A stretch of DNA of 64,000 nucleotides from Iphione sp. A-MEVVRFRX5 (GCA_976226885.1 OZ320320.1:39866001-39930000); one strand, 5' to 3'; positions 1 through 64,000 are shown, numbered from the stretch's first letter. Notes: generated from the letters alone by a model not told the origin. Program-made: numbers and translations.

Positions 1-1700
1 ACTGGGCCAATATTACAATGTGCACCCCCCTCCAGATTATTCTATTTCAGGATCATGCCATATGAACTTTGTAATGCCCCGTCAACGGTCAAGTGACTCA
101 TGGATGTGGTATTATGGGGATTAGTCTGGGAAGCCTGCCTGGTCTCACTTGATGGCATGATCATCATTGCAGCCACAGTTCAAGAGATGTCTGAACAATT
201 GAGTAAGGTACTGTGGTGGATCGAGGGACCATACTAAAGATCAAGTTGACTTAACTACCTTGGGAACAACATCAATGTGGAGGGGGTTCGCCCTGATCCT
301 GAAAAGTGACTGCCATCAATATGTAGCCGGCCCTAGCTAACCTGCAGGAACTATATGCCTTCATCAGGTTGGCTTCCTACTACAGTTCTTTCATTCACCA
401 CTTCAACCAAAGAGCGGGGCCCTCTCCATCATCTACTGGATAAAGGGGCTGAGTTCCAGTTGTCAATAGAGATTTATGAGGCTTTCCAAGACGTGGAGAA
501 CTGTCTGACCACGATGCCAATCCTGGGCTACCCAGAACCAGAGGGGCAGCTAATCATGGACTCAGATGCTTTGAATTTTGGGCTAAGGGCAGTCCTTTCC
601 CAGGTTGAAGATGGTAGGGGCTGGGTGTTGATGTATGCCAGTCGAACGTCATCCCATCTGGAGTCCAAGTACTGCGTGAATTGAAAGGAACTGCTCACTT
701 TCATCTTTGCCCTCCACAAGTTCAAGACAAAAGTTAGTGGGTGGGGGCAGTAGCATGCATGGACCACTGCAGCCTCTGCTAGCTAATGCAGTTCAAGGAA
801 CCTAAAGGCCAGATGGTCTGATGGCTGGAAGAAATAGCCGACTGGGAGGTGGAAATTGTCCACAGGCCAGGTAGGATATATCAGAATGCGCTGCCCTATC
901 CAGAGGACCCTTTTGACAGTGTGGCCACATTGAGGTCCCAGGTGAGGAGGACTGATTCATGGGGAAGACATCCGTCACCACGGAGGTACAAGTATCCATG
1001 TCCAGGCTTGCCCTTCAATCCTCAAATGGTGGAGAGAACTTAGGATGATCCTGTCTTGAAGAGGCTAGGGGAACTTTTGAAGCAGGGGCAACCACCTCTT
1101 AGACTGGTGCCAGAAATGGGCCATGAGGAACGATGACTGATTAGTAAATGGGAGTGACTTACAATTAAGGGCTGCTCATACTGTGACGTCGGGCTACAAA
1201 GGATGGATGTACTTGGCAGCTAGCACTGGTCCCCACCCCCCTTCAGAAACGATGTTGGAATGTTTGATGGCCATCTGGGGCCCCACAAGACCTTAGTGAG
1301 GCATTGGTACATGAAGTCCTTTGTCTGTGTAAGTCATGGCCAGTCATCCACTAAGAGAGGAATTTCAAGGCAAAGCTGGTGGGGAAGGTCCTACAAGAAT
1401 GTGGAATTTAGAATACTTGGACTATCCCTTACAACCCTCAAGCCAACGGGATGGCAGAGAGATTTATTCAGACACTGGAACACATGCTGGGGACCATAGC
1501 AATAGAAGATAATTGCGATTGGGACTTCTGCCTGCTCTTCATAGCAGCATATAGAGCAACCCCCATCATCACACTGCTTTCTCTCCCAAACCAGGAAACT
1601 AGCCTTCCCCTGTCGGTTGCGTATGGGGGCCCTCCAATGGAAAAGGGGGGAGGGGAGGCTGGCCCCAAGCATGTGGGGGGTATAAATGTTAAATTATGAC
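1..1700 (+). pseudogene. pol: Heavily decayed Ty3/Gypsy pol fragment (RT end, RNase H, integrase)
   Basis: MPYELCNAPS-like RT motif near 55-85; LTTMPILGYPEPEGQLIMDSDALNFGLRAVLSQ...YASRT (355-684); GHLGPHKT and HPQANGMAERFIQTL integrase motifs (1260-1500); many stops and frameshifts. Confidence 0.85.
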
Positions 1701-2274
1701 CTTCAGGTAACATTACAATATAACATGTCTACAATGCTGTGGTTTGGTTAGTTCAGAAAAAGACCTTCACACAATATTGTATAAATGTTAAATCACAACC
1801 TTCACATAGTGCTATATTAGAATATGTATAGGACATTGTAGTTTGATTAGGTTAGAAAAAAGAATTTATAAAACATATCAATGTTAAGTCATAATATTTA
1901 AGTAACATTAGGATGACACAGATGTAGAATATTGTAGTTTGGTCAATTATGTTTCTAGAGTGTAATTTGGTTACATTGGGTAATGAAGATAAGAAATTCT
2001 CAACAAGGGTTCAAAGGAAGTCAAAATAGCTAAGTGAGTTAGGTGTTGGACTTGGAAGCAAAAATAATGGGTTCAAACCCCACAGTGGCAAGTGTGAATT
2101 TTTAATTTGGTCATGGTGGCAGGAAAGTTTTTCTCACAGTGCTTCACCACAATATTTTAGACACGTTTAAAAATGTCACCATTTTACATTACTACAACAT
2201 TATACAATAACATTACTACAAACAGAACACAATGTTGCCACAGCATTGTGGCAATGTTACATTGTTTGCTAGGG
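1680..2274. mobile_element. Right part of a MITE-like element with degenerate ~105-bp internal repeats, ending ...TGTTTGCTAGGG
   Basis: About three degenerate TATAAATGTTAA...TGTAGTTTG units (1680-1950); terminus resembles the GCTGGG end of the element at 60232-61497; left end not found. Confidence 0.4.
2027..2104 (+). other. tRNA-derived (Pol III A/B box) remnant, SINE-head-like
   Basis: A-box-like TAGCTAAGTGAG (2027), B box GGTTCAAACCC (2070), T-run at ~2099; no full cloverleaf. Confidence 0.5.
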
Positions 2275-3481
2275 ACCTCCTGGTTAGAGAGGCGGAAATC
2301 CTGGTTAGGAAGGTGGAACTCTGGATTACCCCCTTGGCTATGGGCCTGTATATGTATGTAGGGCTTTGGCTAAAAACCATCTCACAGGGGAAAGAAAGTG
2401 GGGGAGAGACCAAAATTGGTCAGAACCATTTTTCTGTACATTTGCTATATGTTAAAACCTTGTAGTGGATACCATTTCATAAGGGAGACCATTTCAGGGG
2501 AGAAACCAACACTTTTAGTACCAAACAACCCATTTTAGTTCACAGAAGAGACCAAAGCAGGCCAAGATAGGAGGAAGGAGGCCATGCCCGGAAGGGCACA
2601 AATGCAGACAGCATGCAGGCAGGGATAAATGGCAGGAGGGTATCTACAGGTGCAGGAGGCACGAGCACTGTCTCAACACCCTGGAGAAGGCACAGTCTCT
2701 TACTCCTTTGAATAGGGTATACACTGGCGGGGAGGTGAGACCATGGTCTCGACACCTTGGTGGAGGTGTTAGGTGAGCAGCAAGTATCAGCCCACCCAGG
2801 AGAATACATAAGCCCCTCCAGCAAACCACTGAGACCATTCTTTCTCCTGCTGACATCTCACCATCATCTCGCTGCCAACTGCCGTCTCACCATTGTCTCA
2901 CTGTCTGCCACGGTCATCTGACTGCCTGCCACCGTCATTTTCCGCATTTGCACTCCCACCTTCTACCCATGGCCTCCTGCCTTCTATCCCTGCCTACCTG
3001 TGATCTATATTTGCACTCCTACCTGCTGCTCTTGTTTCACCACGTTTCCGGGTTCTCATGGTTCACTAAGGTCACGATTCTCGATTCACGATTTGTGTTG
3101 CAGTCAAAATAGTCACTACAAGGATGCTTAGTGTCAAACAGTACAAACACAAAAGGTTCACATATCCTGTGTTGATATTCATCGCCTTCACAATATCAGT
3201 AATTGTTTTATGTCATGTTAACTAATCCAATTTAATAGTTCTTCCTTAAATTGTTTTCACTCATTGTTACGAAGTGCGACAGCCACAGCAACCAAGCAAG
3301 CACACATGCCCAGGTGAGGGAAATGAATGAAAATATCAGGGTTTACTGTCTGACAAAGGGCATTGCCCCTGCCCTGAGCCCTGCCATGGAATCTCATGTC
3401 TATCACTAAAAAAGAACTATTCACAGAAATCTAGACCAAAATCAGTCAGTGCCAAGTTCGGTCTCCTAAGCGAGGCTCCAC

Positions 3482-3558
3482 TGTATGTGTGTATGTTTCT
3501 GTGTATTCGTGTGTGTATATGTGTACATGTATATATGTATACATGTATTATGTATGTA
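3482..3558. repeat. (TG)/(TGTA)n microsatellite
   Basis: tgtatgtgtgtatgtttctgtgtattcgtgtgtgtatatgtgtacatgtatatatgtatacatgta. Confidence 0.9.
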
Positions 3559-4361
3559 TCTTGTAGGTCCGCACTGGCACCAATACTGGACAGGTGGAGC
3601 TGGAGGCCTCAGACGTTACCCCCGATACCCCCTTGGCTATCGGCCTGGTAAGAATAGTGTCACCACAACGTCAACCAACCTGTTTATATTGACAGGGTAA
3701 CTGGAATCAACAATGTCTGTTTCTATACCAATAGGTAAAGAAACACCTTATATGGCATATATATTAACTAAATTATTTCAACAGATTCCCTTTTGAACTT
3801 TTAGCGGAGTTTTAGCAGATCTAAAAGTGAAGCCACATGTTCTACAAATTGGCAACCTGGCTTTTGGATATATTGCTTGATGCCACACTATGGGCCTGCT
3901 TCGTAATGTACGAATGTCTGTTGCCGAACATGTAGCAGCGTATGGCAAGAATGTCAGTAATCAAGAAAGTATGCCAAATTGGTAGATTACTTGAAAGAAA
4001 TGGACGTCCCAGGAATGGCAGTCCGTAGTTCGGCATGGGTTTCCTAATACTACAGGATGCCGTAGGTGGAATGCTTGATCACAGAAATGCAAGCTGTTGG
4101 CGGGTAACCTAGTTCGTGTGTTTAAATAGTAGATACCAGCAAATTAGGAAATAATTACCACAGCTCCTTCGTAGGATAAACGTAAACCTAAATGAGACAC
4201 TAAGGCATTTCAACAATGCTTATTAAATAAATATATCTTTGGCCTGTGACCTAGGGATGACCCCTGGAACATACACACTCTTCTTTATCCATTCGAGTAT
4301 AATGTAGAGGTAGTGTCTCTTCACCTACATAACAAAAATGTTATTCTATTCTAGAACCATA

Positions 4362-4706
4362 AGGCCAAAAAACAAAAATTGGTCAGTTTCTGGTAATGAC
4401 CAACCAAAAACCTAGGTTGGGAGGGGGAATATTTTTTTTTCAACTCTCTTCCTCTAGTTTTCAGTAATAATAAAGATAAGATGAAGAATTTTGACCAATA
4501 TGTATGAGTTTTACAGTTTTTTGTTGAATTTCTACAGATTTTGTTGTTTTTCTATGGAATTTACTGAAAATATGCATCATGAAAACACATACCTAAGGAA
4601 ATTCAGCCTTGGAAACTCCTTGGGGCAAAAAACAACTTTGGGTAGGGTGAGGTTTTACTAGGTAGGGGTGGGTTACCAGAAACACACCTATTTTTTGTTT
4701 TGGCCT
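4362..4706. mobile_element. MITE (~345 bp) with ~50-bp imperfect terminal inverted repeats
   Basis: Left AGGCCAAAAAACAAAAATTGG..TTTCTGGTAA..CC.ACC..CCTAG matches the reverse complement of right CTAGGTAGGGGTGGGTTACCAGAAACACACCTATTTTTTGTTTTGGCCT; flanks TA / AA. Confidence 0.75.
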
Positions 4707-4759
4707 AAAGGGGCCAGATATAATGGCCAAAGGGACTTAACAGATATATGAAATACTTA

Positions 4760-5524
4760 GCTGTGTCATATGACCGTAGGGCATCCGACTTATAGACAAG
4801 AAATGAAGAAGTAGTAGACCAGGTTCCTTACACCCTAATCTCTTGCTCGGAGGTGTCCATCACTTGCGGCAGGGTGGTGCCCCCTCTTCGGAAGCTGTGA
4901 AGGGTGTATCTTCTCTCATCAACTTGGAGCTCTCTAAACAGGACCTTCAGGGTGTTGGCAACTGCATTAGTTGTAAAGGTAACGGTAGAACCAGGTTGCC
5001 GGAACAGTGGCTGATCGTCGGTTGTTGTAGGATCAGCTCATAACACACTCTTAAGAGCAGCCAAGGGGCACAATGGAGATTCAGGAATGGCATGAACATA
5101 TAATCTTTGACATGTCTATTGCCTTTGACCACTTGACAAATATCTCAAAATTTGCATCATTGACAGTGACATCACCTCTTGTGAGATGTTTGTGACCATC
5201 GAATGGGCCGCCTTTCTTAGGGAAAAGATTAGATTGCCTAAGCAGGCTAAAGAATAATAACAGAAAAATGGCTTTCAATTCTCATCCCAAGGGGTTGTTG
5301 TTATTGAGGAGTCTAACTATGTCGAACAAGATTTCAAGGGTAATGGGGTCTTTTCTATCAACCTGGTGAACTAAACACTTCTGCAAAGATCGTAATGCCA
5401 CCTTGATCTTATTGTGCTGTAGCAGCTCATGTGGAAAACCAAGATTTGGAAAATAGAACCTCCAAGCCGAAACATATTGTGAGACCATGGCTGGGGTAAA
5501 AAACTTAGCCAGATACTCTATCAT
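4760..5524 (-). pseudogene. Tyrosine recombinase of Ngaro-1
   Basis: FFSLLRQSNLFP..FDGHKHLTRGDV (catalytic R box) and YTLHSFRRG (HxxR, ~4880-4907); frameshifts and stops. Confidence 0.88.
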
Positions 5525-5780
5525 TACCAGGAGATCGTGCAGCTGGGGATGGCAATAGTCAATATCATAGTGAAGACAAACCCAAGATATAGTGCTAGAA
5601 TTCTCTGAGGGGACTTATGGGTATATTCGGTAACTGCTTGCCTCTGTCGACGGGCAGCTCAGTCTGCTAGTACTCATAGGCACGGATCTGTAAATTCAAG
5701 AATTTAGTATCTGGTTAACAACATTATGATGCAGATCTAGACATAGACAAGCTGGAAATCTTTTTTATGAAATTGAGCTA

Positions 5781-6900
5781 CTAGGGCCCAAAATATAGGG
5801 GCAGTGTCGTATCTTGACATTGCATCAAGATACACCATCTCTGAACCTGTACAAATTTTATGTAGATGTTACATTTAGCTTGACGATACCAGAGGGCATG
5901 ATCTGCTGATTGCATTACTGGATCTCGGATTCCTCCTGAGTTAAATGCATTAACTGAGGCTTGGTTATCACAGTACATGAGAATAGATGTAGCAATGTTG
6001 ACCCCTGGCTGTACAAATGTTAGGACGGCTATTGCAACATTGACTGCTTCCAGCCTTGTGATATTCATGCCCTTTAAGGATGGTGAAAGTGGTAATCCAT
6101 AATAATATTTGCCGCTATATTCACCAATACCTGATAAGGAGGCATCACAGAAAATCGTCACATGACACAGATTAGGCTTAGGATGATATGAAGTACCATT
6201 AAACTGGGCATGAATTGGATGAACCATGATAAATCCTTCTTGAATTGGTCTCTATCATAAATATGCGATGAGCCTCGTACAGTATCTTGTCGATACTGGT
6301 CTAGGATACGTGATACAAACAATCTTGTTGGGTGGACACAGCGTGCTACATGATTTATTGCTCCTAATAACTGTTGGATCTTTTGAGGAGCACATTTCTT
6401 TCTGTATATTAGGTATTTAACCATGTGTAACAATTTAGTGAGTTCGACGGCTGGAATTGTCATAGCTGCCCGTGTCATGTCAAACTGGACTCCCAGCCAT
6501 TGAAATACCTTTGAGGATGGAGTTGTCTTATCTGTAGCGATTACCAAACCAGTTTGTTGTATACATGAAAGAACCTTATGATATACTGGCCATACTTGGG
6601 AAGCTTCTGCGACAAAGACGTAATCATCCAAGTATGCTAGGGCATTGGTATGGTCCGCCTGTCTAATATAATAATTGATTAATCTGGTATGTTCTGCATG
6701 TATAAAGATGAGTGACGGGTCAAAATGATATTGTGAATGATTCTTGACAACCAACAGTGGCCAGTCTAATGGGTCTGCTTTAAACTGGCGATACGCCCAG
6801 CTCAGATCGAGTGTGAACATCATCGGATTGGACATGGGTAACCAAAGTATAGCCCTGGAGTAACATGTGAATTAACATCATCGCTGATAAATCTACAATG
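5781..6900 (-). pseudogene. RT-RNase H of Ngaro-1
   Basis: LDLSWAYRQF, AYLDDY (RT); FCDASLSGIG, NITRLEAVN, YCDNQASV (DIRS-type RNase H). Confidence 0.9.
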
Positions 6901-7109
6901 ATAATTCTGAATCTCTGGGGGTTCAAGCGGCAGACCTTGATACCCTATAGGAAAGCCAAAGGCTAAGGCATCATAGAGAAACGTATCAAGTTCATGGGAA
7001 AAATCAAATATAGCAGCAATATATTGCAAGTTAATATGTGTGGGCAGCAACTGACGAAGTTCCATATGGTTATGATGGCGGCTGGCCCTCACTGAATTGT
7101 AGACATTTT

Positions 7110-7660
7110 TCAATGGCTGAGGGATGTCAGAACTGATGGACGGCCATGACACCAACCTCTGAAGTGCTTGGTCATCGAAGCTGGGAAAGAGAATTGAGAG
7201 AGAGAGAGGGTGGGGGGTGGGGTTGTGTTGAGAGTCTCTGGAATGTCTGGATCAATGTTTTCTTGGTGGATATCTTGTAGTCGCCCATTGCCATTAGGTC
7301 TTGCCTTTTTCCGCTGTGACTGGACACCAGTCCTGCATTCTTCTGGCTTAGCATCGACTCGTCTCTTCATTCTACATTGGTTGAGCTTGTGGTCGAAATG
7401 TTTACTGTACATGTAATAACAGACAGGACATGAGTGGATTAATTCAAGCTGTTTGGTCTTAGAGTCACGTTTGTTTTCACTCTTGCTGGCAATCCAGGCT
7501 GGGCAAATAACGGTCCTAGCCTTAGATTTTACTGTGGAGTCTGGTCTATCTGCCTGAAGAAAGTTACAGACTGCCCTTATTTTTGTCTATTGGCTCAAGC
7601 GGAAGTCATCCCACTTAAAGATGTTCTAATTGAATGAATGCCATAGCTCGCCTACCCGCT
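7110..7660 (-). pseudogene. gag: Gag-like region of Ngaro-1 (C-terminal part)
   Basis: FKWDDFR motif and Cys/His cluster HSCPVCYYMYSKHFDHKLNQC immediately upstream of RT. Confidence 0.55.
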
Positions 7661-7990
7661 AGGCTAAAGGGGGTCAAGGTGTGGCCACATGTTCTTGAGT
7701 GACCTCACATACATGTTTAACCAGTCTCTCTGTAGATAGTAATAATAATAATAAAAATAGTAAATTTTATGGATTCCAACAATCGTCCTAGCAGACAGTT
7801 TACATTGCGTGGAATACATAGTACAAGGCTAAAGGGGGTCAAGGTGTGGCCACATATTCTTGAGTGACCTCATGTACATGTTTAACCAGTCTGTCTGTAG
7901 ATAGTAATAATAATAAAAATAGTAGATTTTATTGATTCCAACGATCTTCCTAACGGACAGTTTACATTGCGTGGAATACATAGCACAAGG
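7661..7990. repeat. Tandem duplication, 2 x ~165-168 bp, spanning the LINE-A 3' end/target junction
   Basis: CTAAAGGGG(G)TCAAGGTGTGGCCACAT...GGAATACATAGYACAAGG at 7661-7828 and 7829-7990. Confidence 0.95.
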
Positions 7991-8097
7991 TAATGTCTGA
8001 CAATTAAATGACATTACCAGGGTGAAGGTGACAATATATAGATGTTGATTGGATATGATAACTGTCTTTATTTATTTGATTGAGTTATTCAGGACTT

Positions 8098-10987
8098 TCA
8101 GTAAGATTTTCCAGTCAGGGTATAGCATACCAAACTGGTCATATTAATGAATTCCACTGGATCAATTATGTTTCTAAATAATGGGTCAAGTTTGTTCCAT
8201 AGACTAGCACCAGTATAGATGATTCCTTTTCTGCATGCATCACTTTTGGGAATGACTTGCTGTAGTAATACTCCATCAGAATTTCTGGTGACAGAGGCTG
8301 GCTTAATTGGCAATATCCCAATCTTAATCACTCTGAACATTGATTTGATTGTTAAATGTGTTCTTCTTATATACGTGCTCTGTATCCACATACTCAGATG
8401 TAAATCCTTATTATGTATCTCAAAAACCTTTGAATTTTCTCTCTTTTTTTATAATAAAAATGATTCTGAGGCATCTATTCTGCAATGACTGAAATTTTAT
8501 TAGGATTTTTGCCAAGCACAGAATGAGATACATCGTACTGTAGTCTATTATTGGCTGTATAGTGGACTTGAAGAGCATTAATGCAATTTCAGGAGAGAGA
8601 TTGCCTTTGATTTTTGTTCAGATGATAGATTTTGGTTGATAGTCATTTGCAGAGCTTGTTAGCTTCATCATTGAATGACAGTTTATTGTCTTAGGTTATG
8701 CCTAGATACTTATAAGTCACAACAAATTCAAGGCCTTCATTGTAGAGGTTGACGACTGGTTCATTGTTAGTCATTTTGTGTCTGCCAATATATATAATTT
8801 TGGATTTGTTGACATTAATTGCCAATTTCTGTGAGTTACACCAACTTTCAAGTTCCTGGCATGTTTTCGAGAGTTTTGCTGCAAGGTCACTGGTGGTGTG
8901 AGATTCAGTGTATATTACAGTGTCATCAGCAAATAGAATGACTGGTTCACTGATGAACCTTGTCAAGCCATTTATGAACAGGGAAAACAGTAAAGGTCCT
9001 GGAGTTGACCCTTGAGGTACTCCACATTTGACTTGACTTCAGTCAGATATAATGTTATTGCATTTGACGCATTGAGTTCTATTACCAAGGTAGTTTTCAA
9101 ACCACTCTATGGTATCCTTGTTGAAATAGAATTCATTCCTCAGTTTACTTAATAGTAAGTCATGGTTGACTGTATCAAACACTTTTTTCAAATCGATGAA
9201 TAGTAGACCCGATATCTTTTTATTGTTCATAGAGATATATTGATCATTCAATAACTTGAGAATAGCCGAGTGTGTGCTCCTATTTGCTCTGAATCCAAAC
9301 TGGGCATTTGATAATAGTGAATATTTCTCAAGATGGGTCTACAATTGCTTGTACACTAAATTCTCAAGAATTTTCACAAAGATAGAAACTTGAGATATGG
9401 GTCTATAGTTGGTTGGATCAAGTTTGGAACCACCTTTGTACAATGGTATGACAGTTGCGGCCTTCCAGTTGTCAGGTATTTAATTTATTTGAATAGACAG
9501 ATTCAGAAGGTAAATTAGCTGATTCACACATTGCCCCAGGAGGATTCTTAGTGTTTTGGTGTTAAGTCTTGGTACATTTGAGGCTTTGTTCAGTTTGAGA
9601 TTTTTGATAACCATAACTACGTCATCCTTGGTGATTTCTTGCAGGCAGAATTCCTCATCAACTGGGTTTCTGGTAACAGTTTCTACTCTGGCTTTAGATA
9701 CAGGAACACTGTTCATAATCTGATACCCACAATTGGTGAAGTGCTCATTGAATTTATTTGCAACTGTAGAAGGATCATCATCAGTTCCCTGAAGGAGTAC
9801 ATGACTATTTCCAGATGTATTAGCACCTGTGACGGATTTTATAATCTCCCACATTTAAGCTGGGCAATGTTTATTGGATTCAACCCTGTTTCTTATATGG
9901 CATTCCTTGTGTAATTTCACATATTTGATTAGGTCATTTCTTAGTTTTTTGGCAATATTAGTAGTGTCCTGATCGTTCTGCTGTTTAGCTTTTCTCAGGA
10001 AGTTTAGTCATCCATGGATTTTGATTGGCTTTGCTGGTTATACAATGCTCTGGGAAGAAGTAATCAGCAGTGATTAGTAGATTATTGTAGAAGACATTCC
10101 ATGCCGTGTTGATGTCATCTGTATTGTATAGCATATATCAGTTTAGACTGTTCAGGTAATCTCTTAGTCTTTCAAGGGCTGGGTTATCGGTGCCTTTCCT
10201 GATGTAGTGATGCTGAACTGGTTCCTTGTAGCATTATGATCAGACAGGTGCATATCCAGGACACCTGCTATGCATACATATTTAATGTTAGAGAATATTA
10301 CATCGATCAAGCTACTATGATTCTTTCCAGATCTCATTGGTTCCTTGATATGTAACGTTAAACCGTAAGATTTAAGCAGTTGTCTCAAATCCGATGCTGG
10401 TTTGCTCTGTGTGTCAAGCATGTTTATATTTATGTCACCTGTAATGATGATATCTCTCCTGTAGTCAAGTGAACTCATAATTGATTTCAATTTAGAAATA
10501 AAATTTGGGATAGAGCCTGAAGGAAAGCGATAACAGTTGATGGTAATAGTCTTCTTATGGTTCTTTGGCATCAATAGTAGGCATTGCACTTCCAAGTCAA
10601 AATTACTAATATTTAGATGACTATAGAAATCATCAATCGTATGCCTACTATATTTCACTAGGCCTCCTCCACTTTTAGATGGCTGATCAGTATAATTCCT
10701 ATCAAATCTGCTTAGATTATATCATTCAAAAGTAATTAGGTTTGCATTGATTCGGGGTGTTAGCCAAGATTCATGTATACAGATAGTGTCAATTTTGTTA
10801 CTTTCAAGAATTACATTTAATAGAGATGCTTTATTATACGATGATCTTATATTAAGTTGACATATTTTAATACCTTTATATTTACTAATTGAGTCAATCT
10901 TAGTTCCACTTTGACTTATATGTATATCGTAATATCTTTATTACATTACCTGATATAGAAGACAATGTGTTGTCAAGTATGCCCATC
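8098..10987 (-). pseudogene. LINE-A ORF2: APE endonuclease + reverse transcriptase
   Basis: QLNIRS / IHESWL, ITGDININML, SLIDVIFSN..SDHN (APE); YRPISQVSIF, FIDLKKVFDTVNH, GVPQGS, LFADDT, KYLGI (RT); multiple stops. Confidence 0.93.
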
Positions 10988-11265
10988 TAGTATGTCTTTA
11001 CACGTACTGAAATATTTGTACATTCGCTTCACTATAATAATGAGATGAAATAATGAGTTTGTGGGATCAAATGACATAAGTGATGATCGATTAGATTTCA
11101 ACAGAGATAATTGTGGTAGTAACCGATTTATTATATATGTTTATAAATGAAAGAACAAGTGCGCTTTTAGAAGAACAAACACATCAAAGTGAATATAACT
11201 AGTGTGAAATACTGGATTACGATATAATCGATTGATATGTACAGTAAATTGTAACCATAAAACAA

Positions 11266-11625
11266 TATGAGGTGAACTGATTTACCCTCATACTTAGTAT
11301 AGGTTATTGAATTAATGGATTTCCTGTGGTAAGCGGGTGTCACCAGACATAGCAGCCTGATTAAATGAATGTGGCAAGATCATTTCATACAAATGATTAC
11401 TCATTTTTGAGAAACGAGAGGTGAGAGTGAGGTAGATTGATCTAACCTAACGACTTAATTCATGATGTAATACAGATACAGATGGAGTCATGAGATAAAT
11501 TCATTTACCCTCAGCTGTGGTACACAGGAGTTGAAAAAATGATAGGAGGTACATTGATTTACCCTCATCGGTGGTTCACCGGAGTTGAAAGAACAGTATG
11601 AGGTAAATTGATTTACCCTCATACG
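11266..11625. repeat. 54-bp tandem repeat (x3, 11487-11625) plus a dispersed copy (11266-11292); core TATGAGGTAAATTGATTTACCCTCATA
   Basis: TTTACCCTCA ends spaced 54 bp apart (11513, 11567, 11621); the core is quasi-palindromic. Confidence 0.9.
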
Positions 11626-12345
11626 AGGTTCCTTATAGGATAATACTGTATCCACACTCCATTCAAGCCAAAATGTTGGAGCAAGCAGGAACAGAATTAA
11701 TCGCGATGTGTCTTTCACAAATTGGTTTGCCCAGAATGCTGATGTTTCTGTCATTGGATGCAAATCATCAAACAGTTTATTAAAAAAGGCTTCATATCTG
11801 TGATTTTTTCCATGATATGCATGGACTGGTGCCTCTACCCATGCAGGGGTGACATCAAGATAAATATTGGTCTTGATAATAAGGTTATTAATTTTTTGTA
11901 TACCCTTGATAAAAGCTTTTTGCACAGGTGGATCTATTGGTATAAAGGCCCCACCCTGTGTAGAAAATGAATTATATTTATTAAAATCGATCGCTGTTAT
12001 TGGGCATCATACAATTGGAGGTAGATGCCTAATGTCACTCATACATGATACATGCATTCTTAGTAACGCTGAGAGATAATCAAAAAGTTCGTTGTCATCG
12101 GTGTACACAGGAACAGACCTCACATCAGTGGAATTGTGTCTGATGAGATCACAGATTCCACCAAAGATATATATCAGGTCATAGGAGAGGGTTTGTCTGT
12201 CATTGTAGATACACTTGGTAATGCGATGTAGATCTCCACCTGGATGAATACAAACCTTGTAAGTATTACAGTGCCTATCAATGTCGTTCAGTAGCCTTTG
12301 TAGCCCTCTGCCTCTCGAGTCAGATAGTATCAATACATTACGGTG
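11488..12345 (-). pseudogene. LINE-A second ORF: SGNH/GDSL esterase
   Basis: ILSDSRGRGL (block I Ser), FGGICDL (block III), FDDLHP (DxxH); the two track ORFs (12007-12333, 11488-11925) are in one frame split by a single TGA. Confidence 0.75.
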
Positions 12346-12421
12346 CTTGTGAAGGTGTTCAAGTGATTCACCCTAGGAAGGATAGAGGCAATAGGGTAGT
12401 TTTAAAAGTTTCATTTAATAT

Positions 12422-13685
12422 CTAAATTTCATTACGAATCTCCATCCAAATTTTCCCTAGAGTGTTTTCACCCTTGCGATTGTTAGATCTTAGATGTTTT
12501 GAGAGGATACCAATCCCAGACCCCATCAACTTATCATGAGTAGAGTGAACTAGGGTTTTTTCTTTCATGTCAATCAAGAGTTTCTTTAGGTCTGGGTTAT
12601 TCTTAAGCTTGATCATTAGAAATTTTTTGAGCTTCTTACCATCCTGAGATCCAGCCTCTTTTGATTGAGGTAGTGTGTTTTTGATATGAAGAACTTGCTC
12701 TATCATATGAGCCTCTGTTACTGATTCAGCTAGATCAGTGCGACCTGCTTGTTTAGCCTGACTATACACCAATGCGTAAGTGACTGTTGGGAGGGTTATG
12801 CAACCGACCTGAATCAGTGTCAAGTGTTCATTGGATGGGGGAGAATGTTTACTTTCAAAATACATGTAGACATGGGAGCCTATAACAATCATTGTGGCTA
12901 CCTGTAGATTCATATTCTTGGGAAAATAGGTTTAGTTGGGTGTGATGATATTTCTTTCCATCAATGATAATAGATAATCTGAAAACAGCAGATTTGTAAC
13001 CCTTGTATTTTGCTAAATTAGCGATAAGCTTGAGGTCTTTCTGAATTTTTGTCATTTCTGCTGGAAGATCCTCAGTTATCCAGACACTAGGATGCTTTTT
13101 ACCTAAGTTAAATCTGTTCTTGAAGATACGGTCTCTGTGCTCAATATGAGTTTATTGAACAAGCACTGCAGAGGGTTTGTGTTTGTTAACAAGATAGGTG
13201 TCTCGAATCTTCGAGTCATTGAGTTTGGGTGAAATATCCTTTAATAGGGTACCAACTTGTTGTTTTACAGAAGAAGTATTGGTGATATTGATACCATGGA
13301 TGATAAGATTAGGCCTCCTGTCTTTTACTTCCCTGTCAAGATATAGATTTTTCAGTTCATCAATCTGTGCCTTGAGCATGAGATTTTCGCATTTGAGTGA
13401 GTTAATTTCTTTTTGCACTGATATGAGATTTTCTCTTAAAGTAGAGGGTGAGTCACCATTAGAGTGTGCAGTAGAGGAGGAGTGACCATTAGTAACCTTT
13501 TTGTTAGTACTTTTGTTATGACTTATCTGTTCCCCTGGTGACAAAGGACACTGGCCAGTAGCGTCAATGTTGGCCAGGGTAGCCTTGGAGGGTGACCCAT
13601 CAGAGTTGTTGCTGTTCGCGCCATCACAAGCACCAGCTGGAGAGGTGGATTCTTTGTTCCTTGTATTCCTCTCTTTCCCTGGCAT
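12422..13685 (-). pseudogene. LINE-A ORF1: basic N-terminus, coiled coil, L1-like RRM/CTD, C-terminal NADAR-like domain
   Basis: MPGKERNTR..., LRENLISVQKEINSLKCENLMLKAQIDELK, RPNLIIHGI, VWITEDLP, IIDGKKY; then YFESKHSPPSN..KNNPDLKKLL..VHSTHDKLMGSG..GENTLGKIWMEIR; one stop, one frameshift. Confidence 0.78.
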
Positions 13686-13785
13686 TTTGTCGCTGATACT
13701 CAGATATTTGATAATATAAACCTTCACTGATGTTGAGAAATCTTAAATGTACAGACTCTGTAGTGTAACGTTTGGATTCAGCGTG

Positions 13786-14250
13786 TTAGGGAGGTGATAT
13801 AGTTGTATTTCCTGAGAGCACACCCGTAAACACGTCTGACCCTGCATGGCCATCTCTGAAACAGAAATCTTTATCATATGCCATGTATAGCACAGCCATG
13901 TCATATTGATCAAATGACATGTTAGCTATGTCCTCAGTTACTGAGGGAGGAAACCTAACGTACAAGACAGGAGAAACAGACTTAGTTTTACCTTTTGTCT
14001 GCAGAGACGTTGGGTAGATAGCAGTTGCTAATCGTTCTGCCAATTCTCCTGCCTCTGTGTGCAACTGCCGAGGGGAAGGCTCGTCATCATCTGTCTGTTC
14101 GTATTCATTATGAAACTTGGAAGGGGGGGTCACCATCTGTGGGTAACGACTGCTCTTCCAGCTTGGACAATCGTTGAAGAACCTTTTCCTTCATCCATGT
14201 CGATTGCCCACGTGTATAGAGAAACAGAGCTGGTGTCACCTGCCTCTTAC
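13786..14250 (-). pseudogene. Unassigned coding remnant, possibly gag N-terminus of a YR retrotransposon
   Basis: VLQRLSKLEEQ, acidic stretch, then SFDQYDMAVL resembles Ngaro gag layout; frameshifted; not firmly linked to Ngaro-1. Confidence 0.35.
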
Positions 14251-14706
14251 CCCTCTGACAACTGCACATGAGAGAATGAACGCAGCGTGCGCAACGGCTT
14301 ATATACCGTAGTTGGAAGTGACACCTTGCAGGTCGATAATACATTACCGTGAGCCATAATTCTACAATGTTCAGTGTAAAATTTCATGTTTTACATGAAC
14401 TTACATAAAGACAGAAAACAAAGCAGTATGCCTAGTAAGAAAAGCCAATTCCATGTTTTTCTGTTACCAAGGTTTTGACAAGTTGTTTGCACCTCCTACA
14501 TGTAACAAATGCGACCGGACCTGGCCGAAGCAACCACTAGAATGTCAGTCACAGTCCTTTTGATGCCTTTGGATAAACATGTCTCTGAGATTTCATGTTA
14601 TCAGAGCTAGCTTTGAGATTACATTAGGTGAATCAGTTGGAGAACCAAATGTATGTACCGGATAATGTAAACACAGAGGAGAAAACGCATAATTGCAGAT
14701 CGTCGG

Positions 14707-14898
14707 TTCAAATTTGACAATGCTTACCAGCCTTTCCCGCTAATGTCAGAATGTCCGATCATCATAGATGGAGAACTATTTCAATCGGTGGGAATGGCAC
14801 TCCAGATCACCAAATCTCGTGCCTGTGAGAATTTACGTGCATGACATGATATAAACAAACGCCAATCTGGGCGAGAAGGATGAAGAATCGGTAAAAAA
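14707..14898 (+). pseudogene. NADAR N-terminal half of LINE-C ORF1
   Basis: FKFDNAYQPFPLMSECPIIIDGELFQSVGMALQITKSRACENLRA*HDINKRQSGREG*RIGKK aligns with VSFNNEVPGLSPMEYSPMELDGTYFDCLETAYQTCK..RAARDL..SGYEARRIGAK of LINE-B; both stops are TGA at Arg positions. Confidence 0.7.
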
Positions 14899-15042
14899 AA
14901 TTGTAGGATACTCCCGGCAGTCTTGAGATGAGAGAGGAGAGTGCCTGCCACCAACGGTCATACACGTCATTATAGTCAGGTGAGCATCATACAGTTACTT
15001 AATACGGAACGATATGTTCATTGACACTTCAACCTACCACCT

Positions 15043-15667
15043 TGTAAATTTCACTCCCCTATTTCCTCACTTCACATGCACAACTCTTGAAATATGGAGT
15101 CTTCAATCTCTACTGTTCTTTGAGGATTCCGGGTCGCCAGAGTTTACTATTGAACTCAATGTGATCTAATGACTTCTTCTAGTCTATTATAACTCCTAAT
15201 AAGTGACAATACTTATCTCAGTTACTTCTGCTCTATGTAGCCTTCAGCGTATTGGCTGGAGATTTGGCTGTCTTCTTCAAAGATAACGCGGGTGAAGTCA
15301 GTTCAGAGCTTGGCTGGTTGAATCTGATTTTATTGCAAAAACCCTCCAGTATTTATACTAACTGACCAGGACGTGCAGTCATACTCCCAGTCACGCCCGT
15401 GGGTTTGCTAAAATTCCTCTTGTGGGTTTTCATCGGGTGCGCTCAGTGCATCTCTTTGAACTTCGACAACTTTACGACTCCTGGAAATCCTGAAAGTCCT
15501 ATGACCAACCCTTAATGTCTTTTCATCATCTTTCCTCACCATCCACCTTCCCTTCTGAGAAGAGATGGTACCGACCTCTTTCTAAGTCAGCTCTCTTCCC
15601 AGAAAAGGTTGGATGAGATGCACTGAACACGACCCAAATCCACCCCCACAAGGGTGTATACTTTACA
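15043..15667 (-). repeat. Gypsy-1 3' LTR
   Basis: Near-identical to 22167-22791 (about 6 substitutions by eye); TATAAA followed ~20 nt later by AATAAA on the minus strand (~15360 to 15330). Confidence 0.97.
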
Positions 15668-15686
15668 TACCTCCCCTACTTTTTAG
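15668..15686 (-). promoter_or_regulatory. Polypurine tract of Gypsy-1
   Basis: AAAAAGTAGGGGAGGTA on the minus strand abutting the 3' LTR. Confidence 0.85.
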
Positions 15687-15895
15687 TTTTATTACGATGA
15701 ATAAAACTCAAATGTTCATTACTGTCTTGCTCAACGTGGATTATACATGATTAGATATGCGTAACTGAGTACATGATAATGCACAAATAGATGGATAACT
15801 ACTTGAGTACATTAAGGGTACACAACATCTAACTAAATATAGCCATTTGAGAATAATAACAATTCTTGTTGAGTTATTCTCTCCTTCGCATATTA

Positions 15896-17647
15896 CTAAG
15901 AGGCTAGGACAGCTAGCTCTATCTCGCTGAGCTCACTAGTACTTGGTCTGGCAGTAGTCTGCCGAGTAGTCTTTACTGTAGGTGGTCTCCTCCTGAAAAT
16001 ACACTTCCTCTTCCAAATTATCAAAATTAACACTGCAACAATGACAATTATTACCGCTATTACCATAGGACTGATAGTCTTTAAATGGTGTAGTACCTTG
16101 ACATGTTCGTAACCCTCCTTGATGGCATTCCAGGTCTTAATTTTAATAAGTCGCACTTGTACTCTCTTCTTGAATTTAAGTTCACCAGAAATTTCTGCTT
16201 CTATTTGGTTCGGCCAAGAGAAGTTCATGTTTCGATGGAATTGTACAGTACTTGCTTGTTTGACAACCTTACTTCGACCTTTCTTGGTACCACTGACTCG
16301 CCACTGATCTGTTTCTAATTTGCAATCACCAGGCACTTCTATTTGTGTAAGGCCATAAACATTCTTTACTAGTGCCGGCTTCCCGAGACATCGTAATGTT
16401 ACTGGAACTTGTTCATACGTAGCCACAACAAAATTGCCAATACTTATAGGAAAGACATCAAAGTGTTTGTTATTCCTTTCAGATATTTCAATTACACATA
16501 AATCAAGGGAGTTATTAGTGACTAACCCCCACTCACAGCTAGGTGTTAACAATTCCTTTTGTGGTGAACATACTCGTGGATTTAAACCATAACACTTATC
16601 TGGCCAAAAGATACCACCATTATCAGTATTGACAGTTATTTGATGGCCCTTCACTGTTCTTATGTGCTGTTTACCGGCCTTTACTGGAAAATAATGGAGT
16701 TTGTACTGTAAGTACCGTACTCGGCCTAATGCTGGGATAACAACACGAAACACCAACTTTCTTTCTTCAGTCCATAAAGGCTCAATCCAAACATTTTCAT
16801 AATACCACTCTGGGATAGGGGTCCCATAACCCCACTTCCTAATTTTCAACAAGACATCTTCCAGTTCAGTCACAGCTAGAGTATTCTCTGTCAGCCACCC
16901 TCGCTCTAATTCATGCTTCTGGCTCCAAAAAGCATGAAGCTGTGCAGAAAACTCACGATTCACTAGTTCCAGTTCTCTAATGGTACGGTCAATGGTTCGA
17001 GCAACAATCAGTCCATTAACCCGTTGATCTAGCCCGGATAGATCAGCGCTATACCTATCGAGTCGCTCAACTAACTCTTCTTGATTTCATTGCAGTTCCT
17101 ATAGATCAAAGCGATTTTCTTGCACATATCGCCTTGTTTGATTCACTATTGTCATCATGTCATCATACATGTGTGTAATAACATCTTCGTTAGCCACAGT
17201 TCTGTCGATGATGGAGCTCAGCTCTTCCACTTCTTTCACCATTGCTGTACCAAATAGAGTCCTACTAATGTCACCAACAACATCTAGCAGCCCTCTTTTT
17301 ACCCTTCGTACTCGTCGTCGTGAAGACCTGGACTGCCGGCTTAGCTGGTGCTCCGGTCCTGCGGGCCCTTGCAGTTCCAAAGCAGCCAAGCGAGCCTCCC
17401 AGATACGCTGGTCCTCTGAGGCCACTCGAGAACCGGCTGACTGGATACCCTCTTTCACACACCCTACCCATGCCCGCATGGGTATTGCTGGGGGAGGGTT
17501 GATCACCACCAATGCAGTCCAGATAGCCTCAATTGTACGGGTCGATCCTTCTTCTTCTATCAGCACGCCATCATCATGGAAGAGGTTAGCTGTCATCACA
17601 CAAGTTATGCCACTTAGGCACAAAGCAATGACACCAAGGCAATGCAT
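15896..17647 (-). pseudogene. env: Gypsy-1 envelope, baculovirus-F/errantivirus-type class I fusogen
   Basis: Signal peptide MHCLGVIALCLSGITC, furin site RVRRVKR|GLLDVVGDISRTLFGTA, heptad region, Cys-rich domain, TM VIAVIIVIVAVLILIIW; interrupted by stops near 17099-17085. Confidence 0.88.
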
Positions 17648-20600
17648 TGTCGTTTTGCCTCACTATCGTCTACTGCAGACCCACAACGTTTACCTTTTAA
17701 TGTGGGTCCTAGGAGTCGGCTGGCTCTAGGAGATGGTGCATCAGGATGTTCGTCTTGGCTACGTCTCCCGCACAGACTAGGACCAAGGCGTCGCTGTGCC
17801 TGTGCCGCTGGCCCCTCGTCGACAGCGGTCGATGGTCGTTTACTTGGTAGGGGAGGCTCCAGTTGCTGTGCTGTTGTCCCTGGAGTGGATATTAGGCGCT
17901 GAGCCAACCGGGCACTGTGTCTAAGTGATGGAGTTGAAGCTTGGGTCTCATCACCACCAGCTTCAAGTTGCTGCTCCCAGTCTGGTTCCCGTTCTTCATT
18001 CACTGGGGAAGTTGTCTCACTAGCTCATTGCTGTGTGGTGGTTGGCACATTTATAGGCAGTCTCCTGGCTGCACGTGTGATCCATGGTCTGACATCATCC
18101 CAGACCGAGTCCGGGTTCACCAGCCTCAGTTTGTCACGATTGACCACTCTTCTCTTCCCGGTACGCTGGTTTACGATGGTGATGACTGGTCCTTGCACTT
18201 GGGTCACCAAGTACTCATGGTCCCACCTGGAGTCCAATGGTGTACGTTCTTGGGCAACCATGATAACTTGATCACCTGGCTGGAGTTGTCCAGCCCTGGC
18301 TCTCTTCTGCAGATGTTCACGGTTGTAGTACCGGCTCTCTTCTGTAGCCCTAGCTGCATCTTTGAAGGCCTGGGTCAGCAAGTCGATTTTTTCCCCTATG
18401 GCTCTGGGGTCAGAGCCCTCTGTACGATTGAGCATCTTCGTGAGTGGGGCTTACGGCTTCCTTCCATACTGCAAGAAGAAGGGGGTGTAGCCTGTCACAG
18501 TAGACGTGGAAATGCGATGTGCCCATAAAGCCTGACCCAGCTTGTCCTCCCAGTCTGATGTTCGGTTGTCAACCAGCTTGCGAATCATGTTCTTCAGGGT
18601 ACGATGGAACCGCTCTATTTTCCCATTCGTTTCTGGGTGGTAGGGTGTTGTACTTTGATATTCTATCCGCACTGACTCCATATACTGTTTCACCAGTGTT
18701 GCTTGGAACTCTAGTCCTCGGTCAGTGATAATCACTTCTGGTGCACCATATCGCGGTAGATATTCTTGTTCCAGGTATCTCAGAACCCATTGCGATTCCT
18801 TACTTGGTATTGGTTTTACCTCTACCCAGCCACTGCAGTGGTCAATGATCGTCAGCATGTATTTGTTCCCATACTTTGTCAAGGGAAGGGGCCCACATAG
18901 GTTCATCCCGATAATCTGTCCTGGATATGCTGCTACTGGCATCTCTGTTGGTGGTGGGAACTCTCTTCGTTCTTGATTAATGGCACAGCGTTCACACTTA
19001 GCCAACACTGCTGTCACATCTTGTCTCTGTCTTGGCCACTTGTAAGCCTCTTGTATCCTGTCTAAGGTTTTCCGTACAGCCTGATGTCCAACTTCTGTAT
19101 GTGCCCTTCGAATTACCCTGTAGCGAGCACTAGGTGGTAACACCAGCCTTGGATAGGGGAGTTTTCCTTCAGGTGGGACTATGGTGTACAGTAGTCCCTT
19201 CATAAGTTCATATCCTGAGTCTTCTTCCTGTGCCATCTCGTACTCTGGCATCTTCTTCTGTTCATCGATGATTTCTTGCTTCTCTAACTGATCGAACTCC
19301 CATGGGATCTGGTTAGGATGTTCTCCCATGATGTCGTCTGCAGCAATCCAGTCTGTTGTTGTCTCAACAGCTCCGATGTTTCTTGTTTTGATCCGTGATA
19401 GCATGTCAGCTCTGATGTTGTTTGTCCCCTTTCGGTACTCAATAGGAGCTCCGTACTCCGCGATGAGTACTGCCCACCGTTGGATCTTCGTGTTCTTCAC
19501 TTCTGACAGGAACAGGGATTTCAATGGCTTGTGATCAGTGTATATGGTGAATTCTGCCCCATGAAGATATGGTCTCAACTTTGTTAGGGCATATACCACC
19601 GCGTAGGCCTCCTTCTCTATGGTAGCCCACTTGAGTTGGTTGCCTGCGAGTTGTTTGGAGACATATTGGTTAGGCTTCTCCACTCCATTTTCTTCCTAGA
19701 CAAGAATCGCACCAACCGCATAATCACAGGCATCCGTGTATACCTTATAAGGTTTTGACATATCCGGATGCGCCATCACTTCACTTGAGATCAGTTTCTG
19801 CTTCAACATCTCAAATGCATCTTGTTCTTCTATCCCCCATTCAAACCTTGCATGTTTCCTTGTCAGTTTGACTAATGGTGTTGCGATCGTTGCATAGTTG
19901 GGGACACATTGTCTATAATACCCAGCCATGCCAAGAAATGATCTCACCTCGGTGACGTCTTTGGGAGGTCCTAGTTCTGCAATGGCTCTTGTCTTTTCGG
20001 GATCACACACAATTCCGTCTGCACTGACGATGTAGCCTAGCAGGTGCACTGAAGGGACATCTATGTGGCATTTGCTTGGCTTAAGCTTCAGGCCATAATG
20101 CTCAAGAGCATCAAAGACTTGGCCCAAATGTTGTTGGTGTTCCTCATTGTCTTTGGAATATACCACAATATCATCAATGTATACCATGGCAAAATCCCCC
20201 AGCATGTCTCCTAGTACCTGTTGCATAGTGCATTGGAAAATAGCAGGTGCGTTGGCCAATCCAAATGGCATTCTTAAGAACTCGTACAGGCCTCGGTGAC
20301 ATACAAAGGCAGTCTTCTCCATATCATATTCGTGTACAGGTACCTACCAATAACCTGACTTCAGGTCTAAAGTGCTGAAAACTTTAGCTCCTGCTAGACT
20401 GTCAAAGATATCTTGAATTATTGGCAGTGGGTGAGCATCCTTTTTGGTGATCGCGTTCAGCTTCCGGTAGTCGACACAAAACCTGGTAGTTCTGTCCTTC
20501 TTTGGTACCAGTGTGATCAGAGAAGCCCATGGTGAGTGGCTGGGTCAGATTACGCCATCTTGTATCATCTTATCGATCTCTTTCTCTACTTCTTTTCATT

Positions 20601-21198
20601 TGCTTAGTGGTAGCCTGTAGGGTCTCTGTCTGATAGGTGGGTGATCGCCAGTATCAATGCGCAGTTTCACAGTTGATACTAGGCCATTAGGATTTCCTTC
20701 TGTCGCAAATAGGTTAGGCCGGGCTAGAACCCATCCTTCCAAAGTTGTGCATGCAATGTGAATGTCGGGGATACCAACTGAAGTATAAGGTAGTTTAGCA
20801 TTTCCATCAAGGTGTACGGTTCCTGTATTATAGTCGATGATGGCTCCTAGCCTACGGAGGCCATCATCACCCAGTAAGAAACGATGACCCATCTCCATCA
20901 CGACAATTACCTCTGTGTGACATGACATTATCTCTATCAGAGTCCTCCCTTTAGTTTGTATCAAATGTCCTGTCAACGACTTCAGCTGCTCTGCCTCTTT
21001 CATGACAGGCTGTCTATGCTTCCGTCTACAATATTCATGCCAAACATCTTCTCTAATCAATGTTCTACAGGCACCGGTATCCACTAGTGTATGTACTTCT
21101 AGGTTGTCTGCTAATTTTAATGGGATACATACCCTTGTGTCCAGTGCCCTTAGGCATTTCCCTGCATTCCTGCTTGCTGCATCTGCTGGGTGGGACAC
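17614..21198 (-). pseudogene. pol: Gypsy-1 pol (PR-RT-RH-IN plus low-complexity C-terminal tail)
   Basis: LVDTGA; MPFGLANAP, YIDD; VYTDACDYAVGA, TDHKPL; HTEVGH..C..C, TDRG..F, YHPETNGKIERFHRTLK; several in-frame stops. Confidence 0.95.
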
Positions 21199-22112
21199 TG
21201 TCTTGCAAAGTGTCCTGCTTCACCGCAATTAAAACAGTTCGGTGTCCCATCATCATTGTAGGCTGGTTTGCCGAACTTGGTTCTCCGCTCTTGCCTCTGG
21301 GGCTGATACTGCGCTCCTCTTTGATATGTGGCTTGTGATGCATTCCCTGACTTCAAATAATCACCTTTCTTCTCCATCCTCCCCACTTGCTTCTGCAGTC
21401 CTCTCACACTTCCGGTCAATTCCTTCACCAGTTTGACTAGTTCTGTTTCTAATTCTGTTGGCTTACCCTGTGCCAGTGGTAGGGCTCCTATGTCCATTGG
21501 CTCTTCCTGTCGACTGTCCGTTTCTGCTAGTGCTACGGCTCGTGACACTGAGTTGGTGCGGTTAATTGCTTCTGTCAGGTTAGCTGGTCTGTGTAGATGC
21601 ACCTGTGTCCGTACTTCCTTATCACGTAGGCCGTTGATGTAATTCTGTACCAGTCCTTCCATCACTAGATCGGTGTCAAGCTCCGCACGGGTATATGCCT
21701 TTTGTACTGCCAGCATGTATTTCAGTCCATACTCTCTGCTGTCCTGATAGGGTGCCTGCTTAAGCTGCGATACTTTATTTCTACGGAATTCCGGTTTGTC
21801 TTCATCTAAGAAGTTTGCTGTTACGAATGCTTTTATACCGTCCCAAGTCACTTGTGCCCCTTGTTCATCTTTATAAGCTGTGATGCTTGTCCTTAATGCT
21901 CCTTTGGAGAGGTATCCCACCATTCCAATTATTCAATTATCTCCTGCCCCCGTCCATACCTTTGCTGCTGACACTGCGTCGATCCACTCCCTCAGCTGTT
22001 CTCTTCCCGCTCCATCGCAGCTTTCTATATGACGTGCATGCTGTTGTAATATTTTACGCATCTGATCTTCTGCCTTCTGTTCATTCCTGGCTTGCATTAA
22101 CTGTTCTGCCAT
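21150..22112 (-). pseudogene. gag: Gypsy-1 gag with CCHC zinc knuckle
   Basis: Starts MAEQLMQARNEQ at 22112; EEPMDIG; CFNCGEAGHFARQC; one in-frame TGA near 21935. Confidence 0.92.
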
Positions 22113-22149
22113 TGCGAGGTACTGTGTAATTAGAATCAGTTAATTTGGT

Positions 22150-22165
22150 CTTGTCCGGGTCGCCA
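22150..22165 (-). promoter_or_regulatory. Primer-binding site of Gypsy-1 (TGGCGACC..., probably tRNA-Arg type)
   Basis: TGGCGACCCGGACAA begins 1 nt after the 5' LTR; tRNA identity inferred only from the TGGCGACC start. Confidence 0.75.
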
Positions 22166-22166
22166 A

Positions 22167-22791
22167 TGTAAATTTCACTCCCCTATTTCCTCACTTCACA
22201 TGCACAACTCTTGAAATATAGAGTCTTCAATCTCTACTGTTCTTTGAGGATTCCGGGTCGCCAGAGTTTACTATTGAACTCAATGTGATCTAATGACTTC
22301 TTCTAGTCTATTATAACTCCTAATAAGTGACAATACTTATCTCAGTTACTTCTGCTCTATGTAGCCTTTAGTGTATTGGCTGGAGATTCGGCTGTCTTCT
22401 TCAAAGATAACGCGGGTGAAGTCAGTTCAAAGCTTGGCTGGTTGAATCTGATTTTATTGCAAAAACCCTCCAGTATTTATACTAACTGACCAGGACGTGC
22501 AGTCATACTCCCAGTCACGCCCGTGGGTTTGCTAAAATTCCTCTTATGGGTTTTCATCGGGTGCGCTCAGTGCATCTCTTTGAACTTCGACAACTTTACG
22601 ACTCCTGGAAATCCTGAAAGTCCTATGACCAACCCTTAATGTCTTTTCATCATCTTTCCTCACCATCCACCTTCCCTTCTGAGAAGAGATGGTACCGACC
22701 TCTTTCTAAGTCAGCTCTCTTCCCAGAAAAGGTTGGATGAGATGCACTGAACACGACCCAAATCCACCCCCACAAGGGTGTATACTTTACA
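22167..22791 (-). repeat. Gypsy-1 5' LTR
   Basis: 625-bp copy of 15043-15667. Confidence 0.97.
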
Positions 22792-23093
22792 ACCTGGTAG
22801 TGTTGGCCTTCGGTACGTATGACATCTTGTGACTTGAGACGGGCCAGTGGGCATTACACTATAGCACAGTTTGACAATACCAGAGGAGACTACATCACTA
22901 CTTCAATATCCTTGTCAATCAAGCATAGGGTCCAATTTCGGATGGGCCCTACCTTATTGATATGTCCTGCTGCTCCAGTTGCACTATGGCGGCTACAACG
23001 AGATAGAACAGACTGTCTGGAACAGGCCAGGCTGGATACAGCAATCGACGTCCGCAGCACTGAATGTGATTTGAACAAACTGCCGGTGAACTG

Positions 23094-25058
23094 GTGCACA
23101 AAATGTGCCCAGAAAGGGAAATCAAGGTCAGAGAAGGCGTCGATGGCTTTAAACTGGATGCTGGTGTGGTGGAACTTTTTGGCGACCAAAACTACTATCT
23201 CAAGAAGTGGAAGGAGTTTAAAGAGGAAGATGACCGTCGTATTTACAGGTTCTTGAGTGCTGTTGTAAGGAAATCCGTCCGGCGTGCCCAGCGAGACCAT
23301 TGGCACACAAAGATTACTGAGTGTGGTAATGACAGCCGGAGGCTATGGAGTGTATTGAATGGGGTAATGGGAAAAGAGAAGATGCAACCTATTCTACCCG
23401 TGCTACCCGACGATGAGGATGAGACCTCTGCTGTACTAGCAAACAGTCTCAATGATCACTTCATCGATGAAGCTCTGAGGTTGACTTCAAATTGCACTAA
23501 TACAGTCTATGCTACGAACTTGTCATCTGGGGAAAGATTCGAGGTGAGATCACCATCACCCACATATATTCGTCCGCTAGTCTCAAAACTGAATACCAGG
23601 AAGTCGTCAGGTATTGACTACCTACCCATGGTGATATTGAAGCCACTTCTGTTGAGGCTACTGGATCTACTTGCCCGGATTTACCATTGTATGTTGGTCA
23701 CAGGGGTCTATCCCGCCTCCTGGAAGATAGCATGGGTCACACCTTTGTTCAAAAAGGGAGACCCGAATAATTTGGGCAATTATAGACCCATGTCTATCCT
23801 CCCGTTGCCAGGGAAGATTTTTGAGAAGTGGCTTATGAAATGAGTTATGGGGGAGGTGGAATGGAGAAGCCTCTTAAGCCCGCACCAACATGGGTTATGC
23901 CCAGTCTGCAGTAGCGAGACCGCAATCGTTACCCTGCTAAACCATGTCGAAGACAAGTTAAATAACGGGAGGTACTGTTGTATTGTGGCCTTCGATTTCA
24001 AGAAGGCCTTTGATCTGATACCTCACCGTTTAGTCATCCAAAGACTGGAAGAAGTCGGGGCTGGCAGGCAAGTTTGTAGGCTAATGGAGGACTTCTTCAG
24101 GAAGCGTTATCAGTATGTGAGATGCAAGGGTCAAATGTCAAGATTGTGGTCGCTGGAACAAGGTGTTCCGCAAGGATCTGTAATAGGTCCAAATGCCTTC
24201 AACCTAGTAATTGACAGGGTTACTGAAGGCTTGGCTGTCAATGTGAGATCAGTATTGTATGCTGACGACCTGTCGATTGTGGCTGATGCGGATGATCTGC
24301 TAAGGCTGAGAGCAATGGTACAAAACACAGTGGACGCAGTTTAGCGGTGGAGTATGTCAGTTAGATTGTGCCTCAGTGAACAAAAATGTACTTATGTGCC
24401 CATGGGTAAGGTGGCGGGCTTTGATCTGGACATCATGTTAAATGGAAGTCAGCTCTGCCTGACTAATGTCAGCCCCCTACTGGGCTACACAATTGACGCT
24501 GGGCTAAGGTTCAAAGAATGTGTCAGAACACTGAAAAGGAATATGTGGAGTGCTGCTGTCAAAATTGGTCGAGTAAAGAACATCATCCCGATGTCTGCAA
24601 GGAAACGCCTATTGAAGGAATTAGTCGTGCCCCATTTATACTATGCGGCCATGCTATTATATGGGGCATCTGCAGCCGATATCTGTGAGGTTCAAGTGCA
24701 CCTGAACAGGTGCTGTCAGGCGGCTCTTCAAACCTCGACCTACTTATCAGCGAGGACTCTCTCAGGCAAGTTGGGCCTTGAATGAGTGGCGACGATTGTG
24801 GAGTATAAAGGTCTGAGTGCCATTCACAGGCAGAAATGCTTAGGCCTCATGCCACTGGCAGCTACGTCTAGGACCAGGCTGGGCTCAACATCTTGTATCA
24901 GACTGGAACACCCAAGAACCAAGAGGTCCGCGATGTCGCTAAGATACAGGGGATCACAAGCTTGGAACGGACTGCCCCCGGATATGAAAGCATCTGCAAC
25001 CCCCAACATTAAGAGCTGGGTAAGGGACAGACTAACATCCAGGCGATCGGATCTGTGA
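23094..25058 (+). pseudogene. LINE-C ORF2 remnant (linker + RT; APE mostly deleted)
   Basis: NYRPMSILP, FDFKKAFDLIPH, GVPQGSVIGP, YADD, HLYYAAML; several stops. Confidence 0.93.
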
Positions 25059-25922
25059 GCTGGAATCTTAAGGATGGCAGGGCGGAATTGAAATTCCAGG
25101 ATCATAACCTGCCAGGATAGGCAATATAGAGTCACAATAGCACTGGTCAAACGCTTTCTGGGTTTCTATATGCTCCTTGTAGCCTGCTTCCACTGATAGT
25201 GCTAGCTATTCTACTTATTTTATCCATTAGCCGATTTCAATTAATACCTAAGGGTTACGGTGTGTCTGACTAACAAACTCATCTTAACTGCTATCAGTAT
25301 CTAGTGTTGTATGGCAGTGTCAGGAGTTATCTGTACACAGGTTCTGAACTAGCATGTTCCCTGTGTGCCTGATGTGATTCATTGTGAAAATGACAAGTGT
25401 TTTTGCTACTCAGCTGCTTAGTTGGTTATACTAATGGAGTTTCTGATAGCGAACATGTGAACTGTGTAATTATGGCTGTGTCAGTGGGCCTGTAACTGAA
25501 TGGTGTTGTTGGCATCTACACGGACTTTATGTCCTGGGGTGTTGTAATGTCTGTAAGTATGCGGCTTCGAGTCCATGGAGCTGAATTACCAGACAGCTAT
25601 GATGAATTACAACAAAAACATACCGTTGCTATGCGACCTTGGCTACAGTGTATATGCTTCGAATATATCTTGAATACGAGGTTCCCATATTGCACCAGCT
25701 GCTGCTATAATTTCTCTCCTTAGCTATGTCCACTAATATGATCTCAAACACTGTTGAGACCCATTAACCATCTACTCACTTGGCAATCATATGGGTCTGG
25801 GAATGCGGGTGAAGTACAATTGCAGATCCATTTGAATGACTTGCATACTGACTGTAACTGTATATATTTGCTGCTGTTGCAGCGTTTTTCCTTTCGTTTA
25901 CACTTTATATGTTGCTACTGAT

Positions 25923-25980
25923 ATCTTTGTACCCATACGAAGATGGCAATAAAATTGAATTGAAATTGAATTGAATTGAA
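25923..25980 (+). terminator. LINE-C 3' end: stem-loop, AATAAA, (ATTGA)n tail
   Basis: ATCTTTGTA-CCCA-TACGAAGAT hairpin, AATAAA at 25948, then repeats of ATTGA/ATTGAA. Confidence 0.8.
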
Positions 25981-26849
25981 AAAGGATTACTGATCTGGCT
26001 GAGATATTAGTAAGTTGCCTTGATCAGCCAGTGTTGGCATACATCGAGGGTCGACGGTCAGTTATCACCGAATATCATCGAAGATGACGGGGTGATGGTG
26101 AACATTAGCGCACTCTGTGAGTGGGCTTTTTTCCGTAGGAAGGATCATAACAGATTTTGTAACCATGTGCCATGTACATTAAATAAGAAATGTCCTATCA
26201 AAAGAGTTGTTAATATCAGTGTGATACAATATGTCTACAGTTTTTGCAGTCTTCATAGTATATACTGGATACTTTCTTCTGTCTATTGAGATGAATTTTG
26301 ATCTTATACCCCAGAACACAATATATCCTAAATAAAGCATTTATTTAGATATTGTTATGGGACGTCATAGCAGACTCATATCACCTTGCCGACATGGTGA
26401 CGCTAGCTGTCACGCTGGTAACATATGCTTGGAATGAAATTATTTGGATATCAGCCATCATTCAGCTACAAACATTTTTTCTTTGACTCAATAAAGGCTC
26501 AAATTGTGATATGTAACCTCCCAACTTGATGTCTGTGTCGGTCATTCAATATATATATTATGATGTTTTATCAGATTACACACAGTGAAGTACAGGATGT
26601 TTTCCTGTAATTATGCAATTTCTGCTTGGCTGATTGACTGCTGAATTTCAAGCGTAACCTTACTTGTGAATCTGTATAATGTACTCTCCATTCTAATCTA
26701 ATCTCTCAAACACCAGAAAGTCTTCATATCGTAACTGTGATTATAACTGTGATAATCTGAGAGAATCCTAAGTGATTTGATTTACTCTATATATATCCAA
26801 GCCCTATTACTCATTATATTAAGTTACCCTGCTATGTTATAACCTCTAT

Positions 26850-27078
26850 ATGCCTGTAATGATAACAAACGAGGGTATGGGAATATTCTCAGGCCTTTAA
26901 TGGTAAAAATAAAAATTTCAACAGAGTGTGACGTTATGGAATACATGACACAACAGTTGCTTGGAGACAACAATACCTGACAATAATTGTCGTTTTGCGA
27001 CATATATTCATATAACCTTTCATATGTCATACATGCCTGTAATGATAACAAACGAGGGTATGGGAATACACTTAGGCC
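26850..27078 (-). repeat. Ngaro-2 3' terminal B1-A2-B2 repeats
   Basis: ATGCCTGTAATGATAACAAACGAGGGTATGGGAATA twice, flanking AAAATTTCAACAGAGTGTGACG...ATATGTCAT, which recurs at 30847-30963. Confidence 0.93.
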
Positions 27079-27129
27079 AAAACCCAACTAGAGAAACAAA
27101 GAAATCTCTTCAACAATAGACAACTTCTC

Positions 27130-28065
27130 AGATCTCTGATCTACATACTTCAAAGCACATTGAGATTTCCAATTCCCACAGTCTTCGATCACCTCTAGAT
27201 CAACACCACACTTTGAAAGGAAGGTGGCCCCTCCCCTTCAAAAACCATGTGAGGAAATCCTCTCATAAATACCAACAAATTCACAGATACGTTTCAATTT
27301 AAACATGTAATCACGATATTCAAGAGTCTTAATCTCACCCCTTGAAATGTAAGAAAAAACAAGTTGATTATCATACCAGAAATGACTGGCCTTCCATAAT
27401 TTGAGCCAAGTTACTGCACACATTTTATATGATTCACAGTAAAAGACAGGAATTGTATCTCTCTCTTTGAGGGAACACACTTCCCCCTATTAACATTGAC
27501 AATTATACCGAAATCGGTAAATTCAATGTCTTCCCACTTTAATCCATGTCTGGAAGAAAAACATGCTTTAGAAGTAGACAACGAAATGATACACGCTAAC
27601 CAGAATAACCAGTCAAACGTCTTCGAATTGTCCAGCCTGTCAAAAATCAAAAATATTTCTTCTACTGTAAAGGCATGGGCCAGCACTGCTGGCCTATCAC
27701 ACTGCTTCTTTAGCCCTAACAAAACTTGAGTGAGGCCGAAATCATTATAATCTGGTGGTCACTCCCCTAACTCTACACCAATAACATAGCCCAGATGAAT
27801 GATTTTTTATAGAGCTATAACACATACTCCTACCAAGGTAGGGTAAATAAATACAAGCTTGAAAATTTGAACATGGGAACTCCTTCAGGCCAAAGTCATC
27901 ATAAAATTTAGAGTAATTCTCCAACTGCTGTCTCCTCGCTCTCTTTGTATTTGATGACAGCGCCCTGTCCTTCACGTCCTTCATCTCCTTCTTCAGTCCC
28001 ATGAGCTTCTTTGCAAATAGAATGTAATATTTCCCTACAGCACATTGTGTTGGACCAGAGATCAT
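27130..28065 (-). pseudogene. Ngaro-2 tyrosine recombinase
   Basis: ALSSNTKRARRQQLENY..F; LKWEDIEF; ISSHGF*RGGAT; GNWKSQCALKY (catalytic Tyr). Confidence 0.88.
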
Positions 28066-29913
28066 GCATGACTTTTCTTAAGGCTGTCACTTCTGCTCTA
28101 GACAAGGCATCTGCGATATAGTTGTCCCATGTGCTTATGTAGTCTACTTTAAACACAATATTCATGAAGACACAGCTCCAAAACCCTTCTCTGAGCCATC
28201 TCATGCAGGTTTTGTTATGGCTCCTGCCTGACCTTAACATATAAAGTACGAACATATTGTCAACCCTTAGAAGAATCATATTATCTGCCAGACTGTCCTT
28301 CCACCGCTTCAGTCCCACCAAGACAGCCCAGAGTTCATACACATTGATGTGTTCATCGAAGGTGTCACTCATGGGTCATTTCTCTATGTGATGGTCACAG
28401 ACATCGATCGGCCAGCACTTATCATTCCATTTCCCATAAAACCAGTCGATTTGGTACCAGCCACCCAAGCCCTCAAGGGAAGAGTCCATTGTCACAACAC
28501 CTTCGATTATCGTTGTCCTGATGATTCTTTTCCTGCTGTTAAACATGTCCATCAGGGTGGACCACCAACTCAAGTCACTCCTTACCTACTCACTCAGAGC
28601 CACCTTACATCCTGCCTTCATGGCCTTCACCTGGTCATGCAGACTCCTTATATACATTCTGCCCCCTTAACAACAGAGCTAGAATGTGACAGTGAACCAG
28701 TTAAACTCTCCACCTCGCTCTCTTCGTGAGTTTGCCCTTGTTCAAGGCAGCTTTAATCTTCTCCTTCACAGCCGTCACCTTTTCTTTCGGCAGAGACAAC
28801 TCCATGTGGGAGGAATCAATCATTATACCTAGGAATTTACACCTCCTGCTAGGTTCAATACATTTTTCTTGGGATACCTCAAAACCGACATCAAGAATCA
28901 CTTCAACTATTACTTCTTGAAGGATTTCACATTCTCTCTATGTCTCACCAATAGCAATAAAATCATCCAGGTAATTGACAATTTTCCCTCTACACCTGTA
29001 CCTGAAGTCCACGACAATTAACGCAAAAAGATTGTTGAAAATTTAGGGCACACATTTGAGGCCAAAACACAGAGAGTTATTTACATAGAATTTCCTGGGT
29101 TGACCATCCAACATCCAGCTGAAACCTTGGAACTCCCTATGCTCTGGTCTCACCAGTACCGAGCAGTATGCGCTTTTGATGTCGCAGGTGGCTAACCAGT
29201 CACCCTCACCTATCGAATTACATACATGGTCAACTGATTTGAAGTTTAACTCCTTACATGTCTCACTCATAAAGTTATTAATTGAGGTACCCAGAGGCAT
29301 TGAACTGTCCATTATAGGGCGTAGTCTACCATTACTCTTGGGTACTCCTCCAAGGGCATTAACGCAACGCGGTCTACGTACACACTCAGTAATCAAACCT
29401 GCTTTCACCTCATTGATTACTTTCACATCCATCTCACGTTTAAACTCATCACTCAAGAATGAGTTATAGTTATAACAGTAATATTCAGTGTCACAATCTT
29501 TATCCACTATAGCAAAGCCCTCTCTTATCCCTCTCCACAACTCAATGACAAGGCCATCACTTAGACTTGAACGAGCGAGATACACAAAACATCTGCATAA
29601 CCTTAGTGGACTAATTACTCCACCAATCTCATGACTACAGTTACAAACACCATTAATACAGCTTTCATAAATTTTAATATAATGGTTACCATCGTATCAC
29701 AGTACACTTGGTCACATCTCCGTGCTCCACATTGTTTACAACCCTCTTCAAGGCATTACGGACCGTAAATGCACGATCGCGACTTGTTCTGATGTCAGTT
29801 CCATCAGTAACGTCATTAACAACGTCATCGGTAGTATCACCATGACTACCACAGTTCAAACAGTGATCACAATCAGATTCACTGAACGACCAATTCACCA
29901 ATAATTCACACAT
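27908..29913 (-). pseudogene. Ngaro-2 RT-RNase H
   Basis: CVNALGGVPKSNGRLRPIMD, CDIKSAY, LCFGLKC, NYLDDF, TMDSSLEGLGG, HINVYELWAVL, VDNM, NYIADALSR. Confidence 0.92.
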
Positions 29914-29984
29914 GGGGTAAAATCAACAACATTAAACTCACAAAGATTGATTCCTCCCATGTTTCCACTCTCATCCTCCACTAG

Positions 29985-30905
29985 TCAATCCTTCCTTGAT
30001 GCAGACTTTGACTTTGCATTGTTGGAGTCACCACCTGAGGTCTTAGCGATGAAACAGTCCACAGATCTGTGTCCCACCTTGAAACAGCTTTCACAAATAT
30101 GTTTGGACTGACAACTAGGGTCTTCACATGATGAATTGTTGTACTTATAACATACTGCCCTAGATTTCTTCTGTTTTCTCTTGGACTCCTTCGCCTTTGC
30201 CACATCCACCATTGCATCAAGACTGAGACACTGATGTACGAGAACGGTGTCACTGTAGCAAAAACTATTCAAGCCCTCCTCTTTAGCTTTCTTCCTCATT
30301 TCTTTTTCATATTAGACTTATGATGCACTGGTATGAATCTTCATACTGGCCCTATCTGCTAAGAATGCAATGTGGTCGAGGTACCCCTTGATATCCTCAC
30401 CGTCAGACACAAATTTCTTGAAAAGGCCAATTTAGCCCACCATCAGGTCCTCATATGACTCCACTCGGTCTCCCTTCACAAAATGGGAAATTGAGAACTT
30501 CCTTGTCTTCTTACCTCTCTTCTTCTTTTTCTTCATCTGCTTCTCGTCATCTGAGCCAGAAGCGTCGTCACTCTCACTCATTGAAGACAGATCAGGATCA
30601 TCACACACCTTGCTCTTGCTCATAGGCTTATTGGCAGCTAAAGCCTTGAGCATCGTCTCAATCTTCTGCAAATGTTTCTCCACCTGGTCTATCCTCAAAT
30701 CAATTCGTTCAGACTCCCCTTTATCCACAAAATCATCGGGGAGAGTCCTATGACAGTTCTTTCCCACTGGTGACTCATGTTTGCAATTACATCTCTTGCA
30801 AAACTTCTCAATCTCAGAAAGATCAGGAAACACGTCTTCAGTATTCAAAATTTCAACAGAGTGTGACGTTATGGAAGACATGATGCAACAGTTGCTTGGA
30901 GACAA
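29985..30905 (-). pseudogene. gag: Ngaro-2 gag
   Basis: N-terminal CKRCNCKHESPVGKNC finger, YLDHIAFL, C-terminal CYKYNNSSC...C..KHICESCFKVGHRSVDC. Confidence 0.8.
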
Positions 30906-31139
30906 TACCTGACAATAATCGTCATTTGCAACATATATTCATATAACATTTTATATGTCATATATCGTATTTTGAATCTAAACATGTTGAACTGTGATAT
31001 CCAATGCATAATACCAACGCAGTACATGTATGTATCTCAGAAGCTCAAACATATTTTGCGTTTGAAAGGGTATGAAGAAAACAGCTAGCTGCACATAATG
31101 GTTTTGTTGATGCACTGCTGCTGTGTCCTTTAATAATCT

Positions 31140-34100
31140 TATATATGTCTGGGTTCAAGATCACGACAGTGAACATCGGAAGTTTGTGCAAAAAAGTGGG
31201 TGATCTGCACCTCTATATGAGGCGGGATCGAGTGGACATTTGCTGTGTTGTTAAAATGACTCACACCAAGATTCTGAAATCAGGATCGCGAGCTACAGCC
31301 ACTATATTATGGATCGGAATCAAGAAGGGGCAATGAGGGGGTGGGACTGTAATACATGTAAATGAATCCTTCTATAGGACGCGGGAACACTACCCTGATT
31401 CTAGCCAATCATTGTGTGAAATCATGGGTCTTAAAATAAAGCCTGGTGGGAGGAGACCAATTCAGTTCGTGACTGTCTATCGGCCACCAACTGACAATAT
31501 TTCAGACTCTGCTCATACAATAGAGAGTGCTGCCTGCAACATTCTAAACTCCAGGATGGATGATCATATCATGGTTGGCAACATCAATTATGACTTCAGC
31601 TCGGGCTCAAAGATAGGTACCTGTATCACGAATGTACTATCTGGAATAGGCCTTGTCCAACATGTATTAGGTAGCACGATGCTAGACAACAGCCACTGCC
31701 TAGACCACATCTGGTCTAACATCAACAGCATGTGTGATGTGGCAAAGAAGTCTTGGTTTCTAAGCAACCATCTTCCTGTGAGTTTGACAATTAAGAAGGG
31801 GAAGGTGCAACTGACAACATGCTCCAGGTCTTATCATAAATGAAACAGCCTTGACCTGGATGCGGTGACTGAGAGACTCGGAGCGAGTGGTCTGAAGAAG
31901 GTCAGTGACCATGAAGAAGCCTGGAACCAATTTGAGAATAACCTAAGGAAGATATAGGAAGAGCTATGTCCAGTTTTTGTGTAAAGAATACAACAGGTTA
32001 AATACCAGCTTTCAACCAAGCGTGGGTCTGAAAGAATTAATCAAGAACAGGTCCTATTTCTACCAAAAGTGGAGAAGATGGAAATGTGATGAAGACAGAC
32101 AAAACTTCACATTTCTCAACAACAAAGTGAAGAAGGCTCTCAAGAAAGAACGCCAAAACTACTGGCATGACAGACTATCTATCACCAGCTGGGGGCGACA
32201 CAAGGAAACTGTGGCAAGTATTGCCATCCACAAGAAGGGGATCTACAAGAAGGCGGGCAAAGAAGACCTGTCTAACTACTGTCTGGCATCTATACTTCCG
32301 CTGCCAAGCAAAGTTTGTGAGCGGTGGTTCATCCCGAGCTGGATAAACATCCTTGAAGATTGGGAGATGTTAAGCACCAGTCAACCGGCTTCAAAGAGGT
32401 CGCAGAACAGAGACTGCAATGGTCAATCTACTGTGTAAAGCCAAAGAAATTCTCAGCCAGGGACAATATGCGTGTGTGATAAATTTTGATCTCAAAAAGG
32501 CATTTTATATAGTATCACACCAGAGCATAGTGGACTGCGTCAAAGAACTAGGCGGAGCCTGAAACTGCAATCACTGATTAGTGGCTATCTGTCCTCCAGG
32601 AAACAACTCGTTGAAAGTTTAGGACAAAAGTCTAGCTGCAGGGAAATAAAACATGGTGTGTAACAAGGATCCGTTTTCAGCCCTGTAGGTCTCAACCTCA
32701 TAATGGACATAGTGGTAGCAAAACTGCCAAGGGGCGCAACTGTTAGTATCTATGCGAATGATTTATCCTTGATATCCCATGCCCCAGACCTGCTAAAGCT
32801 AGGAGGACTGTGAGCACAGTACTAAAAGCTGTCACCAACTGGATAAATTCAGAAGGCTTGATCCTGAGCACCTCCAAGTGCTCCTATGTCCCTCTAGGCA
32901 AGGTGGCAGGGACCCCACGAGACATCAAGCTGGGTGAGATGACAATGAAGATGGATGACTCCATCAACACCTTAGGCTGCATGATTGATGCCAAACCGAC
33001 CAATAAATCTGGTCTGAAGCTGCCCCAGTGGAAACTATGGACATCATCCCTACGGCTTGGGCGACTGAAAGTTGTACTACCACTGCCGGTGAGACTATCA
33101 CTCTTCAGGGCTCTGGTCCTTACACATCTAAACTACATGGCAGTACTTCTCTACAGTCTTTCACCATCAGAAAAGGTGACTCTACAAGTAAGGGTCAACA
33201 CAGGTGCACGGGTTGCTCTTCAAAATCGATACTACTTATCTGCAAGGAGATTACAGTAAAGATTCAATGTAGAAAAAGTAAAGATGATCGATTAAAGAGC
33301 GTTATGTGCTGTGCACCGGCGATTCAAACACGCACTTCTGGAAGATGGTAGGAAGATAAACATCAGGACTGGGCAGAACCCAAGATGTGCTGTACCAAAG
33401 CTGAAGACAACACATTTTGACAAATCTGTCAGGTACAAAGCAGTACGTATGTGGAATGAATGCCCTGGAATCTGCACGATTGGACAGAAGTTCAACCTGC
33501 ACCTAATGAGGGAACTAGGTCATTGGTAATCTCAGAAGGGAATAAATTCACTAAGGATGAACTGATTTTCAATGCTGCTCTCTCATCGAGGTGAGGTGGT
33601 CTCTCCACCATCAAGGCAACACTTATGTTTCAAGCTATGTGCTGTCACCAAATTGCCCTGGAGGGTTTGGGGGGTGGGCGCTAACTATTTTGTCTGCTTT
33701 ATTCTCCCCATGGCTAAAATGCTCTTCTATGAGGTTTCAAGACAACCTACTACAAGCAACTCATTCTTATGAACTGAATTATTCAACTTAACTCTACACC
33801 TTTATGAGCCGAAAATGATGGACGTACAAAAAATAATACTGTAACAATCACTGCTGCAACAAATTGTGTCCATCCTAATACTGGAGCACCCATGGGAGGT
33901 ATACAATTATACACTTTACATCTATTCATGTAATGCAGCCGTTTGAACAATCACTGATGTTATGGCGTGACAAAACATGTCCAATAGTCACAGGAAATGG
34001 CACGTCTGTAATCAAAGCTTGTATGTTAACTGATATGTGATCAGCTGTGAGGTATCACCTATGTGCGCTTATCTTTATGAGCAACAAACGAACTGTACAT

Positions 34101-34215
34101 ATTTCTCTCTTATCTACACAACTTATATATTTTTCGATATTCAACTACTGATAACTCTGTTACGTTGTCTGTATGGAGACTGTAGAAGAAGACAATTCAG
34201 TTCAATTCAAGTTAA
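31140..34215 (+). mobile_element. LINE-D: 5'-truncated, internally deleted ORF2 copy related to LINE-B/C
   Basis: APE (VNIGSL, VYRPP, CLDHIWSN, LSNH), RT (FDLKKAF, YAND, HLNYMAV), 3' hairpin CTCTGT..TATGGAG plus (AATTC)n-like tail at ~34150-34215. Confidence 0.88.
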
Positions 34216-34539
34216 GTGTTTGTGGGTCGATATACGTCTGGAAGGAGGCCCTCAATCTATCTACTATTTGAAGCCTTTGACCCTTTGTTTTACGGTGAAG
34301 TACATAGTGTTAGGTGAAGGACAATGCATTGGTATTTGTATAAGAGCACGGTTAGGATAAGCTTGCAAATGTATTTAGGCATAAGGATACGATTTAACAG
34401 AAGAATTATAGATATGCTTAGGTATGCTGTTAGGCCTGGAAAGATAATGACAAATTCGAAAGATGACAGATTTTATTTTCCGGTTCCTGTAGCAGTCCAA
34501 TTATATCAAATGAATTAATTAATCCTAAACTAAAAGCAA

Positions 34540-36385
34540 GCAAAAACACCCTTCTCACATTAAAGCTGGTTACTGAATCTAAGGTCAGTGTAACTCATCA
34601 CATAACAACATCTCCAGCTGCCACGGTCCAGATCTACACCTTTACTTGCCAAGAATGAGGTAATACCCCTTCTAAAGGAGTCACAAGATATACCCTCCCC
34701 CCTGAATGGAATGAAATTACAGACGCCCCTCGGTGAATTCAGCATAGTTTAGTAGGTAGGATGAATCACCAATCCTAGAAGAAAAAAGCAATTGTTTGGG
34801 CTCAACAAAATGCCTCGCTTTTCATATCTTCAGCCATGGTATAACACAAAATTTAAGTGAGTTGAAATAAAGCAAAGAGATAACTGTCCCTTGCGCTTTT
34901 GATACATTTTCCACAGGCTACTTTTACCACTGCCCCAAATTCCTTAACTCCAAGTCTTCCCAGTACAAGCCGTCAGATTAAGGTAAAGATTGCTTCCTCA
35001 GTAGGCAACGAAATGATAGGACACACCCCAACCAGAACAGACAAACTCCATCGAATGATCAAGGTTATCAAAACTCTTTTCCGTCTCTAACAAGGAAAAG
35101 GCATCGGCCCTAACTGAGGCACGGTCCCTGCTTTTCCTTAAGTCCACAAGAATCTGGGAAATGCCAAAATCATTATGGTCAGGTGGAATACACCCCCCGA
35201 CTTTACATCAATAATCACCTCTCTTAACCACCTCATGCATGACGTGTTCTTGCAACGACCTGTTTTCAACATAAAGAGGACTGCCCTAGTGTGAACCCTG
35301 AGTAATACCATCTTATCCTTTAGTGCCTTGCCCCATTTCTTCAGCACCATGAGCACCACCCATAATTCGAACGCATTAATGTGCTTATTGTAACATTCGA
35401 GTGACGGTGCTCCCTCCAGACGGTGTTCACATTCATCAATAGGTTATGGACTTTGACACCACTTTCCATAAATCTAATCATGACAGTACCATCCGCCAAT
35501 TTCTTTTCAATGAAGAGATGGTAGTGATCACTCCCTCAACATTCATAGTCCTGATTATTCTCTTCTTTCCATTAAGCATGTCCATATACCTTAGCAACCG
35601 TCCTAAGTCACTCAGAATCTCCTTATTTAGCGCAACTCTCTTCTTTGACTCCTTTCCCTCCTCCACTAGGTCATAAACCCCTCCTTCCTTTCCCTCCTCC
35701 ACTACCTCACACTCGAACTCGGATGATGCTAACACCACAAAATCATCCAAATAATTTACTCGCCAATAATTCTGAAATCTCACTAAAAATATAGGGGGCA
35801 CACTTCAGCACAAAGCATAGCACATTAATTACATACAAAATCTTGCAGCCACTATTATCCTTCCAGGTAAAGCCGTGGCACCCTCTATGCTCCTCCTTCA
35901 GTACCGCCGACCTGTAAACACTTTTATATTCACAGCTGCCAGCCAATCTCCCTCACACAACATGCTGCATACATCATCCACTCATTTGAAATTAAACTCT
36001 TCATGAGTCTCATTTATGTAATTGTTAATGGCTTTACCCCTAGGCATAGAGCAACCCGTTATTGGGCATAGACTTCCATCACTCTTCCTCACCCTCCTAG
36101 GGAATTCACACAATGGAGCCTACTTTCACACTTGGAAATAAGCCTTTTTTCAAGCTCCCTACATATTTTCTCATTCAATGATGCACGGCATAGATAAGCA
36201 AAACATCTACACTTTTTCAATGCGCACACGATACCGCCGAAAACTCTTTTCTCAGTTTTTATTTGATGAGCCAGAGCTTCCTCAGTTTGGGCTGCACAGA
36301 TCTTATTCTGGCTAGGATAGTGTTCTTCCATCTCTACAATACAAATTCCCTGTTCAAGGGTCTTAACATCACTTCTCATACACAT
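34540..36385 (-). mobile_element. Ngaro-3: strongly decayed, deleted relative of Ngaro-2
   Basis: LHCVNSLGG, LKCAPYIF, VNYLDDF, RH remnant CMRWLREV, YR remnant DSFRRGITSFLASKGVDL. Confidence 0.85.
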
Positions 36386-36409
36386 AAGTTTGAGTTTATC
36401 GCAGAGTGC

Positions 36410-36640
36410 TCACTGGAAGAAGGCCACCGAGAATAAGTCTTGATTCTCGATATCCATGTCTCGGTACGCCTAATGCATTAGTCAGTGCACCTCATTGGCT
36501 AGCTCCTTGGGACTCAGACCTTTGGTTTGGCATAATGTGGTCAGTTCCTGCACAGCTCAGACTTTCTCTCGACCTGTCCAGAACCAAACATGTCCAGAAG
36601 GGCCAGCATGCATTGCTGTTACGTAGAGGTCATAGCAGAT
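36410..36640 (-). pseudogene. gag: Orphan Gypsy-like gag fragment
   Basis: ELTTLCQTKGLSPKELANEVH*LMH*AYRDMDIENQDLFSVAFFQ*AL resembles the retrotransposon gag capsid motif. Confidence 0.5.
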
Positions 36641-37899
36641 GTTAAGTCATCATAAAATGATCATGCCCGAGTCACAGACAATACCAACATGCCATTTTTC
36701 ATGTCTTCATCCCAACCACTCACTCGAGCCCATTCCTCAAATTGTGAATGCCAACCTTCTCAATCTGTCTTTCCATTGAATCATTCCGATTTGTTCAGGC
36801 TGAAATGAGAAGGTGGTTTTGGTTCTTCCTTTGGCAGTTACCTTGGTGACATGGAATGACTCTCCCATTCTGATTGATTGATTGATTTGCTTTATTGGCC
36901 TTCTCGATACACAGACAAAGTTTTTGTTAGACAATAGCAATGAACAAGAGCAACATATATACACAAGACATATAAACAGACAGTAGGATGATAACAGATA
37001 GAGGAATGGCACACAGGCTAGTGTTCCAACAAAGCAAAAAAGACACACATCATATTGACTCTGCTGTTATAACATGCTACATAGTTAGTGACTCGCCAAT
37101 AGTCAAAATGCATGCGACTCGGGTGCTGCCTATCAACAGAAAGAAATGACAACTAGATACAGGCGACGCACCCTTGGCCTTTGGATTTCTAACCACTCGC
37201 AACCCACACTATAAACATACTGCATCAACCACTAAAAGCTCACCTTAGCCTGCCAAAAGTGATGCTACACTGCTTATTGGCTGGCCGCCGACCTCAGCCC
37301 TACTGACCCTCCTTCCCAGTGCCCTAGTGAGAACTCTTATCGCCACTGTGGAGACTAAGTTTAGCCCCCTGACAGAACATATAGGACGTACCACAGCTTA
37401 CAACTCACCTTCATTCCCCATTTTTACTAGTGTGGTGAACACAATAATCACCAATGTCCCAGTAATTGTCCACTGATGTTCAGAATGTACAATCGATACC
37501 TCCAAATGTCCCGAATACTCTATAATGCTAAGAAACAACTGATAACATAACCATAGCACAATGACCCCTCATGTCTGGTGTTACACATTGCAGCCCTCAT
37601 CCATGAGGCAAAAACTCTAGCCTCTAAGACTGTGATGGATTTAATTGTTCACCATGCAGCTAGACCCATTGCCTAAAATTCGGCTTCAGATGAAGCTTCA
37701 TGGTCGTTGTGCATGGCCTGAGGTACAGTGTGGCCCCACTGTACCTCAGGCCATGCACAAAAGAACCACCTCTGGGTCGCTCAACCTTTATTTTTGCAGT
37801 GCTTCCCCTATGGGTGATCGTATTCTTTGCCTTAGGCAGAATATCCAGTACCATCAGGTGACGAAATACAGCGAGTGCCCGATGAAGTACCAGGTGTTG

Positions 37900-38140
37900 C
37901 ATCCTCTCAATGTTGAATTTGGCACAAATCATTTTGGCCAGACAGGTTCTGTTGTCTTGTAGACGAATTTGGACGCAACCAGGAATAGCAATCTCTCCAT
38001 TTGTGTGGCTACAATTGATCCACGATTCTATAACAAGGCAGACATCCACTAGAACCTCCAGTAGATGTCTCCCCAGATCATCAGTTTTCCTTACCAGACT
38101 TTGAATGTTATAAGCCACTATTGTACCAGACATTTCACAC
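37900..38140 (-). pseudogene. LINE-E APE fragment (LINE-B family)
   Basis: IVAYNIQSLVRKT..DVCLVIESWINCSHTNGEIAIPG matches LINE-B IVGYNIRSLVKKT..DVACITETWLGQGHSNREIYMPG. Confidence 0.8.
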
Positions 38141-39630
38141 TGCTGTGTCTGGCTATCAAACTTGCCTGTTCCTGTTGGTGCCGCATGTACTCGCCAAATT
38201 CCAGTATCATCTCGTCCCAATCGGAACTTGGTTCTTTCTTAACATCCAATTATGGCATTTACCAATGGGGTTGTTGAACCTGAATGGGCAGGGTCAGAGG
38301 CATGCGGGGATTGATGGGTAAGGTACAATGTACTTTGCTCATGGGGCAAAACACACTTCCCCCCACTCCCATTGGAGTCCTTCCAGGTAGAAACATCACA
38401 CCAGGGTCTGGTTTCAGCAGAATGGGACTGGGTGTGATTGGCCACAGAGGAGGCCTTCGAGTATGAATCTGCACGGGTCCTGGCGAAGAAGGCTCACTCG
38501 GTGGAAGCTGATTTTCGTCCTGCTCCCCGTCTGCCTGGGCAGGTGCAGGAGCCCTCCAGGCTCTTGTGCAGTACCCAAACCAGTGCCAGGTGCAGGGACA
38601 GGTAGTGTCTCTAGTTCATAGTCCAAACCATTGTTGTTTACACCAACCTCATATGATAATCATTCCCGTTCTCTCCCAATTCCTCCTTCCCTGACTTTTT
38701 TCCTTCATTCTCTGATCCACCTTCCTCTACTTTGTGACCAATGTCAGCCTCCTTGCCCAGGAAGGTGTCCAGAACCAAACTCTCCACTGATTCACTCTCA
38801 TCTCAAAATACTGTCGCCATCACTCATCAGAGGTGTAAGGTCCATTCTTCATGTGAGAATTCCCTTTCCTTCTGGAATAAGAGAATCCTAAGGCTGCCAC
38901 CAAAATGTAATGTGTCTCTTAGGCTCAGATGAATGATGGTTCATGAAATAAAGAATGTCCCTATGAGATCAGAGTTCAGCATGTTCTGTCTTAAGTGCAG
39001 TGACGGACTAACTCTTTATTCAGGAAGTGAGTCTAATAAATATACACAGTCTGGCCCTAAGGGTGGCCATGTGACATGACCGGTCAACCAAATTTAGCAA
39101 TAATTAACACCTTTCAATTGCCAATTTATGGTTCAAATCAGAATTCTTCCAGTTCAAGTAGGAATATCTGCAGATTGCCAGGAACCCTGCTTTTTTGTGT
39201 CTTGAGTCAGAATAATTCCGACTCGAGACCCAAGGTTTCAGTTAAACATCTTAACCTAGCCATGTACAATTCTTAAGTATTGAAACCCCAATAATCTGGG
39301 TTGAGACCAAATCACTACACTTTGTTTTAATATGTGCATATAAGGCAAGAAAAATTAGGCATGTTCACGCAGCACAAGGCTAGTAACTTGAAATGACTTA
39401 TAAATATGCAAGCCATTTGGCAAACTTGTTCTTCCTGTCAATATATTTCTCACATAATATGCTTATGAGAGAGTTCGACTATCTCCCTTGTCAGGACAGA
39501 GCAAGTGACACAGTGGTGCTAGGGGCACAATATACGACATCATTTACCTTATCTAGGCAACAGGTGTAGTGTTGTGACCAGGGAGTTTAATTGTTGCCAC
39601 ACTACAAGACATTCTACTACCAGGATCCCT

Positions 39631-40221
39631 TGTAACACAGTTACTATTGATGAAGATGTATTAGAACGTCTCGTGTGATCCTTAATGAGTGGATAAGTAA
39701 AAGGGAGTTACATTGTATTCTGCAGAATGTATATTGTGAAATAAAATACAATGTCTGTACAGTGTATAGATAGACGAATTACAAGCAAAGCCTTGTATGA
39801 AGTATATTGATGTTTACTGAGAAAATTTTCGCTTACACTACACAGGATGTAGTCTATCTTTCGTCCACTTCACAATTCTTCGCTTATCGGTAACCAGAAC
39901 CTTGTCCTTAAAATAACGGTTGTTCACACGGTGTCCGGGCACGGCAACAAGATAGCGTGTAAGGTAATGCTTTGCTGCTACCCTGGATACGAGGTGCTAT
40001 TGACATCAGAGAGTAAAACTTTAATGATGCTTTGTCTGAACAAGACATGTTTGACACTTGATGGATGACCATATCCAGCTCGTCCGGTATATAAGGTTGG
40101 CGGTCCGAGGAGTTAATCGGACTCGCCCGGGTTGCTGCTGATGACGATTGTACCTGTACTACGGAGCTGAAGAATAAAGGCTGAAATCAAACCTGACTCG
40201 TGGTGTTGCTTTTGTGCTACA
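39631..40221 (+). repeat. Gypsy-2 5' LTR
   Basis: Copy of 58547-59137 (~25 substitutions by eye); TATATAA at 40088, AATAAA at 40173. Confidence 0.97.
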
Positions 40222-40232
40222 CCCATCTCTTT

Positions 40233-40250
40233 TGGTGCCGTGACCAGGAT
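40233..40250 (+). promoter_or_regulatory. Primer-binding site complementary to tRNA-His(GUG)
   Basis: TGGTGCCGTGACCAGGAT is the reverse complement of the invertebrate tRNA-His 3' end (...ATCCTGGTCACGGCA-CCA, recalled from memory). Confidence 0.88.
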
Positions 40251-41040
40251 CAGCCACTGAGCTTCGCCAGAGGTACCATCAAAGTGACGCTGAAGCACCC
40301 ATGTGGGCATCTTCGCCGCTGAGACAAACATTCATCAGTGAGGTAGCGGAAGCGGCTAACTGACACGTGGTGTACTCATCGTACTTTGTCCAAGGACGAA
40401 GCCCGCTGTTCTCACGTTTCCGAGGACGACAGAATCGACCGAGGTACATCACCAGAGTGTTGGGACACCCCGCGTACTCGCTAACAGTACGCCGGGAACA
40501 TCAACTACCACGACAGGTCACCGAACGCGAACTTCCGAGAGGCGTGCGACTCACGGTAGGAGAATAGCCCTTGAACCTGTCGCTGACAGAACCAGTGAAG
40601 CCTGGAAGGCGGACGCTGTCACAGACGAAACCAGTTGTAGAGGGCATTCGGCGAGTGTCCCCCGACCCTCAGTGGGGCCGGTTAGAGGCGCCGGTCGAGG
40701 AAGTGGACTGCAATCAGTTACCCCCTGCCCAACCGGGTAGGACGACGAGTCCACTGAACTAGCTAAGTCCCGAGGACCTACGGCACACCATCGTGAGACG
40801 TCGCGAGGCAAGAGGGGCAGCAGACAACGATGAGCAGATGCAGCAGCTCCTACAAGCGGTCCAGAGGGGAGCATCACCCGTCGCGAGGTGTACCTGGTGT
40901 CGTGCGTTGGAGTCGGGAGAGGGAGGAGCCAGTCGTCGCCGCCGCGAGCACTGTTGCCGCTTGAGTTCACGATTGAAATGGCGCGAAACGAGTAGACGTA
41001 CTGTACGAGTGGTCCTCTGGAAATATATGATTCAGACAAA

Positions 41041-42492
41041 ATGCCCAGACAACCGAGAGCTGAAAACAAGGGAAAAGACACCCCCAACAGACCTGGACTC
41101 CGACCGCGCTCCAGATCGCTAAAAGATGAAACCACAACAGAAGGAATTGATCAGTAAAAATCCGATCAAGACATGGAGGGCGATAATGGAGGAAGCGTCG
41201 GCGGCGGTGACAAGGGCAACGAGGAACCGAGGAATGTAAACAAAGGGACTCAGGTCAGTGACAGTGTCAATGCCAGTGACAACAACGGTGTGACTCTGAC
41301 ATCTGAATCAGTGAGCCGCCTACAACAAGAAGTGGAGACACTACGAGCTGAGATCACCCGGCTAAAGGCCCATCTAACGGTGGACCTAGGAGCACTGAAG
41401 AACGAGATAGAGACATTGAGGCAGGAAAACAGAGACCTCAAGGAGAGCTGACTGAGAGACCGGAGCGACAGGGAGAAAGCCCTGGCATCGGAGGTGGGTG
41501 GCCTGACAGCGAGCATAGCTGTGGTATCTAAAAAAGTAACCAAACTAGACGATGATATCTCAAGGATCGAACTGCGCCATAGATCGAAGCGGCTGGTAGT
41601 GGAAGGGATACCGAAGGATGAAGAAGATCGACTGACGAAGTACATTGAGTCGTTAATGCACTACGTTGCTGGTGTCAACAAGCGTAAAATACGGGACGTA
41701 CTTATATTGAACAAAGAGGGGAAGAAGCTGAAAGCGTGCGTCTGGCTTGATGAGATCGAAACAAGGAGGCAAATCCTAAAGAACAGAGCGGTTCTAGTGA
41801 AGTCACGGCTGTACTCGACAGTATACATCTCGGAAGACATTCCACCACGAGCACAGGATGTCCATCGCAGACAATCGCGCCTGGCGTCGGCTGCTAGGAG
41901 TGGAGGAAGACGCACGACTGTGAGAGGGACGGACCTGCTTCTAGATGGGGAAAAATACACCCTGCTGGATACGGAAGAGTTACCACACGATATACTGGAT
42001 GAGCTTCGATCGCCAATAGAAGACGGGGATGAGGTGAGCTTCAATAATGAGGTCCCAGGCCTATCCCCAATGGAATATTCACCGATGGAGCTAGACGGCA
42101 CATACTTCGACTGCCTTGAGACTGCGTACCAAACATGCAAGTCGTGCATCTGCAAAGACTCTCGTGCAGCACGAGATCTAAACAACTGCGCGTCGGGCTA
42201 TGAGGCGAGGAGGATTGGAGCAAAAATTGAAGAAACAGACCAATGGACCGATGCAATAGAAATCACATTAGATACACTGGTGGGTCGAAAGTATGAAAAT
42301 AACAAATGCCTAAGGGATCAGTTGTTGTCCTACGATGTAAACTCTTTGATGTATCTTGATTACAATCGCACGCTCGGCTCTGGTACGAAGGGAGCGGGGG
42401 TTAACGAAGACGCGGGAATGAGAGTAGGGAAAAACCTGCTAGGGCAAGCGTTGAGCAGGTACATAGGCAAAATTAAGAATGGAACGGAGTAA
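41041..42492 (+). CDS. LINE-B ORF1: coiled coil + L1-like RRM/CTD + NADAR-like domain (two in-frame stops, no frameshift)
   Basis: MPRQPRAENK..., LQQEVETLRAEITRLKAHL, RSKRLVVEGIP, VYISEDIP, LLDGEKY; NADAR motifs 42031-42465 ending GKNLLGQAL; stops at 41155 and 41449. Confidence 0.82.
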
Positions 42493-42549
42493 CACATAGC
42501 ACATCGGGACAGTTGTTTTGATGTTTTGATGTATTGATGTTTACGTATC

Positions 42550-43422
42550 ATGTCGCTTACATGTCTCTATGTTATTTTTCTGGAATGGGACGTGCGTCCA
42601 CCTATTACAATAGACTTTTTGTGTAAACAAGGTAAAATGAGGTCATGTGCGTTATCCAATTGTACTTGTGTTGGTTACTCAGTTGTATTACCAGTAAGTA
42701 TTGTGTGTTCTTCGCAATCCTCAGAGTTTTGGATCCGCAACCATCCGCGGGTGCCTGATTCACTACGTACGAGGGTCGTGACCATCTGCGACTCAAGAAC
42801 ATTTAGGACTGTTATGCGACTCCGATGTCGACAAATGCCACCGGTGGAGATAAGAGTATGGAGATTCAGATGCATCGCATACTCAACCCTACTGCGATTT
42901 CTGGGAGGCCACGACCTGTCAGACTACAGGGTAGTGGTGGTAATGACGGGTACCTACGATCTGTTGCGACGGGAGTGCTGTCAATGGACTCTGAGGTGCC
43001 AAGACGTCAGACGGTACAGCACGAGGCTGAGAGGGACGATCGCCCGTTTAACCCAAATGCTCAGGGGAGTAGATGAGGGAGGCCCAAGATTAATCTGTGT
43101 GCCGATGCCGGGAATACTGCTGAGGCGTTGCGAGCCAGATTTATTCCTGGAATATCCGCTACAACAGATACTCCTCAATGATACCACATTTGAACACAAC
43201 TCGGTCTGCATGCGGACTGCACGGCGATATGGCCTACAAGCACCTGGCATTGACAGTGTGATCAACGGTGTGGTAGGTGGAATATTCCATTTAGATGGTG
43301 AACATCTAACAATAGATGGCATTGGTCTTGAGCTCCATGTACATTCGGAGTGGGCCACAGAGCTGTCTGTTCTTATTACAAACTTTATTTATCGTTTTGG
43401 TTTACCTGCAATCCTAATTTGA
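42550..43422 (+). CDS. LINE-B ORF: SGNH/GDSL esterase, open frame of 290 codons
   Basis: VVTICDSR (Ser), MTGTYDL (block III), LDGEHL (DxxH); homologous to the LINE-A esterase; true start uncertain. Confidence 0.72.
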   Translation: MSLTCLYVIFLEWDVRPPITIDFLCKQGKMRSCALSNCTCVGYSVVLPVSIVCSSQSSEFWIRNHPRVPDSLRTRVVTICDSRTFRTVMRLRCRQMPPVEIRVWRFRCIAYSTLLRFLGGHDLSDYRVVVVMTGTYDLLRRECCQWTLRCQDVRRYSTRLRGTIARLTQMLRGVDEGGPRLICVPMPGILLRRCEPDLFLEYPLQQILLNDTTFEHNSVCMRTARRYGLQAPGIDSVINGVVGGIFHLDGEHLTIDGIGLELHVHSEWATELSVLITNFIYRFGLPAILI

Positions 43423-44252
43423 AAGATTAGGGTTATTGCTTCTTCGGGGTTACTACTCCACCACAATGAGAACTTTCAACAGTGACTTTTGTGATGCTGA
43501 TTCAGTAGTGATTGGTTATAGCCTTTGACGATTCAACATCGTGCCCCTGGTATACAATCAATATGTTGCCCTACATTTAATCTGTGATTGTCTGATGTGA
43601 TTTATAATATTCTAACAAACAATCTATCTGTGATCTAGGTAAACACAATTAGGGAATCATACCGGCAGTTACTTCCTTGTCTCTGTCACTTATCAATGCA
43701 TATAAAGCCAGATTAAACATTGTTATTTGGCATATCGTAGTATGCAAAGGACTATAATTGTGCTGGGATGAGCAAGATAGTGTAAAAGTTGGATAGTGTG
43801 TGTCACAACAGTGTGCAGCTGTCAGCCTCTAGGCTGAAGGAGATGGATGTATGTGATGACTGGTGACTGGTGATAAGATATGACTAAGAGAAGAATGTTG
43901 GATGCCAGGAAAATTTTATGCGCACTTGGTGGTAAGGCTGGATATCCATTAAGATGGCGTGATATGTGCTTATGTGCTTGAGAGTGATGAGTACTCAGGG
44001 ACTTGTGCTACCACGAAAACCATACACGAGTAGAGCCGTAGAAATGGTCACAAACTTCTACATGCATGCCTCTACACATAAAACTTAAGGTAAATATTGA
44101 CATATAAAATATTTACGTTTTAAGTTTTTTACCTTATGGGCGGGCAATAATATGACATGACGACATTTCCAGAGGACCCATGTACTAATGCAGCAACTTA
44201 GTACTTCGATAGGACTTAAGGGGATTGTAAGCTGACTGACGACCCAAAAACA

Positions 44253-47033
44253 TTGACTATGGGGATTCCAATAGTTGGATACAACATACGAAGCTTAGTT
44301 AAAAAGACGTGGCAATTAGTTGACCACCTAAGAGGTTGTAATACAGATGTGGCCTGTATTACAGAAACTTGGTTGGGGCAGGGACATAGCAATCGTGAAA
44401 TTTATATGCCAGGTTATTCAGTGGAACGGAGGGACCGGCCTACAAGGGGAGGGGGTGTAGCGATCTACTACAAAGAAGGAATTCGTTTGGAGAAGGTAAT
44501 AGAGCTACCAGATGACTGCTCCGGCTGCGACATGCTAGCGCTTCGACTGAAGGTGGGAAAACAACGACCAGTGGAAGTGCTTGGAGTTTACCGGCCACCT
44601 GGAGTGTCTGTCAAGGACAGTATCAAGGTGATAGAGGGCACAGCACGGTGTCTAGGTAAATCGGGACGATGCGATAGGGTTATTATGGGGGATTTTAATT
44701 ACGATTACATGTCAATAGGGAAAGCTGGAACAGGAATCGCCAAACTGCTATCAGAACTAGGGTACATACAACAAATCGAGGAGGCGACCATGCTTAAGAA
44801 TGACCACTGCCTAGACCATATATGGACCTACTTTAGAGGGAGATGCCAAGGACGGACAAGAGAATGGTTTCTGAGTGACCATCTGGCGACAGAGGTGCTT
44901 CTGAAAAAGGGGAGACCGAAATATGTGGAAGAGACAAAAACTGTTCATGACTGGAGGAATGTGGATATCAGCAATCTGCATACATTCATGAGAGGTGCCC
45001 ACATGAGAATGGACTGTGACCATGAGGACTCATGGGAGAACTTTGAGGACAGTCTAAGAAAAGAACTGGAAACCAGAAGCCCTGCAAAAACAGTGAAAGT
45101 GAAAAAGGATGACAATGGATTCTTACCAAGTGCAGAGGTAAAACAAGTCCTAGAGGAACGAAAATACTTCTATCAGAAATGGAGAAAACACCAAACAGAA
45201 GACAACTACCGAGTATTTAACTTCTGGAACAAGAGGGCACGACAGGCACTAAGGCGGAACCGGCGTGAGCATTGGGAGAGGAAGATAAGGTTGGCCAGTG
45301 GAAACAGCAAGCAGACCTGGGATTGTCTAAATGAAGCCCTACACAGGAATGTGAAACAGGAAAAGATGCCTGATGGAGAGAGCTGGAAGCGGAATCATGG
45401 GATGAGCTTCGCTACATCGCTGAATAACTTCTATGTGCATGAAGTTGAGGCCATCTCAGGAATCACTAAGGATGACATAAGGAGGGACAACAGCAGGAAG
45501 AGAGAACTTATTCATGGACAGGGATTCTAGCTAACGCCACCATCACCAACTGAGGTGATGGCCTTGGTTAGTAAGATAAGGGTCCGAAAATCGTCAGGCA
45601 TAGAGGGAGTGCCAACAAGGATCATAAAACCCCTGTTTGAACTATGCCCGGACTACCTAAGCTGGCTATTTAGTGAGATCTTCAGAACTGGAATGTACCC
45701 GAAACGGTGGAAGGTTGCAAGAATTACACCGGTACATAAACGGGGGTCCGTGGAGGAAGTGGGAAACTTCCGGCCGGTGTCAATCCTACCGGTGCAAGGT
45801 AAACTGTGCGAGAGATGGTTCGTGAAGGAACTCAGCAGGAAACTGGAAGCATTGGGAAAACTAACAACCGCTCAGCATGGTTTTCGTGAACAGCGTGGGA
45901 CAGAAACAGCAGTAGTTAACATTGTCAACACGGCCATGGAATTGATGAACGAGGGCAAGTATTGTTGTTTAATAACATTCGATCTAAAGAAGGCCTTCGA
46001 CATTGTGCCCCACGTCACGATCCTGGAGAGGCTGTCTGCTATGGGTGCAGGAGCGAAAACGAAGAGAATGATCGACTCGTATCTAACAGATAGAAAACAG
46101 TATGTCAGGTGCCTAGGGGAAAAATCAGCCGAATTGCCGCTGAAACAAGGAGTGCCACAGGGATCCATATTTGGCCCTGTGGCTTTCATCCTAGCCGCCA
46201 ACACGGTGGAGGCACATCTTCCGAATCACTGCCATGCAGTGTTGTATGCTGACGACCTGTCGTTGTTAGTATATGCAAATGATCTACTGAGACTACGTAC
46301 AACTGCTGCACGAGCTGTGGAGGGGGTTCACTCCTGGTGTGCCAAAGAGAGACTGGTAGTCAGTATCGACAAATGTGCCTACTCCCCCCTTGGAAAAGCC
46401 ACAGGCATACCCCTGGACCTGTCCCTACTAGGAGAGCCGCTAAAGATGACTCAAAAGACCGAACTACTTGGGTTTGTCTTAGACGGCAAACTTACGATGA
46501 AAGAAGGCATCAAGCAAGTCAAGGCGCGAACATGGAGGACGGCATTGACTATTGGGCGGACAAAAGGATACCTGCCTATAGGGGCAAGGGCCATACTTCT
46601 AAAGAGTCTTATCTTTCCCCACTTTCACTACAATAGTGCCATCTGGTATGGGATAACGGCATCAGACAAGATCAATCTGCAGATACATCTAAACCGATGT
46701 ATTAGGGTGTGTCTGCAGAAAAACTCCTTCCTGTCAGCAACCGTAATGTGCACGAGGTTTGGTATCCCCAAGGTGGAGGAGATGATCAAGACCAGAGGCC
46801 TAATCGCCATACACAATCAAGTGAAATTGGGTCTGCTGGAACAAGGGAAAGTGTCTCGGACAAGACGGGGACGTGAAGTGCGAGGTATGCTTCCAAGGCC
46901 CAAAGACACTCGGTTCACCTCAAGTTTGAGGTATGATGGAACAAGGAAGTGGAATGAACTACGACAAGAACTAAAGGACATGCCCAAACTAACAAGGAGG
47001 GTGTTGCAGAGGGAAGATCGTGGGCTGGTGTGA
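44253..47033 (+). CDS. LINE-B ORF2: APE-RT, single in-frame TAG at 45528-45530
   Basis: YNIRSL, ITETW, RRDR..GGGVAIY, YRPP, GDFN, CLDHIW, SDH; FRPVSIL, FDLKKAFD, GVPQGS, YADD. Confidence 0.96.
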
Positions 47034-47867
47034 TCTACATGCATGGACGCAAACTGGCTTGTCCAGTGAGGCGAGGATCACTGTGGGAGGGAAAGGGACG
47101 AGCGGACCAACGCAATCGACTAACACAGAGCAACAGGGTACACCAACACTGAAAACGAGACTACATATCTGGACGAATGTCGAGACAGGGGAGGGGACGG
47201 GAAACACGGGGAGAGGGAGCAGACTGGAATGAAAAATGGAAAGTATGAGGCACACTGGGGATGAAAGGGTGGATGAGAATGGATGATGCATGGAATTGAA
47301 TGGATTAGATGCCTCATAGTGGAGATGAAAGGAAGGAAAGACGGATATGATGGGGGTTTGCCACTTGACTGAGGAGTGAGAGATAGAATGCATATCAAAA
47401 TTCTATGAAGGATATGGGAGAGTATATAAGGATTTAATGATCAAAAGGTATGGTGTAAAGAGATGATAACCCAGACTGTCTGTTGTGGAAGGAGTGTGTA
47501 AGGCTGATATTAATACAGCGTGAGGAGAGAAGGAGTGTGGATATGGGGCGTGGATGTTAAACACATGAGAATTGTAATTAGTAGGGACGCAGAACAGAGC
47601 GTGGTACGATGGATAAGCATTTTGTGTTGGGAATGTTATGCATAAAACTTATTGAGGTCTTGTTATGTTATAACAGATATCGCATGATTTACAAAACACT
47701 ATGGTCTAACAAGAAGTTTTGTTCAGGGAATATTTAGGTGAGAACTGAGGACTTGTATATGGCAATCATCTATTTCTATGCTTGGAATGTAACAAACGTG
47801 TAACCTTGTGAAAACCATCTTCAGTGAGGGATTTATGTAGAAGAAATGAGAACTACACTGTATTGAT

Positions 47868-47932
47868 ATAACACAATTGTTTATTGCAAACACAATCCTC
47901 TGTTGTAAACACAATCCTTTGTTGTAAACACC
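47868..47932. repeat. ~22-bp tandem repeat x3 in the LINE-B 3' UTR
   Basis: AAACACAATCCTYTGTTGT units. Confidence 0.75.
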
Positions 47933-47961
47933 GACTTTTCTCAGCACATTCACATGGAAAA

Positions 47962-48013
47962 CTCTGTAATCGCCTATGGAGATTTTGAATAAAACAATTG
48001 AAATTGAAATTGA
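47962..48013 (+). terminator. LINE-B 3' end: stem-loop, AATAAA, (ATTGAA)n
   Basis: CTCTGTA-ATCGCC-TATGGAG hairpin, AATAAA at 47988. Confidence 0.8.
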
Positions 48014-48168
48014 AGTTACCCATAACCGGTTAAGAGACAGGACTGACAACAGAGAACCCAGAATAATGAACTGTGCAGCCATGAAGCTGAAAGGTGAGCG
48101 AGAGTTTCTGGGGATGTTCTGCCAAGACACATGAACCTAGTGGGTAGGGTTTAAGGGTCCAAATTGTG

Positions 48169-48345
48169 ATGGATCTGACCACTTTTGAATTTGACTCCTG
48201 TTCGGTGGGGTATATTGTTGTAATGCTCCTAATTGTGGCCATGCTAATGGGAGCAATAGGATATTTGGCATGTAAACTAACTCCAGGTTGTGGGGCCCCA
48301 GGACTGGTGTTAGTGGGAGACGGGGAACCCCACGCCCTTCCCTAG
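48169..48345 (+). CDS. 58-aa single-pass transmembrane short ORF upstream of Gypsy-2 gag
   Basis: MDLTTFEFDSCSVGYIVVMLLIVAMLMGAIGYLACKLTPGCGAPGLVLVGDGEPHALP*; below the ORF-track cutoff; translated by hand. Confidence 0.45.
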   Translation: MDLTTFEFDSCSVGYIVVMLLIVAMLMGAIGYLACKLTPGCGAPGLVLVGDGEPHALP

Positions 48346-48365
48346 GAGTTGGGTAAGTCGGGCTT

Positions 48366-49293
48366 ATGGAGGTGCCCGAGGCGCCCCAGGGAGTGGAGGG
48401 AGGAGGTCCGAATCTCCAGCGATGCTTTCAAGGAATAGATCAGCACTTAGCTAAGGTGACAGAAAATTTGAGTAAACAGGGAGCTAAACAATCAGTTCCT
48501 AGTTTTGATGGAAAGCCAAAGGGATTCAAGCCATGGATGAAAGCAATTGAACACGCTACCATTGGATACGTGGTGCGGCCTGAGGCAGCCATGTGATTTA
48601 AGCAACGGCTAGCCCAGCTAACAGCAGAAGGGCCGGTAGCTGATTATATCATACGTTATGTGGAAGAACAAGACAATAGACTTCAAGGAGGTGATCCTCA
48701 AGTGCTTGAACCGGTTTTGACCCAGGTTGAGTGGGGCAGGTTTAAGGAGCAACTATCCTGCAGATTTGGGGAGGTTATTGCGGAAATGTAAGCCAAAATC
48801 CGATGAGACCATATATGTATACTCTGAGAGGTTACTCGATCTAGCCCGAGACGCCTTTTCGGATGAAGAAATGCACCAAGCAGCGGTGCAACAACAGCTA
48901 GTCGAATTCTTCACAGACGGGGTGAAGAACCCCAAGGTGGCTAGGAAAATAATACGAGAAGGACATGAAGATTTTGTGGCCACTGTCACCTGTGCAGGAG
49001 GTGAGACGGAAGTCCTCCGCCATATATCATTGAGAGGGAGAGATGAACATACCCCCATGGAAGTAGATGCCATTGACACCAGGAAAAAACGGTTTCAGGG
49101 CAATTGTCACTGCTGTGGCAAGCAGGGTCACGTGGCGAAGAATTGTTACGCCGCGAAGGCCAAGTTAAGGGGACAGAAGGAGGGTGTTCCCCAGCAACCG
49201 TTATCAAAGGTGGTTAAGAAGGTCCAATGTTATGGATGCAAAAAGTTCGGACACTACCGGTCCCAGTGCCCGAATAAAAATTCAACGAATTAG
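48366..49293 (+). pseudogene. gag: Gypsy-2 gag with two CCHC knuckles
   Basis: VPSFDGKPKGFKPWM, TPMEVD, CHCCGKQGHVAKNC, CYGCKKFGHYRSQC; stop and frameshift near 48596-48727. Confidence 0.92.
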
Positions 49294-51551
49294 GAAGACC
49301 GACGCCTGATACAAGATGACTGATAGGCTGACTATTAAAATTAAGGTAGGCCCGTATGGCTTCCGCGCTCTGCTAGATACTGGGGCAGACGTGTCTGTTG
49401 TGAGGGAGGATACCTACAAGAGTCTGGAGAAGCGAAGGCTGGCTACGATGGTGGATACACCACCCATCACTATACGAGGAGTGGATGGTGGAGAATTACA
49501 GCAATAGGGTGTGACTAATATCGAATTCTCAGTCCAGGGAATTAGTTTCTCTGCGGAGTTCCAAGTCATGAGTCGCCCTCGACACACGTTTATCCTAGGT
49601 TGGGACTGGTTAAGCCAGCACCCAATGCAGTTGTTGCCGGAGGAGGGGATGGTACGTTGTGGATCCTTGTTGATCCCCATGATTGCCGAACAACAGGTTG
49701 AGGCAATCGTGCGGGTGGAATCCGATACCATCCTGCCCCCGAATACGGCAGTTATAGCATGTGGTAAACGGAGACGGAAGGATACTCCGGTAGGGGATAC
49801 CCAGGCTATGATAGTGAAGGGTTCCAAGCAGAGTTACCTAATTGAGGAACCTGGAGTCATAGTCGCCAACTCTCTTACGACTGTGCGATCCGACAAAATT
49901 CCAGTATTAATTGTAAACACCACTACGCGCACCCTAATGCTGAAAGCAGGGAACGTGATCGCAGAGGTCGAGCCTGTCCGAGACGAAACTTGCCACGAGT
50001 TGGGACTGATCGGTACGAACTCAGCGCCAACCCCTCGCCAATTAAATGTAGCAGTCTCCACTTTAGGGGAGCTGCTGGCGAATAACGAGGATTTATTTGC
50101 AGCCTCGGATATGGAGTTGGGTTGCACCCATCTCGTTACCATGGAGATCAACACGGGAGATCACGAACCCATTGCTTAGAAGCCCTATCATGCACCACTG
50201 TCCCGACAAACTGTGGTAGAGGAGAAAATACAGGGTATGATGGACGCTGGCATTATCCGCACTAGTCGCAGTCCGTGGGCTTAACCGATTGTGCTGGTGG
50301 AGAAGAAAGATGGCACGATGCGATTTTGTGTCGATTATCACCGCGTCAATGATGTTACTGTCAAATTCAATTGGCCATTGCCTCGAATCGATAATATCTT
50401 GGCTAAGCTGGGAGGCAGTACCTGTTTTTCTACCTTAGATCTTCGTAGCGGTTATCATCAAGTCCCTATGGATGAAGCCTCCAGACCCAAGACCGCATTT
50501 GCTTGTCACGCAGGGTTATTTGAATTTAATGTCATGCCATTTGGGTTGTGCAATGCACCTAGTGTTTTTTGCGAGCTTATGGCCAAGGTTCTGGATGGAA
50601 TTAACGGCACGTTCACCACAGCTTATATCGACGATATCTTAGTATGGTCGCCTGACCATGCTACTCACCTTTGCCATCTGCAAATGGTGTTTGATCGATT
50701 AAGAAGTGCAGGGCTGAAGTTGAAGCAAAGCAAGTGCAACTTCTTTTGTCCTCGCTTGCAATATCTAGGGCATATCATCACGCCTGATGGAGTACAGCCT
50801 GATGATGGAAAAGTAGCTAGCATCTCCGACCTGGAACCTCCAGTCGACGTAAAGGGTGTCCGATCCTTTATAGGGATGGCTAGTTTCTACAGAAGATATG
50901 TGCCAGCATTCACCCAGATTGCCGAACCATTGATTGCCATGACCCGAAAGCGTGCGGAGTTTAAGTGGACTCCTGAGTGTCAGATCGCCTTTGACACGTT
51001 GAAGGAGAAGCTTATCAATCCTCCACTTTTGGCCTTTCCAGTGTTTGACCGGGAGTTCATCTTGTATACCGATGCGAGTGACGCATGCATCGGAGCTGTG
51101 CTCATTCAGGAGTTTGACGACGGAGAAAGACTGATCCAGTATATGTCGCACCACCTGAGTGAAACTCAGCAGAGGTGGCCCGTTATTGAAAAGGAAGGGT
51201 TTGCCATTGTCTCTGCAATCCGGAAGTTCCGCGCTTTTCTGTACGGACATAAATTCATTGTCCGTACGGACCACAAACCCTTGAAATTCTTTTTTAAAGT
51301 CAGAACAGAAAAACGCTAAGGTCCAGCATTGGGCCATGCAGCTTTCTGAGTATGACTGTGAAATTCAATACATCCCTGGTAGGGATAATATTCCCACCGA
51401 TGCTTTAAGTTGGCTTTGGTCAGGTCGAGAGGATCTGCAGGTAGGACACTCCAATTCTGGAGAAGAACTGGCTCCGCTCGACCAGACCGATTCGGATGTG
51501 GGATCAGGGGCCCCTTGAGGATTCCGCGCCTGAACCGTATGTACAGAGTAC

Positions 51552-53136
51552 TGTAATTAGCGTGTTTAAATCTCCACTTGGCCGTATCCAGCTATGGCTG
51601 CTAGTATCCTGGCTTAGTTGCCTTACTAGTATTGCTCCACTAGGTAATCCTCAAGTCCACCCTTAAGGTTGCTCCAAGTGGTTTTGTGTTCCACCCCTGA
51701 AGAGACAAGTGCCACAACGTAATCCAAGTTCAGACTGACTTTATTTGCCACACTGGGCCCTTATTTATAGCAATCCACAGTGTCATGTGATCAGGCCATG
51801 TATCAATGTATGGAATAAAACTGCTACAACATGTCCAGTGTTGTTCTGTTCCACCAATCAATGCACAGGCAAAAGCTACAAAGTAGTAGGGGCCTGGATT
51901 ACCAGGGCCCAAGGTCACCCTTAACTTTTTCTTTGCCACAACCAACAGTGGTGCCACGGTTTTTCCTCAAACCCAGTCCTGGGGGGTCACTGAGTACACT
52001 ACATCAGACCGTGGCACCACGACTTATCCTATTCAACTGTAATACTGGGGTCACTGAGTACATCTTATCAAACCATGGCACCACGACTTTGCACACTTAA
52101 TACCAGTACCAGGGTCACTAAGTACATCTCATCAGACCGTGGCACCATGACTTATCCTATTCAACTGTAATACTGGGGTCACTGAGTACATCTTATCAAA
52201 CTGTGGCACCACAACTTTGCACACTTAATACCAGTACTAAGTACATCTCATCAAACCGTGGCACCACGACTTTGCACACTTAATACCAGTACCAGGGTCA
52301 CTAAGTACATCTCGTCAGACCGTGGCACCACGACTTATCCTATTCAACTGTAATACTGGGGTCACTGAGTACATCTTATCAAACCGTGGCACCACGACTT
52401 TGCACACTCAATACCAGTACCAGGGTCACTAAGTACATCTCATCAAACCGTGGCACCACGACTTTGCACACTTAATACCAGTACTAAGTACATCTCGTCA
52501 AACCGTGGCACCACGACTTTGCACACTCAATACCAGTACCAGGTTCACTAAGTACATCTCATCAAACCATGGCACCACGACTTTGCACACTTAATACCAG
52601 TACTAAGTACATCTCGTCAAACCGTGGCACCACGACTTTGCACACTCAATACCAGTACCAGGGTCACTAAGTACATCTCATCAAACCGTGGCACCACGAC
52701 TTTGCACATTTAATACCAGTACTAAGTACATCTCGTCAAACCGTGGCACCACGACTTTGCACACTCAATACCAGTACCAGGGTCACTAAGTACATCTCAT
52801 CAAACCGTGGCACCACGACTTTGCACACTTAATACCAGTACTAAGTACATCTCGTCAAACCGTGGCACCACGACTTTACACACTCAATACCAGTACCAGG
52901 GTCACTAAGTACATCTCATCAAACCGTGGCACCACGACTTTGCACACTTAATACCAGTACTAAGTACATCTCGTCAAACCGTGGCACCATGACTTTGCAC
53001 ACTTAATGCCAGTACCAAGGTCACTAAGTACATCTCGTCAAACCGTGGCACCACGACTTTGCGCACCTGATACCAGTACCAGAGTCACTAAGTACATTTC
53101 GTCAGACCGTGGCACCACGAGTTATCCTATTCTACA
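51552..53136 (-). mobile_element. Solo LTR (1585 bp) of an unrelated LTR element, inserted in Gypsy-2 pol
   Basis: TG...CA ends (TGTAAT...TCTACA), 4-bp TSD GTAC (51548-51551 / 53137-53140), TATAAA (51769-51764) then AATAAA (51745-51740) on the minus strand; removal rejoins pol (..YVQ-STDNH..). Confidence 0.88.
51985..53130. repeat. Minisatellite, 19 cores (AAACCGTGGCACCACGACTT), 64-bp and 55-bp monomers, 119-bp higher-order repeat
   Basis: Core spacing 64,64,64,55,64,64,64,55,64,55,64,55,64,55,64,55,64,64. Confidence 0.97.
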
Positions 53137-55195
53137 GTACGGACAATCATGCTTCCAGCACCGACTCGGAGGAAGCAAGAGCACTACAAACTCAGGAACA
53201 TGATTATCTGGAAGGCATAGAGGCAGCGCAAACCACCGATCCGGAGTGTCAGAGACTCCGAGAAGGGCCAAAATTTATGAAGGTGGAGCAGTTATGGTAC
53301 TATGTGAGCGAGCGTCCGTAAGCTTGCTTGCGGTTAGTAGTGCCAAAAGCGTACCGTAGTGCAGTGCTGGATCAGCAACACGATCAGATGGGGCATATGG
53401 GGATTGATAAAACGTACGACCGCGTATGCGCACTGTACTACTGGAAGAATTTATTTCGAGATGTTGTCGCTCATGTTCGGGCATGTGTGTTGTGTAACAC
53501 AAGAAATTTGAAGAGGCAATTAAGGCTACTTCGGGAAATCGAAAGTATTATGTTTCCATTTCAAAAGTTAGCAGTCCATACGTGTGGACCGCACCGGGAA
53601 TCAGAAGCCGGGTACGTGTATCGCCTGACCCTAATCGATGTCTATTCCGGATGGCCTGAAATGTTCCCCATGAAAAATAAGCAGGCCCAGACGGTCGCAA
53701 CAATCTTCCTTGAGGAAGTCATACCAAGGCACGGATGTCCCGTAGTACTGTTGTCCGACAACCGGACCGAATTCATGAATGAGGTTATAAAGGAGATTTG
53801 TCGGAAGCTCGTTGTGGCTCACATCACCACCAGCCCATATCACCCAGCTGGTAATGGTAAGGTTGAGCGAATGCACTGGGTATGGAATGACGTCGTAACA
53901 AAGTTGACTCAGGGAGATATGCATATTGGGAAAGGGCAATACCCTCTGCTTTGTTGGCTCTGTGAATAAGTACTAATGAGTCAACCAAGTATACCCCTTT
54001 CTATCTCCTTCATGCGAGAGATCCAATATTGCCATTGGACACCTTGCTCCAACCCCGGGGTAAGGTATTACGGGGAAGAGCATCATAAATTGGCCTTGCA
54101 GCGACATCATCAGGCCATGACCATAGTCCGCCGGAATGTCGCCACGGCACGACAGCGCATGAAAAAGTATCATGACCAACGGGCTACAGAGGTGTCATTC
54201 GAAGTCGGGGATCCTGTGTATGTACAGAACCCCTTGAAGTGCCACAAGGTAGATGTAAGGTGGCAACCTTATGGCCGTATTGTAGAAAAGCTTACTCCAG
54301 TCAACTTCATTGTGAAGGATCAGGTGACGAGGAAGCTTGCGAAGGTTCACAGTGATCGCTTGCGAATGGCAAACGAGGACTGGAGGGTACCTAAGGCAGG
54401 TGATGGGCGTCTGCGCCGGCATGTTGCTTTAGCTGGAGATGGGACGTCTGATACGGGCGGTAGTTCGTCGTCGCCATTGGATGGCTCCGATGGGTTCTCT
54501 TACGCGGATGATATCCCCTTGGCCCAATTGTATGGAAGAGAACGGCAGCACGAAGTTCATGATCTGCAGAACGACCCTGATCTTCAACAGGAAGAGGGAC
54601 GGGTCGGGGTGGAGGGCCGTTGTGGAAAACATTGATCCACCGGATCAGGTGCACGGACCTGAGGAAAATAGACCCAATCCAGCGGCCGAGGATCGTGGTG
54701 AAGGGTTAGATGTGTTGCGCGACCAGCAGGCCACCCGTGCAGAACAGCAACACGAGGCCGGGGAACAGGCCGTCGCTCCGGTCAGCCCGCCGAGAACTCC
54801 CCCTGGGAACACGGAGAATGGGGACGAGGGTGCTGTGGAAGGTCGAGATCCGACCCCGCCACGGACACCTGAGACGGACGGTCATGCGCCAGTGGGGAGG
54901 GGGAACCAACCGGCACCCCACCGTTATCGCACCCGAGCTGCGGTGAAAAGGGAACAGACCTTGCCTACTGAATTGCCACTGATGTATAAACGCCTGCGCC
55001 AGTTTTGGACGCATGGCCCCTGGTATAAGAGAGAACGTACTGAACCAGGCGAGCAATCGATTTCTAAGAAAACTAAACAAGTGGAATAATTTATTGATAA
55101 TCCAGCTGAGCATTTAACGAAAGCCCTTAAGACTTTGCAAACAGTAACATCGATTTTGCTAGACCTCGCAGTCGCCGAGAAGAGTGCGCCTGAGA

Positions 55196-55222
55196 CTAAC
55201 TGACACCTTTTCTCTGTTGTAG
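55196..55222 (+). promoter_or_regulatory. Splice acceptor for env (branch point, pyrimidine tract, AG)
   Basis: CTAAC-TGACACCTTTTCTCTGTTGTAG|G directly before the env frame, which has no nearby ATG. Confidence 0.75.
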
Positions 55223-57413
55223 GTTGCGTGTGGGCTTATGGAGATTGATCGTCATCCAACCTGTCGTCGGAGGGACACTTGAGAATGTTATTTTCAAGAA
55301 ACGTCTAGACGTAAGGTCTGTCCTATCCTCCTGGCGACTGGACTTGGTTTCCGAATACGATCACTATAAACAAGTAGGGAATGACTTGGCTGGCGAACTT
55401 AATTGCACTCGATATGGGTTGTTGAAGACAATCTATAGCCTCATTCCCCCTTGGCAAATTTACAGAAATCGACCCCGAGCGGAACCTGTTGCGAGAATAC
55501 TTATAAGATCCCAATTGGATTGTGCCCAGACTCTGCAGGCACGAATAAAACAGGGAATAGCTCGGCTGGACAATATCGCTAAGTTCGGTACGGAGGAACG
55601 AATGCGACGCTTCCAGGAGGAACGCGTGGAACGAGTGGATATCTTCGGACAGTATAATCATACCAGGCCACGGCGCAGTCCAGCCGTAGCCCTCGCAGCC
55701 CTAGGCAGTGTGGTGATGGTGGCAGGGACGGCCGCTGGGTTTGGTGAAGTGGGGAACAAAATACACGTTATTAAGCAACGTATGTACCAACTGGAATCGC
55801 AACAGTTGGAGACCCTGACCATTATGAGGGATATGATGACGGTGATGAATCAGAAGCGTGTGGACGCCCGCCGGAACCGCCAACACGTCAATGACGTGTT
55901 AAAAACTTTGAAAAAGGTAGAAATTGACTTGTGGGAGGCTGTACATGTCATGACTAATATCGCTACTCAGGAAATACGCCACATTCATGGCATCCTCAAC
56001 GCCAAGCGGTTTTACTCACGATACGAGTACCGGTTGGACGCATGGGAGACATTGGTGTCCAAGCTAGAGGCCCGTATCAACCATCTCTTAGGCGGACAGT
56101 TGACTCCCGAGGTTCTCCCGGCTAATGAACTCAGGGGTATCCTCATGACTATTGAACACCAACTGCCGTCTCAACTGCGTTTGCCCTATCAGGTGAGTGA
56201 CGTGTGGAGCTACTACAGTGCTCTGTCGGCCAGCACGGTTATTTTCGAGGGACGCATCATAACCTCCATAACTATACCATTGACAGATCCGGTAGCTTCG
56301 TACACCATCTATGAAGCAGTGAACATTCCCGTTCCGATGGCTGACGGACACGCCATCCAATTTGACTTGGAGTTCAAATATTTTGACATAACCAGCGACC
56401 GACGTCATTATGCTATTGTCATGCCAAAGGAACTTGTTCACTGTCGGTTACAGGAAGACTCCTGTTTGGTGTCATCTCCTGTGTTCGAACTCAATCTACA
56501 TTCATATTGTGTTCTCGCTATTTACCGACAAGAGGTCAAACGGGTGTCCTCCCTCTGTACGTGTACCATCATGAGCGGGCTAACCATTCCCCAAGCCAAG
56601 TACCTAGACCAAGGTAATTGGGTGGTGACCACTCCGGTCATGCTGGCTATGAGAATACAGTGTGTTAACGGCAGCATGTACCGTCATAACGTTCCGGCTC
56701 CCTTCACTTTAGTGAAACTACCCAACGGATCTGGAGCCATAGGGGATGAGATGTCTCTGCCCACATATTATTATCAGCGTAATGAATATGAAGTCGAACG
56801 AGACCCTATAGAACTTCCGGCTAAATTGTTAGTAACTGAATTGTTGGTCTGGTCAGCGCAGCTCCCTCCGGCTCCAAATCGGACTGGACCATTGCAACCG
56901 TTACCAGATTTCTCTGAGACTGATATTGAGGGAATAGTACAATGAATTAATACACTCCATGATAAGGTTGCTTGTAACCCATTGATGCCAGGCACTTCTC
57001 CTTTGTCAACCATAATGTGGGTTATTGGAGGGCTGAGTTCGGCCCTCACGGTGTGCGGATGTTGCTACTGTTGCTTGTGTAGCAAGGGGCACTGGAGGAG
57101 GTTTATGCCCAGTCGGTCCACGAACAGCTGTAGATCCAATGAGGACGTGGGATCCCAAGGGTCTTCCCCAATTACTATCAATCTGGGAAATGGGACTCAT
57201 TCCCCTGACACGTCAGTGGCTAGTGCCGGGGAAACCCTCTCCCTTCGGGCCCTGCCTCCGCCCAGTGCCCCCGAGCCCGCGCACATTGTGCTCAAATGTG
57301 CGATGAAGTTTAAGCAAGGTCCCAAAGAATTAGAGATATATCGCCCTACTAACTCCAAAGTCCCCACTGAGTTGTACGCTCCTGCTGAACGCCCTTTTTC
57401 TGTGTTTCGGTAA
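55223..57413 (+). CDS. env: Gypsy-2 envelope, F-type class I fusogen; ectodomain open for 573 codons, TGA before the TM
   Basis: RPRRS|PAVALAALGSVVMVAGTAAG cleavage site and fusion peptide, heptad repeats, LTPEVLP..WSYY..ITIPL F-like core, in-frame TGA 56943-56945, TM plus CGCCYCCLC tail. Confidence 0.85.
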
Positions 57414-58532
57414 GGGAGGAATACTATCGATCGCAGTCTTGGCAGAAGAGATAGGAACTCTTGCTCATACTGTGATAGGGAATGCATATATATATGTGCT
57501 GTGTAATTGATGTACAACCTGCAGGAATTGGAACGGTACCATTAATGTATACATATTGTTACATGTTAATTGTTTAAATGTGTGTAATCTATCAAGTTCA
57601 ACTACGGGTACCTCAATAAATTGTAAATAGTGTTTGTGATCAGCTGTAAGAATGAGTGCCTATCTGCAGTTCGCGACCCACCATGACTGGTTCAGACTCC
57701 GGCACGAATGGTGTCCATGAGGAATCTTCGGTTGTAAATATTCGTTCAAGGAAGTGTCCTCATGGTAGCCTCTGGGCAGTGAGGTAACCCTCCACGGGCA
57801 ACTCTCTCTTTTGCTTGGAAGGGCACCTCATGAAAATTGTCATGAATCTTTCTTTTTCTTCTACTTTTTCTTTCCCTTGTTCAAACAAAAAAAAAAGACA
57901 AATTTTCTTCGTGACAAACCTGGAAGTTTGGTGTGTGCTCGTTTACCTAGAAGGTTGAGTCAAGGCCATTCAGAGAGACCATTCTCCCTGTTTTGAAGGT
58001 CTTCCCTTGAGGTTTAGCGAACTGGCGGCCCTGGCAAGTGTTAGCCATAAAGCCATAGTAATAGGACCACATGAGTCCCCCAGTTCCAGGTTCCACTGGA
58101 GAGTTGCTGATGGCCAAGTAAGTTCATAAGAAAGCTGATCCAAATGGGACGCTGTAAAATAACGCTTGTAACAGGAAGCGGGATGAGAATACAGACACTT
58201 TTCCACAAAGGTGCTAAATCCTTCTTGAAGGAGGGGCAAATATCCGCGTTTGCTTGATCACTCTGGTCTGATCCCCCTGATCGGTTGAAGGATTATCTTG
58301 TCCTCAGAGTCGTTAACCACAGTTATATATTTCAATGTGCCAGGAACGGAGGTACCTTGAGAGTTGGTGGTTGGTAGTACTAGTAGTGATGTGAAGGTAT
58401 TGGCATATTCCTGTTGAACTTGTCATACTGAATATCTTTTCAGTATGATAAGGACCCTCGTATTGGGATGTACGTATGGATTTTGTTTGGGTAGCCTAGA
58501 CAAGCGGCTCAACAATGCAGGCATTGTTTCCT

Positions 58533-58546
58533 AAGGAGGGGAGGGA
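58533..58546 (+). promoter_or_regulatory. Polypurine tract of Gypsy-2
   Basis: AAGGAGGGGAGGGA abutting the 3' LTR. Confidence 0.9.
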
Positions 58547-59137
58547 TGTAACACAGTTACTATTGATGAAGATGTATTAGAACGTCTAGTGTGATCCTTA
58601 ATGAGTGGATAAGTAAAAGGGAGTTACATTGTATTCTGCGGAATGTATATTGTGAAATAAAATACAATGTCTGTACAGTGTATAGATAGACGAATTACAA
58701 GCAAAGCCTTGTACGAAGTATATTGATGTTTACTGAGAAAATTTTTGCTTACACTACACAGGATGTAGTCTATCTTTCGTCCACTTCGCAATTCTTTGCT
58801 TATCGGTAACCAGAACCTTGTCGTTAAAGTAACGGTTGTTCACACAGTGTCCGGGCACGGCACCAAGATAGCGTGTAAGGTAATGCTTTGCTGCTACCCT
58901 GGATACGAGGTGCTATTGATGTCAGAGAGTAAAACTTTAATGACCCTTTGTCTGAACAAGACATGTTTGACACTTGACGGATGACCGTATCCGGCTCGTC
59001 CGGTATATAAGGTTGGCGGTCTGAAGAGTTAGTCGGACTCACCCAGGTTGCTGCTGATGACGATTGTACCTGTACTACGGAACTGAAGAATAAAGGCTGA
59101 AATCGAACCTGACTCATGGTGTTGCTTTTGTGCTACA
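58547..59137 (+). repeat. Gypsy-2 3' LTR
   Basis: 591-bp copy of 39631-40221. Confidence 0.97.
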
Positions 59138-60231
59138 CCCTACCCATGAAGAACTTACAATTCCATAATATACAGTAAAATGCCAATTTTCAACTATACT
59201 ATTTAGCAACCAAAATTGTGAACTCAAGCATATCAGCTTGAAACAGAAATATTTGTCACTGTTAACATGTATATCAAAGTACCACTTTCTGGACAGATCA
59301 TTAGTGACCAAATCATCCTGCGACTACACATCTTAGGTTCCTTTGTATTTTATTTTCAGGCTGATTAGAAACCAGATGTGTCAACACAACCTCTCAGTGT
59401 CCGAGCTCAGGAAGTTGAAGGATTATTTATTGTCTTAAGGTTGTAAGAATGACCATCAAAGAAGGGCGTGCAGAGGTGGAAGGACAATGTGACCACTCTT
59501 CCCCTTATACACCACAGTTCGTTTAAAGAGACCTTTAGGACGCCTTTAGGACTTTTACCCATCAAATTCACTGCTTTTAGAACGTTTACTCATCAAATTC
59601 ATCACTTTTTGGAGTTTAGTCATCATATTCACTGTTTTTATGCCTTTTACTCATCAAATCAGTTTTCATAACAAATGAGCTCAGATACACTATGTGACCA
59701 GAACCACTAATGGAACCACTTGACCTTGGCAAAGATGGGTGGTCACAAACCGGCATTTGACTGAATATGAAATTTGTACAGATTGTCAAATACCCTACAG
59801 AGGACATGCTCACCGAAACAACTTCCAAATTTTTCTATTGACTTTTGTTATGATTCTGAACTTGAATAAAATACTTTGGCTCAGTAAAAGGTTTGCATAT
59901 ATGGGCAAATACTCTGCCTCGGACTGTCCGAAAAGTGCACTGTATGATGAAAAACATGTGGAACTATTTGGCAAGCCCATTTACGTGCTAATCGGAACGT
60001 GGATATAGGATTGCATCCTGGTGTAACCTCTAATCACGCCAACCAGCATATCCCGTGAACCAGCTCATGATAAATTATATCATATTTATAATATGGGCGT
60101 GGCACTGTATTTCTTTATACCTCTCATCACGATGTCTCTGATGTTGCATAAAGGTTATCTGGTACCAGTTGTTTGTGCAGCATACTATCGTGCACTACAA
60201 GCAAACATTTCCTGTTGTGTGAACTGAGCGT

Positions 60232-61497
60232 CCCAGCAACAGAGTTTTAAAAACGTTGTAAAAAGGTTGTAAAAAACATTGTTAAAATGTTGTAAATGAA
60301 AGTTTGTATAATGTTTTCCTAACCAGATAAGAAAACGTTTTTAGAACATTTTTTAAAAATGTTCTAAAAACGGTTTTTAAAAACCTTTTTAGAACATTTT
60401 TGAAAAAAAAGTGTGGTAAGTCCTAGCAGGATTTGAACCTGGGTCCTTGCAACTTTCTTGGTAAGGCTGGCACTCCTATTCACTGCTCCACAGAGGCTGT
60501 ATAAAGGAAGTAGCATGATTCTTTCATTCACAACAGGGGTTGTACTATGGTTAGACCATTAACTTTTCATTAAAATATATTTTCACAAATATATATTTTA
60601 ATGTTTGCCCATTTTCATAAATTCAATACATCTTTAGCTGAGACTCTGGTAATAGTTGCCACTTGTCATTGATTAAATACATCTTTAGCACTACCTCCAG
60701 AATATTTGCCATGTTTTCATAAATTAAATACATCTTTAGCCGAACCTCCAGTAATATTTTTTACTTGTCATAAATTAAATACATCTTTAGCACTAACTCC
60801 AGGAATATTTGCCATGTTTTCATAATCTAATACATCTTTAGCTGAACCTCTGGTAATATTTGCCATAAATAAAATATATCTTTAGCACTGCCTCCCAAAA
60901 TATTTGCCAATTTTTTGATAAATTTAAGGTATCTTTTCATAGCCTCCAAAAGTTCACACACCACTCCAGGTGCTATATTGCTCTCCTGTCACTCACAGAC
61001 GTCTTCACACCACTGCAGGTGCTACCTGTATACTTGGTCACCCTGCTGTCGCTCACAGATGTCCTCACACCACCCTAGAGGCTACGTGCATACTTGGTTA
61101 CCCTTCTGTCACTCACATACATCCCCCAACCACCCCAGGTGTTACATTGCTCTCCTGTCACTCACAAACGTCCTCACACCAGCCCAGGGGCTACCTGCAT
61201 ACTTGGTTACCCTTCTGTCGCTCACATACATCCCCCAACCAGTCCAGTATACACCTGTATATGTTAAAATGTTGCCAAGTGGTTGCAAACGTTGTGACCA
61301 AATAAAAGCTTTCTTAAAATGTTGTAAAATAGTTGCAAATGTTGCAACCAAATAAAAACGTTCTTAAAACATTGTAAAATGGTTACAAACATTGTAACTA
61401 AATAAAAACATTCTTAAAATGTTGTAAAATGGTTGCAAACATTATAACCAAATAAAAACGTTATAAAACGTTCTTAAAACGTTGTGTGCTGGCTGGG
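60232..61497. mobile_element. MITE/foldback-like element with CCCAGC...GCTGGG ends, AAAACGTT-rich subterminal repeats and internal arrays
   Basis: ~45-bp imperfect TIR; internal ~51-bp repeat x6 (ATACATCTTTAGC, 60615-60900) and ~50-60-bp repeat x5 (CTGTCRCTCACA, 60960-61250). Confidence 0.65.
60421..60497 (-). other. tRNA-derived Pol III module inside the MITE
   Basis: GCCTCTGTGGAGCAGTGAATAGG (A box)...CCCAGGTTCAAATCCTGCTAGG (B box) followed by a T8 run. Confidence 0.6.
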
Positions 61498-63676
61498 GTT
61501 TAACTTATGTGCGTGGAGTGATGGGTTAGGCCATTAAAGTCATGACACTCTCGTCCCAAATTGTTAAGCATTATTCTAATATTATTTTGAGTGAATGCAA
61601 AGGTTCTGCATAAAAATCGAGCCCTTTTATTACCTTTATAGAGCATTTCTGTCCATCTGTTCTGAAAGTATGCTGTCTGCAATATGGGATTATGATGTCA
61701 CAGTGTTTACTTTTGTGACTGCCAGTCTAGCGCACATGGACCGTTTGTATAAAATTTGTTAATATCCAGTAAGCATGTCGATGGATTATTCTAATCTTTA
61801 ACCCTAATAATTCCTTTCAAATCCTGTTAACATATGTATGTATACTCGATTTAATATATTTGGTTTGTTTTGATGGCTAAAACACCCCTTTACTTCATGC
61901 ATTCGAAACCCTATTTGCGACCACTGGCCAGATCGCAGCTAAAATGGTTGGAATAGAAGGAAAGGTCGTAAATATGTGATTTGGGAATATGTCTCAAAAG
62001 TGCTGAATTTAATGAGGTAAGTCCAAAAAGTGCTGAATTTGATGAGTAAGAGCCCAAGAAATACCTCTGGTGACTATATCTCTACAATATATAACTGCAG
62101 GACGGCAGGTCGCAAATAATTATTATTAAAATACAATGGAACTGGTCCTAGACAGTGTGGTTGGAGGCCGAAAATGGTCATAAATCGCCTTGGTCGTAAA
62201 TCAATAGCAACTTATTAAGCATTGACCGAATTTTGGTTCCGGGCTTCACTGGTCGTACTAGCCAATTTGGTCAGAAATCAATGAGGTCGCAAAAATGATT
62301 TTGACTATTTATATGTTAGAAATTCTAAACCAACAAGAAGGCTGCCCATTTGATTTCATAAAATTGAATATAGAACAATTGGCTTTCGCTAAGGGTTTGT
62401 CCACCAGTGTGCTCATAGTGCCCTCCATTGTTAACCCTCCTATTTGTTCTTTTGTAATGTCTCTGCATTTCCATGTCCTGATTTTTTTTAATTACTGACG
62501 GAGGATGTTGGTGCTGAGTGTGAGTGGGGGGGGGATCGTAAAATGAATGATAACCATGAATTATTACCTAAATTTAAATAGGATTTTGAGTCGACTGACA
62601 GCAAAGGAATGTCGCCGCCTGCCATATTAGAACTGTGTTGTAGAGATGAAAATGAGTAGCTTAACAATCCTTTAATATAGTGTCATAATAGTGGACTATT
62701 CAAAATGAATAGGGAACTGCTATCCATTCGCCCAGCATGAAATCATCCCGTCCGGACAAAAATCAAAACCCTATTACTCATATTGTCACGCAACTGTTTT
62801 TTTCGAATTAAAATGGGATTTTCATAAATTTGCATAAAATGACTATTTCCACTATGTTATTATACAGATATTGTTAATAATATGTGTGTAAGTTTTGGAC
62901 CTCTAAAAGCACAAAAAGCCAATAGAAATCATTGTTATGAAAGAATAAGTAATAAAGAATCCAAGATGACCACCAACCCAACTATGTCTTCTTCCTATAC
63001 CAAATTTGACGACACAAAGTCGAAATACGAATGTTTATTGTTGAATATTAGTGACAAAATAGAATAGGCGTTAACTATTTTGTATCATGATGGATGGGTC
63101 ATATAAGTCACAACGTTCAACTGCTGGGTTAAAGTCCCGTTCGAGAGTGGAGTGAATTGCTCAAGTGAAAATGTTATGATGATAGGCAAGTGACATTGGT
63201 CTCATCAGAAGTTTAAATTTATTCTTTGTTTAATCTGGAAGTACTGGGCGTATTTTTATATCTTTTTCCAGCTTCTACATGCTTCGTCTCTAGCTTTATT
63301 TTCATGATTTGCAACTTTATTTCCACTGCTCACAGACACAATTGAATGCTTCAGTGATGGATGTTTGTTCATCAACTATCAAGGTAGTGCATTTCTTTAG
63401 ATGTATTCATGTTCTGTTCTCTTCAGCGCCTTCATTATGGGGATCTTAGTTATTAGAGTGCACTTCTTACCTCATGTACCTCAACAAATATTCATTGGAT
63501 CAGATTGCTCTGTCAAGTGTTTGTTTATGGGGGCAGCCAATAGTAAACGTCAATAGTTCAGTTGGCTAGCGAAGTTAGGCACCACTGATTACCTTGGTTT
63601 AGATATTTTGGGTAATGATCAAATTGATAGGACTCCTCGCAAAAGTGAAAATACAGCACAAGAAGAATAGAAACCA

Positions 63677-63775
63677 AGATTTTACCTACCTAATGAGGAA
63701 GAAATTGAGAAGGTGAAGAGGGAGACGAACAAGAATAGTACAATCGAATAGACAATGTGGGCAGTCAGAATTTGT
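63677..63775 (+). pseudogene. Possible Crypton/DUF3504-type recombinase N-terminal remnant
   Basis: RFYLPNEEEIEKVKRETNKNSTIE*TMWAVR resembles the RF..P.SEEEI......KNT...T.WAV pattern; very short. Confidence 0.3.
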
Positions 63776-64000
63776 GGAATTAAGTATGGCATTTTGCCAT
63801 TAGGAGAAACAGCATATAAATATTATTCAAAAAAGATGATGACCACATGACAAACGTTGGGTAACAAATCGTCAATAAATTAGTCAACTAAAATTAAAAC
63901 ATGGTCTGCAAGAGTCGTGTTGTCTATAATTACTGTACATTATTTAAAAATTGTCACTATTAGAAAGCAAAACGTGCAGCGCCATAGTAAAAAAAATCAT

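What the first reader, a model, noticed from the sequence alone, without database searches (positions are those of the whole stretch)
41041..42492. LINE ORF1 fused to a NADAR (YbiA-like) ADP-ribose-related domain
Seen: after the coiled coil and L1-like RRM/CTD, ORF1 continues for ~145 aa. The motifs match the NADAR pattern in order: F.....S....P..LDG..F...E..YQ..K, (S)GYEARRIG, W, KYENN..LR..LL, GSG, GKNLLGQAL. Established: NADAR proteins (E. coli YbiA, DarT1-associated antitoxins) act on ADP-ribosylated guanine or related metabolites. Macro domains are known as rare LINE ORF1 cargo, but I do not know of a described NADAR-ORF1 LINE family. Inference: the RNP carries a module that removes or shields ADP-ribosylation (PARP activity at TPRT intermediates, or guanine ADP-ribosylating enzymes), i.e. 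a retroelement counter-defence.
Basis: partly seen in the sequence, partly recalled or inferred. Interest (0 to 1): 0.92.

Follow-up and report, generated by a model that had tools for sequence, protein, structure and literature searches.

The report
LINE ORF1 protein carrying NADAR domain
A broken copy of a jumping gene (a LINE retrotransposon) encodes an L1-type RNA-packaging protein that ends in a genuine NADAR-fold domain; the fusion is old, selected and widespread but was already noted in a 2025 paper, and this family has swapped a key catalytic residue, so what it does is still open.

Summary
Window 41041-42492 (+) is a LINE ORF1 with a basic N-terminus, coiled coil, RRM, CTD and a C-terminal NADAR domain. 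The evidence is Pfam PF08719 above its gathering score and an AlphaFold model matching Phytophthora NADAR (Z 19), E. coli YbiA (Z 15) and human L1 ORF1p (Z 12).

This copy is dead: it has two in-frame stops in ORF1 and one in ORF2. Relatives in the same genome keep open ORF1 frames of about 450-600 aa and the same three-ORF layout (ORF1-NADAR, a small SGNH-like ORF, APE-RT).

The NADAR part evolves under purifying selection as strong as on the RRM and CTD (dN/dS about 0.06-0.25). Public assemblies hold ORF1-NADAR genes followed by APE-RT.

- **Novelty.** The architecture is not undescribed. A 2025 Genome Biology paper notes YbiA-type NADAR domains in ORF1 of oyster LINEs in Repbase. This scan has also reported it repeatedly on other DNA of this genome.
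- **Function.** In this family the catalytic Glu (Glu125 of the Phytophthora enzyme) is an invariant Tyr and Trp133 is Leu, while the Glu43 and Lys50 equivalents are kept. Hydrolysis of ADP-ribosylated bases is therefore doubtful here. A binding or altered-chemistry role is at least as likely. No function has been tested.

The parts
41041..41304 (+). ORF1 start (ATG 41041) and basic, low-complexity N-terminal region; broken by an in-frame TAA at 41155-41157
   Evidence: Translation. The same N-terminus, with the conserved TP..LR.R motif, is open in intact relatives.
41305..41583 (+). Coiled-coil region of ORF1; broken by an in-frame TGA at 41449-41451
   Evidence: Heptad-like sequence. Weak Pfam coiled-coil and leucine-zipper hits. 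Profile hits to coiled-coil PDB chains. Model helices 2-14 and 19-30.
41590..41835 (+). RRM domain of ORF1p
   Evidence: Model strands and helices 33-114. Many RRM structures match at Z 8-9, and L1 ORF1p matches at Z 12.1.
41845..41997 (+). CTD of L1-type ORF1p plus linker
   Evidence: Model residues 1-188 align to human L1 ORF1p residues 125-323. The conserved EDIPPRA...ATVRG block is present.
41998..42486 (+). NADAR (YbiA-like) domain. Equivalents of Glu43 and Lys50 of 8bau are present. Tyr stands at Glu125, Asn at Asp130 in this copy only, and Leu at Trp133.
   Evidence: Pfam PF08719. Z 19.0 to 8bau and 15.0 to 2b3w. Residue mapping.
42490..42492 (+). ORF1 stop codon (TAA)
42550..43422 (+). 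Middle ORF, SGNH/GDSL-like fold. The conserved part begins near 42784.
   Evidence: It is conserved in position and sequence in 5 divergent copies. The AF2 model (pLDDT 65) best matches GDSL esterases at E about 6e-4, TMt about 0.5. It has no Pfam hit.
44253..47033 (+). ORF2: apurinic-type endonuclease plus reverse transcriptase; one in-frame stop at 45528-45530 in this copy
   Evidence: Pfam Exo_endo_phos 6.3e-12 and RVT_1 4.8e-31. The relative L051 has one open 924-aa frame.
47034..48024 (+). 3' UTR with AATAAA at 47988-47993 and an (ATTGAA)3 tail at 47997-48014. Homology to the sister copy ends at about 48024.

Best explanation
This is a decayed copy of a three-ORF non-LTR retrotransposon (LINE). 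Its first protein is an L1-type RNA-packaging protein (coiled coil, RRM, CTD) extended by a NADAR-fold domain. That much is shown. The domain belongs to the element: it sits in one frame with ORF1 in many diverged, still-open relatives and has been kept by purifying selection. It is therefore inferred to ride on the LINE ribonucleoprotein next to the element's RNA and nascent cDNA. Related ORF1-NADAR LINEs mostly keep the full NADAR active site (Glu, Lys, Glu). The inferred ancestral job is to deal with ADP-ribose-type N-glycosides on nucleobases of the element's own nucleic acids. In the family of this window the third catalytic residue is an invariant Tyr and a pyrophosphate-contacting Trp is Leu, while the ribose-contacting Glu and the essential Lys are kept. 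My most likely reading (inferred, untested) is that this family's domain still binds a ribosyl or ADP-ribosyl ligand but does not carry out efficient canonical hydrolysis. It would then act as a reader or shield, or have attenuated or altered chemistry. The window copy itself is non-functional.
For: Identity of the domain: Pfam NADAR above the gathering score. Family profile against PDB gives YbiA 6e-6 and 8bau 1e-4. Foldseek 2.3e-6 and VIA Z 19.0 to 8bau; L1 ORF1p Z 12.1. Part of the element: a search of the genome gave 3836 first-look candidates, and all 121 scored were significant, at 100-33% identity. Most span the NADAR part, and most lie in open frames of about 450-630 aa. Five diverged copies share ORF1-NADAR, a middle ORF and APE-RT. 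Selection: NADAR dN/dS is 0.06-0.25 in unsaturated pairs, the same range as RRM and CTD. Spread: many of the best hits of the NADAR profile among 1.84 billion proteins are 400-600 aa with a C-terminal NADAR. hhalign of the family against P0008 gives 99.8% probability, collinear over RRM, CTD and NADAR. P0021 and P0020 are each followed by APE-RT on their contigs. Active site: 24 of 30 family members read E-K-Y-D-D-L at the positions of Glu43, Lys50, Glu125, +2, Asp130 and Trp133. Tyr is invariant in all 30. By contrast, 50 of 59 public ORF1-like proteins keep Glu125. The roles of these residues are described in PMC11543638.
Against: No biochemical or expression data exist. No sequencing run was listed. 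The Asp two residues after the Tyr is nearly invariant. In DarT1-linked NADARs the working acid sits two residues away from the canonical Glu position, and phage NADARs use His there. A displaced catalytic acid could therefore keep this family active. The residue mapping rests on profile alignments with a one-residue indel between the Tyr and Asp130. I could not inspect the model's coordinates. No ADP-ribosyltransferase that would create a substrate was identified: PF01375 found nothing, but its control search was silent too.
Confidence: 0.45

Rival explanations
1. The domain is an active hydrolase in this family too. It would strip ADP-ribose from guanine-N2 or cytosine (or a related N-glycoside) on the LINE RNA, cDNA or target DNA, using the nearly invariant Asp two residues after the Tyr (or the Tyr itself) in place of the canonical Glu. 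This is a retroelement counter-measure.
For: Equivalents of Glu43, Lys50, Trp89 and Asp130 are conserved. Purifying selection is strong. Active NADARs already use Glu, Asp (displaced by two residues) or His at this site. An animal (sponge) NADAR is active on G- and C-ADP-ribose in DNA and RNA. Phages use orphan NADARs against DarT1 (PMC11825919, abstract).
Against: Tyr replaces the residue whose equivalent is essential in E. coli C7 NADAR. Trp133 is Leu, and the positions of Arg79 and Arg93 are not conserved, so pyrophosphate contacts are reduced. No cognate transferase was found (inconclusive).
Confidence: 0.3
2. The NADAR fold has been re-used for something unrelated to ADP-ribose. Examples are a small-molecule N-glycosidase (YbiA-like, acting on ribosylamino-pyrimidine metabolites) or a purely structural, oligomerisation or nucleic-acid-binding extension of ORF1p.
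For: E. coli YbiA is reported to cleave riboflavin-pathway N-glycosides, and TIGR02464 gives a weak match. Several pyrophosphate contacts are lost. LINE ORF1 proteins are modular and carry other accessory folds such as esterases (PMC3905857 and PMC4120745, listed).
Against: The ribose- and phosphate-contacting Glu and Lys stay almost invariant across copies only 34% identical. Most related LINEs keep the complete ADP-ribose-hydrolase site.
Confidence: 0.15
3. The fusion is an artefact of this locus: a host NADAR exon captured once, or a chance read-through.
For: Only that this copy is broken by stop codons.
Against: The same in-frame architecture occurs in all 121 scored matches across 14 contigs of the genome and in unrelated public assemblies, under purifying selection.
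Confidence: 0.01

Closest known systems
Repbase 'Tx1' LINE families of Crassostrea gigas with NADAR in ORF1, noted in PMC12477816 (Genome Biol 2025)
   Same: A YbiA-family NADAR domain inside the ORF1 protein of a LINE. Its role is stated there as unclear, possibly processing of the RNA intermediate.
   Different: Different genome. Here there is a three-ORF layout with a separate SGNH-like ORF, a 924-aa ORF2 and an (ATTGAA)n tail. By my recollection of these clades, those features look more CR1/L2-like than Tx1-like. Tyr replaces the catalytic Glu.
Stand-alone NADAR enzymes: P. nicotianae NADAR (8bau) and E. coli YbiA (2b3w)
   Same: Same fold (Z 19.0 and 15.0). The Glu43 and Lys50 equivalents, Trp89 and Asp130 are kept.
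   Different: 17-20% identity. Here the domain is the C-terminal module of an RNA-binding protein. Glu125 is Tyr, Trp133 is Leu, and Arg79/Arg93 are not conserved.
Human LINE-1 ORF1p (2yko/2ykp)
   Same: Coiled coil, RRM and CTD in the same order; Z 12.1 over model residues 1-188.
   Different: 8-13% identity, and L1 ORF1p ends after the CTD with no enzyme-fold extension.
Esterase-bearing ORF1 proteins of CR1/L2-type LINEs (ZfL2-1 esterase, PMC3905857; Jockey-superfamily ORF1 modules, PMC4120745)
   Same: A LINE carrying an accessory SGNH-type hydrolase fold. ORF1 is modular.
   Different: In those elements the esterase is part of ORF1p. Here it is a separate small ORF between ORF1-NADAR and ORF2. 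I only saw these two papers' titles and abstracts, so I did not check whether they mention NADAR.
NADAR domains in other RNA-replicating parasites: Ectocarpus Gypsy Pol (PMC12477816) and invertebrate nidovirus polyproteins (PMC11848433)
   Same: [quoted passage not shown]
   Different: Different element classes and a different position of the domain. No function has been shown there either.
DarT1-NADAR toxin-antitoxin pairs and phage orphan NADARs (PMC11543638, PMC11825919)
   Same: A NADAR used by a mobile element to undo guanine ADP-ribosylation. This is the model for a counter-defence reading.
   Different: There the cognate transferase is known and the catalytic acid is present. Here no transferase is adjacent or identified, and the acid position holds Tyr.

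Membership tests
NADAR superfamily (Pfam PF08719 / DUF1768) | Sequence match to the family profile above the curated threshold | tested here: met
   41.2 bits against gathering 35.1, E 2.6e-10. Family profile against YbiA 6.2e-6.
NADAR superfamily | YbiA-like fold (helical core flanked by two small sheets) | tested here: met
   AF2 model against 8bau: Z 19.0, rmsd 2.9 A, 162 of 189 residues. Against 2b3w: Z 15.0. Foldseek E 2.3e-6.
NADAR superfamily | Conserved Glu and Lys seven residues apart (Glu43/Lys50 of 8bau; E88/K95 of E. coli C7) | tested here: met
   E209 and K216 of the 332-aa piece. K is invariant and E is at 90% or more in 30 family members.
NADAR superfamily (YbiA, BC4488 or phage subfamilies) | Charged catalytic residue in the last strand (Glu, Asp or His) | tested here: not met
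   An invariant Tyr aligns with Glu125 of 8bau, and 30 of 30 family members have Tyr. An Asp follows two residues later, so a displaced acid cannot be excluded.
NADAR superfamily | Hydrolysis of guanine-N2 or cytidine ADP-ribose, or of riboflavin-pathway N-glycosides | not testable with these tools
   Needs purified protein and modified oligonucleotides.
L1-type (coiled coil-RRM-CTD) ORF1p | RRM followed by CTD with the L1 ORF1p fold, preceded by a coiled coil | tested here: met
   Model residues 1-188 align to 2yko residues 125-323 at Z 12.1. Coiled-coil profile hits.
L1-type ORF1p | Trimerisation and RNA binding or chaperone activity | not tested
   No complex prediction or experiment was run.
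Autonomous non-LTR retrotransposon (LINE) | APE endonuclease plus reverse transcriptase ORF downstream on the same strand, in many dispersed copies | tested here: met
Autonomous non-LTR retrotransposon (LINE) | Defined 3' tail and target-site duplications | tested here: inconclusive
   An (ATTGAA)3 tail follows AATAAA, shared with the sister copy. The 5' end was not resolved, and TSDs were not sought.
Tx1 clade (the Repbase label of the oyster NADAR LINEs) | RT phylogeny with reference clades | not testable with these tools
   No reference LINE set was at hand. ORF2 matches human L1 ORF2p only weakly (6e-12, RT core only). It has 924 aa, and I saw no C-terminal CCHC in the ORF2 translation.
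DarTG1-type toxin-antitoxin module | NADAR gene next to a DarT1-type ADP-ribosyltransferase gene | tested here: not met
   The neighbours are the SGNH-like ORF and APE-RT.

The most novel reading that the evidence does not exclude
In this LINE family the NADAR domain has become a selected pseudo-enzyme: a reader or shield for ADP-ribosylated (or otherwise ribosylated) nucleic acid carried on the ORF1p particle. More broadly, a sizeable share of the 'animal NADARs' whose physiological role the ADP-ribosylation field calls unclear may be retrotransposon ORF1 proteins rather than host genes.
Probability: 0.3. Interest if true: 0.65.

Novelty: new variant of a known kind. Interest (0 to 1): 0.45.

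Why it matters
LINE ORF1 proteins are usually regarded as RNA chaperones without enzymatic cargo. NADAR enzymes are the only known erasers of guanine-N2 and cytidine ADP-ribosylation, and their role in animals is stated to be unknown (PMC11125620). A large LINE lineage kept under selection with NADAR on its packaging protein implies one of two things. Base ADP-ribosylation, or a related ribosyl mark, of retroelement RNA or cDNA may matter in these animals. Alternatively the fold has been re-used as a reader. The contrast between canonical-Glu relatives and the Tyr-bearing family here offers a natural pair for a simple biochemical test. The value of this particular finding is limited for three reasons. 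The fusion has been noted in print, the scan has reported it many times on this genome, and the window's copy is broken.

Tried and rejected
- **Word-indexed protein searches.** Searches with an intact ORF1 and with the RRM-to-NADAR alignment returned nothing. The exhaustive profile search did find relatives, so the blanks reflect the word index, not absence.
- **Naming the relatives.** Cluster look-ups gave no names for ORF1-like relatives; all come from ENA or Logan assemblies. The only named hit was a multi-NADAR Haliotis rufescens protein.
- **Expression.** The look-up of sequencing runs listed no run, so expression could not be examined and read laying was not used.
- **Candidate transferase.** Enterotoxin_a (PF01375), which I recalled as the model covering pierisin-type guanine ADP-ribosyltransferases, gave no match in the genome. 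The control genomes were silent too, so this says nothing.
- **Other ORF1-NADAR families here.** A second genome search with a canonical-Glu relative (P0008) found further ORF1-NADAR families: 4605 first-look candidates, of which all 96 scored were significant.
- **5' end of the element.** Not resolved. Homology to the sister copy begins only about 65 bases before the ORF1 ATG.
- **Literature.** One search was too broad to be useful. The search for macrodomain + non-LTR + ORF1 found no paper.
- **Rejected readings.** Chance motif match, one-off exon capture, and membership of a DarTG-type operon.

Full report
**What is at the coordinates**

Frame 1 of 41041-42495 (+) translates into an ORF1-like protein.

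The frame is interrupted twice: by TAA at 41155-41157 and by TGA at 41449-41451. Downstream on the same strand lie three further features:
- a 290-aa ORF at 42550-43422;
- an APE plus RT ORF2 at 44253-47033, with one in-frame stop at 45528-45530;
- a 3' UTR ending in AATAAA and (ATTGAA)3 at 47988-48014.

**Is the NADAR call real?**

Yes.
- Pfam PF08719 matches residues 197-322 of the 332-aa piece 41494-42489 at E 2.6e-10, 41.2 bits, above the gathering score of 35.1.
- A profile of 30 family members matches E. coli YbiA (2b3w) at 6.2e-6 and the Phytophthora nicotianae NADAR (8bau) at 1e-4.
- An AlphaFold2 model built on that alignment has mean pLDDT 86.2 and pTM 0.75.
- Foldseek ranks 8bau first (E 2.3e-6, TMt 0.69), then YbiA, then the human LINE-1 ORF1p trimer.
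- VIA-align gives Z 19.0 (rmsd 2.9 A, 162 residues, model 169-331) to 8bau and Z 15.0 to YbiA. It gives Z 12.1 to L1 ORF1p for model residues 1-188 against ORF1p residues 125-323.

The protein is therefore an L1-type ORF1p (coiled coil, RRM, CTD) with a C-terminal NADAR fold.

**Is it part of the element or an accident of this locus?**

It is part of the element. A six-frame search of the window's own genome (1.18 Gb) with the 332-aa piece gave 3836 first-look candidates. All 121 that were scored were significant, at 100% to 33% identity. Most covered the NADAR part, and most lay in open frames of about 450-630 aa.

I extracted 44 ORF1s of more than 440 aa from 50 loci. They share the N-terminal TP..LR.R motif, the coiled coil, RRM, CTD and NADAR in one frame.

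Five copies from diverged subfamilies all show the same three-ORF layout:
- ORF1-NADAR of 478-598 aa;
- a middle ORF of 205-280 aa;
- an APE-RT ORF2 of about 915-940 aa (split into two overlapping ORFs in the fifth copy).

The nearest relative of the window copy (L002/L051, 92% identical in ORF1) has open frames for ORF1 (483 aa) and ORF2 (924 aa). The window copy is therefore a dead member of a family that has open-framed members.

**Selection**

I computed Nei-Gojobori dN/dS between open copies for each segment. In pairs that are not saturated (dS 0.14-0.7) the values are:

| Segment | dN/dS |
|---|---|
| NADAR | 0.06-0.25 |
| RRM | 0.07-0.15 |
| CTD | 0.07-0.22 |

The NADAR domain has thus been as constrained as the RNA-binding core during the family's diversification.

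**Beyond this genome**

An exhaustive profile search with the NADAR part against 1.84 billion representative proteins found 11,855 proteins at E up to 0.001. Many of the best 150 are 400-600 aa with the NADAR at the C-terminus.
- hhalign of the family against one of them (P0008) gives 99.8% probability, collinear over RRM, CTD and NADAR at 24% identity. P0020 behaves likewise.
- On their contigs, P0021 and P0020 are each followed by an APE-RT ORF.
- The ORF2 next to P0020 is collinear with the ORF2 of this family over 847 residues (E 4e-52).

The fusion is therefore old and shared by a broad LINE lineage. Every ORF1-like relative I looked up comes from unnamed ENA or Logan assemblies. The best-scoring named protein is a multi-NADAR protein of the abalone Haliotis rufescens.

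A second search of the genome with P0008 shows further, more distant ORF1-NADAR families. It gave 4605 first-look candidates, and all 96 scored were significant.

**The active site**

For 8bau and E. coli C7 NADAR, PMC11543638 assigns the following roles:
- Glu43 (E88) and Glu125 (structurally D171) flank the distal ribose.
- Lys50 (K95) is essential and contacts phosphate and adenine.
- Lys75, Arg79, Trp89, Arg93, Asp130 and Trp133 contact the pyrophosphate.
- D171A/N, E88Q and K95A abolish activity or toxin rescue.

The last-strand residue is Glu in YbiA-type, Asp in DarT1-linked and His in phage NADARs.

In the family here, the HMMER alignment to 8bau, the family alignment and a column census give this mapping:

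| 8bau residue | This family |
|---|---|
| Glu43 | Glu, at 90% or more |
| Lys50 | Lys, invariant |
| Lys75 | Arg |
| Gly78 | Gly |
| Trp89 | Trp, invariant |
| Asp130 | Asp, nearly invariant (Asn in the window copy) |
| Glu125 | Tyr, invariant in 30 of 30 |
| Trp133 | Leu |
| Arg79, Arg93 | variable |

The signature E-K-Y-D-D-L occurs in 24 of 30 members. By contrast, 50 of 59 public ORF1-like proteins keep Glu125, typically as E-K-E-[T/S]-D-W. In a FastTree of 231 NADAR domains, the 30 members from this genome form one group (one change of label, local support 79). Their nearest neighbour is a Tyr-bearing two-NADAR protein.

The Tyr form therefore looks like a derived, single-origin state that has since been conserved.

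**Reading**

Shown:
- a real NADAR fold on an L1-type ORF1p;
- that it is integral to a large, old, three-ORF LINE lineage;
- purifying selection on it;
- a non-canonical catalytic position in this family;
- a dead copy in the window.

Inferred: the domain travels on the RNP and acts on, or binds, a ribosyl-type modification of the element's RNA or cDNA.

For this family I weigh three options:
- a binding or attenuated (reader or shield) role, about 0.45;
- a still-active hydrolase with a displaced acid, about 0.3. The Asp two residues after the Tyr is nearly invariant, and there is precedent for a two-residue displacement in DarT1-linked NADARs;
- a role unrelated to ADP-ribose, about 0.15.

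NADAR removes guanine-N2 and cytidine ADP-ribose but not PARP15-made guanine-N1 or uracil-N3 marks.

**Prior knowledge**

PMC12477816 (Genome Biol 2025) reports NADAR at the N-terminus of Pol in one Ectocarpus Gypsy lineage. [quoted passage not shown] That is the architecture claimed as undescribed.

Invertebrate nidoviruses also carry NADAR insertions (PMC11848433). Metazoan NADARs are discussed in the ADP-ribosylation literature without mention of transposons in the passages my term searches returned.

Earlier notes of this scan on other DNA of the same genome reached the same picture: real, old, noted in 2025, and with the catalytic residue lost in many copies. I had found the paper and the Tyr substitution before reading those notes.

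**Clade**

I could not run an RT phylogeny. Several features, from my recollection of LINE clades, resemble CR1/L2-type elements more than Tx1:
- the 924-aa ORF2;
- the lack of a C-terminal CCHC, which I did not see in the ORF2 translation;
- the hexamer-repeat tail;
- the SGNH-like ORF.

The match to human L1 ORF2p is weak (6e-12, RT core only).

**Verdict**

The novelty claim is refuted in its general form. What remains new is a well-documented family in another genome, with a three-ORF layout and a conserved Tyr in place of the catalytic Glu.

Noticed in passing
window 42550-43422 (+): A separate small ORF lies between ORF1-NADAR and ORF2. It is conserved in five diverged copies. It carries C-D-S-R-T where SGNH hydrolases have G-D-S, and a D-G-E-H-L motif near the end. 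Its AF2 model (pLDDT 65) best matches GDSL esterases (E about 6e-4). It has no Pfam hit.
   Followed up: partly
window 12007-13727 (-): A second, very divergent and decayed LINE has ORF1 ending in a NADAR-like domain (12422-12913). That domain reads L-V-H-S-T where the canonical motif has Glu, so it has His as phage NADARs do, and Ala at the Glu43 position. It is followed by its own SGNH-like ORF (12007-12333, with D-S-R-G-R-G) and an APE fragment at 10164-10658.
   Followed up: partly
window 48727-50179 (+): Directly after the LINE tail lies an LTR-retroelement-like gag with two CCHC zinc knuckles (48727-49293), followed by an ORF in the position where a protease/pol would lie (not scanned). 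It was only observed, not analysed.
   Followed up: no
window 15896-19683 (-): A retroelement pol fragment whose sequence looks integrase-like by eye (18451-19683, not scanned) lies near two ORFs with hydrophobic, transmembrane-like segments (15896-16963 and 17099-17647). These might be an envelope-like gene. It was only observed.
   Followed up: no
P0001 (XP_048255699.1, Haliotis rufescens): The best hit of the NADAR profile is a 4240-aa 'uncharacterized protein' with seven NADAR domains and no other Pfam domain. Tyr stands at the Glu125 position in 38 of the public NADAR domains aligned, but I did not check this for P0001's own repeats. It could be a host multi-NADAR gene or a gene model built over repeats.
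   Followed up: partly
window 37660-38220 (-): An ORF that by eye resembles an endonuclease (APE) fragment of another LINE lies just upstream of the element. It was not scanned.
   Followed up: no
window 40550-40975 (+): A GC-rich stretch upstream of ORF1 is not shared with the 92%-identical sister copy. Either it is a variable 5' UTR or the sister copy is 5'-truncated. The 5' end of the element is unresolved.
   Followed up: partly
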